Shown piece by piece: positions 1 to 64,000 of a stretch of DNA of 64,000 nucleotides. The notes under the pieces were generated by a model that saw only the letters and a program-made list of their open reading frames with translations, was not told the origin of the DNA and did no database searches. The stretch is from Guillardia theta CCMP2712 (lineage: Eukaryota > Protista > Cryptophyta). The stretch covers positions 335,626 to 399,625 of the forward strand of contig NW_005434646.1 in assembly GCF_000315625.1 (NCBI RefSeq), read 5' to 3'. The first letter of the stretch is position 1, and each line of letters starts with the position of its first letter. The translations under genes were made by a program, and so were the position numbers.

Positions 1-150
1 CCCTCCCCTCCCCTCCCCTCCCCTCCCCTCCCCTCCCCTCCCCTCCCCTCCCCTTCCTCCCCTCCCTCCCTCCCCTCCCTCCCTCCTTTACTTCTCCCTC
101 ATTTTGCCTCCCTCTCCTCTCTCCTCTCCTCGCCTCTCCCTCCTTCCAAC
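1..150. repeat. (CCCCT)n / polypyrimidine microsatellite
   Basis: Pure CCCTC pentamer run at 1-55 degenerating into a C/T tract. Confidence 0.95.
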
Positions 151-669
151 CTCAGCTCTCCTACATCTCCACTTCGCCGTCGCTTTCCTCCTCTTCTTTG
201 TTGAGTTTCTGTCTCAGGCGACTGTCGGCGACTGCTGCGGGAAGCTCAAAGGGAGAATCATGCCGTGAGCTTTTGGCAGGAGGAGAGGAGGTGCTAAGAG
301 AGCGGCAGGCACAAGGGCGGGTGGATCGAAGTGCTCGAGGCCGTCGATGCTCGCTGCAGTGTGGGGACTTTGAAGCAGGGGATAGAGAAGATTCATATCC
401 TCGCAGGGAGGTGAGGGAGGGGACGGGACAAGACGGGAGGGGGCGGGAGGAGAGGGGAGGGGAGGGGAGGAGCGTGATTTGTGCTGAGCCATCGCCGTAT
501 CGAGCAGGTTCAGAGACTTGAAGAGGAACGCGGAGGCTATGGAGGCCGCAGTAGCGAGGGAAGCATACTCTGCCTGACATCTCTTCGTTTTCAAAGCATG
601 AAATGCCAAACTAGGAACTAAAAAGTGCAACGCTCTTCCCATTCTGATCCGTCTAACAACTCATGTGAA

Positions 670-2423
670 CTAACAAATGAGAGAGTTGAAACGGTTCAGC
701 CGCTGCCCTCCCACCGGATCCTTGACGTTCGTCCTCGCCTCCTCTGCTGCTCTGCTGCTCCTCTTGAACCTCGTCTCCAGACACTTCTCAATGCTGGGCC
801 GGATCACGATGAGCTGGTTCACCTTGGAGTAGACGATGTCCGCTCGCAGCTGTCGGAAGCAGAACCAAACATGCGGCCGCTGCTTCTGCGTCGCTGTGAG
901 CACCTGACGACGAGTCGAGCTACTAGCATGACAGAACCACTCGCGGGTGGCGAAGATGAGGGAGTAATGGTTGCGGAAGTGGATGAGCAAACTGTGACCC
1001 GCGTTCAGCTCCTCCTTGACCATCTCCCACTGCTTCACCTCCACCTCCTCGTCATCGTTGGGAGAGCACCGCCCTCCCTCCACGATTTCTTCCCTGCAGT
1101 TCCAATTCCCCAAGAGCCTTGCGGTCTCAACAGGAGACATGCTGTCCGACGAGTCGTCGCTCGCGTCGTCACTGTCCTCGTCCTCGCAGTTGACGATCTC
1201 GTTCCCCATCCTCTTGAGCAACGGAGGGCACTTGACCCCGGCCGTGTCCTCGACCTCCTTCGTCTGGACGCACAAAGATTTGCTGACCGCATGGCATGCT
1301 CTGAGCAATCTAGGGTTTCCAATCTTCCTCGTGCTGGGAATCAGCCCGCAAGACCCTCTCAGGGCGGCATGGCAGCTGATCCTCCCGGCTTCCCTTGCCC
1401 ACTTGCAGTAGTACTCGATCACGTCCTTCTCCTGCACGTAAACTTGCAGCTTGTCGTCAGCTGGGGAGAGCCTTCCCTCGAAGGAAGGATGGTTCAACAC
1501 AGCATTGAGAGCTCCTGCCACTGAAGCCGCCGCGCAAGTCTTGTGCGACTGCTCGATCCAACCGAAGAAGATGCAGTCGTTCACGTGGAACTCAACGTCT
1601 GCCGTCTCGTTCGGCTCAGGGCCCATCGAATCCTCCTGGTCATGCATACAGCAAGATCCTTCGCATTGAGTGTTGTGATGATCTGTGGCAGGCATGTCTT
1701 CCCGGATCAAGTTTGCCATGGAGGGGAAAAAGTTTAGAAACTTGGGATCCGTGAAAAGCTTCTCTTTGGCAAACTTTGCCAAGTCTGCAGCAGGGATCTC
1801 ATAGTATCGCATGAGCAGAGTTTTGCAAGGTTTGTGATAAAAAGTCCCGTCGTTTCGCTTCTGCAGCTGTGGAACGCTCTTGTTTCCCTCGAGATCCTTT
1901 TCTGCCCAACGAGTCCAACACTTGGAGCAAACAAAGGGGTTCCTCACAATATGGACTCGTTTCCTGGGTTTCCTCTTCCTCTTATCAGTTCCATCCTTCC
2001 AGTCGTCGAATCTCACTTCCAAAACTCCATCCGCCTCCCTCGAACTCGGCAGTGTGGTTGGCATCTCAAACCAGAACGAAGGAACACAAGAAGATAAGAC
2101 CAAGTGAGAGAACTAAGTGGTTTTTGAAGCCGGAATCCACTCTCACTTGCCTTTCAATCTATCCAGCACCAAGAATCCAAGTAGTAGATCCTTTTTTAAC
2201 CTCCGAGACTCCTCAGGATAGAGATATGCGCTTAGGGCTGCAAGAAGTCAGTTGAGGACAGCAGGGATAGCTAGAGCCCCTGTGTAAACCTCAGGTACCT
2301 CAACTCAACTATCAGCAGGTCTCGTTCTCGATTCTCTTACTCTATCCTCGTATCCTCCTCCTCTCCTGCCCTCCTCGCTTCCTCCCTGCCGGTGTCGGCT
2401 ACCGTCCACATGCGCTCGCCCAT
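670..2423 (-). CDS. BIVM-like papain-fold (cysteine-peptidase-like) protein with N-terminal Cys/His knuckle; main exon 670-2103, probable short upstream exons
   Basis: Motifs EQSHKTCAAASVAGALN, KIGNPRLLR and IHFRNHYSLIF resemble recalled BIVM motifs (QYKTSCGISS, TGNTTLM, YHCQNHY). ATG at 2423 is followed by a GTAG donor; start is approximate. Confidence 0.6.
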
Positions 2424-3200
2424 GGCCGTTGAGAGAGTTTTACTCACTGGGGAGTAAAATATTTATAAGAGTACGTCATCTGTAGGGAAGGTCAACTACA
2501 GAATGTCAGCGTACAAATGGATTTAAAATCACTTTACTGGTACTGACTTATAATACATCTACTACTTTTAATAAAGAAACGGCTATTAATAAAATATTTT
2601 AATTCTGGCGCCTCGGCCTCGCCGTTTTCCATGACGTTTACTCAAAGTTAAGTTAAAAATCAGTACGAGGACAAAGACGGACGGGTGATCGGACCGTGAC
2701 TGAGAGTCGGGCTCGTTCAATACTACTTGTAGGCTAGTCAAGTTAGCTCACTGAGTAACCGAGTCACCTTAGAGTCACGCGGCCGACTCGGCCGGGCGCC
2801 GAGGGCCGGGGCACCGGGCAGGCTCGCCGTATGACCTGTGCCGCTCGACTCTCCTGAATGTGGGCCTCTGGGAGTCGGCCTCGCAACTTGGCTGAGTCAT
2901 CAGTAGTGACTGGGACCGTGCGAAACGAAAGATCAGTCCGATCTTGAGTTGGAGATACGCCGGTCAAGTTCACTGAGCTGCCTATACGTTACGTCCCCTC
3001 GCAGCACCGGTACCGTACTCATTACTAGTAGACTGTCTTCATGGTTACCCCTACGGTACTCCGTGAGCATTTTGCTCCTCCCCGACTCTAGCGCGAGCCA
3101 TTCCCCCCCTCACTACTTCGCCGTCTTAGCACCTCCTCACTCCTTCATCATCTTAGCGCCTCCACATCTCTGACCATCTTCTCAGCAACCTGGATGAAGG

Positions 3201-4426
3201 ATGGCTGATCTCTCGTCTACACAAGCATCTCTCGATCCCCTGCAAGGAGCTGCTGCCATGAGCAACTACGTCGCATGCCTAGGCTCACAAGCACCATGGG
3301 ACTTCTACATCATGTCTTCTTCCACATGCGTATTGCTTGTCGGATGCTGGGTAGGAGCCAAGATCCTGGACGCGGTGTTGACCAGAGCATGTTCCAAGTA
3401 TGCGCCTTTGGACTCTAAAACCAAGAAGAACATATGCGTCTATTTTCTGGAAGTCCTCGTCACGTCGCCAGCGTTTTTGTACTGTATCAGCGTCATGCCA
3501 CACAGTCTCGACATATCTTTGGTTGGAAAGCAGAACGCAACGATAGAGCAGCTCAAAGCCGCGGCGACCATGGGCAGTATGGTCATTCACTTGTACGTGT
3601 TTGAGATCATCTACAAAGAAAGGATCGACTGGATTCTACTCTCACATCATGTCATGACCATCCTTGTCGGTGCAATCCTCTGGAACGCCTTATACTACAC
3701 CCTGAACGTGGTAATGCACTTTCTATGCACACTTGTTCTGCGTGACTGCGATCTCTGACGTGCTGTGTCATGTCAGACTATCATTGCTTATTTGGCAACG
3801 AGCCTCCTCTTCTCTGCAGTGACAGAGCAGCCAACGTTCATCGCACTCATCATGTATCGCCTGAGCGAGTCCCGGCATGTCAACAGCGTGCTTCGCTTTG
3901 CTGCCGTCTCCTCTTGCCTTACCAAGATGTATGCTTTCTGCCTCACCTGGGCGATGTACTACCGTGAAGTGCTGCATCCTCCAAAGATGATTAAGAGCGT
4001 CAGAGGCAACTTCGACTGGGAGTTGTTTCTCGAGATTTACATCCCAGTAGCAAGCATCCTGCTGATTGTGCTTCAGGTTCTGAGCATTTGCCTTGTTTTG
4101 TTTTGAGACAATTCAATCTCACTTGACCTCTGCAGCTGAAAGCCAACTACATCCTATACCTTCTCAGCCTGAAACACACAAGACTATTCCGAAAACAACG
4201 TGCTAGTCTCCGATTGGAGGCTCAGCCAGGAGATGTCAAACTTGTGCAAGTCAGCCAACCCGGAGGAGGAGGAGATGCTTCCTTCGTTGAGGTGGTGGTG
4301 ACGGCAAGGTCTCCAGATACCAACAGGTCTTCGCAAGACGAGGAAGCAGAGAGCCAGAGTCAACAGCAGCATCGTGATCATACGATGGGCTCTCAGGATA
4401 ACTTTAACAGGCCAGTGTGTGCATGA
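3201..4426 (+). CDS. TLC (TRAM/LAG1/CLN8)-like multi-pass membrane protein, 3 exons
   Basis: Several hydrophobic helices and a YxxRIDWILLSHH motif. ORFs 3201-3758, 3765-4106 and 4214-4426 join through short GT-AG introns. Confidence 0.65.
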
Positions 4427-5038
4427 CGGTCGGGCGGCAGCGCGCCTCCGAGTCCGATCGGACCAGCAAACGGACCTGACTCAGTGGTACTCAGCCCCTT
4501 AGCTGACAGCCTGTACTGAGTAAACCAACCATCCATCATGGCATCGCATCCGACCTTCACTTGTCTATACTAGAGTCTAGCTGCTGCCACTTCAATGAGT
4601 CATGATGCAACTCAGTTGGCAACGTAGCTGGCTCCCATGGCTTTAGTACGACTGATTGAGGCAGTGTGTGGTACGCTTTAATTCTAAAGACATAGCCAGG
4701 CTGGTACGAAAGATGAATTTATTGTACAATTTTCAAGCCCACCTCAGTAATATTTGTACCTTTGGAACATTACATATGTTAGAAATCGGTGTACCTTCAC
4801 TACCATTCAATTTTAAAAAACTAAATCAGTTTTATATGGTTGTAGGCGCCGGCACTCCCCTTGCCTCGGTCTCCCGCCAATTTTCACGTGCGAGAAGAGC
4901 GCCTTCCGGTGGGGGTATTCCCTAACCTCAATTTATCCATAGTACCCGTTATATCTCATAGATAGGTACGGGTATGCTGTCCAATCAATGACAAAATCAC
5001 CCCTCGTTTACGAATTTCGACCGCTAGCTGCTCTCAGC

Positions 5039-6825
5039 ATGGGCAACAAGAAGGGCCACAAGGTATGGGAGGGGGGGAGGAGGACGCGAGATGAGCAGAG
5101 AAGATTCTGAAGAGCGACATGATAGAAAGAGAGCAGAAGATGCAGAGCGAGAGAAGGAGTGATTGTTAGCAGGATTGACAGAAGGCGATGATAGAAGGAG
5201 GAACGGATATGAAGGAGGCGTTGTCAGGGCTGCTGGAAAAATCCAAAGAGCAGGAGGAGGGAGCCGGGAGAGAACAGCACGGCAAGAAGTGATTGACTGT
5301 AGCTGATGATGAGAGTGTGATTGATCGGTCGAAGTAGCCACACAATGATGAAAGAGGCGCACGAACGTCAGAAGGGGGTTTGAATTGGAAGGAGGGGGGA
5401 AGAGCTGGATGGAGAGTTAAGTGCAGGGAGGTTGGCTTCGTGAAGCATCCCACTTCTTGTCGAGATGTGCAAGATCAACTGCTGCCCTTGCTCACATCAA
5501 CTCCGTTGCAGGATGCTAAGCATGCCAAGAAGAAAGAGGAGCAAGACAGTGAAGAGGACGAGGAGGTCTCGGGGGCAATGTCCAACATGGACCTGAAGAA
5601 CCAGTCTCCTGCTGCTCCCTTCACCTTCGCTCCAGCTCCCAAGGGACAGTCGCCTTTCTCCTCTTCGGAGGGGAAATCAGTCTTTACCTTCCCAACGCAA
5701 CCGGCAGAAGGGGGGCAGGGAAACTTCACGTTTAACTTTGCGCCGGGTAAGAAGGGGAAAGGCGGGGACGATGACGACGAGGACGATGATGAGGACGAGG
5801 AGGACGACGACGAGGAGGAGGAAGATGATGATCGTGGAGTGGAGGAATTTATCGCCAGCCTCCCGGAACCAGTACAGGAATGCGTCGCGGCTTTGAACAA
5901 ACTTGACGAGGAGGTTTGCTCGTTGCAGTCTGAATTCAGGAAGGAACTTCGTGAGCTCGAGAGGAAGTATGAGCAGAAGGAGAAGCCTCTGTTCGCCAAG
6001 AGAGCAGATATCATCACAGGCCGTGCCAAGCCTGAGAATGCTGAGAAGGCGGATGGCACTGGAATTCCTGATTTCTGGTTGGGGGCTATGAAGAACTGTG
6101 GAATCATCGGAAGCAACATCACCGAAAAGGACGAAGTGATTCTCAAGTTCCTCTCTGATATCACCGCGGAGACTCTGCCTGAGGAAGTAGGAATCGGTTT
6201 TTGCCTCAAGTTCTACTTCCACAAGAACGAGTTTTTCACCAACGAAGTCCTTACAAAGACCTACTTCCTTGCCGACTCGTCGGACGACTCGATCCTTGAG
6301 AAGGTTGAGGGAACTGAGATCGCATGGGAAAGCGGCAAGAATGTCACCGTCAAGATCAAGAAGAAGAAGCAGCGAAGCAAGAACGGCAAGGGAACCCGCA
6401 CAGTCACCAAGACGGAGCCTTGCGAGAGCTTCTTCAACTTCTTCAGCCCCCCCCACATCCCTGACCCCGAAGACGATCCTCTGGACGATGATGAGCTGGA
6501 GAGCCGACGCATGGAGCTCGAGTCTGACTACGAGATGGGCATCGCGTTCCAGGAGCGCGTCATCCCTCACGCCATCAAGTGGTTCACTGGGGAGGCCGAG
6601 GACGACGACGACGACGACGACGATTATGACGATGAGGAGGAATACTTTGACGAGGTAAGGAGGTTGTAGCAGTTGTGATCATGCTGAACGTTGCCGCAGG
6701 AGGAGGAGGAGGATGAAGAGGACGAGGACGAGGCTCCTCATCGCGGTCATGGAGGTCACCGTGGAGGTGGCAGAGGAGGAGGAAGGGGCAAAGGCAAGAA
6801 CGGGGAAGAGTGCAAGCAGCAGTAA
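5039..6825 (+). CDS. NAP1: Nucleosome assembly protein 1; exons 5039-5062, 5512-6654, 6700-6825
   Basis: GIPDFWL, NEFFTNEVLTKTY and SFFNFFSPP motifs, acidic tails, C-terminal CKQQ prenylation motif. Splice sites are in frame (MGNKKGHK|DAKH...). Confidence 0.95.
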
Positions 6826-7110
6826 GGTGTTGCCATTTTGGTTCAGATCGCTCAGTCAGTTTGACGAGTCTGCTGCACCGCTGGCAACGCTAAGGACGAG
6901 GATGGTTCTTAGACTGTCATTGTGACTATTACAAGATCAATATTTCAGAAAAGAAAACTACATCTTCCTCCCTCCCTCAGTCATTCTGATCCCTCTGCCC
7001 TCCTCCATGTTTCCAAAGGGACCACCTTGCCTGCGTCTCTCAATCACGGGGCAACTTGCCTGCTGTCAAGTCAAGTCTCGAAGGAGAAAAACAAGGGAGC
7101 AAATCGGGGA

Positions 7111-9168
7111 CTAGTGAAGGAGTGGTCCTGCCTCACCTTTACGCTTCAGCCTCTTCATCTGGCTCTTAGACAGCACAGGAGCGCTGCCAAACGGAAGGTC
7201 CTCCTGCTCCTGCACCTCGTCGATCGAGGCATACCTGCCCCCTCGAGGTTTGAGGTTGACTGGGAGCGAGTCAAGTCTCGATAGCGAGGTTGTGAGGGAG
7301 AGGAGGGGAGGGAAGAGTAAGGAGAGGGAAGAAGAGAGCGGGAGAGGGAGCAAGAGAGCGGTACCTTGTGTGCCCTCGACGACTCCCGCCTCCTCTTTCT
7401 TGGCATCAGGTGTGTCATGGAGCCCAAAACTGGCTCGCCGGAAGGGCTGGAAGGACTGCTTGATGTCCCGTCCGTCCACCACCTGCGGGAACTTGACGGC
7501 ATCAGCAGCTTGTGCTGTCTTGAGCTTCTGCACCACGTCCGGGCTGATCGATCGATCGCCAAACCCGCGGGCATCGTAGGGTCGCCACTCGGCCTGGTAG
7601 AGCTCGTGAAAGTCCTTGAGCTGGTAGAGGAGCGTGCCGTCATATTTCCACAGGCAGACTTCGTTGTCTATCCTCAAACCAGGGAACGTGACCGCCGTCA
7701 TGAAGTAGCGCGAGCATGGCGAGAAGCTCCTGTAGATTGAGCAACGAGCCGTCGCCTGCCCGATCTTCTGCCTTTGCATCTTGTCCCAGAACTGCATGTG
7801 CCCGGCCAAGTTGCCGAAGCCGCCGATGCACAAGAATCTGCCGTGAGGAGACCAAGTGATAGAGTTGAAGGGGCCGGTGCCGAAGGAGAAGATCGCCTGC
7901 CCCTTGTTGTTGAACAGACAAGCTTTCGCCGGCATCATGCCGTAGACCACAATGAACTCGCGAGTGCATGGCGACCAGGCCAAGTCATGGATGGGCCCGT
8001 CACGGTCGAGCTGGACGTCAGCAGAAGTCATCAGGTCCATATTGACGTACTTGAGGGTCGTAGTCCCGTAGTAGTTGTTGTTCGTCTTGTCCACAGTCGT
8101 CGAGCAAAGAATGAGCAGACACTGACCGTCGTAGGACCACTTGAACGAAACATCCTCAGTCCCGAGCAAGTCAATGGTCATTGACGGGGCATCGACCTCG
8201 AAATCTTCCGTCAGGCTGTAGATAAACACCTCCTCCCTCCCCTTCTCAGCATGAAACACCGCGATGTTCACCGCCCTCCTCGACCTCCCATCTGTGACGG
8301 CCGTCCCAAACGCGCTCGCAAGCATCAGCTGCCGCACTTCCTTCATCTTGATGACCATGTGAGGCTCCACTTTGACCCCCGACGGGATCTGCCGGAGCTG
8401 TACAGCATTCCAATTGTACACCTCGATGCCCCTGATGGTCCGACGGCAGCAAATCTCGTCGTCTGCCGTCCATTGGATAGAGGGCCAGTGGTCAGGATCG
8501 AAGAGATCCTCTGAGTCGCAGTCCACCATGATGTTGCAGGTTGGGATGTGCCAGATGACCAGGTTCCCGCTCGTCTCCATCACCCGCTCGACCTGCGTCG
8601 CTCGGTTGTACGCCCTCCACCTCTTACTCTTGGATGCCCCCTGGAACCACTTGGTGAAGGTCACTAGGAAGTCTCCCTTGGGGGACAGCGCGACTCCCTG
8701 GATCGCATCTCCGTCCTCGGACCTGCAGTCATACTCCACCTGGCCCGTCGAGGGATCATGCACCAACACCGAGTCCTGAACCATCTGCACAAGGCGTCTG
8801 CCGTCCTTGCTGTAGACTACCTTGCAGTCCTGACTTGTCCCCGCCGACTCGAACTCGTCCATTTGCATGAGAGGAGAGGTCTGGTCCTCCGGATGCAGCT
8901 TCGCGTTGACCCCGGAGATCTGACTGCTGAGCCAGGACAAGCTGCACCCGTTGCGATGTCTCAGCAGGATCTGATGCGGCTGAACCCTCCGAAGACTTCC
9001 CTGCGAAGGCGGTTCCACAGCACGGTCTACCGGGGAGCCATGGCGGCAGGACATGCTGCTTGCAGGGTCCGTTGTGCGGCTCCGGGCTGTAAATGGAGAA
9101 GACGCGTCGAAAGAAGCATGCGCAGATAGCACACATGCTGGCAGCAGGAGGAGGAGACCAGCAGACAT
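7111..9168 (-). CDS. EIF2A: Translation initiation factor eIF2A (WD40) with N-terminal signal/transit-like extension
   Basis: VDKTNNNYYG, DGPIHDLAWSP, FIVVYGMMPA, WSPHGRF..GGFGNLAG and PGLRIDN motifs. Likely start MSAGLLLLLP at 9168. Confidence 0.9.
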   Translation of the reverse strand: MSAGLLLLLPACVLSAHASFDASSPFTARSRTTDPASSMSCRHGSPVDRAVEPPSQGSLRRVQPHQILLRHRNGCSLSWLSSQISGVNAKLHPEDQTSPLMQMDEFESAGTSQDCKVVYSKDGRRLVQMVQDSVLVHDPSTGQVEYDCRSEDGDAIQGVALSPKGDFLVTFTKWFQGASKSKRWRAYNRATQVERVMETSGNLVIWHIPTCNIMVDCDSEDLFDPDHWPSIQWTADDEICCRRTIRGIEVYNWNAVQLRQIPSGVKVEPHMVIKMKEVRQLMLASAFGTAVTDGRSRRAVNIAVFHAEKGREEVFIYSLTEDFEVDAPSMTIDLLGTEDVSFKWSYDGQCLLILCSTTVDKTNNNYYGTTTLKYVNMDLMTSADVQLDRDGPIHDLAWSPCTREFIVVYGMMPAKACLFNNKGQAIFSFGTGPFNSITWSPHGRFLCIGGFGNLAGHMQFWDKMQRQKIGQATARCSIYRSFSPCSRYFMTAVTFPGLRIDNEVCLWKYDGTLLYQLKDFHELYQAEWRPYDARGFGDRSISPDVVQKLKTAQAADAVKFPQVVDGRDIKQSFQPFRRASFGLHDTPDAKKEEAGVVEGTQGTALLLPLPLSSSLSLLFPPLLSLTTSLSRLDSLPVNLKPRGGRYASIDEVQEQEDLPFGSAPVLSKSQMKRLKRKGEAGPLLH

Positions 9169-9778
9169 GGCGGTTGATCGCAAGGGGATGACGTCGAGGT
9201 TCGAGATCTCCCAGTGCTTCGGACTCCTCCTCTTTTCCAATCCTTCCCCTCCCCCTTTTCTCTCTCCTCCTTCCTCTCTCCCCTTCCTCTCGTTTATCTC
9301 CTCGCCTCTAGCCTTCGTTTGCCCTGCATGTGCATGCGGACTGAACTCAAAAACCCCATCCCCCCTCAGTCCCACATGCAAGATTCGGCCGGCAGCAGAT
9401 TCGGCAGACCTTTCGGTGGCACAACATGCTAGTGGCAAGCGGGACGGGCGTGAGCAAGCAAGCAGAGACTTGAAGCGAAGACGAGGAGAGGGAGGGAGGG
9501 AGGGAGGGAGGGAGGAGGAGGAGGAGGAGGAGGAGGAGGGGAGAGCAAGGATGGGGTGAGCTTGAGAAACGAGGGCGAGAGAAGTAGATCAGAGAGAAGG
9601 CGAGGAGGAGAAAGGTTGTCAACATTCTTTACATGGAGCATTGATCAAATACCAAGAGATTCTTAGAAGAAAGTGAAAGAAATGGGAGAGTGAGCACTTC
9701 GCCCGCTTCCATTTCTTGCGTCAACGTCTTCCTTCACGAGTGTTGCATATTTCTCACGGTTTGGAGCAGGAAGAGGAG

Positions 9779-11328
9779 ATGGCAGATGACAAAGAAGAGC
9801 AGCAGAAGAGCAGCAAACGGACGAGCTGGAAGCCGACGCGGACAAGCTTCGTCGCTGAGACTCGACAGGAGCCCAAACATGAAGTTCACCCGACGAGCGA
9901 ATATGAGGTCAAGCTCCCTCGCAAGGTGCCGATCAGCTCGTCCCGCAGGCCCCTCGTCGACATCCTCTCCCACGACGAGCTGTGCAGCCTGTGCCATAAC
10001 ATCCCCAAGATAGAGCTGCATGCCCATCTTTCGGGAACAGTCAAGGAGAGCACGTTGAACGAGCTGGGGAGAGCCAAAGGGCTGGACATCTCGAAGATGA
10101 AGTTCACGCTGGAGTCGCTGGCAGCAACAGACTCTCTTGAGCAGACTTGGAAGGAGACGGTCGAAGCCTTCGACAACATCCGCAAGCTCACTGCCTACGA
10201 CCTCCATGTCCTCCGCAGGATCATCAACGAGGCCATCGAGATGTACGCGGAAGACGGATGCGTCTACCTGGAGCTTCGGACGGGGCTGAAGCATCTGCCA
10301 GACAGGAAGACGTTCTTGTCGGAGGTGATCTCAACCATCAACTTGGCGCAGGGGAAGCATGGCATCATCGTACGGCTCCTCGTCAGCGTCGACCGGGGAG
10401 CGTCCGTGGAAGACGCGAGAGAGACGATTTCGATCGCAATCGATGCGTACGAGTCTCAGAGCAAAGGCGGAGGGCAACGGGGAGGAGGAGTGCTGGTGGG
10501 TGTTGAGATGGGCGGCAACCCGTTGCGGGGGAACTGGGACGAGCTCCGTCCGCTGTTCCAACAGGCCAGAGACGCGGGAATGAGAGTCTCTTTACATTTC
10601 GCAGAGAACAAAGGACACGAGGAAGAGCACGAGAAGATCCTCGAGTTTCGACCTGACAGGCTGGGACATGCTGTGTTCATGAGCAAGAAGATCACCGACA
10701 AGGTCCTGAACACCAAGACACCAGTGGAGGTGGAGTGTCTATGATACTTGAGAAGGACTGAAAGGCTGATGACAGGTATGCATCACGTGCCATGAAGCCT
10801 ACTACAAGGTAGACAGGAAGAAGAACGTCTTCGGGATCCTCAAAAGGTTTCGATACTTTCGCTCCCTCCTCTGGTCAATCACTTTGCTCGTGCCAGTCAC
10901 AATCATCCAGCTATCCTCTGCTGCGACAACGCGTGCCTCCTCCACACCCTCCTCAGCAAGGAGTGGGAGGTAGCGATACAAACCTTTAAGCTGACAGCAG
11001 AAGACGTACAACACATGGTCCTTGACAACGTCGATGCGATCTTTGCCGACAGTGTGACCAAACAGAAGGTGACTGGTCGAGGCATCCGGGCATTCGATGA
11101 CTTGATGCCTTCCAGCTTCGAGTGCAATGCGAGAATCGGCTCAAGTCATTGTTTACCAAGAGCGAAGCGCCACGGTCAACGACGAAGATTAAGAGTACAT
11201 TCCTGACGAATTTGTGCAGAGCAAGAAAGTCAGGAGGAGGAGGATGGCAATCTTTGTTGTTCTTGTCATTGTCAGCAGCGTGTCTGGGAGGCCTCTACTA
11301 CCTTCGTGTCGTCAAACGAGCAATCTAA
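9779..11328 (+). CDS. ADAL: Adenosine deaminase-like protein (ADAL/MAPDA family), multi-exon, with C-terminal hydrophobic tail
   Basis: PKIELHAHLSG, YLELRT, SLHFAE and PDRLGHA motifs. Downstream exons join through short introns to the stop at 11328. Start may include a tiny exon near 9551. Confidence 0.8.
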
Positions 11329-11354
11329 CTTGCGCCCTTTCATATTGATTATGT

Positions 11355-12482
11355 TTATGATGCATCTTGAATACTTTTAACCAAGATTGACCTGAGCCTC
11401 TCCTTCCTGTCTCCAGAATCTTTGTCTGACTCTAACTTCTTCGAGAAGCTGTCTCCCCTGACACTCCTCTTGAAGCTCCAGAACTGCTTCGACAGCAGCA
11501 TATGCCGCCTCATCTTGAAGAGGTCCGCACCGCTCCTCGGGCGAGATTCGGCATGCAAAGGTGACTGCACGACGTTGCGAATCACCCGCATCTTGTGGTC
11601 GTCGAGGTTCTGACCGAAGATCCGCGCTGACCCCTGCTGGATCAACGCAGTGCTGATGAGCTTCTCGCGAGGAAACGCTTCTTCACGGCAGAAGTGAGAC
11701 ACGAGCCTCTCCACCACCCTCGTCCCCAGGTCCTCATCGCTGACTCCACGAGACTCCACCTCCCTCATGTCTATCGGAGGGGAGAAGGCTTGCAGATGGT
11801 GCCATGCCGTCACCGTGTGCTTCCCATCCTCGGCCTCGCACAGCACCTGCGCATGCCTCCACCAGGCAGGGTCACCCGATCCTTGACCGCTCCAACCAGT
11901 CGAGCATGCTATCTGTCCATCCTTTACCATCTCGTTCTCTTCCAACAGGACAGGGATGATCCAGTGACCCGCATTCACGGCGTATGAGAACTCACACCTG
12001 CACTTGTTAGAGAGCACGTATGCGTCACTCAGAAACATCAAAGTGACGGCAGGCACGTTGTCGTATCCGCTCCCATTGATGTACTTCTGATCGATCCAGC
12101 ACACCAGGTCAGTTGCCTTGGCGATCAGATGGCAAAGTGATTGGATCAACTTCATGGCTCGATTGCAGGTTGAGGCATGCAGCGACTTGTGGAACTTGAG
12201 CATCCAGGACTCTCCGGAGTGTGGATCTAGCAAGTGCATAATCCTCTTTGGGGACTGATAGATCTCCAGGAGGCGGCTAGAAGAGCTCTTCCCTTTGAGG
12301 ACATCCCTAGCGTTCCTGGCAGTGCCGGAAGTCCCTGTCGTCTCGATGGAAGGGCCTTCGCTCTTTGGATCGCTCGAGTGATCCCTTGCTGACCCCGTTT
12401 GTTTTACCTGCCTCGTCGTCGGAGTCGTTAGCGGCGTCCTGTAGCTCATGCTCTCCGACAAGGACTGACTACGGTACAACAC
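11355..12482 (-). CDS. TIR(TIR_2)-like domain protein; probably further upstream exon(s) to ~12.8 kb
   Basis: LVCWIDQ...LMFLSDAYVLSNKCRCEFSYA...IIPVLL matches the TIR_2 pattern (W.D, LS..Y..S..C..E...A, IIPV). Confidence 0.6.
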   Translation of the reverse strand: MLYRSQSLSESMSYRTPLTTPTTRQVKQTGSARDHSSDPKSEGPSIETTGTSGTARNARDVLKGKSSSSRLLEIYQSPKRIMHLLDPHSGESWMLKFHKSLHASTCNRAMKLIQSLCHLIAKATDLVCWIDQKYINGSGYDNVPAVTLMFLSDAYVLSNKCRCEFSYAVNAGHWIIPVLLEENEMVKDGQIACSTGWSGQGSGDPAWWRHAQVLCEAEDGKHTVTAWHHLQAFSPPIDMREVESRGVSDEDLGTRVVERLVSHFCREEAFPREKLISTALIQQGSARIFGQNLDDHKMRVIRNVVQSPLHAESRPRSGADLFKMRRHMLLSKQFWSFKRSVRGDSFSKKLESDKDSGDRKERLRSILVKSIQDAS

Positions 12483-13991
12483 TTATCTTCCACTTGGTGT
12501 TCAACCGCTGGCAGTTGAACGAGGATGCCGGTGGCGTCGGAGTTCCCCGGTCAGGCGGCCAGCTGGTTCGCTGCCGCTCGCTCTGCAGGCCCGGGCTATG
12601 CACCTCAAGAGCTCACAGGGCGAGTCAAGGACTCAGTCAGGACCTTCATTGAGTTCCGGCATTGCGATGCTGCACAATCGCGATCGGACCATCGACATGC
12701 ACGAGCCCCCAGTGCTTGCCTGCCTCCTCCTTGCATGGGCGGGGCTGCCGCATCTGATCCGTTGACGATCTGAGTTGACTTCCCTTGACCGAGCGTAACT
12801 GGAGCAACATAATCGTAACCGGGGGAGATTTCATTGCAGCCGTTACAACTCACGAAACTTGGCCTGGCCGCCTCAAAGGACCACCTCGCTATATCGTAAG
12901 TGGGGTATGTCGTGGACCCACCCCTATCAATCACAAACACTCCCCTATGAAATATAAGGGTACCCACCCACCTAAACTAATTTTGTTACCCCCTCTTGCC
13001 TGGGGATTGGGTTAGCTGGATGTCTACGACCCTTCTCAATTTGGTGGGTGGGGTACATACCCTACCCTCCTATTCATGATTCCAGCAATTAGTGAAATAC
13101 CCACCCTTTGTTCAAGAATCGAGCAGGTTGTCCCACCTGTTGCCATCAACAAATAAAAAACATTTAATAATTTCAGCATAAAACTTTGTTTTCAATACAA
13201 ACTTTAAAGTATTTTAATAATTCTCGGTACGCTATGCCTCAAGTACAACAAAAGGTATTTACAAAATTGAGGCCGTAAGCACTAGAATTCTGCCTGTTAA
13301 TTCGACCCTCCCCGTCAAGCGATAGCTCAAATTCTTGAATGAGTAATCGAAATGTACAGTATTATATATAATAATATAATATGATATAAATATCATCTAA
13401 AATAGTTTTTAACTTTTTCCTCAATTGTTCTTCCCCCGGCGCAGGCATGCTGGACATTTCCTTTGCCTATGTAGCTTCTAGGCGCCCTTCCCCCTACCCT
13501 CCCCTCTACCCTCCCCCTCCCCCTCCCCCTCCTTCCCCCTCAAATTTCGTTGTCACTGTGCGTTCTCATCTTGCACTGCAATCACCGCTATCATATCCTT
13601 TCAGCTTTCCTTCCTAGATCCGTGAAACCCGAATCAGCTTCAACTAGAAAAACTAAAGCATCAATCACCACAATCACCAACACTACTATCACAACCATCA
13701 GCTTCCACAATCACCTGTATATAGCATGTGGGTGTGATATGCATGAACTACTCTTCTTTGTTTGGATGTGTATTTCCCATGTTTCAGTCCCATATGTAGT
13801 TGTCTCATTCTGAATCCGCCGAAACCTTGCTGGCCACCTCCATTCAACAATTGTATTGATCTTTGTTAATTTCTTTTGATCTAGAAATAATTGCCAATGG
13901 TTGTGAAGTTGAGCATTTATCTTGAAAGTAACCTATTTGCTGACTTATAGCTCTCACAAAGGGATCCGAAGATAGTGAAGACACACGGAGG

Positions 13992-15996
13992 ATGGACCAA
14001 TCTTCACCCGAGGGTATAAACCACGACAGCCCTGTTGAGAAATCCAATTCAGAGTGGGTAACGTTCGAGGCTGGAAATGATTCCAGCAATGGGCACATAA
14101 ATGGCCATGAAGTGAGGAAAGTTGTATTTCTATGCCCTGAATTGACATAATGTCTGCAGTTGGACAAAACATCTTCAAGTGATGCCGTAAAAGAGTTCTC
14201 CTCCTCCAACGAATTTGAGGACTCGATAACTGACGATATCGGCAATGAATCCACAACATCCGCAGCTCCAGGGTCCGAGGAGCCGAGCACAGGAGGGTTT
14301 GACGGGCTGATGGGAGGCTTCGGGGAGAGCACTGGACAGGAGGGCGTGGGAGCCGGAGGAGCCGGAGGGTTTGAGGAGGTAGGGGGCTTCGGGGACACAT
14401 CCACGACAGCGGCAGCTCCAGGGTCCGAGGAGCCGAGCACAGGAGGGTTTGACGGGCTGATGGGAGGCTTCGGGGAGAGCACTGGACAGGAGGGCGTGGG
14501 AGCCGGAGGAGCCGGAGGGTTTGAGGAGGTAGGGGGCTTCGGGGACACATCCACGACAGCGGCAGCTCCAGGGTCCGAGGAGCCGAGCACAGGAGGGTTT
14601 GACGGGCTGATGGGAGGCTTCGGGGAGAGCACTGGACAGGAGGGCGTGGGAGCCGGAGGAGCCGGAGGGTTTGAGGAGGTAGGGGGCTTCGGGGACACAT
14701 CCACGACAGCGGCAGCTCCAGGGTCCGAGGAGCCGAGCACAGGAGGGTTTGACGGGCTGATGGGAGGCTTCGGGGAGAGCACTGGACAGGAGGGCGTGGG
14801 AGCCGGAGGAGCCGGAGGGTTTGAGGAGGTAGGGGGCTTCGGGGACACATCCACGACAGCGGCAGCTCCAGGGTCCGAGGAGCCGAGCACAGGAGGGTTT
14901 GACGGGCTGATGGGAGGCTTCGGGGAGAGCACTGGACAGGAGGGCGGGGTAGGATCAGGTGGTGTGTTTGACTCTTCCTCACCACCTGGGTTTTCGGATG
15001 TGCAGACTTCTTCTGTTTCCGGTTTGGATTTCCCTGGTCAGAGCGGGGAAGAGCCTTCGGCCTCTTTTGATTTCCCTCCATCTCGTCCAGTACCGACTAT
15101 TCCCAGCTCCATCCCGGATGTCCAGGTTGCTGGAGATCCGTTTTTCGGCAATGGCGTCTCTGGAACGCAGTCTCAAGCAGTAGAGACGCCTACGGAGAAG
15201 GATGTTATCTCAGATGTCACTGATGACTGGGGAGAAGAGGAGAAGGAAAAGCCCAAGCTCAACTTCAAGATAAGATCCAAAGAAGAGATTGAAGCTGAGA
15301 ACGCAAAGAATGCCGTTTCCCTCTCTGCAGTGAACCTTGGACTTCCCGTAGCACCTGCTCCATCAGGCAGGTCTCGCCGGCAGGTTGCAGTCTTGTCCGG
15401 ACAGAACTCTTCGGGATCAAGTTTGCACAGTCCCAGTATGGACTCCCCCCAAGCGTCGACACCTACTGCAGCTGCTCCTTCCTTCTTCCATGCCAACAAC
15501 GTTACGCCAGAGGACCGTATCAAGCAACTCGAGGCGCAAGTCACAGAATTGAACGGCAAGCTTGAGAAGGTAACAATAGATTTCTGATTGGATTCGATTG
15601 ACAGATGATGACAGGCTTTGAATGAGAACAAATTGCTTCACATCAAAGTTTCGTCGCTCAATCGCGAAATTGATGTAATCAGCTGATGCTGTGCTCGATT
15701 TCACTGACCGGTTTGCTACAGGACTTCCACAATAAAGCGGAGACCAACACAGTAACGCCTTTGTGTTTGCACATGTTAACCTGACTCTCTGTAGGAGCAC
15801 AAGCTTGAAGAGTTGGAAGCAGCCTTGATTCAGGTGACGCCAGAGCTTTTCTCTCGCACCTTCTCACTTGGCGCAGGCCAAACTTCAAAATGCGGAAGAT
15901 GCTTCGATTATCTTGCAGTTGAAGCACAAGGTAAGAGAACAAGGGTCTATGATTTTTTAACTTGCGACACAGCTCAAGACAAACGGAATAAGTTAA
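13992..15996 (+). CDS. Acidic Gly/Phe-rich repeat protein with C-terminal coiled coil, multi-exon
   Basis: Long ORF 14160-15587 plus short flanking exons with GT-AG introns. 50-aa repeats; RIKQLEAQVTELNGKLEK coiled coil. Ends approximate. Confidence 0.6.
14262..14946 (+). repeat. Coding tandem repeat, 150-bp unit, ~4.6 near-identical copies
   Basis: Unit recurs at 150-nt spacing and encodes AAPGSEEPSTGGFDGLMGGFGESTGQEGVGAGGAGGFEEVGGFGDTSTTA. Confidence 0.97.
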
Positions 15997-16327
15997 AACG
16001 AGGGCGAACGTTTCTTGTAAATGTACGTTTTGCCATTTTGAGTATTTGAAATAAAGTATCTCTTGATGTTCAAGTTCTGCTTTGAAGCGATTGGTACGAG
16101 AAGAGGAGAGTAGATAACTTAGCTCTCTATTTGTGCGAGCGGGGTGGAGGCATATATATAATCCTCTATGGATCGCTTTACAGAAATGACAAAACTTACA
16201 ACGCCTGTCTATCGCTGGAAGTGACAACTATGAGAGCCTACCAGCGGCAGCCAGCAAGCATCAGAATTGCATTTCAAGTGGTACTCAGATGTTCAACAGT
16301 CATCAGAAACGATAGGATCCTGCTCGT

Positions 16328-16841
16328 TTACTTGGACCTTGCCCTCATCTTCCTACGCTTGCGCTGAAGACGCCTTTGCCTCTTCTTCTTCCACTTCCAC
16401 CGCATCTATTCCACGCAGAATAAGAAAATTATTGATCAAAAGTGCGAGGTTCACATATGCAGCACAAACATCGAAAAGAAACGTTTCACGTTGCAAGTAG
16501 TCAGGCAATAGACGCATCAAGTTGCTGGTATGAATCAAAGAGGAACAAGACGTAAACAGAAATCAAACATTATCAAGCGTATCCGGATAAACTATCAAAG
16601 ACATTGATAGGAAAGCCAAGACAAAAAAGAACAAACTCTTGCAAAAAATTCAAGATCCATTCAATAGCCACTGCAACGAGTGTGGAGCTCAGAATACATC
16701 TTTCTCAGTAACAAAAGCAATAAAAATAAAAATTCAATAGAGGAGAAAGAAACGACACCATATCAACACATTCTCATCATCTCCTTTCCTCTCTCATACC
16801 TTAGCGGTGGACTTCTTCCATGGGTTGCTCTTATGCGCCAT
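16328..16841 (-). CDS. RPL41: Ribosomal protein eL41 (eS32), long form; exons 16841-16800 and 16405-16328
   Basis: Exon 2 = MRWKWKKKRQRRLQRKRRKMRARSK*. Exon 1 = MAHKSNPWKKSTAK followed by a GTATGA donor; the acceptor ...GAATAG lies directly before exon 2; phase 0. Confidence 0.92.
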
Positions 16842-17309
16842 GGCCGCAAGTCACTCGTCGGCTGCCTCGCACGAGAATAAATACACCCCCCCCCTCTGCA
16901 CCCCACCTACCCCACCCCCCTTATCGTACTACCCCGTTTGCTCTTCACCCTGGAAAAATGGACCCTACCCGAAGAAGATATGACCCTACCCGGTCATCTT
17001 TCTTCATCTCGGAGGGCACCCGGTCCATTGCCTCAATTTACCTACTCTTTCTGCTGCAAAAGTACCCTACCCCACCAATCTGACCACATAGTGAAGGGTG
17101 GGAACCACCCTGACATCGGCTTTATTTTATACCCGGCTACCCTTATTAATTTATGAAGATCCATGACCCCCCACCCCCTTTTGCCTGTGCTCGGCCGCTG
17201 TTTTTTTTTCACGTGGGGTTCTTTCTCCTCGGTAATCACCCCCACCCCCTTAATTCTCTGCACATTGTATTCTGTGATGGGGTGGGTCCCTTTTCCGTTT
17301 CCCTGGACG

Positions 17310-17409
17310 CTAGGTCAACTTCTAGGTCAACTTCTAGGTCAACTTCTAGGTCAACTTCTAGGTCAATTTCTAGGTCAATTTCTAGGTCAATTTCTAGGTC
17401 AACTTCTAG
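17310..17409. repeat. 12-bp minisatellite (CTAGGTCAA[C/T]TT) x~8
   Basis: Direct tandem repeats visible. Confidence 0.95.
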
Positions 17410-17759
17410 TCTAGTAGTAACTCATCCCAGTAACTTCTCGTCAGTGTTGTTACACCAGCATCCGGCTGATGTCAGGCAGGGTGTCAATTGCATGGCAACG
17501 ACATACGTAGACTGAAAGGGTCACCTCCAGCGATGGGCAAGACCTTCAACCGCCCGTGGGCCGCCCGGCAGATACCCTGGGGCCCTACCTTCCACTGAGC
17601 CTCCGGAGATACGGTGGCACAGGAAGCCACGGTCTAGATGAAACATAATCGATCAGCGGGAGCACATTCAGTTCGTCTTGCTCCCGGCTTCCCCAACGGT
17701 TTCGCAAATGCAATTTATATTTCCTTCAGTGTAGTGTGACCTTCCGACATCACGAGAAT

Positions 17760-18587
17760 ATTTCCCAGACTCCAACCATGGTATTTGGGGGATTCTGTAT
17801 TCGATGTGTTGGGTAACCATTGCAAAGTTTATGCAACTCAGGGGTAAGGTTGTTGTTGTCAGACGATCTTGCAAAGATCGCTTCAACGCTCCTGAATGTA
17901 TGAAAGATGGAGCAAAAGAAGAGCAGATTATGTCGAAGCATTACCTGGCTGGCGGCTCATGTCGGTACATGTTCGAAAAGACGGCAGCGGTGGTGAAGCA
18001 GAGGCTGGATCGGGCTCTTGCATCGTGTCGAAACCTAGAACATCTGTTCCAGGGTATCGTTGGTGACTCCTCGTTGGATGCTGTAAATCACTTGACTGCA
18101 CGTTCAAGCATTCCCAGCATAAGGAGCTACCTTTTCGAGCTTTGATTTTTCAAGAAGGTGAAGCAAGGGGTGACCATGCGTGTCACGTGTGAATCAGGTT
18201 TGGATGGAATGCCCAGTGTTACCCTTCGATGCGAACGAAGTCATGGAGAGTCTTCCTCAAGAGAGAGCATGCTTGAGGCCAATCAACGTGTTTCAACCAG
18301 GCTATGATGCTATTATTGTGAATGTGCGTGCGAAGTTGGTCGAGCTTGTGCAGGTGACAGTTTTATCGTCGCACTCATTTAAGCTCTCTCCCTTCGCAAA
18401 AGCTCTCAAGAAGCTCAACATCCCAACCAAGGGTTGGAAAGTGAAAGTAGTTTTCATCGTTCCGCCAGAAAGGCTCAAGGATTTTCAGATCGACGCTATC
18501 AAGAATTGCGGGGCGATGGAGGAGTACGGATGGAAGAAGGGGTCCGAGGGTAAGCAGGCAGATGTAGCGAGCATTGAAATGCTGTGA
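17760..18587 (+). pseudogene. Crinkler/RHS-type NTPase + PD-(D/E)xK restriction-endonuclease-fold effector remnant
   Basis: YLAGGSCRYMF, VGDSSLDAVNHL, YLFEL*FF and QPGYDAI...VQVTVLSSH motifs. In-frame TGA at 18143-18145 and a frame change before 18180. Confidence 0.65.
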
Positions 18588-21500
18588 CCTCTCATCACGG
18601 GAGGGCTGAGCACTCGCTTGAAGGGAGAGGCAAGATCTGACCAAGAAATGTTGCACTGAAGAAAGGAATGCATGCTTGTCAACTATACCGCCAGGCTTCC
18701 TGTGCTGGCACGCATGCGAGTTGCTCAATGCGGACCCATGCAATTATTATTCCGGCTAGTACGGAACCTTGCCCTGGCTTAAGTCCCGAGCCGGGCAGAA
18801 GATGTCGAATCACCTTAGCAGGTTCGATGTGAGGAATTAGAATCAGGGCAAGGGGATGTTTCTATGGACTTCAGGGTGGACGCCAACCACTAGAGGAGGG
18901 GATGTCGCCTGAGACTTGCTGAGCAGCTTATCCTGATTTGCCAAGTTGACAGATTTGTGCTTGCATGGAGCGAACATCCATTATCAGTGCCTCCATCTGG
19001 GATTCGTGTTGTGATTGGAGGGCCAAGTTCTGATAGATGAACATAGATGCGTATCCATTCCAACAGAAGCCCCTCTCTTATTCAGGCGGATGCATGCGAT
19101 AAAATCTTTGACACCGTCACGCTGCCTGACGTCATGAACACTGCTGTCCGGGCTAACGCAGTCATCCCACCCGTCAAATTGCTGTTCTACCCCTCCACTT
19201 TCCCTTGCAACAAACTAACTTTTCCATGCGCGGACAAGTTCAGTACACCTCCTCTGGCGCATCCTGCTCATGAAAATCCCACAGGATCTGAAAGGTCAGC
19301 TCCTGGCACCTTCTTTCAGCTGCTAGGATTATAGTTTCTTCCACAAAGTCGGCAATCAGCTGCGCTCCTCCTCGGATTTGGCATGAAAAAGCCCTCCCAT
19401 TGAGCCATGACGTGAAGCATGTGCACTGTTCGATCCATGCTGCCGATGGAGGCGAGGGATATGCTCAGGCCTCTTGCGAGAGAGCTGCAGCATTTGAGAG
19501 AGGAGGGGACGGTTAAGCTCTGCTCCGAGCACGCAATGTTCAGCTTGGTTTCGTCTGAGTAGGGCGACTCCTGGATTTTAATGGGCAGCTGCTTCTGAAC
19601 GGCGGCGAGAAGGGTATCGCCGGCAGCAAGATGAGGGTGGTTGTCATAGAGCTTGCAGCTGATAGTTGGATAGGTCACACCGAGAGGAAGACCAGACACG
19701 TTCCCAAAGTTACTCGAGTTCTTGAGTGGCATGCGACGAGAAGAAAAAATGGACCCGTCAATGATCGCTCCCACAGCTACCGGCAGGAGACGACTTGCTG
19801 CACCCGTAGATCATAGAACCTTCAAAAAGAACCACAGCGACGGGAACATCTTCCGGATGACGAACGAGCCCCAGACACGGAGGATGAAGGAGGGAGGCAT
19901 GACGAGTAGGAGCGGACGTATGGAGCTTCTTCGAGGATCTCACTCTCTCTCTCCCCCCTCTCGTGCTTCATCAGGCCAAGCCCTGACTGCCACCTTTGCC
20001 TGACCCCACCTGCCATTAGAGCTACCACTCTTCTGTTGGAGCTACCACTCTTGGTACAATACCACTGCTATTTCAGTACCATTCACACCAGAACAATGTG
20101 GTAGATGGAAGGAGAGTAGATGAGCTGGCGAGCAAGGAGTATGGCAGCAGAGAAGCGACAAGACAATCAATCAGGTAGAGAGGAAAGATAGAGCAGAGCA
20201 GCGAGGAGGGAGGCAAATGAGGATTTGAACAGAAATATTTGAGAGGCAAAAAGAGGAAGACAAAGATGACACAAGTATCTTCTGCTTTCAATCGATGAAT
20301 GGTGACCCCACCATGTGAGTAGCAGTATGAGCGGTTTGTTTTTGATGTGACGTGCTTCAGGCAATGAGGCGTGAGTCCTCCTGTCATCCAAGGTTACACT
20401 CCCCGGCTATATGCATATCCCCTGCAGCTCAATTTTCTGAAAGAGCTGCAGACATGAAAGTATCCCAAGGGAAAACCAACATCAAGGCAGTGGTTCCTAG
20501 ACTTGTGGCAGCGCAGGTATCTGACGCGTCTGCCTTCAAGTTTGCAATGAAGGTCACCTCAGAGAATTACCATTCACAACTCTCCCAGGCATGGGAAGGT
20601 CTTGGGCCGGAAAGGCAGGGCTGTGCATTCCCCTCTCTCGCTGCAAGCAGAGATGACATTGTGCATGATGTTGTCTTTGATTGCTGCCCGAAAATGTTGG
20701 GGTTTCAGGATACAGATGAATATCATCGACTGCTGGACAACAGGACTGTTGATGACACAACCAGACAATTTGGCGTAGGTAGTATCTTCCTTTAAAGGAT
20801 ATGACCGTGAGAAGAGTGGGGATTGTCGTACATCAAGTTGAATGTATATGAGTAGGATAACTTTACAGAGATCGTGGATGATTTCACAGAATCTGGCATG
20901 AGAAACAGCAGGTTGCTGTTCTGCAAGGAGCTATAAACAAGCTCTTTACGACCTCATCATTTCAGGAGTAGCATGGAGAGACGAATTCGAAGGTACATTC
21001 TGTTCCTCTGCCTCTCCGGAAGTTGTAATCTTGTTCATGAAAGCATTCGGACTCCCCTGGGACAGAAACCAAGATGACAGTGAGCAATCTCACTTGGTGG
21101 CCCACAATAATACATTACCTGACCACTGTTGTTCTTTCATGAAGGTGAAGATTTTGAAGACTCGTGGTCGGGAAGACGAAAACATGTGATGCCCACCATT
21201 CTTCGCTTGCAACAAGTCATGATCAATACATAGCGAATGGAGCTATCGTCGGGTGAGTTGAGATTCAAGCGATTCTCCTTGCTGACAACGTGTCATCAGG
21301 ACAAAGCCTATCAGTAGCAAGCGCCCCTACGCGTCTGACGCGGCCTCTGCCGCCTCCGGGACCCAGCGCAGATATCCCCCATTCGGGACCAGGATGGATG
21401 TCAAACGGAGGTGTCAACAGCTCGACGCCAGCTGCTGCCTTGCCTTACTGTGGCATCAGCTGGAGAAGCAGAGTCGCAAGTATCTACAGAAGGCAAACAA

Positions 21501-21854
21501 GGACTTTTGACAGGAGCTTATTTTCTCAGAGAAAGAAATAGGAAATGAATCCAATGATCTTCATCGTTAGAAGGCATTATTGTTTGTCAAACTATCTATT
21601 AAATCGCTATTCTTGTCGCATTTTTCATACTCCACATCGACTATATGTTACATCCATGTCTTGACAGGCCTCTCCTTTCTTTCACTCGCTCCTAGCAAGC
21701 ATCGACCACGAGGTGTCATAGTGGTAGACCAGTTCTCAGGCCGCCCTCAGAGTCCGACAATTCAAACCAAAGCCGGTAAGTTGATCTGAAAGCCTGGCAA
21801 GTTGCCCGGGCCGCCTGACTGTGTCAGAGGCGTGTCGTATCCAATCTCAGGGAA

Positions 21855-23217
21855 ATGCTGATATTCCGACGTGTTTCAGGCGATGAGCTGCAGTCATTGA
21901 GCGTCAAGGTGAAAGTTCAACTCCCTGCTTCTACTTCCTACAGTTTTTGCACAGCCACGAACGGAATTGCACAGCAGGCTTCATTGATATCGCAGCCTTC
22001 CTTTGGTTTGCCTGATGATTGTAAATGTATCATTGTACGGCAAAAATATTTTGATGCAAACCTGCTCTGGAGAGCACTCGGTCAGCACAAACATGCTGGA
22101 GTCGAATACCTCGTCCTCATTGAAAGTATTGAGGGGGGCATACAAAAAATACTTCAAGCCGCGATGCATCTTGAAAATTTGAGAGTACTCATCATTCAAG
22201 GTTTTGATCAAGATTTTGAAAAACTTTAAAATTGAAATCGGAATCATACTGATAGCTTTTTATTTGTTGTTCAGGTGTAGATTTGAAGTTCGATGACCAG
22301 GATGTGCTTGCTTCTCTTTTCCACAAGCTTCATGTACATGATCTCATTCTCCATAGAAACCATCTATACGGAAATGACAGGTGCGTCCTTTTTCAGAACA
22401 AGTCTATCCTACATTTGCGCTCTCACAATCGCATCAGGCTAGAGTTTCTGACGAGGGCTTTGCTCAAAAACGATTGTTTAAAAAGTCTTCGAATCACAAG
22501 GAATGATTTGAGGTCGTCATCGTCAGGCCCATTGTCAAAGTATATCGCAAGCAGTACAACCTTGCAGGCGATCGACCTGTCAGGGAATTTACTTGGTAAG
22601 TTATTTGGTGAAGCTGCATTGGATTGTGTGACAAGAACTTTGATAAAGGAAGTGTGGGCGTATCGATCGTTTCGCAGGGGATCCGAAGTAACCGGAGCAT
22701 CACGGCGATAAGTCTGAACTACTGCAGCATGCAATGCGCTGGAGCCACCACCTTGTCGCGCTGCTTGTCTGGACATCAAGCAGTCTGCAAACTGGAGCTT
22801 GCCGGCAATCAAATCGGTTCGGCAGGAGGCAAAGAAATATTTGCTGTTCTATCAAGTATGCAAGCTCTGACGCATCTGAACTTACACAACAACAACCTGA
22901 GAGACGATGGAATGCAACACCTTTTGGCTTTCTTTCCGAAAAGCTGTTTGAAATTCTTAGATGTTTCCATGAATCAGATCAGTCCTGTCACAGATCGTGA
23001 GTTGGCAAAGTTGTTTTTCACAGGCAGATATGATCGAAATGATGCGGGAAGAACTTGTTGGTATCCTGCAAAAATTCTTTTCGTGTTGGCGATCTTGATG
23101 AGCCGTCATCCAAGATTAGGATGCAAAAGTGCGTTCAACGAGCTTCACGAAGATGTCTTTCAGATTATCATTGATGACTTTCTTTCAAGCTTCAATGATT
23201 TCTCTGTAATCTTCTGA
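21855..23217 (+). CDS. RNI-like leucine-rich repeat protein, 3 exons
   Basis: LxxLxLxxNxL repeats (LQAIDLSGNLLG, LELAGNQIG, LTHLNLHNNNL). Confidence 0.8.
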
Positions 23218-23496
23218 TCAAGCTGGATGGAGATCAACTTTGCAGCTCGACGGTCAGATTCATCATTTTATGAATTCGGACCTTCTATACACTTTGCAGG
23301 ACTGAATGGTACAGTCAAAATATAAAACATGTTCGATAACTGCATCTGCGCACAAAGTTCTGATAGTGAGTGATATGGCATTGGCTCTGAATAGAACTTG
23401 GCAGGGCAGTCCAAGTACGGATACATCTCATCTTTCTACAAATTCAGATACATGGCTGTGAGTGAGTCTCCTGGCTGTTTGAAAGCTCGTAAACAC

Positions 23497-23691
23497 CATC
23501 TCTGTGATGGAGGATGTGTCCGCTATCTCTGTGATGGAGGATGTGTCCGCTCATCTCTGTGATGGAGGATGTGTCCGCTCATCTCTGTGATGGAGGATGT
23601 GTCCGCTATCTCTGTGATGGAGGATGTGTCCGCTCATCTCTGTGATGGAGGATGTGTCCGCTCATCTCTGTGATGGAGGATGTGTCCGCTC
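23497..23691. repeat. 27/28-bp minisatellite (ATCTCTGTGATGGAGGATGTGTCCGCT[C]) x7
   Basis: Direct tandem repeats visible. Confidence 0.95.
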
Positions 23692-24191
23692 CAACCGACG
23701 CTATCAGAGCAACTACTGCATCGCCAGCATGGGAACTAGCGCCTTGCATAGTCTTCCTTATAAATCCTTTTTTGTCAAAATAAAACCATATTTATGTTCA
23801 CAGTACAAGCTTTACTCAAAGAGGAAGTTCCGAGAGTCTTCTAACTACCCACCCCAGCATTGTTTGCAAGTCTCAGAAATCGGGAGGGTGGTGGCGAAGT
23901 GGGGGTGGGGTGATATGAAACCTTGTCAGACGGAGCACCAGGAGCACGGGGTAGGAAAAGCCTTGTTGATGGGGGTACTAATCGAAACCGGTAGTAGTAG
24001 CTGGATACATCAAGGGGGTGGGTGGAACTTTTTTTTTCCAAAAAGAGGGTTGAGATATGATCGAATGGTTTGAATTGATTAAATTCAATTCAGGCGTAAT
24101 TAAAAGCGGCTCAATCGATTAAAATCAATTGACACAAGGCGATTTAATCGAAAAAGGCGAAAGTGTCTTGATAGGATCGGGCACAGGAATA

Positions 24192-25551
24192 ATGCCTACC
24201 ATGGCAGAGGACGGAGGAGGAGCAGGAGGATCAGGAGGATCAGGAGCAGGAGGATCTCCGATTCCCCTCCGCTGATTTCCTGCCATGCAGTCTAAAGTTG
24301 TTCTGGTGTCGTCTCTGATTGCCTCGAATGCACTTGGTTGCCCTTGACTTATGAGATGCGGTGGGAAAGATAGAGTCATCAGCAGCATCTACTGGGCAAC
24401 TTAAACTCATCTGCTGCTCATTTCGATTCACAGCGATACTTGTGTAAGGATATGGTATCATAAGAATGCTCTATATGGCGCTTCGTTGGTCTTGCTTCAA
24501 AAGCAAGTTGGGAATGCACCTGCATCGAGAAACACTCGGAGGCCCTCGATAACTTGTGTGCGGAAAGAATCAGGTCAATGTCGCAGTCCAACGGTGTCAC
24601 TCCTGCCGAAGCACAAGAAAAGCAGAAATGGGTGAAGTCGCCCATCGTCATCAAGCCAGGAGCGAAGTTTGAACCTTCGGTCAGCTCGGCAGAGGTGTTG
24701 CACCCTGACATTGACGATGGAAGGCAAACCCCCGACCCATCAGTTGAGATCAGAAATTGTGCGTTGTCAACTGCCAGATTGAACTATTCCTTATGGCTGG
24801 ATGGAGTCCTGTATATCAACGGAATGCATAACATGGATACTTTCATCGACCTTGAAAAGCATCATGGAACATCGCTGAAAGAAGCGGGAGTGAAGATATG
24901 TGAATGTTCAGGTTTTGTGGATGGCGATGGTTTCAACGTTTACGTCCCAACGGTGCATCTCATCTTTGATCACTACTGAGACAGTCTGCTCTGACTTTCA
25001 TCCGTCAGGTCAAGTGGATGTTTGTAGAATTCTGTGAGCGCGTTAGGATAATTCTGGATGAAGCCATAGATTTTGTTCATGTGGAAAACTCCAAGTTCAT
25101 AGAGGAAAGGATTCACTTGTTTTTCCACAGCTTCTGATACATTCTGTTACAGATTATTCTTGGAAAACAGGCTTCTTCTAAGATTTCCTTGCTGGGCACT
25201 GCCAACTGTACAATAGTGTTGGAGAAGCAAGGTGTAGATGTAAAGGTTTGTGCTGCAGGAGGAACGTTTGACGTGAATGAGAGACTTTCTGTGATGCAGA
25301 TCGAGGCGATAGCATCCGAGTATGTGAACATCCTGCAAATCGACTCGCGCAAGACGCAGAGCTCGAGCAACTCACAAGATGTTGGAATAACAAAAGTTCG
25401 CTCCTGTTCTCCTGATTTTGCTGCAGGCAAGCAGCAACGCGTATCGCATGGTGCAGAGTATGCTGAATAACAAGATCTCCGAGTGTGATTTGCTTCCTGA
25501 CCAAATTATCACCAAGGTTCAGGAAACTTGTCGAGTTCATACGTGTGATTA
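24192..25551 (+). CDS. Hypothetical multi-exon protein (possibly degenerate)
   Basis: Protein-like ORFs 24554-24979 and 25189-25470 with plausible introns. Stops in the 5' part; no family recognised. Confidence 0.35.
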
Positions 25552-25838
25552 GACTTTACAGATTAGTCAAGGGACTTTCATGACTTCTTGCAGTTTTGAT
25601 GGTATTTGGATAGTTGGTGAGTTGATTCTATTGATTTTCAATCAGAGGAGCGGAATGATATGCTGCTTATGGAAAAATATCCTCCATACCTCCCCATTGA
25701 AAAAGTACTTTGTTTCTTATATTGGGAATTCGCTTTTTGACTTGTATTTCCTTCAACTTGTGTCTCAATCATTCTAGCAGGAGCAGAACGAGCGTGGAGG
25801 TAACTAACCCGCATCACTTCCCTTCTTCTTACCTGTGC

Positions 25839-28800
25839 ATGACAGAGGAGCTCATTGGCGTCGGTCTTGGCCTCCGAGCTCAAGAGAGCATGGAATCAGG
25901 TTGGAGCCCTCGAGGGCAAGACTGGCAGACTTATCCTCGCCCAGGCCCTTTTATCGTTGGCGACATCGTAGCTGAGAGTGCAGCAGCACGGGAAGGGACT
26001 ATCGAGGTCGGCGACGTCCTCGTTTCAATCGACTCCATCCTCGTCCTCCATATGTCGATGCAGCAGGTCCTCGACCTGCTTCGCGGACCTCTCGGCTCAA
26101 CCGTCGTGCTCGTTGTCCTCAAGCCCGAGTCGCAGCGGGAGCTTCGCGTGCATCTTCAGAGGACAGGACTTCGTCACACCCAGTCATCTCACGCATCTGC
26201 TCCGGAGGTTGTCCGGAGCAACGACTTGCCAACCAGGTCAAGGAGGAGGAGGAGGAGGAGGAGGAGAGGATGGGGCCTTTTTCTGTCCTCATCCTTGCTG
26301 CTGCAGGGCGGAAGACGAGCGACTCTTTTACACGCGGTCGGAGAGCAGCAGGAGACCGACAGGAACTTTCGAGAAGTACATCGACCTGACGACTCAGCTG
26401 GGCTTCTCCCTGCGGCTGGGGATTGACGGGATTTACTTTGTCGGAGGGATCGCCGACGCCTCTCTCATCCAAGGGGACCTGCAAGTTGGTGACATCCTTC
26501 ACTCCATTGACGGCCTGCCTGTGACCTCGAGGCCTTTCAACGTCATCAGCTCCTTGCTCGAGCCCAGCAAGCAGTCCAGGAAGATTCTTGCCCTGCTGGG
26601 ATCGAGAAGGGAAAAGGCGATGCTCTTCCACGGGCTGAATGAGTTCTCCTCCTGGAAGGCTGTCATCATCGACCCAGTCCGCTGCGAGCGACGGAAGAAG
26701 TCGAGCGCAGACATTCTCATCGATGTAGCAACAGAGGAGGAGTGTCAGATTCACCTCTCCCTGCATCCGAGCAGCTTCTCGCGGCCCATCAACGACGACG
26801 AGCACAAGAAGAGTGTCCTGCACTCGATGCTGATCAACGAGGTCTCGAGGCTCCTGCAATCTTCTGCCATCCGTGTCTCTGTGCTGGAGCTTCTTCCCGA
26901 GGCAAGAACAGCAGCAGTTGAGCTGCGACAGCCGATACAGGAGGGAGAGAGCCCGATTGAGGTGGTAGCAGAGAGGCTGGTCACGGCGATCAACACTCGT
27001 ACCACCCCTCCCTACACCTCCTCCTCCCCTCCTCCTCCACCCGAATTCTTTCTGATCTCCTCGGCCTCCTTGAGATTGCAAACAAAGAGGAGAAACTCGG
27101 CGATTTCTCAACGAGGGGTTATCACTCAGCAGAGCCCCAGCTTGGGGGAGATAGGCATGAAAGTGGCGGCTCTGATCCACAAGGCAGAGGGTCGGGAGAT
27201 TCTGTCGGACGACCTGCAGGAGGTGAGCAAGTCGCTGTTGGGTGTTGGGCTCGTCCTCTACTGGGACGAGTTATCTTCTCTTCCTCGCGTCGACGATTTC
27301 TATCCTACTGTCCCGCTGCTTGGCAAGGAGTTTCTGCAGGAGAACGACTTCATCCTTGCTGTGGATGGGAACAGCACGAGGGGGGAGGGGCTAGCGCGTG
27401 TGATGATGTGGATTGCTGGGGAAGAGAGGCGGCGCGTGGAGTTGCAGGTGGTGCGAGGAGAGAGCTTCTGCTGCACGACGAGACGAGCGAGGAGGGAGTG
27501 GACGTTGGCTGTGATGAGGGGATCGGGAGAAGTCATTGAAGTGATGGAGGACATCGCGGTGGAGGCCAAAGGGAACGACGTTGGGATGATGAAGGAAGAA
27601 ACGATGCGAGGCGAAGAGGAGGTGTCCTCGAAAAAAGTGATGATGAATGGAGACTTTCACACTGCACCTGAGCGAGTGCTGGCGAATGGAGGAGGGAATG
27701 GAAGGGTCGAGATTGAAGAAATCAAAGGCGAAGGGGAATACACGGAAGCAAGTGGTGGCGACGATAAGCAGCATGACGACAGCAGCAAGTTCGAGCAAGT
27801 GGGACCAGTGACCATGGTGAGAACATCCCACAAACGCCTTCCTTGCTTCTCTTCTGATTTTCTTCTCAAGACGATCGATGGACTTCAGGCCGATGAATTT
27901 ATCCAAGAAATTCCCGAGGATCCAATTCTGCCAGAGAATCCAGTCAAGCAGGAGAAGGAACAACCTGTCTTCAACCATCCTCCCCCGGTTCTCAGTGAGT
28001 CTCGAGGAGGACGAGGAGTGGCGAGCGAGTGGGGCGATAAGGGTGTGGGTCTTATGCCTTCCTCCAGACATCTACGTGCGGAGATTGACGATCCAAGTCC
28101 TGAGAGCCTCGGACATCTACCACACTCAACTGCCCAAGAAAGTGGTAGGGAGGGGGGGGGGGAGTCAGGAGGGAGCAGCGGCAGCTGACAAGACTGCAGG
28201 CCTGCAAGCTCAAGTTTGTCCACCCCCTCTACGAGCCGCACGAGCTGAAGAGCCTCGACGGGGTTCACGAAAACACAGAGATTTACTTCACTTCCCGCCC
28301 GGTCGTCGTCGATCTCGCCCAGTACATGGTGGCTTCCCCCGCTAGTCTATTGTTCCTCTCCTCACCCGCTATTGCCCTCCCCTCCCCCCCTTCCCCTCCC
28401 CTCCCCCCCTTCCCCTCCCTTGCTTCCCTTCCCCTCCCTTGCTTCCCTTGTTCACTCCTATCCTCGTCACTCATCATTCTTCCTTCCTCTTGCCTTCCCT
28501 GCCTCATTTCACCGATCGCTCCAGATCGACCGCGTTCAGCTGCACGTGAGCTTGTGGGAGGAATATGCCCCGGGGAAGCAAGCCTGCGGTAAGGGAGAGG
28601 AATCAAACTTTGAGAGAGGCGAGCGAGATGAGAACTCACTCTCTGACTGTCAAGATGGTTTATCAGAGTTTCTCGGGGAAGTCTTCCTGGATGTCTTTCG
28701 ACTTGATAAGGTGAGATTCTATCAATCTGTTTCGACGTCATGTATGATGTTGTTGACAGATAAACGACTCGATCTTCGAGCACTTTCAGCTGCAGGTCTT

Positions 28801-29116
28801 CAAATCTTCTTCCCTCCATCTTCTTCTCTACCCCTCAACTCCACTGGCTGCCCCTCTATCTATCTTTCCTCCTCTTCCTCCTCTCCTCCTACTAACCACT
28901 GACCGCTCACTGTCAGCAGGGAAACAACAAGACAACCAAGAAGATCCAGGTGCCTGCAAACCCCCCCCGCTCCCCCTCTAGACTCCCTTGTCCTCCAAAG
29001 CTCGTCACTAATATCCTCCTCCTTGCTCGTCCTCCTGTTCCCCCTCCTCTCGCACCCTCACTCACTCTGCACAGGGAAAGGTTTTCATCGGTCTGCAGTT
29101 TTCCCAAAAGACGTGA
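25839..29116 (+). CDS. Multi-PDZ (three PDZ-like) protein with possible C-terminal C2-like domain
   Basis: GVGLGL...GDVLVSID...LLRGPLGSTV, LGFSL...VGDILHSIDG and GVGLVL...ILAVDG. Intron 26237-26306 joins the two long ORFs. C-terminal exons read VSLWEE...FLGEVFLD. Confidence 0.75.
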
Positions 29117-29205
29117 TTGAATGAGGATGTATATACAAGTTAGCCATGTGATATTTCAAGTAAAGGTTATCTGCTCCTCCTTTACATCTCCCTCTTCTCT
29201 CTGCC

Positions 29206-32164
29206 TCATCTCCGGCCTCGTCGCGTTCGAGTTGCTGCTGGGGTCTGCACCATGATCTGACCGTTGCGAATCTCCTGCACCTTCAAGTCACTCCTGCCCC
29301 TCCCCTCTTCCCTCGTTCGCTACTGTCCGACCACCATGGCAACTTTTTCTTTCGCTTTCCCCCCGCCCCTTTCACTTCTGGCTCCCTCTGGCTGACCTCG
29401 CTCGACTCGCTCTCCTCGACGGATCGCTGAGCTTCGAGGTAGAACATGAGATCGCGTACCTGCGAGGCAGTATTGAGGAGAGGGATGAGGAGAGAGATGA
29501 AGAGGTGAGAGGAGGGACGAGGAGAGAAAGGAGGAGGGACAAGGAGAGAAAGGAGGAGGGACAAGGAGACTGACCTGCTCCTTGAGGTCTTTGATCTCTT
29601 CATCTTTCAATGCAGCTGCTGCAAGTTGCTCGTTGAGAGCCTGACGACAAAAAGTCAAAGGGAGAAGAAAAGTGGGAGAGAGAAGGAGTGGCAGAGGGGA
29701 CAGAAAGATGAAAGATGGCGGTTTGGGAGAGGTGCAGAAGCAAGGAGGTGGTAGGAAGCAAAGACGAGGTAACAAGGGGAGGAAGGTTTACCTTCTGATT
29801 TGATGTGAGCGACTCGTTGAGCTGCTTGTGAAATTCTGCGTCTTCCCACGCCTTCTTCAACCTTGAGAAGTTCAGTAGTGGACGGCGGAGAGTCAGCAAG
29901 GGAGGATACCGCTCGGACATGAGGGTGATTTTCTTCTCGTCAGCTTTCTTCTCCTTGCTCCTCTTCTCGCTCTCCTCCCGCTCCTGCAACACCGGCAGGT
30001 CAAAAGGCAGGCAGAGACGATGCTGCCGACTTCTCGTAGCTCCTTCTCCTTGCTTGCGAGCGCCTGGCAGGCAACAGAGGATTAGCTCTGGCATGTGACT
30101 GGCAGGCAGACCATGGATGTAGCATGTAACTGACTCTCGTACTGATCCTTCAGCTCCTGCAGCTTTCCTAGTGGAAAACCATCATCCCAACAGGCACCTC
30201 ACCTCGCGTCACCTTCATAGTAGGATCGCTGTGAGTCGAGTGTCCTCATCAGCATCTCGTTGTACTCCATGAATACATGATCGAGCTTCGAGGCCATCCG
30301 CGCTTCCTTCACAACCTCCTTATCAGCATCTTCCTTCTCAAAAGTGATCCCCTTCCCTCCCCTTCCCCACGCCGTCTCCTTCCTTTCACCACAATCCCCA
30401 GAGCATCCTCTGCTCCGTTGTCCCTTCCTCTTCTCTGCATCGCTCTCGCAGCCCTCACCTCAAGTTTCTCATCATGTTCATGGCTTGCATGTCCCCGCAT
30501 CCCTCCTCCCTCCGGCAGCTCCACAAGTTTCCCATCCACCTTGTTCGCGACCAGCCGGTGCACGTAGTTGTCGCCCGAGTAGTCCCACACCCTCTGCGTG
30601 ACCAGCTCGATCGAGAACGTGTGACTCGTCTCCTTGTAGTGCTCAAGCGCGTGCTGACCCGCGTACCTCCCGCAACCCACGTAACCGCAGATGAGGCACA
30701 TCCACAGATCGTCCGCAGCCCCACACAGCAGGCAGGTCATCCCTGCTCCATGCTCACTCTCGCTCCTCCCTCCTGTCCTCTAATGCTGCATTCTCACCCG
30801 ATTGGCTCTCGGGTAGCTGACAGTATCGACAGACCTGCATGTTTGTCAGGTGGCTGTGGGGAAGCTGCAAGGGGCGTACAGGGCATGACGAGTCCGGCCA
30901 ATCGGACAAGCATCTGTGCACAAGTTTAGGAGAGCAGCAGGAGCAAGAAAGATTCAACTTCACCTGCAATGAAAGGAATGGTTGCAGATGGTTGTCATGA
31001 TCCCTGTCACAGACGTGTCGAGTCGTTCCAGGCAAACCTGAGAGATGAGGAACCAACGAGTGCGGGTGTCGAGCATGTAGAGAAAGAGAGAAGCAGCCAA
31101 CCAGAAAGAGGAGAAAGAGCTTCATGTCATGTTTCATAGTCACACCCATGACAACTTCACCGGGCACGAGGGAAGTTCAGTCTGTCCTTCTGCTGGAAAA
31201 CTCAAGTCCTGCTCCAACCATCACCACAGAGCACCAAGGCTCATCGCTCACAAGACAGCCTCCCTCCACCCCATTCACCTTGTCGGTCCCACGAGCCGAA
31301 GGAGCGGCACTATGAAACTTGGCAGCGGGGTCTTGCTCCAAGAAGACGATCTCTTGCACGAACAGCACGATACATCGCTCCGTGTCCATGGAACTACGAC
31401 CATGTCATAACCCTGATGACATGTTGCAAGGCGTCAACCTGTACGGCTTCCCGTTGAACTCGATGTACATGGCATCTGCACTGTTGATGAAAGAAAGTGA
31501 TGAGCACAAGATTGCGTCACATCGACATGGCATGCCTTCGCTGGCTGTCGAAGTCCATCAAGACGATGTACCTTGCTCGTGAATCGTCATGCACAATGCG
31601 CATGTGAAGTATGTTCTCCATGAGAGGGCCCAAGAATCGGCAAAAGTCTGCTATTGTCATGAACATGGGGACAGCTAAGATGCAAAGCTGCGTGTTTCTT
31701 TCTCTTGACAAGCTCCCATCAACATTGCTCTTGCAAATACGGACCTTGCAGTAAATGAGCCCACAGCATGTTGCAAGCATCGTCACCTGGCCCTTGTACT
31801 GCTGCACAGAAGGATTTCCTGTAAGAAAAACAAGTTGCTCTTGACCATTCGAGTTCACAAAACTTGTATGATCTGACTGAATCTCGTCCAAACGTTCAAA
31901 TCCAATTGTATACACCGATGGATCCTTGGGAAGCGCAGAGCTATACTCCTCAGGAGACAGGGAGTGCGGTGTAATGAAGGAGCGGCCTTTGTTGACCCTC
32001 TTGTCGTCTCCCTCGTGACCTGCATGCTCCGCGCGTGTCTTTGCATCCCCTGCCCTCTCTTTTGCGTGGGGCAAACTAGCTGCTGTCCCAGGAAAATTTC
32101 CATCTTCCGATTCTTGCGTGATGGATCCGACATGGGGGGCAGTACTATCCTCTTCAATGGCCAT
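29206..32164 (-). CDS. BRAP: BRCA1-associated protein (BRAP2/IMP/ETP1) RING + UBP zinc-finger E3 ligase, many exons
   Basis: [15 protein letters not shown]2 domain, [15 protein letters not shown]...HYKETSH...[15 protein letters not shown], and [10 protein letters not shown] coiled tail. Confidence 0.93.
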
Positions 32165-33783
32165 GTCACGTCGCTTACCTCCGCCCACTTTTCCCTCCTC
32201 TCCCTCCTCTCCCTCCCTCCCTCCTCCTCGACGACAAGCATCTACTTGCCGCAGCGCTGCCGACATTTGCAAGCAAGCGAAAGTTTGCAGATCTCTTCTC
32301 ATTAATAATACTTTTGAAAGTTCAAAGTTACTGGCCCCCGCGGCGCAGCACAGCCCGGGTGCAGTTCAGGCCCGGGTTCAAGGGAACTTGCCGTACGGTA
32401 GTACGGTAGTCCGACTGTAGTCACTCGGAGCCTCGGAGCGTGCGAGGCGACGGAGTGGGAGTCGGAGACGGCGGCGGCCCACACAGTGACGCACGGTCAC
32501 GGTGACCCCCGCGGCACCGGTCCGTCGGAGCCGCCGGGGCCGCGCCCGGCCGCGGCGGGCGCCGGCCGGGGTGCGCCCGGCCGCGGGCGGCCTCCCGCCA
32601 GTCAGCTACTGGCACCGTCTCAGGCTTTGGGATGACGAGTCAGCAGACAGGCTAGCAGAGGCAGCCCCCGGCGGCCTCAGATGAGGCGGCCTCAGATGAG
32701 CCGCTCGCCGGGGCCGGATACTCGGTCCGGCCTGGCCCTCGGTCGCCGGGAGCCGGCCGGGCCGCTGCCGGGAACTTCGGCCGCCGGGCCGGGCCTTACG
32801 GTAGAGCTGCCGGGCGGCCACACACCGTCGTGGCCTGGGCACTGAACGGCGCCGCGGTACTGGCCGCGGCCTCCGTTTTCAGGACATTCTGAGGTGAACC
32901 CGATCCGAAGGCACACAGCCTCGGTTAAAGTACCCCACCCTCCTTACGCCTGATGACAGTCAAACAAACTATTTACTACTGTGAGGAGCAAAAACGATTG
33001 ACCCTACCCTACCCCTAAGTCAATCCCACCCCCCTCCTCCAGGTTCCCAACTCCGAAGGGTTCTGTAACCTCACAAGCAAGGGAAGTCAAACCGCATCTC
33101 CTTGCAATGGGGGGTGGGGGTGGGTCCAAGTTGTTTTTTGTGGTGGTGAATGTTCAAGGGTAGGGTAGTAGTAGGTGATTCCTTGTAAGGATTTGGGAGG
33201 GGGGCGGTAGGGTAGACCCCAAGGGGGTAGGGGTGTATAAAAGAGGTCGTCAGGGCATCTAATTCAGACTTGACCAAGGGTGGGGTGAGAAAGTAGTCTT
33301 GATAGATGGTAGGGGTGGATGAAAAGTGCTGACTGGGGGTAGGGGTTCCAAGGTCAGATATCAAGTTATGGCTGTTAGCATATGCTTCATGTTGTTCTTG
33401 CCTGTGCGATGCTCGCGATGTATTTCTCCTGCTTCTTCACCTCGTAAGCTGAAACTGATAACCTTATCTTGTCAAGATCTGTTCTGCTGACTCTGTCTTT
33501 TCTGTGCTGCTGCCTCAGTTTTAGAGTTAACAGTGGATGATAATCTTGAGTAAGAAATCACTCGGTTTGGTTCGACCCGCCTATTGTCGAAGCAGAATCT
33601 GTTCCAGAGTAGTAATTCTTTGTCTCACTCATTGTCCATTTCTCATGATTTATCGAAACGGTTTGTTGATTTTTCTGTTTACAGGTGGTATTGCAAACTT
33701 TCAACTCTGAGTGGATACAGACATGCCTGTTCTCTTGACAACTTGTAGTGGGCTGCTTTGTCATCGTGTAGATTCAGCATAAC

Positions 33784-36700
33784 ATGAATCCTCCAAGCAT
33801 TTCATCTTGGAATTCACCTGACGGCATTGATAATGATACAAGGGCATCGATGCCAGTAACCTTGAGACATCCAAGGATGCAGCTGAAGCCTTTGCCGTCG
33901 CCTGCATTTCTGAATGTCAAGCAAGAGAATCGCCTCAGTATTTCATCCGGCCTTCCAGGGCAGATCAGCGATGTAGCGAAACTTCAAAATCCATCCAGTC
34001 TTGCTGCAGAGAGCTACTCGTCTGTCAACGAATCAGCGGAATATGTGGACGAGACACAGTTTGTAGACTCGAAACTGCATGGCCGACTAGCATCCATCAT
34101 GTCGAATGACGACAGAAGAACGTCTTCTGTTCACAGCGACACATCGCAGCAAAGCACTTTCGGGCCGGCGGGTACGAGGAGGCCTTCTCTCGAATCGTTG
34201 CCTGAAGCTGAGCGAACGGAAAGCTTGTCTTCAAAGGTGGCGAAGTTCACAGGAGGAAATCTTCCCGACTTCTCAGCGTCTCAATTTCTCTTTGATGTAA
34301 GGACAGATCATTCACACGTCTCTCTCTGACTTTCTTGCTGCTCAGAGCCGAAAAGAAAAAGTTGCAGCTCGATGGTCGACCGCCAGCTGGTATGCATCAC
34401 AAGAGGCGAGCAGGTTGAGGGATGAGAAGACTATGACTTTTCAATCGAGCTTTGAGAACAAACGATTTCAGCAATCTAGCAGCAGTTTCGCGGAGTCAAG
34501 GAAAGCGCTATCAGTGAAGAGCTCCGCCAGCAATCGCTCTCTCAGAGTGGTGGAACCAGAGCCAACACCGCTTTGCAGATCCCCATCAGATCCTGATCTT
34601 AATGCGCCACCTGAAAAGCTGACCAAGAACTTTGTTTCCTTCGCCAAAAAAGAAGACTTGCCCAAGTTGATTCCTGTCGAAACGAAAAGCTTGCACCATT
34701 GTTTTCGATCAAACAGACTACAAACACTTTGTGAGAGAATCTCAAGATCCTGGATGTACGTTATCTTTGACACGCTGGCTGCATACTATATCCTTTTTGC
34801 GATTGACATTGGTTTCCTTTGCGGCTTGCATGTGGTGGATTACACCTACTTGTATGGTGTCAACTTCGTATTCTTCTTGATTTATTTGATGAAGCTTCTT
34901 GTCGACATTTTCGTAGGAAGCATCAACTTTTGCCTGTACAGATTTGCGTTAGACTTATTTCTTATCATCTCCATCCTCCCAGACTTTGTTTGGTTCATTC
35001 TCAAGATTTCGCTCAAGGATGTTCTCTATTGGAGCGATTTACAAGCAAATTTTGTCTGTCTGAGAGTGGTTCGAATACTGAAGGCAGTCTTTGTTTCTGG
35101 TCGGATCTTGAAAAATCTCAATCAAAATTCTTTAGGGGAGTACACAAACAGCTCGATGCAAAGCAACCTTTACCAGAGGATGAAGAAGTACATCTTCTTT
35201 TGTACCATCCTGGTCGTCTTGGTGTCCCTTGGAGGAACTTTAATGCGATCTCCTTACGATTTGGAAGGGATAAGTCTAGAGCCTCCCATGAAACTTCTAC
35301 TTGCAACTTTCACGACAAACCGGCCGGCAGCAGAATCACTGATCAAGCAATTTGTGTCAGACATGACAAAGCAGAATCTCAACCTGATGTATTTTGATCT
35401 TGGGAACAATTACACTTGGGGTTCCCCTCTGTCAGACAGCGACCTCGGATTATTTCCCAAGAAGTTCGTGGAATTCAATTTCACCTTTGACTATCAGGGT
35501 TTGCCTGCGAGGGTGTTGGTGCAGATGGATGTGAGCCTTGTGACACAGGGTGAAGCGCTTTTCCGCTTCATTTCATCGTTAGGGTTCTTCATCATCTTGC
35601 TGGTCATGCTGCTCAGTCTTATCTCTCTGGTGCGAAGTCAAGTGGTAGCTCCTGTCATGTCCAGTATAGAAAAGCTCAATGAGATCGCAAAAGATCCCCT
35701 CACGCCTCTGCGAGATGAGACGAAGAAGAGCAAATTCTTGGAATTGGTCAAGATTGAAAGTGCCTTGATCAAGTTCGGGATGCTCCTGCAAGTCGCCTTC
35801 GGAGAGGCAGGGTCTGATATCATTCGTGAGTGCATCACCAAGGATGGGCTGAACTACAACAAGCCTGGCAAAGTCGTGCAGGCTTTCTACGGATTCTGTG
35901 ACATCAGAAGGTTCACCGACCTGACAGAGATCATGCAAGCCGATGTCGTGAAGCTAGTCAACAAGATTGCTCATCGCGTCCACTCAGCTGCATTGGAGAA
36001 TTTCGGGGCTCCGAACAAGAACATCGGCGACGCTTTCCTGGTAAAATGATTTTGTGCTATTGATTTGCCTTGACGCAAAATGCTTGACCCCAGCTGATAT
36101 GGAAACCAAAAGGCCAAGTGGCGATCAGCACAGTTGCCGACTCGGCACTCAGGACATACATCCGCATCATTCTGGAGAACTACAGCGACCCTTACCTACG
36201 GCAGGTCGCAAAGAGCGAAGCTGTCCAGCAGCGTGTCCCCGGCTACTCGAACTGGCTTGGTTTTGGCCTGCACTACGGATGGTGAGTGAGCTAGACACTG
36301 GCCTTTCATCAGAAGTGACGCTGTGAACGAGCCAGGTCGGTAGAGAGCAGTATAGGAAGCAAACACAAGATCGACATCTCCTACTTGTCTCCACATGTCA
36401 ACTTGGCTGCAAGGCTCGAATCGGCGACCAAGCAGTACAAGACGGAAATTCTTTTGTCTGAAGACGTCGTTCGCCTCCTCAGCCCCAACGTCAGGAAGCT
36501 TTGCCGACTCATTGATCGAGTGACCGTGAAGGGGAGTGTGAAGCCTATCTTCCTCTTCACCTACGACGTTCCGGAACACGAGGCTGTCAAGACCATCACC
36601 CTGTCGCAGGAAGACTCCATCACTGACTTCTACCAGAAATTTCCTCCTCGACTTCCTCATCGCCACCTGCAGGATTTCGACGTGGCAGTCTCCAGCTACC

Positions 36701-36885
36701 TCGGCGGGGAGGACGGGAAGTTCGCCGATTGGAGGCTTGCCCGGGAGCTTCTCAAGAAATGCCTCAAAGGAGGCGAGCGTGATGGTCCAGCCGAAGCCAT
36801 TTTGAACTACATCAGGAAACACTGCGACGACTCCGGTTGCGCTCCTGCTTCTTGGACAGGTTACCGCGAGCTAGAGGAGAAGTGA
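33784..36885 (+). CDS. Class III adenylyl cyclase with N-terminal ion-channel-like TM domain and C-terminal TPR-like tail
   Basis: FGEAG..II, GFCDIRRFTD, NKNIGDAFL, GFGLHYGW and YLSPHVNLAARLESATKQY motifs. S4-like LRVVRILK..SGRILK. Confidence 0.88.
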
Positions 36886-37038
36886 GTCCCCGCAAGTAAA
36901 CACAAGAGCAGCAAGACGCTTGAGTTAGCAAGAACATTCAAATCTGATCTCTCAGTCACCTTTGCATTCATTCTTTCAACAGCTAATTTACACTTATTAA
37001 ACTCTCGAATCTCATTAGATGTTTCCTCATCCTCTCGC

Positions 37039-37683
37039 TCAAGTAATGTTCAAGCTTCCAAGGCTGAAGGTCCCAATGACTATGCAAGCCTCAATGAATG
37101 CAACTGGTGCTGAGAAGAAAGCCCAGATATACCAGAAGTTCAGGTAATGCCTGCTGGATGTGTCATTGCAAAACAACAGTTGATGGCACCGACCATGTTT
37201 CCATGATGGCCACACAAGAGTAAATGCATCCAATTGTATGAGAGATGATGACAAGGATCGTGTGCGATGGAATGAACATCGAGAACCCAAACAAGAAACC
37301 TGGGGCACCAAAATGTCACCTAACCGATCACTTTCCGTTGGAAGTTGCAAAAGACCTGCTAGATTGAAGCAAATACAAATGATATGCAAAGATAAAACCA
37401 AGTTTAGAGATGATTTGTATGAATCATAGCTTGTCTGTGAGTAGGTCGAAGGCAAAGATACGATAATGTTGTCTGCCATGGTAGAAAACACCTAAACAGG
37501 CATTCGTCACGATCAAGAATGATGACGGGCACAAGACCGTCTGCGAAGAGGGAAGAAGGAGAGGGCAGGGGGCTGGAGGAGAGAGGAAGAAGATTACTGA
37601 GATTGACGCACCATCATCACCGAAATGAGAAAGCAGATCGACGCCATGAACCTCGTCGGGATCAGCGCGTCGAAGGCCTTCAT
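37039..37683 (-). CDS. TMEM107: Ciliary transition-zone protein TMEM107
   Basis: LIPTRF...DNIIVSLP...GFLFGFSMF...H..G...FWYIWAFFSAPVAFIE mirrors recalled TMEM107 (LVPSRF, SNIQACLP, GFLSGVSMF, YWYIFVFCSALP). Confidence 0.85.
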
Positions 37684-37863
37684 GGCGCCACTCCCCTGGC
37701 GGAGCCTGTGAAATTTTAGTCAACAAATAGGTTTCAAAAACTGTCCTTGATTTCAAATTTTGCTTAAAACAGATTTCATCCTGGTCTGATCGGCAAGAGT
37801 AACCTGGCCATCTGCTAGTGTCGGAATATCTTCTTTTTCAGTCCATAAAAGAGTTCATCTTTC

Positions 37864-39628
37864 ATGCAATGTGTGCCGGGGCCGTCGCACCGACACGCCA
37901 GCATGTGGCGCAGGTGAGGAGGAGGAGAGACGCGAGGGCAATCGACGAGCGATCATGCTCCCTTTGAAAGGATCTTGATGCTGTTCTTGTGCAGATAGCT
38001 ACTCGAATATGCTTCGTTGCTGTTATGGTCGATTACATAGGCGTAGGTATGATGAGAACTTTACTTCCCTTCTACGCCAAGAAGCTGCAGGGAGGAGCCT
38101 TCTTGGTAGGCAGCCTCGAGGCAGCCTATGGAGTAGGACAAGTGATTGGAGCTGCGTTTCTCCCTCGAATGAGTGACACGCGAGGGAGAAAGGTCGTCTT
38201 AATCATATCCTTCCTGGGCTCTGCTGTGGGGTACTCGTTAGCGGGCATTGCGAGCTCGTCTTGGCTGCTTCTTGTCTCAAGAATTCCCGTCGGCCTCTCC
38301 AAGCAGACAGTCGCAGTCTCACGAGCGATGTTCGCCGACTGTGTTCCCCGAGAGTCACTTTCTCCTAGCTTGGCGCGTCTCACCTCCCTGATGGGCATGG
38401 GCTACACCATCGGACCCTTCGTAACGCTTGCATGTCTGTCACTTTTGTTCTCTCATCTCCGCTTGTCAGCTTGGGGGATACTTGAGCGACTTGTACGGTG
38501 ACTCGGTTCCTGCTTTCGTCGCAGTGTCTCTCTTCGCTGTGCTTATTCCTTTGTCTGTGCTCTACCTTCCGGAAACGAACCCGTTCGTGGCATCGGGAAG
38601 CAAAGTTGAAGACAGCTCTGAAGAGAGACAAGCGGACATGCTTGATCATAAGCCTTACACGAGCTCCGATGAAACAAAGCGTCAAGCTCGTCGAAGGCTA
38701 CTTGTGATTTCGATCTCCGCTGCTCTTGCTTTCTGAACAAACTGTAGCTGCTGACAAGCATCTTGATGCTGCCCGAGCTGTCTGTGATTGCATATAGCGG
38801 AGCAGGTGAAACCTGAAGAAGATGAAGTCATCTAGTCATGGAAGAGCGTAGGTCTGAGCACTTTAGTGCCTTCTCTGGGGAAGGGAAGAACCTTCCTTGG
38901 AGTCTTGAACTCGACCACAGCTGCTATAGCAGCATTGCATTCGGGTTGATCCCCTCAATACTCATGCGACTGCGTTGACATTGCGAGCAGCGTTCATGAT
39001 TCCATATCTTTCTGCAACATTAAGAATCAAAGATAGGTGAGGTTTGCACGTTGGTTGAAGATGTAGCCAATGACGTTTCGGGAGGCATCTGATCATGACT
39101 GGTTGCTTCTGCTTTGCCTTGGGTTGTTTCCTGCTTGCTTGTTTCACAAACGTGACAGGTAGAGTCTGTTTCCTTGGGTCTTTCTCACCATGTGGCAGGC
39201 ATTATAGTCACCTGCCCTGTGTTCGCTGTCTCCCTCTCTCTGCTGCGGAGGTTGGATCGAATGGCAGGAATTGACGTAACGCTATCCATGCAGTTGCCAG
39301 GCAGCGTTTCTTTCTAAGCAAGCTCCGCTAGAGATGCAAGGAGAAACTATGGGGATTCTCGACTCTGCAAGGTTGTGTATTGAAGATCGAAAGACCATGA
39401 CCTCGTGCCTTCAGCTCCTTGTGCCGGGTTGTGGCTCCCCTCCTGACCGGTCTCATTCATATCATCTTGAATCTCCATGCTGCTGAAACTTGGTCTGCAG
39501 GCTTTCTGGTAGAGGTGGTGGGAAAATCTTCGCCGTATTGGATGGCAGCGATTCTTTGCTCAGTTGGGCTAGTCCTGCTCTCGGTTTGTAATGATCATCA
39601 AGAGCAAGTGAAGAGAAAAGATGAATAG
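37864..39628 (+). CDS. MFS transporter (TetA/SLC22A18-like), many exons
   Basis: Motif A RMSDTRGRK, multiple TM helices, GYTIGP, CRVVAPLL. Confidence 0.85.
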
Positions 39629-39730
39629 AGGCAGTCTAGTCTGTGTATTTTACAAATATGATCCAATCAAAGAATACTTCAAAATCTGTCTTGATGTATA
39701 GGTCGAAATTTCATGTCTTGAACATGTCTC

Positions 39731-42700
39731 TTATGATGTGCTTTGTGTGTCCTTTGGCTCCTGTAAATCTTCTGTGTCTTCAAAATCAATGGACGATGAC
39801 AATTTTAGCACTCCTTGCTTCTCCATGCTCGTGACAACCTCTTGAGCATTTAGGGCTTGAACCTGATGCTGTGGAGATTCATCGCTATCTCTGCTCGCCG
39901 CGCCACCTTCTGAGGAGAGTGAAGACAATCGTGATAGGATGCTGCTGATTCTCGATCTTCCTCTTCCTATTGGCGATTCCAATGGAGAGCATGAGCGATT
40001 CAAGATTGATCGGAATGTTGGACTTGTTCCAGTCCTGCCGAACTCCGAATCCTCATCCTTATCGGCAAAATGATTTACAAAGGAGAAGAGGAGCGCTCGA
40101 CTTGATCTCTGAAAGCTGTCGTTGCGTCCTAATTCCGGGTTGTCGTCTTTGATCCAAGCCATCACTTGCCAGTCTTTCCACGACGATGCATCGGATGGAA
40201 GCTTCGACAAGATCACATTCATCTGTAGACAAGAGTAAGCTAGGTGCGGTCAACAAGATCACTCAAACCTCAAAGGGGTTGATGATCACTGTGTCTAGCA
40301 CGGGTTTTTGAGATATGCCAGCTGTTCCGATCCATCGGATGATCCCACGAGAATGCAGAAAGTCGTTGATGATATTCAAATTCATCTGACCCTGCAAGAA
40401 GGCATGATTGTCCATCTCCTCCCTGCAGACTGAAATGTAGTCCTTCCAAGGCAGATGAACTCTGCGCTCTTGAGCTAATTTACAAAGGCGATGCTCTATT
40501 TTCTCAAACAGAGGATGATTCCACTCGATGACCTCTTCCAACAGAGCTTTTACAGCATCCTTAAAACAATTTCAATCGAATAAACAAGACATGGTTGATA
40601 CCTGTATTTTGTTACAGAATTCATCCCAATGGGATGACATGCTTGAAAGATACACAACTTCTGCCTCAAGGAGCTTGAACGACTCCTTTCTCATCCTCCA
40701 AGCTGAAACGTATGATTTCACGATTTCATATCTTCTGAGCACTTCTTCTTCATCATCCTACATCATAGGTCACTTTGGACCACAGGAATAACAAAGCACT
40801 TGCCTCGGACTCAACCACCAGAGCAAACAGTATAACACACTGCGTCATGGACTCTGCCAAAGAGTCCAGGTTTGACCACATGCTTACTTTGGTTTCCAGA
40901 GATCCAGAGCAAGACAAGACATAGCAGTATACAGCATCTTGCACAAGCATGAATTGTCTGCAGGTAGCGAAACGTGCGGCCCCAGAAAGTTTCATGAGAG
41001 AGAATTTGTACATGTTGGAGAACTCAGGGGTCCACTGAACTTCTCGAGGGTAAGCAGTTTCTTCTTGGGGTGCCTTGGCAACAACCTGACCATTTGTTCC
41101 ATACTCACACACAGACGAGTGATTTTTAAGTTTGGAAATGAGCAAATCTTTAGCATCGTCATTCTCTCCTATCAAAATCAAAGAAAGCCTGAAACGATCG
41201 TTCTTCACCTTGCACTGCTTCAGATATTCAATGACGTCTTTGGTGTTGTCATCTGCTAGGTACTTTGGAGGATGTATCAAATTATGGCAACCTTTCAGAT
41301 TCAATTTTGCGAGATTCGGTCGGATCCAAAGATACTTGCCCTCCTTTGTTTTCTCCAACAATCCTTTGGTTGGAACTTTGCGAAAATTGTTTTCGCCAAG
41401 CTGAATTTCTCGCAAGTTTTTAAGCCGAAACAAGACCGAAGGAAATTCGTTCAATCCACAACCAGATAGATCAATGCTTGTGCATGGTGAATCTTCTACC
41501 TTCTTCAAATCAAGCTTGGAAATGATCTGAGCAGCGAATAGCGCTTCATAGTTCTCCATGTTCTGTGGTAGTATATTAACGTTCTTTTTTTCCAAATTTA
41601 TGCCATTCAGAATTCTGAGGCAAGTATTTGTTATCACCACTGAAGTTATCATTTGTCTGCCTCGTTTGTCTAAATCAATCTTTTGTACGTCCAAGGAGAT
41701 CAGATGGGTACGATAGCTTGAGGTCTTCAAAACTTCAACGAACCTTTGGAGTCCCTCATACTCGATTTGCGAAATATCGAGATGAGTTTCGAGCACTGGA
41801 TTTGACGAGATCGAGAGCTGAGACACCAACTCCAAGGCCCCGATAGCTTCACTGAAAGCATAAATCGATCTTGAACCAAGATTATTATCTGAAACGTCCA
41901 ATCTAGTCAATCTGCTGTGCTTCACCAGCATCCCCACCAAAGACCTCATGCCATGAAACCCCATGTGGTTCCCTTTTAGATTCAAGCTCAATAGAGTGGT
42001 GTGGATCGAGAAGGCTGTAGCAAACGACTTGATCCCATCCGAACCCAAATCATTGTTACTCAGATCCAACGTCGTCAAAGGTGTCCAGAAGAACCCAGCC
42101 ATCAAAGCTTTGATACCTTCACTCCCTATGCGATTGTATGCTCCACAACGCCCGCCAATGTCAAGTTCGACCAAAGTACTCCTCCTTTCTGTGAGGATGT
42201 TGACGAGAGCACGTGAACCACCCAAGAGGAAAGAGTTGCTCGCAATACCTAGATAGGTTAGGCTAGGAAGAGCTCCAACGTCACTGACAATCCATTGTAA
42301 CTTTTTCAAGAAGTCTGGTCCATCACTGCTTTGATAGGAATACTGGCGAATATTACCAGAAAGCTCCAATCCTTGCAATGATGTTATCTCCTTCAAACCC
42401 TGCCCTAGAGGAACCAATCCATTGGATGAGATCTTGTTTAGAGACAAGTCCAAATACTTGAGCATTGACAATGCAGGGGTAGATAAGGCTAATACTTCCA
42501 CACCAGCATCGCCAATTTGATTGTCTGCTAAAGACAAATGTGTCAACCCAGTGAGCTCCTTCAAAGATTGACTTAGTGCTATCATGCCGCTATATCTGAT
42601 ATCATTCTTGGCCAAGATCAGAGTTTGCAGAAATGTACAAGTCTTGATGGCTTGTGCAAAATACCTCCTTGTTCCTTCACTTGTTATCCAATTGTTAGAA

Positions 42701-44083
42701 ATATCTAAGGATTGAATCGAATTTTGCGAACTGAGACCGTAACAAAAATCGGACAAAAGACTGAGCTCAAGTCGATTTCCAGTTCTCACTACGAGAGTGT
42801 TAGGGGGAATTACAACATAAGGAGAAGTAGAATATTTCTTGAACAACCACCTTCGAGGGCTGGCAGCGGGGTCGGAACCTGATGTATTTCTGAAGAGCAG
42901 CGGTTCCTCTGATTTCTTTCTAGAGGTTTCAACAGTTTCTACCTGACGTCGATGAATGCTCTGATTCGGTGATTTCTTGATCAGTGGAACTTCCGCAACG
43001 TCACACAACCGTTTGATTTCTCGTTGTAATGTTTTGATGATTGCTGGAGGCTTTACTACATCTCTGAGAGGAGAATCTTGGAATTCTTCAATCAACGATT
43101 CATCTGACATATTCCATACATCGCGAAGTTGAGATTCACAATCATCAGTCATCTGATGCGCTTTTATGGTCTCACGAAGTACTGTCAATTCAGAGGCTAG
43201 ATTGTCTTGTTTCAATGCTCGTTGTTGGATCAGCTGATTTAAAGTCATCTTCAAGAAATTCAAGGTTTCCTGATCAAAGTGATCCTTATTGACTGTCGAA
43301 GAACTCTTTAGTGTCTTCTGGATCCTTCGCTTAATTTCTTGGTATTGGTTTTCGATATCAACGAGTTCCAACTTTCTGGCTGTAAACGAGCTTGCGATTG
43401 CTTCCAAGTTCTCTGGGGAGGTCAATTCATGTCTGATTCTCCGTATCAAGGAGGGTGATTTGTATTTAAATGGGCTGCTGCGACTGTCAGTGTAGGTATC
43501 AAGAGAACTCCTTGAATTCTGTGAAACGTTGTCAAACCATGAATGCAAAGGATCCTGTTGCATCACCTGTCCGCCTAATAAATCGGGAAGCTCAAAACCT
43601 GCAAACAACATATCAGATCGAGCAAATTGTTATCGCGAATTACTTGAAGAAAATGAATTTTCTCCCAAGCTCTTCATATCGTCCTCCTCCTTCAGCCATT
43701 TTTTCTTGGAGGATTCTGCTGGGCTCTCGTAAACAGCAACTTGTTCCACCCTTCTTGTCGAAACAGGAGGAAACCGTGCCAGAGGATTTCGCCAAGGTTG
43801 TTTATCAGGGTGCGGACTCTTAACACCTCCTTGCCTCCACGTCAATCTGATGGAAGATAATCGAGAATGCAGGTTATCTTGCCTCTGCATTCTACTTTTG
43901 GAGGAGTTGTATCTTTGCAAAACTGATCAAGTTCCAAGGGTTTCATGTCGATCAGAATCATGATGAGAATGGACACCAGCGTCCAGGAAGGGCATCGTAG
44001 CAGGAGACTTTCACAAGAATCAGGATGAAGCTTCGGTCTACCTTGTTTCAGAGCTCTCCTCGTCTGCCCATAGGCACGACCAT
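39731..44083 (-). CDS. LRR + degenerate Roc-COR (Roco-like) protein
   Basis: RNI-like and typical LRRs, LIHPP..., LILIGENDDAKD (P-loop position), CRQFML..AVY, and COR-like FLHSRGII...TVIINP. Start approximate. Confidence 0.7.
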
Positions 44084-46742
44084 GCGGGACTAATCAACTA
44101 CCCCTCTTTCCCTATTGCTTTGAACCCGTGCTGTGCCTCAATTTATCAACTAACCTACTAAACCCCCGACGTCAGTTGAACCCTCCTCTCGACCCGAGGC
44201 GGCTCGCGGCCCGCCGCCGGGGGGGGGGTGACTGACTGTCGGCTGATGGGACTCGTGATCAGCCATGCAGTTCCCTGCCCCAATTGGGCTACTCTAGTCC
44301 AACTCGATTCCTACCGGAAGGTTTCTTCTCAGGAAGCTGCTGTGTCTCTCACTCACTGAGTCAGGTCTCCTCATGTCGCCGCCCTTATTCCATTCATTCC
44401 TCACCTGCCTCGGCCGCTGATCCTCTCCTAATAAGTTTGAGAGCTGCATGTCGACTCGGTCTTCGCTTCTGTTTCCATAGGTCACCTTTCGTATCTACTG
44501 CAGGTCTAACTGCTTACTGCTTGCAGGGTGCTGAAGTGGGACTCTCCCTCCCCCGCTTGAACCTATTTGAGAGCCCCATCTCACTCTCTTGCCCTATCCA
44601 TCCCGACCCCTGTGATCCCCCATACACGCACGATTTCTTTGCTCTCCCTCCGGTTGCTTGTTGTTCCTCTGCTTCCTATCTGCTACGCTGCTTTACGTTT
44701 CTCTCATCTTCTGCCCGTTCTTTGCTGGATTCAGACTCTGTTCTGAGCTCTTCCTCTCCTCACTCTGCACTTGTAAGACTCTGCCATGCATCCTAATGCT
44801 GCTATTTACTCACATCTTATCCGCTAAAATACTGCATGTTTACATTACTGCACTTTCTGATACTTACGTGGCATTGTTGAACCAATGAACGTCAAGGGTC
44901 GAGCCAGAAGTCAAGCATGCATGTAGTCCGTGATGTCTTACTTGCTTTCATCTTGGAATTATTATTATTGAGAGTTCTATTTGCTAGTCGAATCTATCAT
45001 TGAGTCCTTTTACAACGTTTGCTTGGTGTAGAAATTGGTTGAAGAAGGTTGATTGGCTTCCCAAGTTTTTTCCTTTTTGATTTCCCATACACGTCGAATT
45101 CAATTCAGCATGATGAGAATTACCGATGAGAAGCGGTCACATTTAGATTGAAAAACCATTAAAACCATCATCTTGACGTCATTAACCGGAGAGTAACTGA
45201 TTGGTTTCCAACCAGATCGCTCTTAGGAAATTATATTACGTCAAACTTCTCAACCTTGTGGCCGTTCCAAAGAAATTCATGCAACTTGACAAAGAAATTG
45301 TCTACCACTTATGTGTTCTACCGATCCAAATGCATACATTCAGAATAACCCTTTGACGCAGCCTGAAAAACATCTTTGGTGCAATTTTCATTTTTCAGTT
45401 TCGTCCGAAGCTGGTGCATCCTGTAAATCTGAACAAGCATGAAGGGTTTGATTGGCTCTCAGTTCTCAAGAGACTCTTGTTTCAAGTGTCAGGAGCGCTC
45501 TTGCATGCTTTAACGAAACGGCATCCCCTTCTGATTGCAGCGACACGGTGCGACGACATTTTGCGTGCAGCCCTTCACAGAGGCCACCACGGTCCAACCC
45601 ACCCCAAAAATACCCAGAACTAGAGCCCAAGGTGAACATCCAGATATCAAGGGCACACAAAAGCGAGACCTCAAAACCTACCCTACCCCTTGTGTGCACA
45701 CACCATGTGGTGCGTGTGCACCTGGGTCCCAGGTTAACGTGTACATGTGTACACAGATCTTTATTTCTAGTAATCTTGGGTGTACATGAAATTAATTCTG
45801 TGGGCAATTGCTCAGTACGCTGAGGCAAGCTTGCAGTGGTGAAGATATTCCCGCCTGCCATGCCGCGGACATCAATGCGAGCAGCTATTCACCCGTCACA
45901 ACTCACAAGATTGCAACGAACAATGTGATAAGAAGAGATCATTGTGAGTGCTTTCAAAGGAGCAAACGTCCAAGAACACACCCAGCTAAGAAATCTTGTA
46001 TGAAGGGAGTTGAAGTGGACAGCACGAATGGACAGAAGCATAAAGACGGCAAAGTGGTCAAAGCTCAAACAACAATGATGCACAGCAACTACATAATCAA
46101 GATCAAGGAGATGGACAAGAGGGAAGCAGATGTCGACATCGGTATCAAAGTGAAGCGGCCAGATTCGCACGAGTGGCAAAGGAGATAAAGTCTTGCAACA
46201 ATTGATCGTCCATCTCTGCTGTCTCAATCTGTGCCGTAGTGGCATCAGATAAGATGGTTCTAGGCAGACTCTCCGGTGCATTTTGATTCTCCATTCATGA
46301 GGTGCTGTGTGGAGTTGTGAAGCCATCCAGTAACTGTCGTTTGGTTTATATTCGTAGTCTAACTACTCAGTACTGAATAAAGTTCTGTGTGAGCCTTGAG
46401 GACAGATGCCCTGGAGGCAAGCATAACAACGCGAAATAAGACTCAGTGTGCCGATGAGACGGGGCTTTGTGCAGCAACTACTCCCCCTCCCCCCCCCCAC
46501 CCCCACCGCCGCCGCCGCCGCCGCTGGGGTGCAATGCACCGAGTGAGAAGGAGCAGAGAGAACTTGATATAGGCCAAGTAAGCACTCAGTCTTCTCGTCG
46601 GTTCTAATTTGTTACTTGTCTATTACATGCTATGCACAATATGTCCTTAACTTTGAGTAGAGATGTCAAATGATCCTTCCCAAACTACACCGGGTGACCA
46701 TAGCTCATGTACATGAGACAGATTTATTGCCAGGTACCATGC

Positions 46743-47686
46743 CACTTAATTGTAATGAAACGTGAGGAGACAACTTTTTGCGAATAAATCATAATTTTTA
46801 TCTGTTTTGCGAATAAATCATTATTTTTATCTGTTTTTATAAATCAATTTATAATTTCAATGATTTTTATATTCAATCAAAAAATCTGTTCATTGCTCTT
46901 TGTTTTCCTTACCAAATCCCTATCATATTTTATTCAATTGAAATAATAGCTGCGCATTCGTGCCAATTATTACACANNNNNNNNNNNNNNNNNNNNNNNN
47001 NNNNNNNNNNNNNNNNNNNNNNNNNNNNNNNNNNNNNNNNNNNNNNNNNNNNNNNNNNNNNNNNNNNNNNNNNNNNCACCCACGGAGTGGGCCAGAGCCA
47101 AAACATAATATTAATTAAAATTATGAATCCTTCAAGGGTTATATAAGTAACAAAAGAGGCGAAGGGCAATAATTGAATTTCACCCTTCGCCAATATTCAC
47201 CCTTCGCACACACACACGGCTTAATTATTCTTATCTTTTATTTTTTTGGCTCTATAACTTGCATAATTTATTTAGGCGAAGGGGCGAAGGGTGAAATTCT
47301 ATTTTCATATTCTATTTTATATACCTCATAAAGTAACAAAATTATAATATTATCCCAAAAATTGAATTTCACCCTTCGCCCCTTCGCCTAACGTCTATAT
47401 ATCCTCTTTTTACCCTTCTTTTACCCTTGTATCCAGCTAAAACATGGCAAAGGGTCCCCTTCGCTTCTCCCTTCGCCACCCCTTCGCCTCCCTTCGCCAC
47501 CCTTCGCCACCCTTCGCCACCCTTTGCCAAACTATCCCCACTCTATTATAATGTTATATATTATATATTATCTATTATTTTTCTCCTTTTTATTAAAACC
47601 CCTTTATCATTACGCTTCCAGCAACCATTATTATACTAAATTATATTCTTTTTTTTATTATTATCTATCTTTCTTTATTATAAATG
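46743..47686 (+). repeat. Left terminal inverted repeat (includes a 100-N gap)
   Basis: Reverse complement of 48699-49569 except for the gap and one ~100-nt segment with adjacent 1-nt indels. Confidence 0.95.
46977..47076. other. Assembly gap (100 N)
   Basis: Run of N. Confidence 1.
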
Positions 47687-48277
47687 TCTTGTGACAATAG
47701 ATATCAAAATTTATATCAGTATGTCGGCACTACTAATAACACAACTCTCACGCCTATTTTTAATAAAATAAATTCAAATATCAATGTCTTGTATAGCAAT
47801 GTAGATATCCTTAATCATCAGACATCCGAACTATTTCAGAAGACTAATGATCTAGAAATTATCACCATTGAAACAAGTAATAACTTGATAGAAACTAATG
47901 ATTTACTACTTATTACTAGTAATAATTTAATTGAAACAAGCAATATATTATTTAACACATCAAATTTTGTTCTAGATCTGCAATCTCTTATCAAATATAA
48001 TGCTGATACCAATGAAACCATTATAACAAACAACAATAAAAATATATTATATGTCAAATATCAGACTAACCCTAATAAATATATCATTAAATTCACACTT
48101 GAAAACGGCTCGTTTATTACAATTCAACAGATTAAACAACAATTAGATGATTTAAACAACAATGCTGCCGCGCAAGAAACCAAACACAAAAACATAAAAA
48201 ATATATGGAGTCATTGCTTGAATAAAAAGCGCAATATGTTAATTTCTTATTTTTTTATTTATCAAATTCAAGCATAA
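47684..48277 (+). CDS. Element ORF1: Asn/Thr-rich TSN-repeat coiled-coil/fibre-like protein, probably 3'-truncated
   Basis: Intronless AT-rich ORF; ETSNNLIET-type heptad-like repeats; ATG sits at the TIR inner end. Confidence 0.7.
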   Translation: MSCDNRYQNLYQYVGTTNNTTLTPIFNKINSNINVLYSNVDILNHQTSELFQKTNDLEIITIETSNNLIETNDLLLITSNNLIETSNILFNTSNFVLDLQSLIKYNADTNETIITNNNKNILYVKYQTNPNKYIIKFTLENGSFITIQQIKQQLDDLNNNAAAQETKHKNIKNIWSHCLNKKRNMLISYFFIYQIQA

Positions 48278-48701
48278 ATTTTAAATTTGACAATACTTTC
48301 TTATGTTTGTCGCTATTCACATGTGCCTTAAATTCATCCTTTGATGGTGTTTTATCAAATTGATGATCACACACGGGGCATTTATTATTGCTTTTGATAT
48401 CTCCAACTTTTAATTTAATTGCTTTATCATATCTTTCTTTGTTTGTCATTTTCTTTTGTTTAGGTCCAACACTCGCTTTATCCTTGTATTGCTGATTTGC
48501 ATTGATAAGTTTCTTAGGTTTGACTGGTTTTTCATATTGTTTATTTGGCAACTTGCCGTCATAAGTTTTTAGATCTTGCATTATACCTTTGACTTTATCA
48601 TATTCCTTCGATCCTTTCTTGACAACACACCAAGTGCCAGAATGACCTTTATTGAACTCTTTCAGCGCTTGAATCCATGTGTTGCCTTTTCTAGTACTCA
48701 T
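48255..48701 (-). CDS. Element ORF2: Lys-rich small protein with DVNP-like N-terminal motif and C-terminal C2H2 zinc finger
   Basis: WIQALKEFNKGHSGTWCVVKKGSKEYDKVKGIM and CPVC-x15-HVNSDKH. ATG sits at the TIR inner end. Confidence 0.8.
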   Translation of the reverse strand: MSTRKGNTWIQALKEFNKGHSGTWCVVKKGSKEYDKVKGIMQDLKTYDGKLPNKQYEKPVKPKKLINANQQYKDKASVGPKQKKMTNKERYDKAIKLKVGDIKSNNKCPVCDHQFDKTPSKDEFKAHVNSDKHKKVLSNLKFMLEFDK

Positions 48702-49569
48702 TTATAATAAAGAAAGATAGATAATAATAAAAAAAAGAATATAATTTAGTATAATAATGGTTGCTGGAAGCGTAATGATAAAGGGGTTTTAATAAAAAGG
48801 AGAAAAATAATAGATAATATATAATATATAACATTATAATAGAGTGGGGATAGTTTGGCAAAGGGTGGCGAAGGGTGGCGAAGGGTGGCGAAGGGAGGCG
48901 AAGGGGTGGCGAAGGGAGAAGCGAAGGGGACCCTTTGCCATGTTTTAGCTGGATACAAGGGTAAAAGAAGGGTAAAAAGAGGATATATAGACGTTAGGCG
49001 AAGGGGCGAAGGGTGAAATTCAATTTTTTGGGGATAACTGATGCTGCCGCAACTTGTTGCAGTTCACAGTGACAGTCCGATTGTTGACTCGGAGGCCTGC
49101 GGAGCCCCCCGCCCGGCGGCGCGGCGCATGACGGCATGAGCCAAAAAAATAAAAGATAAGAATAATTAAGCCGTGTGTGTGTGCGAAGGGTGAATATTGG
49201 CGAAGGGTGAAATTCAATTATTGCCCTTCGCCTCTTTTGTTACTTATATAACCCTTGAAGGATTCATAATTTTAATTAATATTATGTTTTGGCTCTGGCC
49301 CACTCCGTGGGTGCGCTCGTTTGTTTTTGTTATTTTGTGTAATAATTGGCACGAATGCGCAGCTATTATTTCAATTGAATAAAATATGATAGGGATTTGG
49401 TAAGGAAAACAAAGAGCAATGAACAGATTTTTTGATTGAATATAAAAATCATTGAAATTATAAATTGATTTATAAAAACAGATAAAAATAATGATTTATT
49501 CGCAAAACAGATAAAAATTATGATTTATTCGCAAAAAGTTGTCTCCTCACGTTTCATTACAATTAAGTG
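48699..49569 (-). repeat. Right terminal inverted repeat (871 bp)
   Basis: Mirror of the left TIR; identical mirrored spurious ORFs appear in the track (MYPAKTW..., MAKGEIQ...). Confidence 0.95.
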
Positions 49570-49796
49570 CATGCGCTTCCGATGCTGCCCCCCGGCTGTA
49601 GCTCATGAGTGGGATGAAAGTTGTTGGCGTGCTCAGTGCACCGGGATCATCCTAAACACCTGGCACATTTCCCCGGCCATCGTTTCGGTCAGTCAGTGAT
49701 TCACAATTGGCATCAGCTTCTTCAATTCGCCGGCTCTTACCAGCAATCTAGAGAAATCGCGCCGCCACAAGAAGTGGTCGTCAAATAAGAGTCTGA

Positions 49797-49911
49797 ACAC
49801 AAACATCATCAAACCTGAAATCGGCTATCAGTTAGCCAGTAATTTACCGGCACAATTGGCACACAAACATCATTGAAACCTGAAATCGGCTATCAATTAG
49901 CCAGTAATTTA
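49797..49911. repeat. ~50-bp imperfect direct duplication
   Basis: ACACAAACATCAT..AAACCTGAAATCGGCTATCA.TTAGCCAGTAATTTA occurs at ~49797 and ~49861. Confidence 0.85.
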
Positions 49912-50710
49912 TCTGGCGATACCGGGACTGTATCCGAGGGACAGTCCGATCAGTGTCTTTGCCTCGACCGTCCGATTGGCCTTGCCAGTTGAGTGCTGAA
50001 ACTTGAACAACTTGAATCTCAAGTGGGAGTTTACAGATGATGAAAGTTTTAACGGTGGTTCATGCGGCCATTACCATGATTGAATAATCGTTTGACATGA
50101 CCCATAGGACCGTTCGAGTGACCGGCGGTGTCACAGGGGGCACTGCCAGTGAACTTCGGAACTCGGAATATGATAATCATGTGCCGATCGTCAATATGCT
50201 ACTGAGTACGGTCACCTCACTGTGTCAGTATGAGTAAGGCGGCCCTCCTCGGCGGAGAGCGGCAATGACCCTCCATGCGGCAGCAGTGCGGTCACTGCTC
50301 AGTAAGTTGCAGCCGGGGCCCGCCCCGGGCCGGGCCCGGGCCGGGGCCCCGGCGGGGGCCAATCGCGGCCCGGCCGCCGGCACTGCCCGCAGCCCGGCCC
50401 GGCTGAGGAAGTTGAAACTGAGACGGTCCGCCGGGCGCCCGCCGGGCCGGCCCGCAGGTCTCACCGTGCCAGACCGTACGGTCAACCTTCAAGTCGTACT
50501 AACCGTTGAACGGTTGAACCCGGCGTCACGGTGCCGTGGCCGCCGGGACTCCTGAGGCGGCCGCGTGATCGGAAGTTTCAAGTTTGATCGAATCGCACGC
50601 GCCGCGGCACCCAGTGGCACGGTCAGTCGTACCGGCCCGGGCCGTACCGTGATGACTCACAGTGATGTCCAGGCCCGGGCTTCCCGGCAGGGCCGCACTA
50701 GTACGGTCGG

Positions 50711-50951
50711 ACCCTACAAAGTTTTCTCAGCCCCTCAACTGAGTCGTGGGAAACGTGGTACTGAGAAGACTCCCGATGAGGGCGTGAAGAGATTTCTTCT
50801 AAATCGAGGGACTCCCGGATGAGGTGGAGGCTGGCCCCCGCGGAGATCTGAGGGGCCCGTGAATGTTGGGGCCGTGACTGTATAAATCAGATTATCCAGC
50901 TTCGATTTGTTGAGCGGAGGGATCAAGCTGAGCCGCTTCCGAGTTCCGTGC
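50711..50951 (+). repeat. Degenerate copy A of segment 53889-54228
   Basis: First 49 nt identical to 53889 onward, then colinear with short insertions and one large deletion. Confidence 0.9.
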
Positions 50952-51880
50952 CGCTTGCTTGGGAAGGGGAAGAGGATCATGATCAGCGAGTCGTTGAAGC
51001 CTGGCCGCTCCGATGCCGCTGATCGGATCGGACCGGGCGGCAAGGGCTGCCGCTGAGTGCAGTGCCGCGGCTAAGAGCCTGACTCAGTCACCGTCACTGT
51101 CAGGGCACCGCCTCCCGGGCCGGCCGACGGGGCCCCGGGAGTCCACTCCCGGCGGCCTCTCCGGTGGCAGGCTCCGGGCCCTCCCCGCCGGCCCGGGCTG
51201 GCCGACCGGCAACATGACAGAAAAAAAACCCCACGAACTCAGATGTAAATATGCGTGAAACGTTGCATTTTCACGCCTGCTACAGGGGTAGGTTCTCTGC
51301 CGTTCCCAGCATGGTCCTGTCGCCATACTCCTGGAAGCCTGCTTTTAAACCTGCTCGGACCGGCTAGCATGTGGGGGTGGTATCTTTAGGGGGAAGGCGG
51401 GGGGGTACAAGACATGGAAGTTGGCGGTAAGGTTCCGTGATTCCGTCCTTGTGCTCTTGCTAAAGTGAAATCAAGAACCCTCACCCGATAAAAGACCAAC
51501 ACACTCAAGATGAGGTGGGTGGTTTTGAGGTGTAAGCTCAAAGCCCCTCGTTACCACCCCACAGTGAAAACTTCGGACGTATTTTCAAAGTACAGGTAGC
51601 AGGGGTAGGGTCTATGGAACATTTCCGGCGTGGTACCTACTCTCGACCCTACTTAGGTAGGCTATGTGGTGGGGGAACGTGCAAACACGGGGGTTGAGGT
51701 TGAAGATGGAGTGGGTAGGGTCACGTCCGGGGGTGGGGTTATTCCGCATCTCTTTTTGCAGTGAGAGAACCCTACCCCGTGAAAGCCGGGAAAAGCTGAG
51801 AATGGTGTTGGGTGGGGTAGGAGTGAGGGGCTAGCAGTCTACTTCCTCGTCACCTGCAAGATCTCCTCAACCTACATCAC

Positions 51881-52684
51881 ATGCCGAGGGTCAGGAAGAA
51901 TACACACACAAACAAGGAGAAGAAGATCAATCGAGTGAGGTTTGACAGCTTCATGCGCCTATGGGAAACCATGTTTCGACTGCAGATCGTCAGGATTATT
52001 GAGGTGGACGAAAAAAACGAAGCTATCGTCATGGAGGCGAGGCAGCCCGAGTTCCACAATCGTTTGCTGGAAGCAGCCAAGGAAGACAAAGCCTGGTGGG
52101 GAATGAACCGCAAACAGCTCGATAAGATCAAAAGCTTCTCGAAGATCATGTACAAGTTCTTGGGCTCGTTATGCCTCCGGCCTGTTCCAAGAACAAGGCC
52201 CAACAGTGCGCAATCATTGGAGGACAAGCAGGACTTCTTGTGGTCGAGGCGTTGGAGGTTTCATGTCCAACGCAAGGAGCTTGAAGAGCATGACGATCTT
52301 CATGGCTTTCTTGCCCAGAAATGTCCTGATCACGTGCAGAGTCCGCTTCTTACTCCGAATGTCAAGAGTGCTGCCGTGGGCACGGACGGGAGCAGCAACC
52401 TCCATCAAGTCATGTCCGAGTCAGACGCTGTCTCTACACTACGGGACAGCGATGAGAGTGACACAGATGGAGGCATCTGCGCAGAGATGGAGGATCAATT
52501 CCATGACGCCGGCATGTTCCATGATGCCGGCATGTTCCCTGATGCCGGCATGTTCCATGACAATGCCGGCATGTTCCTTGCCACGGAACTTGAAGCGGCC
52601 TCACTCCCAGACTCGGAGCTCACCTTGAACGATGACGACGATATCTTCAACTTCAATGTATTGTGTATGTCTCCGGGGTCGTGA
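51881..52684 (+). CDS. Hypothetical intronless protein with acidic tail and short MFHDAG repeats
   Basis: 267-aa protein-like ORF with 18-bp repeats at ~52500-52580; no family recognised. Confidence 0.5.
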   Translation: MPRVRKNTHTNKEKKINRVRFDSFMRLWETMFRLQIVRIIEVDEKNEAIVMEARQPEFHNRLLEAAKEDKAWWGMNRKQLDKIKSFSKIMYKFLGSLCLRPVPRTRPNSAQSLEDKQDFLWSRRWRFHVQRKELEEHDDLHGFLAQKCPDHVQSPLLTPNVKSAAVGTDGSSNLHQVMSESDAVSTLRDSDESDTDGGICAEMEDQFHDAGMFHDAGMFPDAGMFHDNAGMFLATELEAASLPDSELTLNDDDDIFNFNVLCMSPGS

Positions 52685-53888
52685 CGGTAGTCCTTCAATT
52701 CGGCACTGATCGGACTCCCGGAGTCCGGTCCGGCCGGGCCGCGGAAGTCCCGGACTGGTACCCCGGCGTGGCCGCTGCACTCAGCGCGGCGGCGGGCAGA
52801 CACCGTCACGCCGCGGCCGCGTCTGACTGCACTGCTGCAGACGCCGCCGACACGGCGCGGGCCGCGCGTCGGACCGTCGGACTGCACCGTCACTGGCACT
52901 CCAGGCTCCGGGCCCGGCGGAGGCCGCCGGTGACTCTACGGTGCGGCCGTCACCGAGTCGAAGGCGCGGCCCGCCCCGCCGCCCGGCCCGGGCCCGTTGC
53001 CGCGGCCGCGGCCGGGCGCGTGATAGTAGCCCGGGGCGCCCGGCGCAGCGGCGGGCCGGGCGGCGGGCCGGGCCCGGCGTCACAGGCTGAGCCTGAGTCA
53101 CGGAGTCGGCACGTCGTCACAAGTACTCAGGCTGTCACAGTGTGACTCGCTCTCAACCTGGCCTAGGCTCCCGCCGGCGGCGCCGGAGTCCGTCCGCCGC
53201 GCCCGGGTTCACTGATTACTGAGCCGCGGCGGGCTCACCGTCACGGTGCCTAGTAGACTATGATTAAGTCCAGTCAGTCATGAAAAGTAAAACGCAATAC
53301 TAGGCTAGGCTTTGTTTTTAACTTACTGCCAACCGTCAGTTCACAGAGTCACTGAGTCAAGTACCGTCGACTTCAGTAGGCCTGCCAAACGGCCCGTGAC
53401 AGTCACAGGTACCACAACTTTCAAACATTCATCATCCCGCCCCCGGCCTCCCAAGTTTGAGGAGCGATCAGTGACCCGCTGCGTCAACGTCAGACGTATG
53501 CTCGACGTATGCGCCGTCGCCTTACCCAGTGTTATCGCTACACTGGTACACATCTTATGCCCCAGCATGGGCTATGCCATACGTTGCCGCTCCATTATTT
53601 CAAATGCGGCAGCGGCATCCGATGATCGAAAGCTACGCAGCCATGGAGCCAGGCCCGGAGAGCATGATGAGGTTCGAAGTTCGTCGATTCAAGTTCATGT
53701 GCATGTCCAAGCTCAACACATTGGAAGAGAGGACGATTGCATCATCCGTGTCCTCGCTAGCCGCCAAGTTGCGGGGGTGGAGAACTCGGGAGGTGAGCAG
53801 TGAGAATGGAAGAGCACGATGGACAGTTGAGAAAGGAGATCCAGGCTTGCCGGTGAGTGGTCAAAGCTTGCCCCAGTCACTGAGTCGC

Positions 53889-54228
53889 ACCCTACAAAGT
53901 TTTCTCAGCCCCTCAACTGAGTCGTGGGAAACGTGGTGGAAGATGAGGGCGTGAAGAGATTTCTTCTACATCGAGGGATGAGGTGGAGGCTGGGAGATCT
54001 GAGGGGTGACTGTTAGGGACTGTATAAATCAGATTCTCCAGCTTCGGAATTTCCTGCGATTTTTCGAGGTTCAGTGGAGCAGTGAAGAGAGTTGGAGAGG
54101 AGGAAGAGGAGGAGAAGGTAGAGGAGAAGGCGGAGGAGGAGGAGATCCTGTTGTACGATCTTGCTGTTCACTTGGTCGAACTCACGGGACGGTGTTTGAG
54201 CGGAGGAATCAAGCTGAGCCTTCCGTGC
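53889..54228 (+). repeat. Copy B (less disrupted) of the duplicated segment; probable minus-strand gene remnant
   Basis: Colinear with 50711-50951. Minus frame reads ...EIPKLENLIYTV...PPRFPRLS*. Confidence 0.85.
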
Positions 54229-54493
54229 TCTGACCTGCTGCTGCTGCCTGTTCTTGGGGACTTGTACTTCGATCACCTGACCTCCTGCAGCTCCTACAGG
54301 AAGCGCAAGCCGCAAGCAGCAGGAGAAAAGGCACGCCGAAGCTCCAACGACGTGAGCTCTTCTCCTCTGGGTCTGGTCATGCGTGACGGTTGTGTAGTTG
54401 TTGTACGATGAAATGTGAGAAGAGGAAGGGGGGGCTCACAACAAGCTCGTTGATGCCTGAGTGACAGTGAGGGGAAAAAGATGTCAGGAGAAG

Positions 54494-54610
54494 GCACGAC
54501 GCACGACGCACGACGCACGACGCACGCGCACGATGCACGACGTAGGACGCAGGACGCAGGACGCAGGACGTAAAACGCAGGACGCAGGACGTAAAACGCA
54601 GGACGCAGGA
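54494..54610. repeat. 7-bp microsatellite (CGCACGA/CGCAGGA)n
   Basis: Tandem heptamers visible. Confidence 0.9.
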
Positions 54611-55682
54611 GGGAGCGCAGGAGAAAGATTCGCCGGTCTCTCCTGTTTCTTCAACGGTCACAGGCTGCCAGTCACGGCTAAACTGTCGCCAGCAGTCCGG
54701 GTCAGTGAGCAGCCCGTGCAAGTCTGACGAACTCAGTTGTGTTCCCAGCCGGGCTAACGCCGGGTACGGACAAGTACAGGTCTGCTGGGGTGCGCTCGGC
54801 GTGTGTAGCGGGGAGACGTACAGGACTGAAGGGGCCGTAAGCCACTGCATCACACTGTACATCTCATCGTGACTGAGAGTCAGACACATGATCATTCAAA
54901 ACGATATATGCCGCCCACTGTATTTCCTTGCTATCCGCCTCTCCCCTTCGCAGACATACTCAAAGAAGCGCATCTCCACCACCATTGTCTCCTACACAAA
55001 CCATTGTCTCCAAGCAGCTCACTGTCATTACGACAACGACACAGCTCTCCCGGTTCGTCATCATGTCGTTGACATGAAGGTGGGATTTCATGCTGGAGGA
55101 TTCTTTGTTCAGCATACAATTTCGTATGCTTTCTTGCGTGGTCTTTCGTGCCAATTTACTGAAAAACTGAGAGGCTGAGTCAATGCTTACTTCCGATACT
55201 CGACTCACCGTCCTCACTGAATCTTTTTGTCTTCCGATGACAGACCGCTCAAACGAGTCTGCCACTGGCTCAGAAGTTCTAGTGGCCCTGGATGGCGTCA
55301 TGATCGTGGCCTCGCAGGCAGTGACGCAGGTCTGAACTTGGGTAATGAACAGCATTGAATCCGCCGATGATCAGCCCCGCCGGCTCAGCCGCTGAGCAAT
55401 CGGAGCCTTCTGCCCGCGGCCCCGCAAGCTCAGCAAGAGCGGGCTGCCAGGCTCAGCCTGGAAAACTTGAGCCATGATTGACTCGCCTGGGTAGATTCCG
55501 AGCACCGTTTGGGGCCGTGTAAGCGCCATGACTCGACTCCGGCGATGTGACGGGAGTCAGGCCGTGTGACTTCAAGTGCCGTTCAGTGACGATCGGACGG
55601 GCCGGTTTTAACTATGATTTCAATCGATTCGTTCCGTTCTTGATTCGATTCCATCGCCAGTTCAATCCACCACCGAGGCGCC

Positions 55683-58506
55683 ATGGCAGGTGCTGCAGCG
55701 TTACCCTTGAGTGATGTCCTCATTGTCGTGCATGACCATCTGAGGTCTTGTCCTTAAGATGATAGCAACTAGCTTGATTGCCTCGGCCCATCACGAGACA
55801 TGCATCTCACGCTCTCTGCGGGTTACTGCTGATATTCAGAGGGGTCTGGCTTGCTTTTGAATGCTCCTTGCTGCAATGCATGGGATGAAAGTTGTTTGCT
55901 TTGTCCTCGTCTTTCCATGCGATTTCTCTTGGATCTTACCTGTATGTGATGAATTTCTGATGTATCCATCATTTATACAGTCTGGTTGGATGCCTATCAT
56001 GATCCGATGGCGTCAATTCACACAACCCCTTCCTGTTTGAGATTGGTAACAGTTTAGTATTGCTTCCGTGTATTTACATCCTTCAGGTCGATGTCACGGG
56101 AAATGGAGACCCAAAGCTGATTGTCGCAGACCAAAACCAGAAGCTAAGGGTGTACAAAGGTCAATTTTTCTTTCAAGCAAGTCTGCATCCAACGAGCATT
56201 TGGTGACAGGGATCAACCTCATCTCCGAGCTTGCACTTCTTGATACACCATCAGCTATCTGTCCCTTCTATGCCGAACAGAAGGCTGGAGGAGGTTCTGA
56301 ACGTATTCCTTCCATTGCAGTGGCGTGTGGACAGGTGAGCGACTGTGGGAAAGTGTTTGGCCATTAATTGACCTATTGGCAGTTTATCTTCATATACAAG
56401 AAATTGAGGCCAAATTTCAAGTTTGCTCTACCAGCTCCTCAAGTCAGCGAAGAAGAACTCAACGTCTGGGTGAGAATCAAAGTTTACAAGAGAGAGGCTG
56501 TTTGTGATGGACCTTTGAAGGCGAAGCTTCGCAGCAGGTCTATCGAAGCAGATGATGCTTGCCAGAAGGTCAGTCCTGCAAAGAGTTCATGAATGCATGC
56601 AAAGTGATGATCGATGGCCAGCTCGTTAGTCTTCAGGAGAACGGCACGAATCTTACGTATCAGTCATCTGATTTGCTCTCGAAAGAGACGCTTGAAGATC
56701 GGACACTCTTTATCGAACAGAATCAAAAGGTTCAACCAAGTGTCTCCTGTTGACAGCTGTCCTACTGATGGCGGAATCAGGTGCCAGCGCATTCCACCAC
56801 GATAACGTGCATGGAAAGCATAAAGAAGAACAGCGATGATGAGACAGCCACGAGCTGCCTGGTGGTTGGAGCAGAGCACAAACAAGTCACTATTCTTGAC
56901 GCAACAAATTTCTCAATCTTGATGAAGGTAATGAAAAATAACAAGGGTTGGAAATGACGTGCGCTGAAGGTGACGCTTCCGGCTGTCCCAGCATTTATCG
57001 GAGTTACAGGGCTGATGGATGTGGAATATCGACTTGCCGTGGCTGGGCGGGGAAATGTCGTGTACATGATCAAGAACGGGCAGCTCATGGCTACGACCAT
57101 CGAGCTTGAGTCAAGCATTTGTGGTTTGATATGCAGTGGGAAAAGCATCATTGTAGCCGACGCACAAAATGTCATGTATTCCTTCCATTTCAAGGGGAAG
57201 AAGAACTACTCCATTCACATGCCAGCTCCGATACAAGCGTTGGAAACTATGCAGGTTGTAGAAGCGCCAATTGTGCAAATAGTGCTTGAGGTGACGGTTG
57301 TGGGCTGTTTGTGGACAGGTGGATAGCGTATCGAACAATGTTTTACAACTCGTCGCGCTTCAAAATGGCGAGATAAGGCTGTATCGCGAGAAGACATTAG
57401 TTTCGAGTATAACTTCGAACGATGTCGTGACTTGCATGCGATTCGGTAAGTATGCCAGGGAGGATTCAACGTTGCTTCTGGTTTACAAGGTTACGGATTT
57501 CGTAATCTTCTTTTCGCTGAAAAGATGAATACCAGAATGGAGGAATGGCTATCAAGATTCTATCAAGGAACAGTAATCTTAACAAGGTGAGACAGACTGG
57601 ATTCTGCCACCACAAAACTAAGGCATACGCGTAGACAAGTAAGACAGGGGGTCCTCCGCCTGAACAAGACATTCCACTGAATGTCCCGAAGAAAACGAAA
57701 CTCTACATCGAACAGACCCAGGCAAGAAGTTGTACCCTGGCATCTGAGAACTGAATCAAGGATTGCAGCGAGAAAAGCAGCAAGCGATTGATATGCATAG
57801 AATCTTTCAACGAGACCTGTGCAAGGTGAAATCGTGTTTGCATGGAAGACGACCTGACATGTACCTGTAGCTAAGATTGAATGCTGCTAGATCGTATGTG
57901 AAGATCCTAACAGATGGCAATGTAAGATCGGGTATGCTACGGTATTGCTGTCTCTAAATGTCGAAGCAGAAAACTTCTTCACATTCCATTACAGCATCCT
58001 TGAAGCTTAACGTCGAGGTTGGTATGGTTCTGTTTGTTTTTTGACATGATATCGGGATAAGGTTCAAGGCTTGGGACCATATTACAAATTGATTATGACG
58101 ATCACCAACACGGGGACAAAAATCAACTCTGGTAACCCATCTTCATGTGGCAGAAATACGGTGCTGAGATCAACATGCAGATTGCAAGGTGATGATACGA
58201 TATAATCCTGATCTGTACAAGATGCAAAGCTCGTTTCTTGATCTGCCACCATTGATGCCTGGACCGCAATATCGCTTCGAGGAGAAGGTGAGATGCGCCT
58301 TTGTGATGCATCAAGAAGGTGAGTAGACGGCAGATCATGTTCACAGAACGAGGAGGAGGATGCGAACCGGTGCACGTCTTTGTGAACCTCCAATCAAGGT
58401 ATGAAGCGAAGCGATGGCAAGGACAAGATGGTAACATCAGTCCAGCATTGTACCTGTATTATCAGCTCAAGTGGAAATGCCATACTGCGATCCATTCGAC
58501 GAGTGA
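55683..58506 (+). CDS. BBS1: Bardet-Biedl syndrome 1 protein (BBSome), many short exons
   Basis: WLDAYHDP, FIYKKLRPNFKFALP, EYRLAVAGR, FGKYARED, LNVPKKTKLYIEQTQRE, MHRIFQRDL, VQGLGP and PVLSAQVEMP. Start approximate. Confidence 0.93.
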
Positions 58507-58634
58507 GCAGCGGCAGAGGTAGCGGCACCGGCAGCGGCAGGAGGAGAGGTCTTGTACATGTACGTGATGGAGATCGGTGTGAGGAAGCGATAAGGAAGAG
58601 AATTTCGATGGATATGCAGATAGGAAAGATATCT

Positions 58635-58889
58635 TTATTCGATTGGTGTAATATACGCTAGTTTACACAAAGCCAGCCGGGCTTCTTGCTTGTAGAGGTC
58701 AATGGGGATGGGAATAGCCATCTCGTCCTGGCTCTCGTCCTCGTCGTCTGAGTGGGGGCAGTAGGAATGCAAAAAGAAAACGTTGGGAGAATCGTCTGAC
58801 TGATAGAACTCCCTGAGGCATCGGGGTGTCGTGGTGGAGGAGTGCACCTCCTCGAGAAGGCCTTGGACTTCATTTTGCTTCTCTGCCAT
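58635..58889 (-). CDS. Small hypothetical protein
   Basis: 84-aa ATG-initiated ORF preceded by a sense-strand G-rich upstream tract. Confidence 0.4.
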   Translation of the reverse strand: MAEKQNEVQGLLEEVHSSTTTPRCLREFYQSDDSPNVFFLHSYCPHSDDEDESQDEMAIPIPIDLYKQEARLALCKLAYITPIE

Positions 58890-59951
58890 GTCTGGCTGTA
58901 TGCTTCGATGCCCGCTGGATAACCTACCCCCTCTTATTAGCCTAGTGGGATGCCATGACTTTTCGCATCACCCACCCCTTGGATAAGATTATTGAACCCC
59001 CACCCCTCAATTCTTTTGATGTGATACCGTATACCTCTACTTTAGGAACCCCCCCTCCCCTGTCCAATCACCCCAATGAGCTCATCACCCCCATACGATC
59101 ACCTCCCACCCTCCTTATTCCAATATGGGGGTGGCTGTCACCAATCTCAGAAAACGACAAACTAGCGACAAAGAAACAAAAATCTCTCAAGGTACCTACT
59201 ACTACCCCGTCCTTTACGGTGTTTTGTGTCCCATGGTGGTTCTTCTTTTTTTGTCGTAAAAGATAAAAAAAAGAAACTTTCTTTGGTCAAACAAGTTCCA
59301 CCCTACCCCCAGCAACAATGAACCCCCTGTGAACCATCGAAAGCAATCCCTCACCCACCTCATGCCCACAAGACCCCGACAAAATATCACCCCACCACCT
59401 GTAATTACCCCACCCTATGATAAATGGGGATGGAAGAGACAGAGGACCCCCCTTTTTTCCATACCACCCCTACCCCCTGTTCATCAAGGAGTCCTCGCGA
59501 GGTTTTTAAAACCGATTGAAAACAACATACGTACACTAGAGTTCTACGACAAAATCATATATACACTCTTTATAACTCATTCGATTACATATGGTAGTAT
59601 TTTAGCTTGGGAGAATAATACTTGTTATCTTTTAAAATCCCGTGTGGCCCGAAGTTGGCCGCGGCGAGGTCCGATCAACAGTACGTAGTGCCTTTACTCA
59701 ACCAATCGAGTAGCAACTGAGTTGGCCGGGCCGCCGCCTGCCAGTCCGGGCCGACGGGGCCGCGCCAATCACACGAGTCCGGCGCTGGACTTGAAGCCGC
59801 CGGCCGCGGCCGCGGCGGCCGCCGGGTCAGCTCCGCCTCCGGCGAGCGGCAGTAACCGGTCCGCTGCCGCTCCGTATCGAGTGCATCACTTTAGTAACTT
59901 GGCGGACTAGTTGGAACCTATTCCTCCTCTAGGATGTCTAGACCTCTCTTC

Positions 59952-62900
59952 TCACAAGTTGGCGCCTTTAGAGAACATCTGCCGGAAGTAATCGTTGTCT
60001 TTCTTCGGGGCTGCGCTCGCAGCATCCTCGGCCTTCTCGGCAGGAGCAGAGGGTGAGGGTTCAGTTGGCTTTGGCACAGGTTGATGCGCAGCCTGTTGAA
60101 TCCTTCGAGCAGGACGAGCTGGTTCCTGAGGCCTCTTGACCGCGCGAGGGACCTGCAGCTGAGTCAGCCATACTTCACGCCATCCAGCTCTTGTCAACCA
60201 GATTCAGCGACGAACGAGGCGCTGATGGCGCAGCGGAACCAGAGTTGGCAGCCTTGCTCGAGGCAGCACGGCCGCGGGAGGGATCAGAGAAGGCCACCCG
60301 AAGCTTCTTACCCTGGCAGTCGAGCTGTCAGGATGGGGTGAACCCAGCAGCTCAAGTCCACCTGGAACACAGTCTGATCCATCTGCAGACTCAGCTCGGC
60401 ACCAGCACGATCCTTGAACTGCACGTGACGGCATCAGAGAGCTCAGCTGGCAGAGCAGACGAGGCACCTCAACGTAGCAAAACCCCCGTAGATTGCCATC
60501 GCGATCTCTCATCAGTCTGACCTCGAGGACCTGGAGGAGAGGTCAACGAGGAGGGGGGGTTGGGGGTGGCAGGGGCTTCACCTCTGCGACCGTCGAGAAA
60601 TGATCTTTGATCGACTCCTTGGAGACGTTCTTGGAGAGCCCGCTGACGTACAGAACCCTCTGGTCCACGTCTCGCTACAGCACGTGAGTGACAACCAAGA
60701 CATCGGGAGGAGCCAAGGCCACCTGCTCGTTCAAGGAATGAAGCTCTCTCGCCTTTGAGACCTCAACCCTCCTTCCTTTCATCTCTGTTCCATCCTTCTC
60801 CTGCACCCACCGTCACTGACCCACCTCCTCTCCTCTTGATCTCAAAGGCCGACCAGGGCAATCTTGGCCGCCTGCTCGGTCTTGAAGTCTACGTAGGCGA
60901 ATCCCTGCAAGATGGTTACTTTCTGGGAGCGACACGACATTCAGCAATGCTCATTCCTTGGAAGATCCGTGCTTGTCCATCACAATCCTTATGGCTGCGA
61001 TTTCTTCTTCTAAAGATTTCCCTCCGTCACAACACTGAGCAAACAATTCTTTAATATCCTCGTCCTTAGCATCTTTGTCGGTAGTGTCAGGTCGAATCCA
61101 GACAAATATCAAAGCTTACCATGAGGCAAGTTCTGCATGAAGACTGTGTTGAGATTGCTCTCTCCACTGGAGGCCTGCTCTGGTTGTTGGCCTCCTCCAT
61201 CAACTTTTTGTCGTTTCGCCTTTTCTTCGCTTTCCTTTCCACAAAGATTAAAATCAAAGGGAGGGGGCAACAAAATCATGCGCAACCTGATCCTTGGAAT
61301 CTTCAGCCTGCTTTCGCTTCTTCGAGGCTGGTGCTTTCTTTTCCACCTTCGAAGAATTTTCCTTCCGTTCAGCCCATTTCTTCATAACCTGCAAAGATTC
61401 AGCAAGAAGCGGAATGACCTCAGGTAGACCTCTTCTCGCCGTTTGGCTCTTTCGGGGTCATCGCTTTTCTTCTCACGAGATTTCTTGGCTACTCTTCCCA
61501 CCTTATCATCTGGCACCAGGCGTTTAAGAATGATCCAGCAATACTCAAAGCACTCAGGCATACCGACAGCTACTTGAGGATTTGTGACAGCGAACGTTGC
61601 ATATTTCGCCCGCGCTTGACCGTAGGTTTCCAAATCTCCTTCTCTCCTCTCGAATTCCAACCACCTGCTCAAGCACTCGCTTGCATTCAAGACATGCTCA
61701 AGTGACGGACCTGTAGCACAACGACGCCAGCTCTGGAGCAGACTGAAGCGTGTTCAAACCTCGCTTGAAGAACGATCTCGCTTGACCGACCCTTCTGCTC
61801 GGGCTGTCGGTTGTCTCACGCACAGGGCAACGATTAGACCTGCAGGAGCGCAGGGCATCGACAACGGAGCACCAAAGCGATAAGTCTTGGCAGCCCTTGA
61901 GAACAGAATCCCACAACTAAATCTTCCTGTCAAAGAGGAAGATCTCGAGGACATCCGACAGACCTTGATGGCTTCGTCCAGGTCGGAGAACAGGAAAGCT
62001 TCTATCTCTGCCCAGTACCCCCGCAAATGTCGCGCTCCACTTTCATCTTTCACCTCCTGCAGATCCCATAGTGAACAGAGCTAAACTTGAAAGTAGGCGA
62101 CTCACTTCAAGAAGCTTGACTGAATCTTTCAGCGTTGAACGCAGCTCGTTGCCCTCTTGGCTGCCATTCCTTGAATCCTCAGGAAGCTTGGTAAAAGACC
62201 GCCTCGCACAATCGCATTCAGCGGATAAAATCTGGCAAGCTGTCACACGTGCAAATCTGGATAGGAGAATACATGTACCTCGACAAGCTGAAGAGGGGAG
62301 TAGTGCTTGATCTCGTTGGTTGCTTTTTGAAACAAGACTTTCATCTCCTTCATGTCAAGACCATCCTCCTCCGAGCATATCAAAAGCGAACACCAAAGCT
62401 CCACTGAGAATGGACAGTTGCGAACTGAGCGCCTGTAAACATCGGCAACTTTTATCCCTCCAGCTCCACTAGGCTGAGATCGAACGAATTCTGCATAAGA
62501 ATTCCAAAGGGTAGGGACCAGACAGCAGGTTGAGAGCGCTCGTTCATACGCACAGATAATCTTCGTGACATCTCCGCTTTCGGATTCGCTTTCAATACAT
62601 TCCTGCATTAGATCTTAGGTCCAATCATCGAGAAGAGACTTATGCGCGGAACCTGCCAGATCTCGAGCACATTGAGCGACGAGTCCTTCTGTCGACGAGC
62701 TTCGGCATCTTTCAGTTCGCGTTCACTTGCCTTCATCATGGCTTCTTCTACTTCAGCCTGACACTGTCTCACAAGCACATCTCCTTAATTCAGTCAGCAC
62801 CTTCTTCTTTTCAACAATGCTCTTGTCAGTTTCCCATGATTCATACGAGATCCACGTTTCAGCGAGTCCCTTCACTTGAGCTTTGATCTACCAGGAGCTG

Positions 62901-63717
62901 TCAGCTGCTGGCACACCAACAAATGAAAACAACCTCTCTGTCAAAGCACTGACGGATCAAAGCAATCTGTGTCTGTTTTTCTGTGGAGGACCCCTGCATG
63001 TTTTCGAGAACTTTAATTTCGAAGTTTCTCTGCAGTTCCCACAGCTTCGAGCCCTCCAACAGGTCATTGCCCATTATCGTCAGGGATCTGCACGATAGTA
63101 AAATCTCAACCATATTGTTGGACAGCATCGATTACCTTTGCATGGTTTCCCTCACGCGGTTCAGATATTCCCTCTGCTTCGCGCCCTCAAGGTCGAAGTA
63201 CAGCTTTTGAATATACTTCACATACTCTGCCCATACTTTGGTAGTTGGATAATCCGATAATGCTCGCTCGAACAAGGATATAATCTTCTCTTGGTCTTCT
63301 TCTGAGCAAGCAAGACGTATCTCATCGCCTATCCATTCCAACCAAAGATCTAGCATAATCATTTCTTGAGGAACGAAGTGGAGGGAACGGCTACAACTTA
63401 CCCTCGGCCAGAGGAAACGAGATAGAAAACTGTTCTCGCGTCTTTTCTAGTTGTTTCCTCATGGATTTCTTCTTGTAGATTCGAAGAAGCTGGTGGAAGG
63501 CTTCGTAATCCCTCTTTCCGCACGCTTCTAGTCTTCCCTCGAGCTGAGCAATCAACTCCTCCCCTCCATCCTCCATGTCGTCACTATCATCATCAGAGGA
63601 GGATTCCATACTCTCATCACCATCTTCCTCCTCTTCCTCTTCCTCTTCCTCTTCCTCTCCCTCTTCCTCTTCCTCCATCGCCGCCTCGTGATTGGCGTCC
63701 TTCATTTCCTGGGTCAT
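59952..63717 (-). CDS. SART3: SART3/Prp24 U4/U6 recycling factor (HAT repeats, RRMs, LSm-interaction tail)
   Basis: LWLEWIGDE, LFERALSDY, YERAL..LW..RSVRNCP, RRM RNP1 RGFCYVE and C-terminal KDNDYFRQMF. Confidence 0.92.
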
Positions 63718-63869
63718 TTGCGACTCACTTACCCCTACCCACCCTTTGCTGGACCAATGATTACCCACCCTCCCGGCTTCCGTTGGATGCTAGTCGTTAC
63801 TAAGGTAACTGACGTAACGGATATTCAAGCGTTGGTTTCGCGTAGCTCAGGATGGCAGTGAGGTCATCC

Positions 63870-64000
63870 CCCCTCTCCTCTCCTCTCCTCTCCTCTCCTC
63901 TCCTCTCCTCCCCTCCCCTCCCCTCTCCTCCCCTCTCCTCTCCTCTCCTCTCCTCTCATCCTCATCCTCATCCTCCTCCCCTCCCCTCTCCTCTCCTCCT
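63870..64000. repeat. (TCCTC)n polypyrimidine microsatellite
   Basis: Tandem pentamers. Confidence 0.95.

Follow-up and report, generated by a model that had tools for sequence, protein, structure and literature searches.

The locus considered here raises the question of what a compact, AT-rich insert, bounded by long inverted arms and holding two open reading frames, is derived from, how it came to lie in its host chromosome, and whether it can still move. The insert is located in a gene-poor stretch of the Guillardia theta CCMP2712 scaffold JH992992.1 (assembly GCA_000315625.1), within the window, that is, the whole 64-kb stretch of DNA that was analysed. The host assignment follows from two proteins of the window that are identical to proteins annotated on this scaffold. 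The answer that we prefer, at a probability of roughly 0.55, is that the insert represents a non-autonomous remnant of a Polinton-like virus (PLV) from the lineage of Guil1-like elements, which was deleted internally and later damaged.

Boundaries, arms and coding content of the insert

As written, the insert spans 2,827 nt including 100 N of an assembly gap, and it is probably ~2.75 kb (2,749 nt) in length, because the gap probably corresponds to the 22 nt present at that point of the right arm. Its features, together with the basis on which each was delimited, are listed below; L003 is a relative represented by a partial, 12.2-kb ENA contig.

46738-46742, unstranded: left flanking direct repeat, CATGC (sequence inspection)
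46743-49569, unstranded: whole mini-element (termini, arms, flanking repeats)
46743-47686, + strand: left inverted arm with no coding sequence ahead of the ORF1 start codon, holding the assembly gap (self-alignment, L003 comparison)
46776-46833, + strand: two tandem 29-nt repeats in the outer left arm (self-alignment)
46977-47076, unstranded: assembly gap of 100 N in the left arm, where the right arm has 22 nt
47448-47544, + strand: cluster of short tandem repeats with 10-nt spacing and the core CCCTTCGCC, left arm (self-alignment, motif count)
47684-48277, + strand: ORF1, 197 aa, the 5' portion left of a once longer gene (ORF call, homologue comparison)
48255-48701, - strand: ORF2, 148 aa, intact, with a C-terminal C2H2 zinc finger (ORF call, homologues)
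48699-49569, - strand: right inverted arm, 871 nt, holding a derived GC-rich block of ~100 nt (self-alignment, L003 comparison)
48841-48937, - strand: mirror of the short-repeat cluster, right arm (self-alignment)
49475-49532, - strand: mirror of the two 29-nt tandem repeats, right arm (self-alignment)
49570-49574, unstranded: right flanking direct repeat, CATGC (sequence inspection)

An earlier, sequence-only reading had described perfect termini, a CATGC duplication on both sides and an AT-rich block set in GC-rich host DNA. The termini and the duplication were both recovered: the terminal sequence CACTTAATTG begins at 46743 and its exact reverse complement ends at 49569, with this 25-nt sequence found at two places in the window, both of them element ends (chance expectation, 0), and CATGC directly adjoins each end, a 5-mer match with a chance probability of ~0.001. 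A weaker reading of the flanks, in keeping with the palindrome CATG within the 5-mer, treats them as the inverted repeat running on, imperfectly and with a shift of one base, instead of as a direct repeat. With respect to composition, the element is AT-rich as described (GC 0.326, and 0.288 in its core), but the remainder of the window is mid-GC (0.511; all values computed from the window sequence) and not strongly GC-rich.

The arms make up ~63% of the element, in agreement with the first estimate of about 60%, and align with 100% identity in each of three blocks (234, 176 and 333 nt), with no point differences across the 743 aligned nt. The description of these arms as near-identical over ~870 bp applies to the three blocks but not to a mid-arm block of ~100 nt that is unrelated between the two (GC 0.25 in the left arm and 0.64 in the right). 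The left-arm version of this block is ancestral, since it aligns with L003, while the right-arm version, with a GC content similar to that of host DNA, has the character of a derived replacement. Both arms reach and include the ATG of their inward-facing ORF, and the regions upstream of the two ORFs are identical. In the arm alignment with L003, the 29-nt tandem repeats are absent from the relative. The core of the short repeats has nine matches in the window, all within the element, compared to an expectation of 0.11, and further copies of these repeats create hairpin-prone inverted pairs inside each arm.

The presence of a 100-N gap within the left arm, and the difficulty of assembling near-identical inverted repeats in general, could be taken to mean that mis-assembly around the gap created the inverted arms or placed AT-rich DNA here. 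Such an artefact is very unlikely, as both host-element junctions occur in uninterrupted sequence, the ~100-nt block that differs between the arms shows that the two were not built from one set of reads, and contigs from other samples independently confirm the arm, the stretch that the gap leaves out and the order of arm and gene. Both edges of the gap are in perfect register with the right arm, and L003 also has homologous sequence at this point. None of the element genes crosses the gap, leaving the reading frames unaffected; ORFs that apparently span it were rejected as artefacts of the Ns.

The core of the element was previously claimed to hold two convergent ORFs and no mobility or capsid gene, and both parts of this claim agree with our analysis. 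Homologues of integrases, polymerases and capsid proteins were found neither in the element nor elsewhere in the 64-kb window, and no other PLV genes occur outside the element within the window. Specifically, the integrase of G. theta PLVs, reported to be a distinct tyrosine recombinase, is absent from the element, and the PLV major capsid gene, of which L003 possesses homologues, is absent from the element and the whole window. Judged from its coding content, the element encodes nothing able to integrate, replicate or package it.

Descent from a Polinton-like virus

The zinc-finger ORF and its arm match metagenome contigs at 93-96% identity. The relatives of the insert share both the arm and the zinc-finger gene, and in every one of them this gene follows the arm ahead of any other. 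The ORF2 protein is 95-96% identical to P0001 and P0007, and the DNA of the zinc-finger gene is 93-95% identical to that of L003, L004 and L001, with just five lineage-specific codon changes in the intact ORF2. A homologue is annotated neither among the G. theta proteins nor found in the 22-kb portion of Guil1 that was compared. In L003, a host-like, GA-rich flank is followed by an arm homologous to the window arm over ~800 nt (80-90% identity towards the outer end, 55-65% across the short repeats and 90-95% beside the ATG) and then by the zinc-finger gene. Beyond this gene, L003 possesses a 611-aa gene, a 66-aa gene, a Prim-Pol/PriCT_2/DUF5906 protein and DUF5754 (Tlr6F) and, further on, glutaredoxin-like and SLATT-like proteins and proteins of 298, 471 and at least 500 aa.

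L006, the Guil1 element of G. theta, contains homologues of eight L003 proteins, namely the 611-aa, 66-aa, helicase, Tlr6F, SLATT-like and 298-aa proteins together with two capsid-homologue paralogues. The 471-aa and ≥500-aa proteins match the 483-aa protein of L006 with E values of 5e-24 and 8e-23, respectively, and this 483-aa protein is the MCP_Guil1 of Additional file 4 in Yutin et al. 2015 (PMC4642659). Pfam provides a weak Capsid_N match (E 0.03) for the L003 capsid homologues; a minor capsid protein and a packaging ATPase are absent from the element, and Pfam recognises neither in the recovered parts of L003, itself partial, and L006. IMG/VR contained no relatives and BFVD no fold match.

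Because the gene order of the relatives behind the same arm and gene matches that of Guil1 (G. theta PLV element 1), the insert is, as far as sequence comparison reaches, derived from a PLV of the Guil1-like lineage via one internal deletion. The descent of the arm and of the arm-proximal gene, the long inverted ends and a GC content unlike that of the host are all features of PLV membership. This outcome accords with the earlier proposal of an internally deleted derivative of an endogenous virus, as the parent-type relatives share the arm and first gene and continue into PLV genes while ORF1 is truncated at its 3' end. That proposal had left the affiliation among virophages, PLVs and transpovirons; the PLV part can be retained and narrowed to Guil1-like, but the virophage and transpoviron parts cannot, with no virophage MCP/protease or transpoviron helicase gene set in the element or its relatives.

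ORF1 belongs to an uncharacterised coiled-coil family and aligns with its relatives over approximately the first 165 residues only, whereas the relatives continue to >400 aa. By this comparison ORF1 is a 3'-truncated copy, evidently cut by the internal deletion, and the retained part contains no stops or frameshifts, such that the truncation is its single lesion. In L011, the ORF1-type gene is positioned just inside an AT-rich arm that bears short repeats, and this arm is homologous to the one that precedes the zinc-finger gene in L002 (83% identity across 71 nt, E 1e-15). The placement of the ORF1-type gene at the far end of the ancestor is drawn from L011 and L002, which represent a more distant lineage; the far end of the close full-length relatives is not among the recovered DNA.

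The 5-nt flanking repeat and the CAC start of the termini had also been compared to Transib, and both could point to an ordinary DDE transposon, of the Transib or another family, that captured ORFs and has no relation to viruses. However, ~800 nt of arm together with the first gene have their homologues at the end of a PLV contig, L003 does not keep the CAC start at its terminus, and no transposase, RAG1-like DDE or other, is present in the element or the window. The likeness to Transib is not borne out, and a DDE origin is extremely improbable.

Timing of the deletion relative to integration

Under the preferred history, decay in place, a full-length PLV (>12 kb by comparison with relatives) would have entered the chromosome at a CATGC site, through integration that was presumably enzyme-mediated. 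The ancestor would have carried, in order, an arm, the zinc-finger gene, the recombinase-like gene, the 66-aa gene, the primase-helicase, Tlr6F, the SLATT-like gene, the capsid genes, the ORF1-type gene and the second arm. A single internal deletion would have taken everything between the two arm-proximal genes plus the 3' part of the ORF1 gene, and a second lesion would have swapped ~100 nt of the right arm for GC-rich, host-like filler. The residue comprises two arms with identical promoter-proximal regions and start codons, an intact zinc-finger ORF and a truncated ORF1, and the element would now be inert. The asymmetry of the arms and the host-like filler point to damage after integration, and for the deletion itself an origin in place, after integration and not before it, has somewhat better than even odds.

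Alternatively, the deletion may predate the insertion, in which case the element would be a MITE-like or defective-interfering mini-PLV whose integration, and possibly its replication and packaging as well, would have been provided in trans by full-length PLVs. We consider this possible but doubtful. The perfect termini, the exact 5-nt flanking repeat, the identical upstream regions and start codons of both arm-proximal genes and the intact zinc-finger ORF are as expected of a still-usable trans substrate, and the lack of point differences between the arms indicates a recent insertion. Helpers are plausible, since environmental data contain close relatives of full length at 93-96% identity, and short forms would escape the published PLV screens, which retained only inserts of 6-80 kb (PMC12220804). 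Conversely, one copy is present within the 64 kb, the recombinase-like gene is kept beside the zinc-finger gene in all three relatives with downstream DNA recovered (L001, L003 and L004), an ORF1 with the junction-specific tail is absent from the protein collections searched, and asymmetric arms would be hard to keep through the replication of a linear genome with homogenised ends.

Two further observations concern the decay of the remnant in place. The short form was not seen elsewhere, in line with such decay, while the co-occurrence of arms devoid of point differences with two large rearrangements counts against it and is also compatible with a defective genome that arose before integration or in its course.

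A stronger form of the alternative, in which a mini-PLV is still propagating as a parasite of PLVs, with its arms (the fast-evolving short repeats acting as putative protein-binding sites) and end genes moved or packaged in trans and with CATGC as the tyrosine-recombinase crossover core between the inverted termini, is quite improbable. If true, it would be the first case described in an alga of a satellite ranking below PLVs.

The origin of the 5-bp flank touches on the recombinase-like gene. This 611/619-aa protein of the relatives is 40% identical to GUITHDRAFT_145933 of Guil1 and has no Pfam match and no PDB sequence match; its best fold matches, protelomerase TelA and Cre, are not significant (E 0.03-0.2) and were obtained with a poor model (pLDDT 52). 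The recombinase label is taken from the report of a distinct tyrosine recombinase near the ends of G. theta PLVs (PMC4642659). A tyrosine recombinase is not expected to produce a 5-bp target duplication (PMC12220804). In a variant of decay in place, CATGC would be the shared crossover core of such an enzyme, with a circularised element (end, core, end) recombining with a host CATGC. A tyrosine recombinase, and no rve integrase, is ascribed to this lineage, the joined ends would place perfect inverted repeats around the 5-mer in the layout of a recombinase core site, and the 5-mer at the L003 terminus is readable as a C-W-W-G-C word, a weak likeness (n = 2) that depends on where the end is placed. 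Against these points, where cryptophyte PLVs carry tyrosine recombinases, repeats at their flanks are uncommon, longer or considered coincidental (PMC12220804), the boundary of L003 can be placed in more than one way and the recombinase identity of the 611-aa protein is putative, and we regard the crossover variant as rather unlikely.

Comparison with known elements

Guil1-3, the integrated PLVs of G. theta (Yutin et al. 2015, PMC4642659), inhabit the same genome as the window element and are likewise AT-rich relative to the host. Guil1 shares its eight homologous genes with the L003 parent type, including the recombinase-like gene near the end, and also has short hairpin-forming repeats in non-coding DNA near its end. 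The window element differs in size and content (2.8 kb of arms and two end genes, compared to ~20 kb), in the recombinase-like protein of its lineage (~40% identical to that of Guil1) and in GC content (0.33 compared to 0.40-0.45). As the element is much more AT-rich than Guil1, it appears to stem from a younger, separate invasion. The YREC-cluster PLVs of cryptophytes (Bulzu et al. 2025, PMC12220804) also possess arms of hundreds of nt to kb, differ strongly from their host in GC content, and have SLATT genes near Tlr6F as well as primase-helicase replication genes. That survey covered inserts of 6-80 kb and consequently holds no 2.8-kb counterpart, and flanking repeats are rare among its elements, whereas the window element has an exact 5-mer.

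The intact inverted termini, the flanking repeat and the loss of enzyme genes are shared by the window element with MITEs and deleted Polintons, from which it differs in being 63% arm and in containing two ORFs. MITEs are usually <1 kb, non-coding and multi-copy, and both they and internally deleted Polinton/Maverick copies keep their ends and flanking repeat while their enzyme genes are lost. Defective interfering genomes and satellites of DNA viruses show the same retention of ends and internal loss, whereas the window element is known only from its chromosomal copy, and the gene order of the environmental relatives recovered is in every case that of the full-length form. Transpovirons and virophages are also small, AT-rich, linear-type elements with long inverted ends, and some carry small zinc-finger proteins, but the relatives of the window element have PLV-type capsid homologues and synteny with Guil1.

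The element adds one more, hitherto unlisted, case to a familiar class of genomic fossil and leaves the picture of PLV biology unchanged. It is situated in the reference cryptophyte genome; possessing no capsid gene, the remnant is invisible to capsid-based screens and would also be discarded by size filters set at ≥6 kb. With it, a second, much younger PLV lineage can be counted as having invaded G. theta, and this lineage is probably still circulating, given that relatives with 93-96% identity are present in public metagenome and read-archive assemblies. The remnant offers a clean case for the decay of PLV proviruses, the spread of short forms and the origin of flanking 5-mers in a lineage to which a tyrosine recombinase is ascribed.

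Anatomy and setting of the insert

The AT-rich element consists of two inverted arms that enclose two convergent genes, with the following layout in window positions:

46743-49569, whole element, derived from a Polinton-like virus (PLV; see below)
46743-47686, left arm, from the arm-to-arm match
46977-47076, assembly gap of 100 N within the non-coding left arm
47684-48277, + strand, ORF1, 197 aa
48255-48701, - strand, ORF2, zinc-finger gene, 148 aa, intact
48699-49569, right arm, from the arm-to-arm match

The GC content is 0.326 for the element and 0.288 for its core, compared to an average of 0.511 in the surrounding window DNA. The element starts with CACTTAATTG and ends with its reverse complement, and the 25-nt terminal sequence occurs at two places in the window, both of them element ends, where chance would predict none. 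Directly outside each end is the 5-mer CATGC (chance probability ~0.001). The two arms share three blocks (234, 176 and 333 nt) at 100% identity and carry unrelated sequence in a mid-arm block of ~100 nt, which is AT-rich in the left arm and has a GC content of 0.64 in the right; no source for the GC-rich right-arm replacement was found within the window or any relative locus compared. The inverted arms, CATGC flanks and AT-rich insert described in the sequence-only reading were confirmed by the arm comparison, the terminal-sequence count and the GC content, with the qualifications that it had missed the unrelated block and that the left arm contains the 100-N gap.

The counterpart of the gap in the right arm is 22 nt, the left-arm letters on either side keep perfect register with the right arm, and a 12.2-kb parent-type contig (L003) carries homologous sequence at the gap position, such that the true gap is most likely ~22 nt. 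None of the element genes cross the gap, and the ORFs that seemingly span it consist of Ns. It is unlikely that the element arose from an assembly collapse. For both inward-facing ORFs the arm extends to and includes the ATG, and the regions upstream of ORF1 and ORF2 are therefore identical.

Within the arms, a 13-nt word with the core CCCTTCGCC is present in nine copies, the only copies in the window (0.11 expected), clustered in tandem every 10 nt or arranged in inverted pairs. The arms of relatives share this short-repeat architecture with differing words. The word in locus L004 (L004:1-110) is that of the window (47160-47545), while the word in L003 (L003:560-1000) is C-richer, though L003 and L004 encode identical zinc-finger proteins and 611-aa proteins with 99.7% identity, such that the arm repeats evolve much faster than the genes. 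Other words again occur in L002, L011 and the published G. theta element Guil1, and the repeats look like protein-binding repeats with rapid, concerted turnover.

Two ORFs in the window match proteins of Guillardia theta CCMP2712 exactly, and these proteins are encoded on scaffold JH992992.1 (GCA_000315625.1). By offset, the element is located at ~382.4-385.2 kb of this scaffold, amongst ordinary eukaryotic genes (eIF2A, NAP, PDZ and LRR proteins), and an exact-protein look-up of the neighbouring LRR ORF returned no record. Neither the 3 kb flanking the insert on the left nor the 2 kb on the right contains a convincing coding ORF, no other virus-related gene was detected in the 64-kb window by tblastn with 117 ORFs from relatives, and an Rfam scan of the whole window returned no family. 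Several compositional features occur near the insert. A C-rich run that leads into GCC repeats (46484-46518) is ~220 nt left of the insertion site, and a pair of 36-nt direct repeats (49811-49911; 97% identity, 65 nt apart) is 240 nt right of the element. Near the right side of the element are islands with a GC content of 0.70-0.77 and overlapping GC palindromes (50250-50750 and 52500-53250).

Polinton-like parentage

L003, from an ENA metagenome, begins with ~285 nt of GA-rich host-like DNA, followed by an arm homologous to the window arm, with identity from the outer end inward of 80-90%, 55-65% in the short-repeat region and 90-95% beside the ATG. After the arm, the gene order is the zinc-finger gene, a 611-aa gene, a 66-aa gene and a 901-aa Prim-Pol/PriCT_2/DUF5906 primase-helicase, continuing with DUF5754 (Tlr6F), glutaredoxin-like and SLATT-like proteins and proteins of 298, 471 and at least 500 aa. 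The zinc-finger gene is also followed by a 611/619-aa gene in L001 and L004. Eight of the L003 proteins (the 611-aa, 66-aa, helicase, Tlr6F, SLATT-like and 298-aa proteins and two capsid-homologue paralogues) have homologues in L006, an AT-richer island on G. theta scaffold JH993077.1. Additional file 4 of Yutin et al. 2015 (PMC4642659) gives the 483-aa L006 protein under the name MCP_Guil1, which identifies L006 as G. theta PLV element 1. The L003 type is therefore a Polinton-like virus, with its 471-aa and at least 500-aa proteins as capsid homologues (E 5e-24 and 8e-23). The capsid homologues had no match amongst GenBank phage records (tblastn), and their profile returned nothing against PDB sequences. 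Guil1 has a single MCP, which both of these neighbouring paralogues (L003:9284-11535) match, a pattern suggesting that the capsid gene underwent tandem duplication in the L003 lineage.

According to Yutin et al. 2015 (PMC4642659), G. theta PLVs carry the gene for a distinct tyrosine recombinase near their ends. The 611-aa family, which has 40% identity to GUITHDRAFT_145933, is a putative representative of this recombinase, and its position fits. The family had no Pfam match and no PDB sequence match; likewise, the 619-aa protein and its family profile returned nothing against PDB sequences, and neither the protein nor its family alignment had relatives in IMG/VR. A structure model of the 611-aa protein (m96186584a95f) was poor (pLDDT 52), with protelomerase TelA ahead of Cre as the best fold matches, neither of them significant; should the likeness to TelA hold, the enzyme may work on genome ends instead of or besides integrating.

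The element thus stems from a Guil1-like PLV by deletion. Its lineage is younger than that of Guil1 and separate from it, with ~40% identity between the recombinase-like proteins and a much lower GC content. Capsid genes and an ATPase, defining features of PLVs, are absent from the element, which is consequently filed as PLV-derived and not as a PLV. The literature holds three complete and two partial copies of G. theta PLVs, and screens based on capsids or filtered by size would miss this element. Internally deleted inverted-repeat elements are a familiar kind, and the suggestion that the insert is an internally deleted viral derivative was borne out by the arm and gene homology to L003, the PLV gene set and the truncation of ORF1. 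Two affiliations raised alongside it were rejected: a Transib-like or other DDE transposon, given an arm homologous to that of a PLV contig, and a virophage or transpoviron, given IMG/VR scans that returned no relatives and the PLV identity of the L003 type.

The two end genes and the internal deletion

ORF2 has a C-terminal C2H2 zinc finger (Pfam Zn-C2H2_12, E 5e-5), beyond which Pfam and PHROGs returned nothing. The predicted structure is confident in the finger region only and had no significant match in BFVD, an exact-protein look-up returned no record and an IMG/VR scan no relatives. Close homologues were recovered from a Logan contig of SRR30872625 (P0001, 96% identical), ENA ERZ930064 and ERZ930071 (P0007, 95%) and JGI 3300013132 (P0002, 78%); the scan of a single JGI metagenome added no contig beyond one already known. 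Purifying selection on the zinc-finger gene is strong between lineages (dN/dS 0.05-0.14), and just five lineage-specific codon changes, three synonymous and two nonsynonymous, occur in the window copy.

ORF1 had no Pfam or PHROG family, no exact-protein record, no hit in a word-based protein search and no relatives in IMG/VR. A full HMMER search identified a small family of only distant or partial relatives, matching the N-terminal part (P0014 and P0015) or the middle part (P0016, P0025 and P0026). Relatives extend far past the matching part, to >400 aa in L011, and the terminal part of ORF1, a tail specific to the deletion junction, had no match in protein searches, from which it follows that ORF1 represents the surviving 5' portion of a longer gene. 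The retained part has no stops and no frameshifts, the truncation being its one break. A role as a fibre-like protein remains a guess, as Pfam returned nothing for the ORF1-family relatives. The ORF1-family gene of L011 (L011:246-1472) is present as two same-frame ORFs split by one in-frame stop, with a genuine nonsense codon, a sequencing error and read-through as candidate explanations.

The position of ORF2 as an end gene is seen directly in L001, L002, L003 and L004. For ORF1, the comparison comes from a more distant lineage: the corresponding gene in L011 is just inside an AT-rich arm bearing short inverted repeats, and this arm matches the arm upstream of the L002 zinc-finger gene (83% over 71 nt, E 1e-15) in the same orientation to the gene. 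Such homology would be expected if both genes point inward from two arms. With ORF1 and ORF2 facing inward from two arms, the element corresponds to a full-length genome minus all that is between the end genes, and a single deletion removed this DNA together with the 3' part of the ORF1 gene.

Order of events and the flanking 5-mer

As observed, the insert derives from a PLV and retains intact termini and a 5-nt flanking repeat, and it has undergone one internal deletion and the replacement of one block of its right arm. We infer, with a probability of about 0.55-0.60, that a full-length PLV integrated first and would then have decayed in place by internal deletion. The left-arm version of the differing block aligns with L003 and is therefore ancestral, while the right-arm block, by its host-like composition, looks like filler from break repair, and both points favour decay in place. 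On the arm pattern, a defective genome formed before or during integration fits equally well, with no point differences between the arms beside two large rearrangements. Asymmetry between arms should not last in a replicating linear genome that copies its ends mutually, which again favours decay after integration. The same sequence of events is favoured by the hairpin-prone inverted short-repeat pairs of each arm, as long inverted repeats are prone to deletion, and by the recombinase-like gene adjoining the zinc-finger gene in all three relatives with recovered downstream DNA. Mobilisation of the short form in trans, as proposed from the sequence alone, would be expected to leave intact ends and flanks, as seen, while the junction-specific tail of ORF1, found nowhere else in protein searches, argues for decay in place; a propagating mini-PLV, a satellite of PLVs, is improbable.

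In cryptophyte PLVs, duplications of 5-6 bp accompany rve integrases and are usually absent with tyrosine recombinases (PMC12220804), and no rve gene was present in the 12 kb seen of the parent lineage. CATGC could possibly be the product of a staggered-cut integrase, encoded in an unseen part of the parent or by another resident element, or of host end-joining, by which a linear genome was taken up into a staggered break. It is also possible that a recombinase used the 5-mer as a crossover core shared by element and host, in which case the joined ends would frame it with perfect inverted termini, as in a recombinase core site; the 5-mer beside the L003 end is readable as a similar word, with an ambiguous boundary and n = 2.

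Traces of related PLVs also occur elsewhere. In EukProt, Hanusia phi, a relative of Guillardia, has a homologue of the recombinase-like protein (P0012, 43% identity) and a transcript with an ORF1-family fragment (P0018, HMMER), and as this set is transcriptome-derived, such PLV genes appear to be expressed there. Contig k127_56604 of ENA ERZ930064 (L009:1900-4500) contains a short AT-rich island (GC 0.35-0.43 within DNA of 0.54-0.60), in which a search for inverted arms found none. Its ORFs include one of 64 aa resembling the N-terminal end of the zinc-finger protein and one of 257 aa with a weak likeness to T5orf172; a fragment with 94% identity to a gene from PLV contig L007 and a copy of the ORF1-family gene without its N-terminus are also present. 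The island looks like a second mosaic PLV remnant.

What the first reader, a model, noticed from the sequence alone, without database searches (positions are those of the whole stretch)
48255..48701. DVNP-like chromatin-protein motif fused to a C2H2 finger on a mobile element
Seen: a very Lys-rich 148-aa protein with W-x2-A-L...W-x-V-V-K-K-G-S-x2-Y-x-K-V-K-x-I and a terminal CxxC...H-x5-H finger (U1/matrin-like spacing). Known, from memory: the C-terminal helical part of dinoflagellate/viral nucleoprotein (DVNP) has W-x2-A-V...F-V-x-V-K-K-G-T-x2-Y-x-K-A-K-x-L. Inference: a DVNP-related DNA-packaging protein carried by a virophage/PLV-type element into a non-dinoflagellate nucleus. This would be a possible vehicle for spreading this histone-antagonising family.
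Basis: partly seen in the sequence, partly recalled or inferred. Interest (0 to 1): 0.8.

Follow-up and report, generated by a model that had tools for sequence, protein, structure and literature searches.

The report
Virophage-type basic protein sharing DVNP's tail
A small lysine-rich gene on a 2.8-kb inverted-repeat insertion carries a 40-residue module common in virophages, polinton-like viruses and giant viruses; the module also resembles the last third of some viral DVNP chromatin proteins, but the gene lacks the DVNP core and is not a DVNP.

Summary
ORF148 (48255-48701, minus strand) is real: 148 aa, 23% Lys, with one CxxC...HxxxxxH finger. Three known copies show dN/dS of 0.05-0.14.

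The DVNP reading is only partly right.
- Pfam DVNP (PF19060) gives no hit, while control DVNPs score 72-100 bits.
- The conserved N-terminal DVNP core is absent.
- Residues 6-45 form an undescribed helix-loop-helix module. It has at least 153 relatives, mostly at the N-terminus of small basic proteins on virophage, PLV and giant-virus contigs.
- The module matches significantly only the C-terminal third of a minority of DVNPs. The best case is the Feldmannia virus FsV-158 DVNP (HMM E=5e-7, hhalign 85%, Foldseek prob 1.0).
- Against the DVNP family as a whole, hhalign gives less than 1%.

The carrier is a 2.83-kb AT-rich element at 46743-49569.
- Its inverted repeats are about 0.9 kb and nearly identical.
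- It is flanked by a 5-bp target-site duplication.
- The repeats hold 24 copies of GCGAAGGG.
- It has no capsid, replication or integrase genes.

Most likely ORF148 is a nucleic-acid-binding protein of virophage/PLV origin on a miniature derivative element. Nothing here supports histone antagonism. The host is a eukaryote that I could not identify.

The parts
46738..46742 (.). Left copy of the 5-bp target-site duplication (CATGC)
   Evidence: It directly abuts the outer end of the left repeat and is identical to 49570-49574.
46743..47686 (.). Left terminal inverted repeat. It contains a 100-N assembly gap and ends with the ATG of ORF197.
   Evidence: the repeat finder blocks I1-I3 are 100% complementary. 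Arm-to-arm blastn gives 99.4-100%.
47457..47517 (-). Array of six GCGAAGGG octamers at 10-12-bp spacing, 167-227 nt upstream of the ORF197 ATG
   Evidence: The window has 27 copies, 24 of them in the two repeats, against 2.3 expected.
47684..48277 (+). ORF197, an Asn/Ile-rich orphan ORF. It converges on ORF148 and their 3' ends overlap by 23 nt.
   Evidence: No Pfam, PHROG or word-search relatives were found.
48255..48701 (-). ORF148, the gene in the finding (148 aa plus stop). It has no internal stop or frameshift.
48567..48686 (-). N-terminal helix-loop-helix module (residues 6-45)
   Evidence: 153 relatives. Nearly invariant columns are W9, A12, L13, N17, W24, C25, K29, G30, Y34 and V37. 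AF2 places helices at 8-17 and 32-45/50 with pLDDT about 85-93.
48390..48566 (-). Lys-rich linker (residues 46-104), mostly predicted disordered
   Evidence: pLDDT is below 50 for 50-77. Residues 51-100 hold 14 Lys.
48297..48389 (-). Single C2H2 zinc finger (residues 105-135)
   Evidence: Pfam Zn-C2H2_12 scores 24.0 bits against a 23.2 cut-off. TAX1BP1 UBZ E=0.036. The four ligands are kept in all three orthologues.
48699..49569 (.). Right terminal inverted repeat. It begins with the ATG of ORF148.
48868..48928 (+). Mirror array of six GCGAAGGG octamers, 167-227 nt upstream of the ORF148 ATG
49570..49574 (.). Right copy of the 5-bp target-site duplication (CATGC)

Best explanation
ORF148 encodes a small basic nucleic-acid-binding protein of virophage / polinton-like-virus (PLV) ancestry. 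It has three parts: a 40-residue helix-loop-helix module with a basic K-K-G-S/T turn, a disordered Lys-rich linker, and one C2H2 finger followed by a helix. The module is an independent, widely shuffled unit in virophages, PLVs and giant viruses. A divergent copy of it forms the C-terminal third of the DVNP domain in a minority of viral DVNPs. ORF148 therefore shares one sub-domain with DVNP but is not a DVNP. The gene sits on a 2.83-kb AT-rich element with ~0.9-kb near-identical inverted repeats and a 5-bp target-site duplication. I read this element as a recent insertion made by a DDE (rve-type) integrase supplied from elsewhere, that is, a miniature derivative of a PLV/virophage-like element that has kept only its two repeat-proximal genes. 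Both genes start at the inner edge of the repeats, so identical upstream sequence drives them. Shown: the gene, its selection, the module family, its viral context, the partial DVNP likeness, the repeats, the duplication and the octamers. Inferred: DNA binding or condensation (coating or compacting the element's or a virus's DNA), the integrase type, and the derivative origin.
For: Gene reality: dN/dS is 0.05 and 0.13. Module family: 153 hits, nearly all to residues 6-45. Of 151 module proteins, 132 carry it at the N-terminus; median length is 126 aa and median K+R is 22%. Fusion partners include further C2H2 fingers and an HMG box. Fold: two helices around a basic loop, pLDDT 81 for the domain alone. 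Viral context: contigs encoding relatives carry Sputnik-type MCP (4), MCP_V20_C (3), Pox_A32 ATPase (5), V18/19, a DJR domain and rve. Named structural matches are a Klosneuvirus protein, a Yellowstone Lake virophage 5 protein and a Feldmannia virus protein. In one 19.2-kb IMG/VR contig the module gene lies inside a perfect 2,283-bp terminal repeat. DVNP link. DVNPs bind DNA strongly according to the literature (PMC6313786). Element: repeats and duplication; GC 0.33 against 0.46 and 0.58 in the flanks. PLVs are reported to have repeats of several hundred bp, 5-6-bp duplications from rve integrases, and GC 14-28% below the host (PMC12220804).
Against: No experiment or solved structure supports DNA binding. 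The module has no PDB sequence relative and no Pfam family. Fusions to a caspase and methyltransferases, and tandem paralogues that share only the module, fit a targeting or packaging tag just as well. The finger's best family is a ubiquitin-binding type and only marginally so. The element carries no capsid, ATPase, polymerase or integrase gene, so its PLV/virophage origin rests on relatives. The one close relative has a different downstream gene. An assembly gap lies inside the left repeat.
Confidence: 0.55

Rival explanations
1. ORF148 is a true, divergent member of the DVNP family and acts as a histone-displacing chromatin protein carried by a mobile element.
For: There is significant similarity to residues 51-88 of the FsV-158 DVNP and a Foldseek match. 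The protein is small and basic.
Against: There is no PF19060 hit at E<=10 or among 150 relatives, while control DVNPs score 72-100 bits. A DVNP HMM built here does not report ORF148 at all, and it touches relatives only with its C-terminal positions at 11 bits or less. The invariant core columns of 59 DVNPs have no counterpart. Family-to-family hhalign is below 1%. The module's first helix is shared by only about 2% of DVNPs.
Confidence: 0.05
2. The module is a protein-protein or targeting tag, for example for incorporation into particles or recruitment to a giant-virus factory. The finger is a UBZ-type ubiquitin reader, so ORF148 would be a host- or virus-manipulating adaptor rather than a DNA binder.
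For: The module is an N-terminal tag on proteins with unrelated bodies, including a caspase and methyltransferases. Three or four tandem paralogues share only the module. Pfam Zn-C2H2_12 is just above its cut-off and TAX1BP1 UBZ is the best PDB sequence match.
Against: The UBZ match is marginal (24.0 against 23.2 bits; E=0.036). Structural neighbours of the finger are RNA- or DNA-associated matrin/U1/JAZ fingers, though none is significant. Lys-rich tails, HMG-box and further C2H2 partners, and the DVNP link all point to nucleic acid.
Confidence: 0.2
3. ORF148 is a sequence-specific regulator that recognises the GCGAAGGG octamers in the element's own repeats, as a repressor, activator or end-binding factor, rather than a general DNA-coating protein.
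For: 24 octamers lie in the repeats against 2.3 expected in the whole window. Six are spaced about one helical turn apart, 167-227 nt upstream of both genes. A C2H2 finger plus a second small DNA-binding module would suit this.
Against: The 78%-identical relative L002 has no such octamer upstream of its gene, and other module-bearing contigs are not enriched. A single finger reads only about 3 bp. Nothing links protein and repeats except proximity.
Confidence: 0.12
4. The copy in this window is an inert passenger. The gene is intact only because the insertion is recent, and it has no role in this host.
For: The repeats are near-identical, which implies recent insertion. The element lacks every gene needed for autonomy. 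ORF197 has no relatives.
Against: This concerns only the present copy. Purifying selection among the three copies shows that the gene functions somewhere in the element's life cycle.
Confidence: 0.25

Closest known systems
DVNP (dinoflagellate/viral nucleoprotein, Pfam PF19060), especially the phaeovirus form (Feldmannia species virus 158, 100 aa)
   Same: It is small and very basic. Its C-terminal ~35 residues (aromatic residue, Cys, basic K-K-G-T turn, then a helix with Tyr and Val) align with the ORF148 module.
   Different: ORF148 lacks the N-terminal ~50-residue DVNP core, fails PF19060, has the shared piece at its N-terminus, and adds a C2H2 finger. Most DVNPs share only an invariant Phe and a Gly with the module.
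Uncharacterised small basic proteins of virophages, PLVs and giant viruses (e.g. Klosneuvirus KNV1 A0A1V0SKP5, Yellowstone Lake virophage 5 A0A0A0RJS4; P0004-P0151 here)
   Same: They carry the same 40-residue module at 40-60% identity, usually N-terminal and followed by Lys-rich tails.
   Different: Only the three ORF148 orthologues and P0017 combine the module with a C2H2 finger pattern. Most relatives are on viral contigs, not in a eukaryotic chromosome.
UBZ-type C2H2 fingers of autophagy receptors (Pfam Zn-C2H2_12; TAX1BP1) and matrin/U1/JAZ-type fingers
   Same: It is a single CCHH finger with a long inter-ligand loop and a following helix.
   Different: The scores are marginal or non-significant and the H-x5-H spacing differs from TAX1BP1 in the alignment. 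The subtype is unresolved.
Integrated polinton-like viruses and mavirus-type virophages
   Same: They share long terminal inverted repeats, a 5-6-bp target-site duplication, and much lower GC than the host (PMC12220804; PMC8547959).
   Different: This element is 2.8 kb rather than 14-40 kb, with no capsid, ATPase, protease, polymerase or integrase gene. It resembles a miniature non-autonomous derivative.

Membership tests
DVNP (PF19060) | Scores at or above the Pfam gathering threshold (25 bits) | tested here: not met
   There was no hit at E<=10 for ORF148, none among 150 relatives, and none among 10 relatives at E<=1. As a positive control, ten IMG/VR DVNPs scored 72-100 bits.
DVNP (PF19060) | N-terminal core block (11 of the 12 invariant columns in 59 DVNPs lie in the first 37 residues) | tested here: not met
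   The invariant columns are listed. A DVNP HMM built from A6 does not report ORF148 at E<=10 and matches relatives only with HMM positions ~70-124.
DVNP (PF19060) | C-terminal third of the domain | tested here: inconclusive
   It is significant for a subset: FsV-158 22 bits at E=5e-7, L129 at 2.7e-5, L075 at 9.6e-5; 0 of 10,900 shuffles reached 10.6 bits; hhalign 85%. Against the family it is not significant, with hhalign below 1%.
DVNP (PF19060) | Small, highly basic protein | tested here: met
   148 aa, pI 9.8, 23% Lys.
DVNP (PF19060) | Binds DNA strongly and displaces nucleosomes | not testable with these tools
   This is known for DVNPs from the literature only (PMC6313786; PMC5906630).
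Unnamed virophage/PLV/giant-virus 40-residue module family | Helix-loop-helix module with nearly invariant W9, A12, L13, N17, W24, C25, K29, G30, Y34 and V37 | tested here: met
   153 hits at E<=1e-3, conserved columns, and models with pLDDT 81-93.
C2H2 zinc finger, UBZ type (PF18112) | Four zinc ligands and a score above the cut-off | tested here: met
   24.0 bits against 23.2, which is marginal. The ligands are conserved in all three orthologues. Ubiquitin binding was not testable.
C2H2 zinc finger, matrin/U1 type | Structural match to U1-C / SF3A2 / JAZ fingers | tested here: inconclusive
   These are the top PDB Foldseek matches, but all have E>=5.
Integrated polinton-like virus / virophage | Terminal inverted repeats, short target-site duplication and low GC relative to the host | tested here: met
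   compared with PMC12220804.
Integrated polinton-like virus / virophage | Double-jelly-roll capsid protein, packaging ATPase, and an integrase or replication gene within the element | tested here: not met
   Only ORF197 and ORF148 lie between the repeats and neither matches such families.

The most novel reading that the evidence does not exclude
The DVNP domain is composite. Its C-terminal third would derive from, or be a fusion with, an independently circulating DNA-binding module that is abundant in virophages, PLVs and giant viruses. ORF148 shows that this module reaches eukaryotic nuclear genomes on small TIR elements. That would be a plausible route by which pieces of viral chromatin proteins, rather than whole DVNPs, are seeded into hosts.
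Probability: 0.3. Interest if true: 0.7.

Novelty: new variant of a known kind. Interest (0 to 1): 0.5.

Why it matters
DVNP is the only known wholesale replacement of histones in eukaryotes, and its origin is traced to giant viruses. Three results bear on that.
- Its C-terminal piece exists as a free-standing, heavily shuffled module in the virophage, PLV and giant-virus gene pool. This suggests how the domain may have been assembled and gives a handle on which part contacts DNA.
- The module family itself has at least 153 clusters and no Pfam entry. It is a sizeable unannotated component of these viruses.
- A 2.8-kb repeat-bounded derivative that keeps only two end-proximal genes is an unusual form of endogenous PLV/virophage-like DNA.

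The result also corrects an attractive over-reading: nothing here indicates a histone antagonist spreading through non-dinoflagellates.

Tried and rejected
- The word search with the 150-sequence alignment A2 returned only the two orthologues.
It worked with the 12-sequence alignment A3.
- Fetching the FsV-158 record by the accession printed in a paper's supplement failed because it is not in the collections. The same genome turned up as IMG/VR locus L102 (154,641-bp contig).
- The metagenome scan found only the JGI contig already known.
- ORF197 has no relatives and no Pfam or PHROG family.
- The 619-aa neighbour gene in L001 has no Pfam, PDB or PHROG match. I suspected a tyrosine recombinase from its C-terminal pattern, but that rests on memory alone and is untested.
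- The mimivirus-type early promoter octamer AAAATTGA occurs once per repeat and is not enriched (8 found, 3.4 expected).
- Rfam and tRNA scans of the window were empty.
- The host could not be identified. Exact look-ups of window proteins found nothing.
- The comparison with dinoflagellate DVNPs was left out. Their sequences lie beyond the stored part of the supplement and I had no reference for them, so I did not type them.

Full report
**1. The observation**

The minus-strand ORF at 48255..48701 exists with an ATG start and encodes 148 aa.
- It has 34 Lys (23%) and pI 9.8.
- Its two Trp are at positions 9 and 24.
- It has one finger, C108-x2-C111-x15-H127-x5-H133.

The word search found only two other copies. 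P0001 is 96% identical and comes from a Logan assembly. P0002 is 78% identical and comes from a JGI metagenome. Pairwise dN/dS is 0.05 and 0.13. This is therefore a real gene under purifying selection.

**2. Anatomy of the protein**

Pfam recognises only the finger: Zn-C2H2_12 at 24.0 bits against a 23.2 cut-off, with weaker zf-C2H2_2 and Rad50 hook matches. The best PDB sequence match is the TAX1BP1 UBZ finger at E=0.036.

An AlphaFold2 model with 150 aligned relatives gives:
- helices at 8-17 and 32-45, with pLDDT about 85;
- a disordered Lys-rich stretch, with pLDDT below 50 for residues 50-77;
- a short helix at 87-95;
- the finger, followed by a C-terminal helix.

The PDB structural neighbours are U11, U1-C, SF3A2 and JAZ fingers. 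All have E>=5, so the finger subtype is open.

**3. The N-terminal module**

An exhaustive HMMER search with the three orthologues gave 153 proteins at E<=1e-3. Nearly all match residues ~6-45 only.
- Nearly invariant columns are W9, A12, L13, N17, W24, C25, K29, G30, Y34 and V37.
- Of 151 module proteins, 132 carry it at the very N-terminus, 9 only at the C-terminus, and 3 in two copies.
- Median length is 126 aa and median K+R is 22%.
- No Pfam family covers the module.
- Partner domains include C2H2 fingers, an HMG box, a caspase and methyltransferases.
- The module profile has no PDB sequence relative.

**4. Where the relatives live**

Two long metagenome contigs encoding relatives carry a double-jelly-roll capsid domain, a faint A32-type ATPase hit and GIY-YIG nucleases.

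A scan of IMG/VR gave 14 loci. Twelve are on contigs of 6.5-26 kb (two of these loci lie on one contig) and two are on giant-virus bins.

A Pfam scan of 114 ORFs from these contigs found:
- Sputnik-type MCP (4);
- MCP_V20_C (3);
- Pox_A32 (5);
- V18/19, DJR-like, rve and primases;
- no DVNP.

One 19.2-kb contig has a perfect 2,283-bp terminal inverted repeat with the module gene inside it, 520-924 nt from each end. One contig has three tandem genes that share only the module, and a giant-virus bin has four.

Named structural matches in BFVD are a 63-aa Klosneuvirus protein (53-54% identity), a 100-aa Feldmannia species virus protein, and a 620-aa Yellowstone Lake virophage 5 protein.

**5. The DVNP question**

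PF19060 is the Pfam DVNP model (bioRxiv 10.1101/2024.02.09.579734). It never matched ORF148 or its relatives.

To have a positive control and real comparators, I read the published DVNP alignment (PMC11953307, Supplementary Data 3). From its core block I wrote a 32-nt degenerate DNA pattern. I scanned IMG/VR with that pattern.

The 120 loci yielded small ORFs. The ten that I scanned hit PF19060 at 72-100 bits, with the 77-position profile spanning residues ~3-82.

A module HMM built from alignment A3 was run against these DVNPs.
- L102 scored 22.2 bits, E=5.3e-7, at residues 54-87.
- L129 gave E=2.7e-5 and L075 gave E=9.6e-5.
- Two more hits had E about 2e-3.
- Every hit lay in the C-terminal third.
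- None of 10,900 shuffled DVNPs reached 10.6 bits; the maximum was 9.7.

Further comparisons:
- hhalign of the module family against the L102 DVNP gave 85% probability, E=6e-6, over 35 columns at residues 51-88.
- BLASTP of ORF148 against it gave E=4e-4.
- hhalign of the module family against 59 diverse DVNPs gave below 1%.
- By column, DVNPs share with the module only an invariant Phe (at W24), a Gly (85%) and about half-conserved basic residues. The first-helix Trp is present in 2%.
- A DVNP HMM does not report ORF148 at all. It touches relatives at 11 bits or less, and only with its C-terminal positions.

It concerns the tail of the DVNP domain in a minority of viral DVNPs, not the core that defines the family. 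The paper places dinoflagellate DVNPs next to the phaeovirus ones. They may therefore share this tail, but I had no reference to their sequences and left that comparison out.

**6. The element**

- Inverted repeats span 46743-47686 and 48699-49569. They match in 100%-identical blocks of 234, 176 and 333 nt and at 99.4-100% by blastn.
- The outer ends are flanked by the 5-bp direct repeat CATGC.
- Element GC is 0.33 against 0.46 and 0.58 in the flanks.
- The repeats run through the ATG of both genes, so ORF197 and ORF148 have identical upstream DNA. The genes converge and their ends overlap by 23 nt.
- GCGAAGGG occurs 27 times in the window against 2.3 expected. 24 copies lie in the repeats, with six at 10-12-bp spacing 167-227 nt upstream of each ATG.
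- Relatives lack these octamers.
- No capsid, ATPase, polymerase or integrase gene lies between the repeats.
- Neither ORF has an internal stop or frameshift (0 breaks counted).
- Similarity to the close relative L001 covers the ORF148 gene only. There the next gene is a 619-aa ORF on the same strand.

Published PLVs have repeats of several hundred bp and 5-6-bp duplications when an rve integrase is used. Their GC is 14-28% below the host (PMC12220804). Mavirus makes 5-6-bp duplications (PMC8547959).

I therefore read the element as a miniature derivative inserted by an integrase supplied from elsewhere. This is inference, and an assembly gap inside the left repeat calls for caution.

**7. The host**

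Long ORFs in the window match eIF2A, PDZ and LRR families, so the host is a eukaryote. I could not name it, so 'non-dinoflagellate' is unverified.

**8. Function**

The best-supported reading is a nucleic-acid-binding protein: a basic helix-loop-helix module, a Lys-rich linker and a C2H2 finger. It may coat or compact DNA, or act at the repeats. The main rival is that the module is a targeting tag and the finger a ubiquitin reader. None of these was tested.

**9. Slips and omissions**

- My notebook records the coordinate at which similarity to L001 ends. That could be read as the place of a deletion junction. I have not repeated it here and have deleted nothing.

Noticed in passing
within the repeat arms 46743-47686 and 48699-49569: The two arms differ by one block of about 100 bp, with GC 0.25 in the left arm and 0.64 in the right. 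The left arm also holds a 100-N assembly gap where the right arm has 22 nt. The GC-rich block occurs nowhere else in the window.
   Followed up: partly
47457-47517 and 48868-48928: The octamer arrays place GGG runs every 10-12 nt with 7-nt loops. On sequence alone this fits a G-quadruplex-forming pattern on one strand. I did not test it.
   Followed up: no
L016 (IMGVR GVMAG-M-3300027983-2) 8361-14141; L003 8154-11011: Tandem arrays of four (438-511 aa) and three (178-336 aa) genes share the N-terminal module. I did not compare their bodies. They look like a paralogue family built on one N-terminal tag.
   Followed up: partly
L001 555-2414: A 619-aa ORF lies next to the ORF148 orthologue in the Logan contig. 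It has no Pfam, PDB or PHROG match. Its N-terminus is Lys/Pro/Gln-rich.
   Followed up: partly
window 14249-14998: Four to five tandem copies of a 150-nt unit (85-99% identical) lie inside overlapping long ORFs. This is probably a repeat-containing host gene.
   Followed up: no
window 23497-23690: A minisatellite of 27-28-nt units is present.
   Followed up: no
window 1-135, 28355-28472, 63859-63995: C/T-rich low-complexity tracts of CCCCT/CCTCT type lie at both window ends and once inside.
   Followed up: no
window 40753-43611 (minus strand): A 952-aa uninterrupted ORF with many leucine-rich repeats (LRR_6, 81 bits) lies in a stretch of lower GC, 0.43.
   Followed up: no
L129 6159-6422; L075 4306-4569: Two 88-aa giant-virus DVNPs (PF19060 at 75-76 bits) have a C-terminus that matches the loop and second-helix start of the module (Phe-Cys, then a Pro/Lys/Gly/Ser-Thr turn and a Tyr). 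The first-helix Trp is not matched. The module-like tail is therefore not confined to phaeoviruses.
   Followed up: partly
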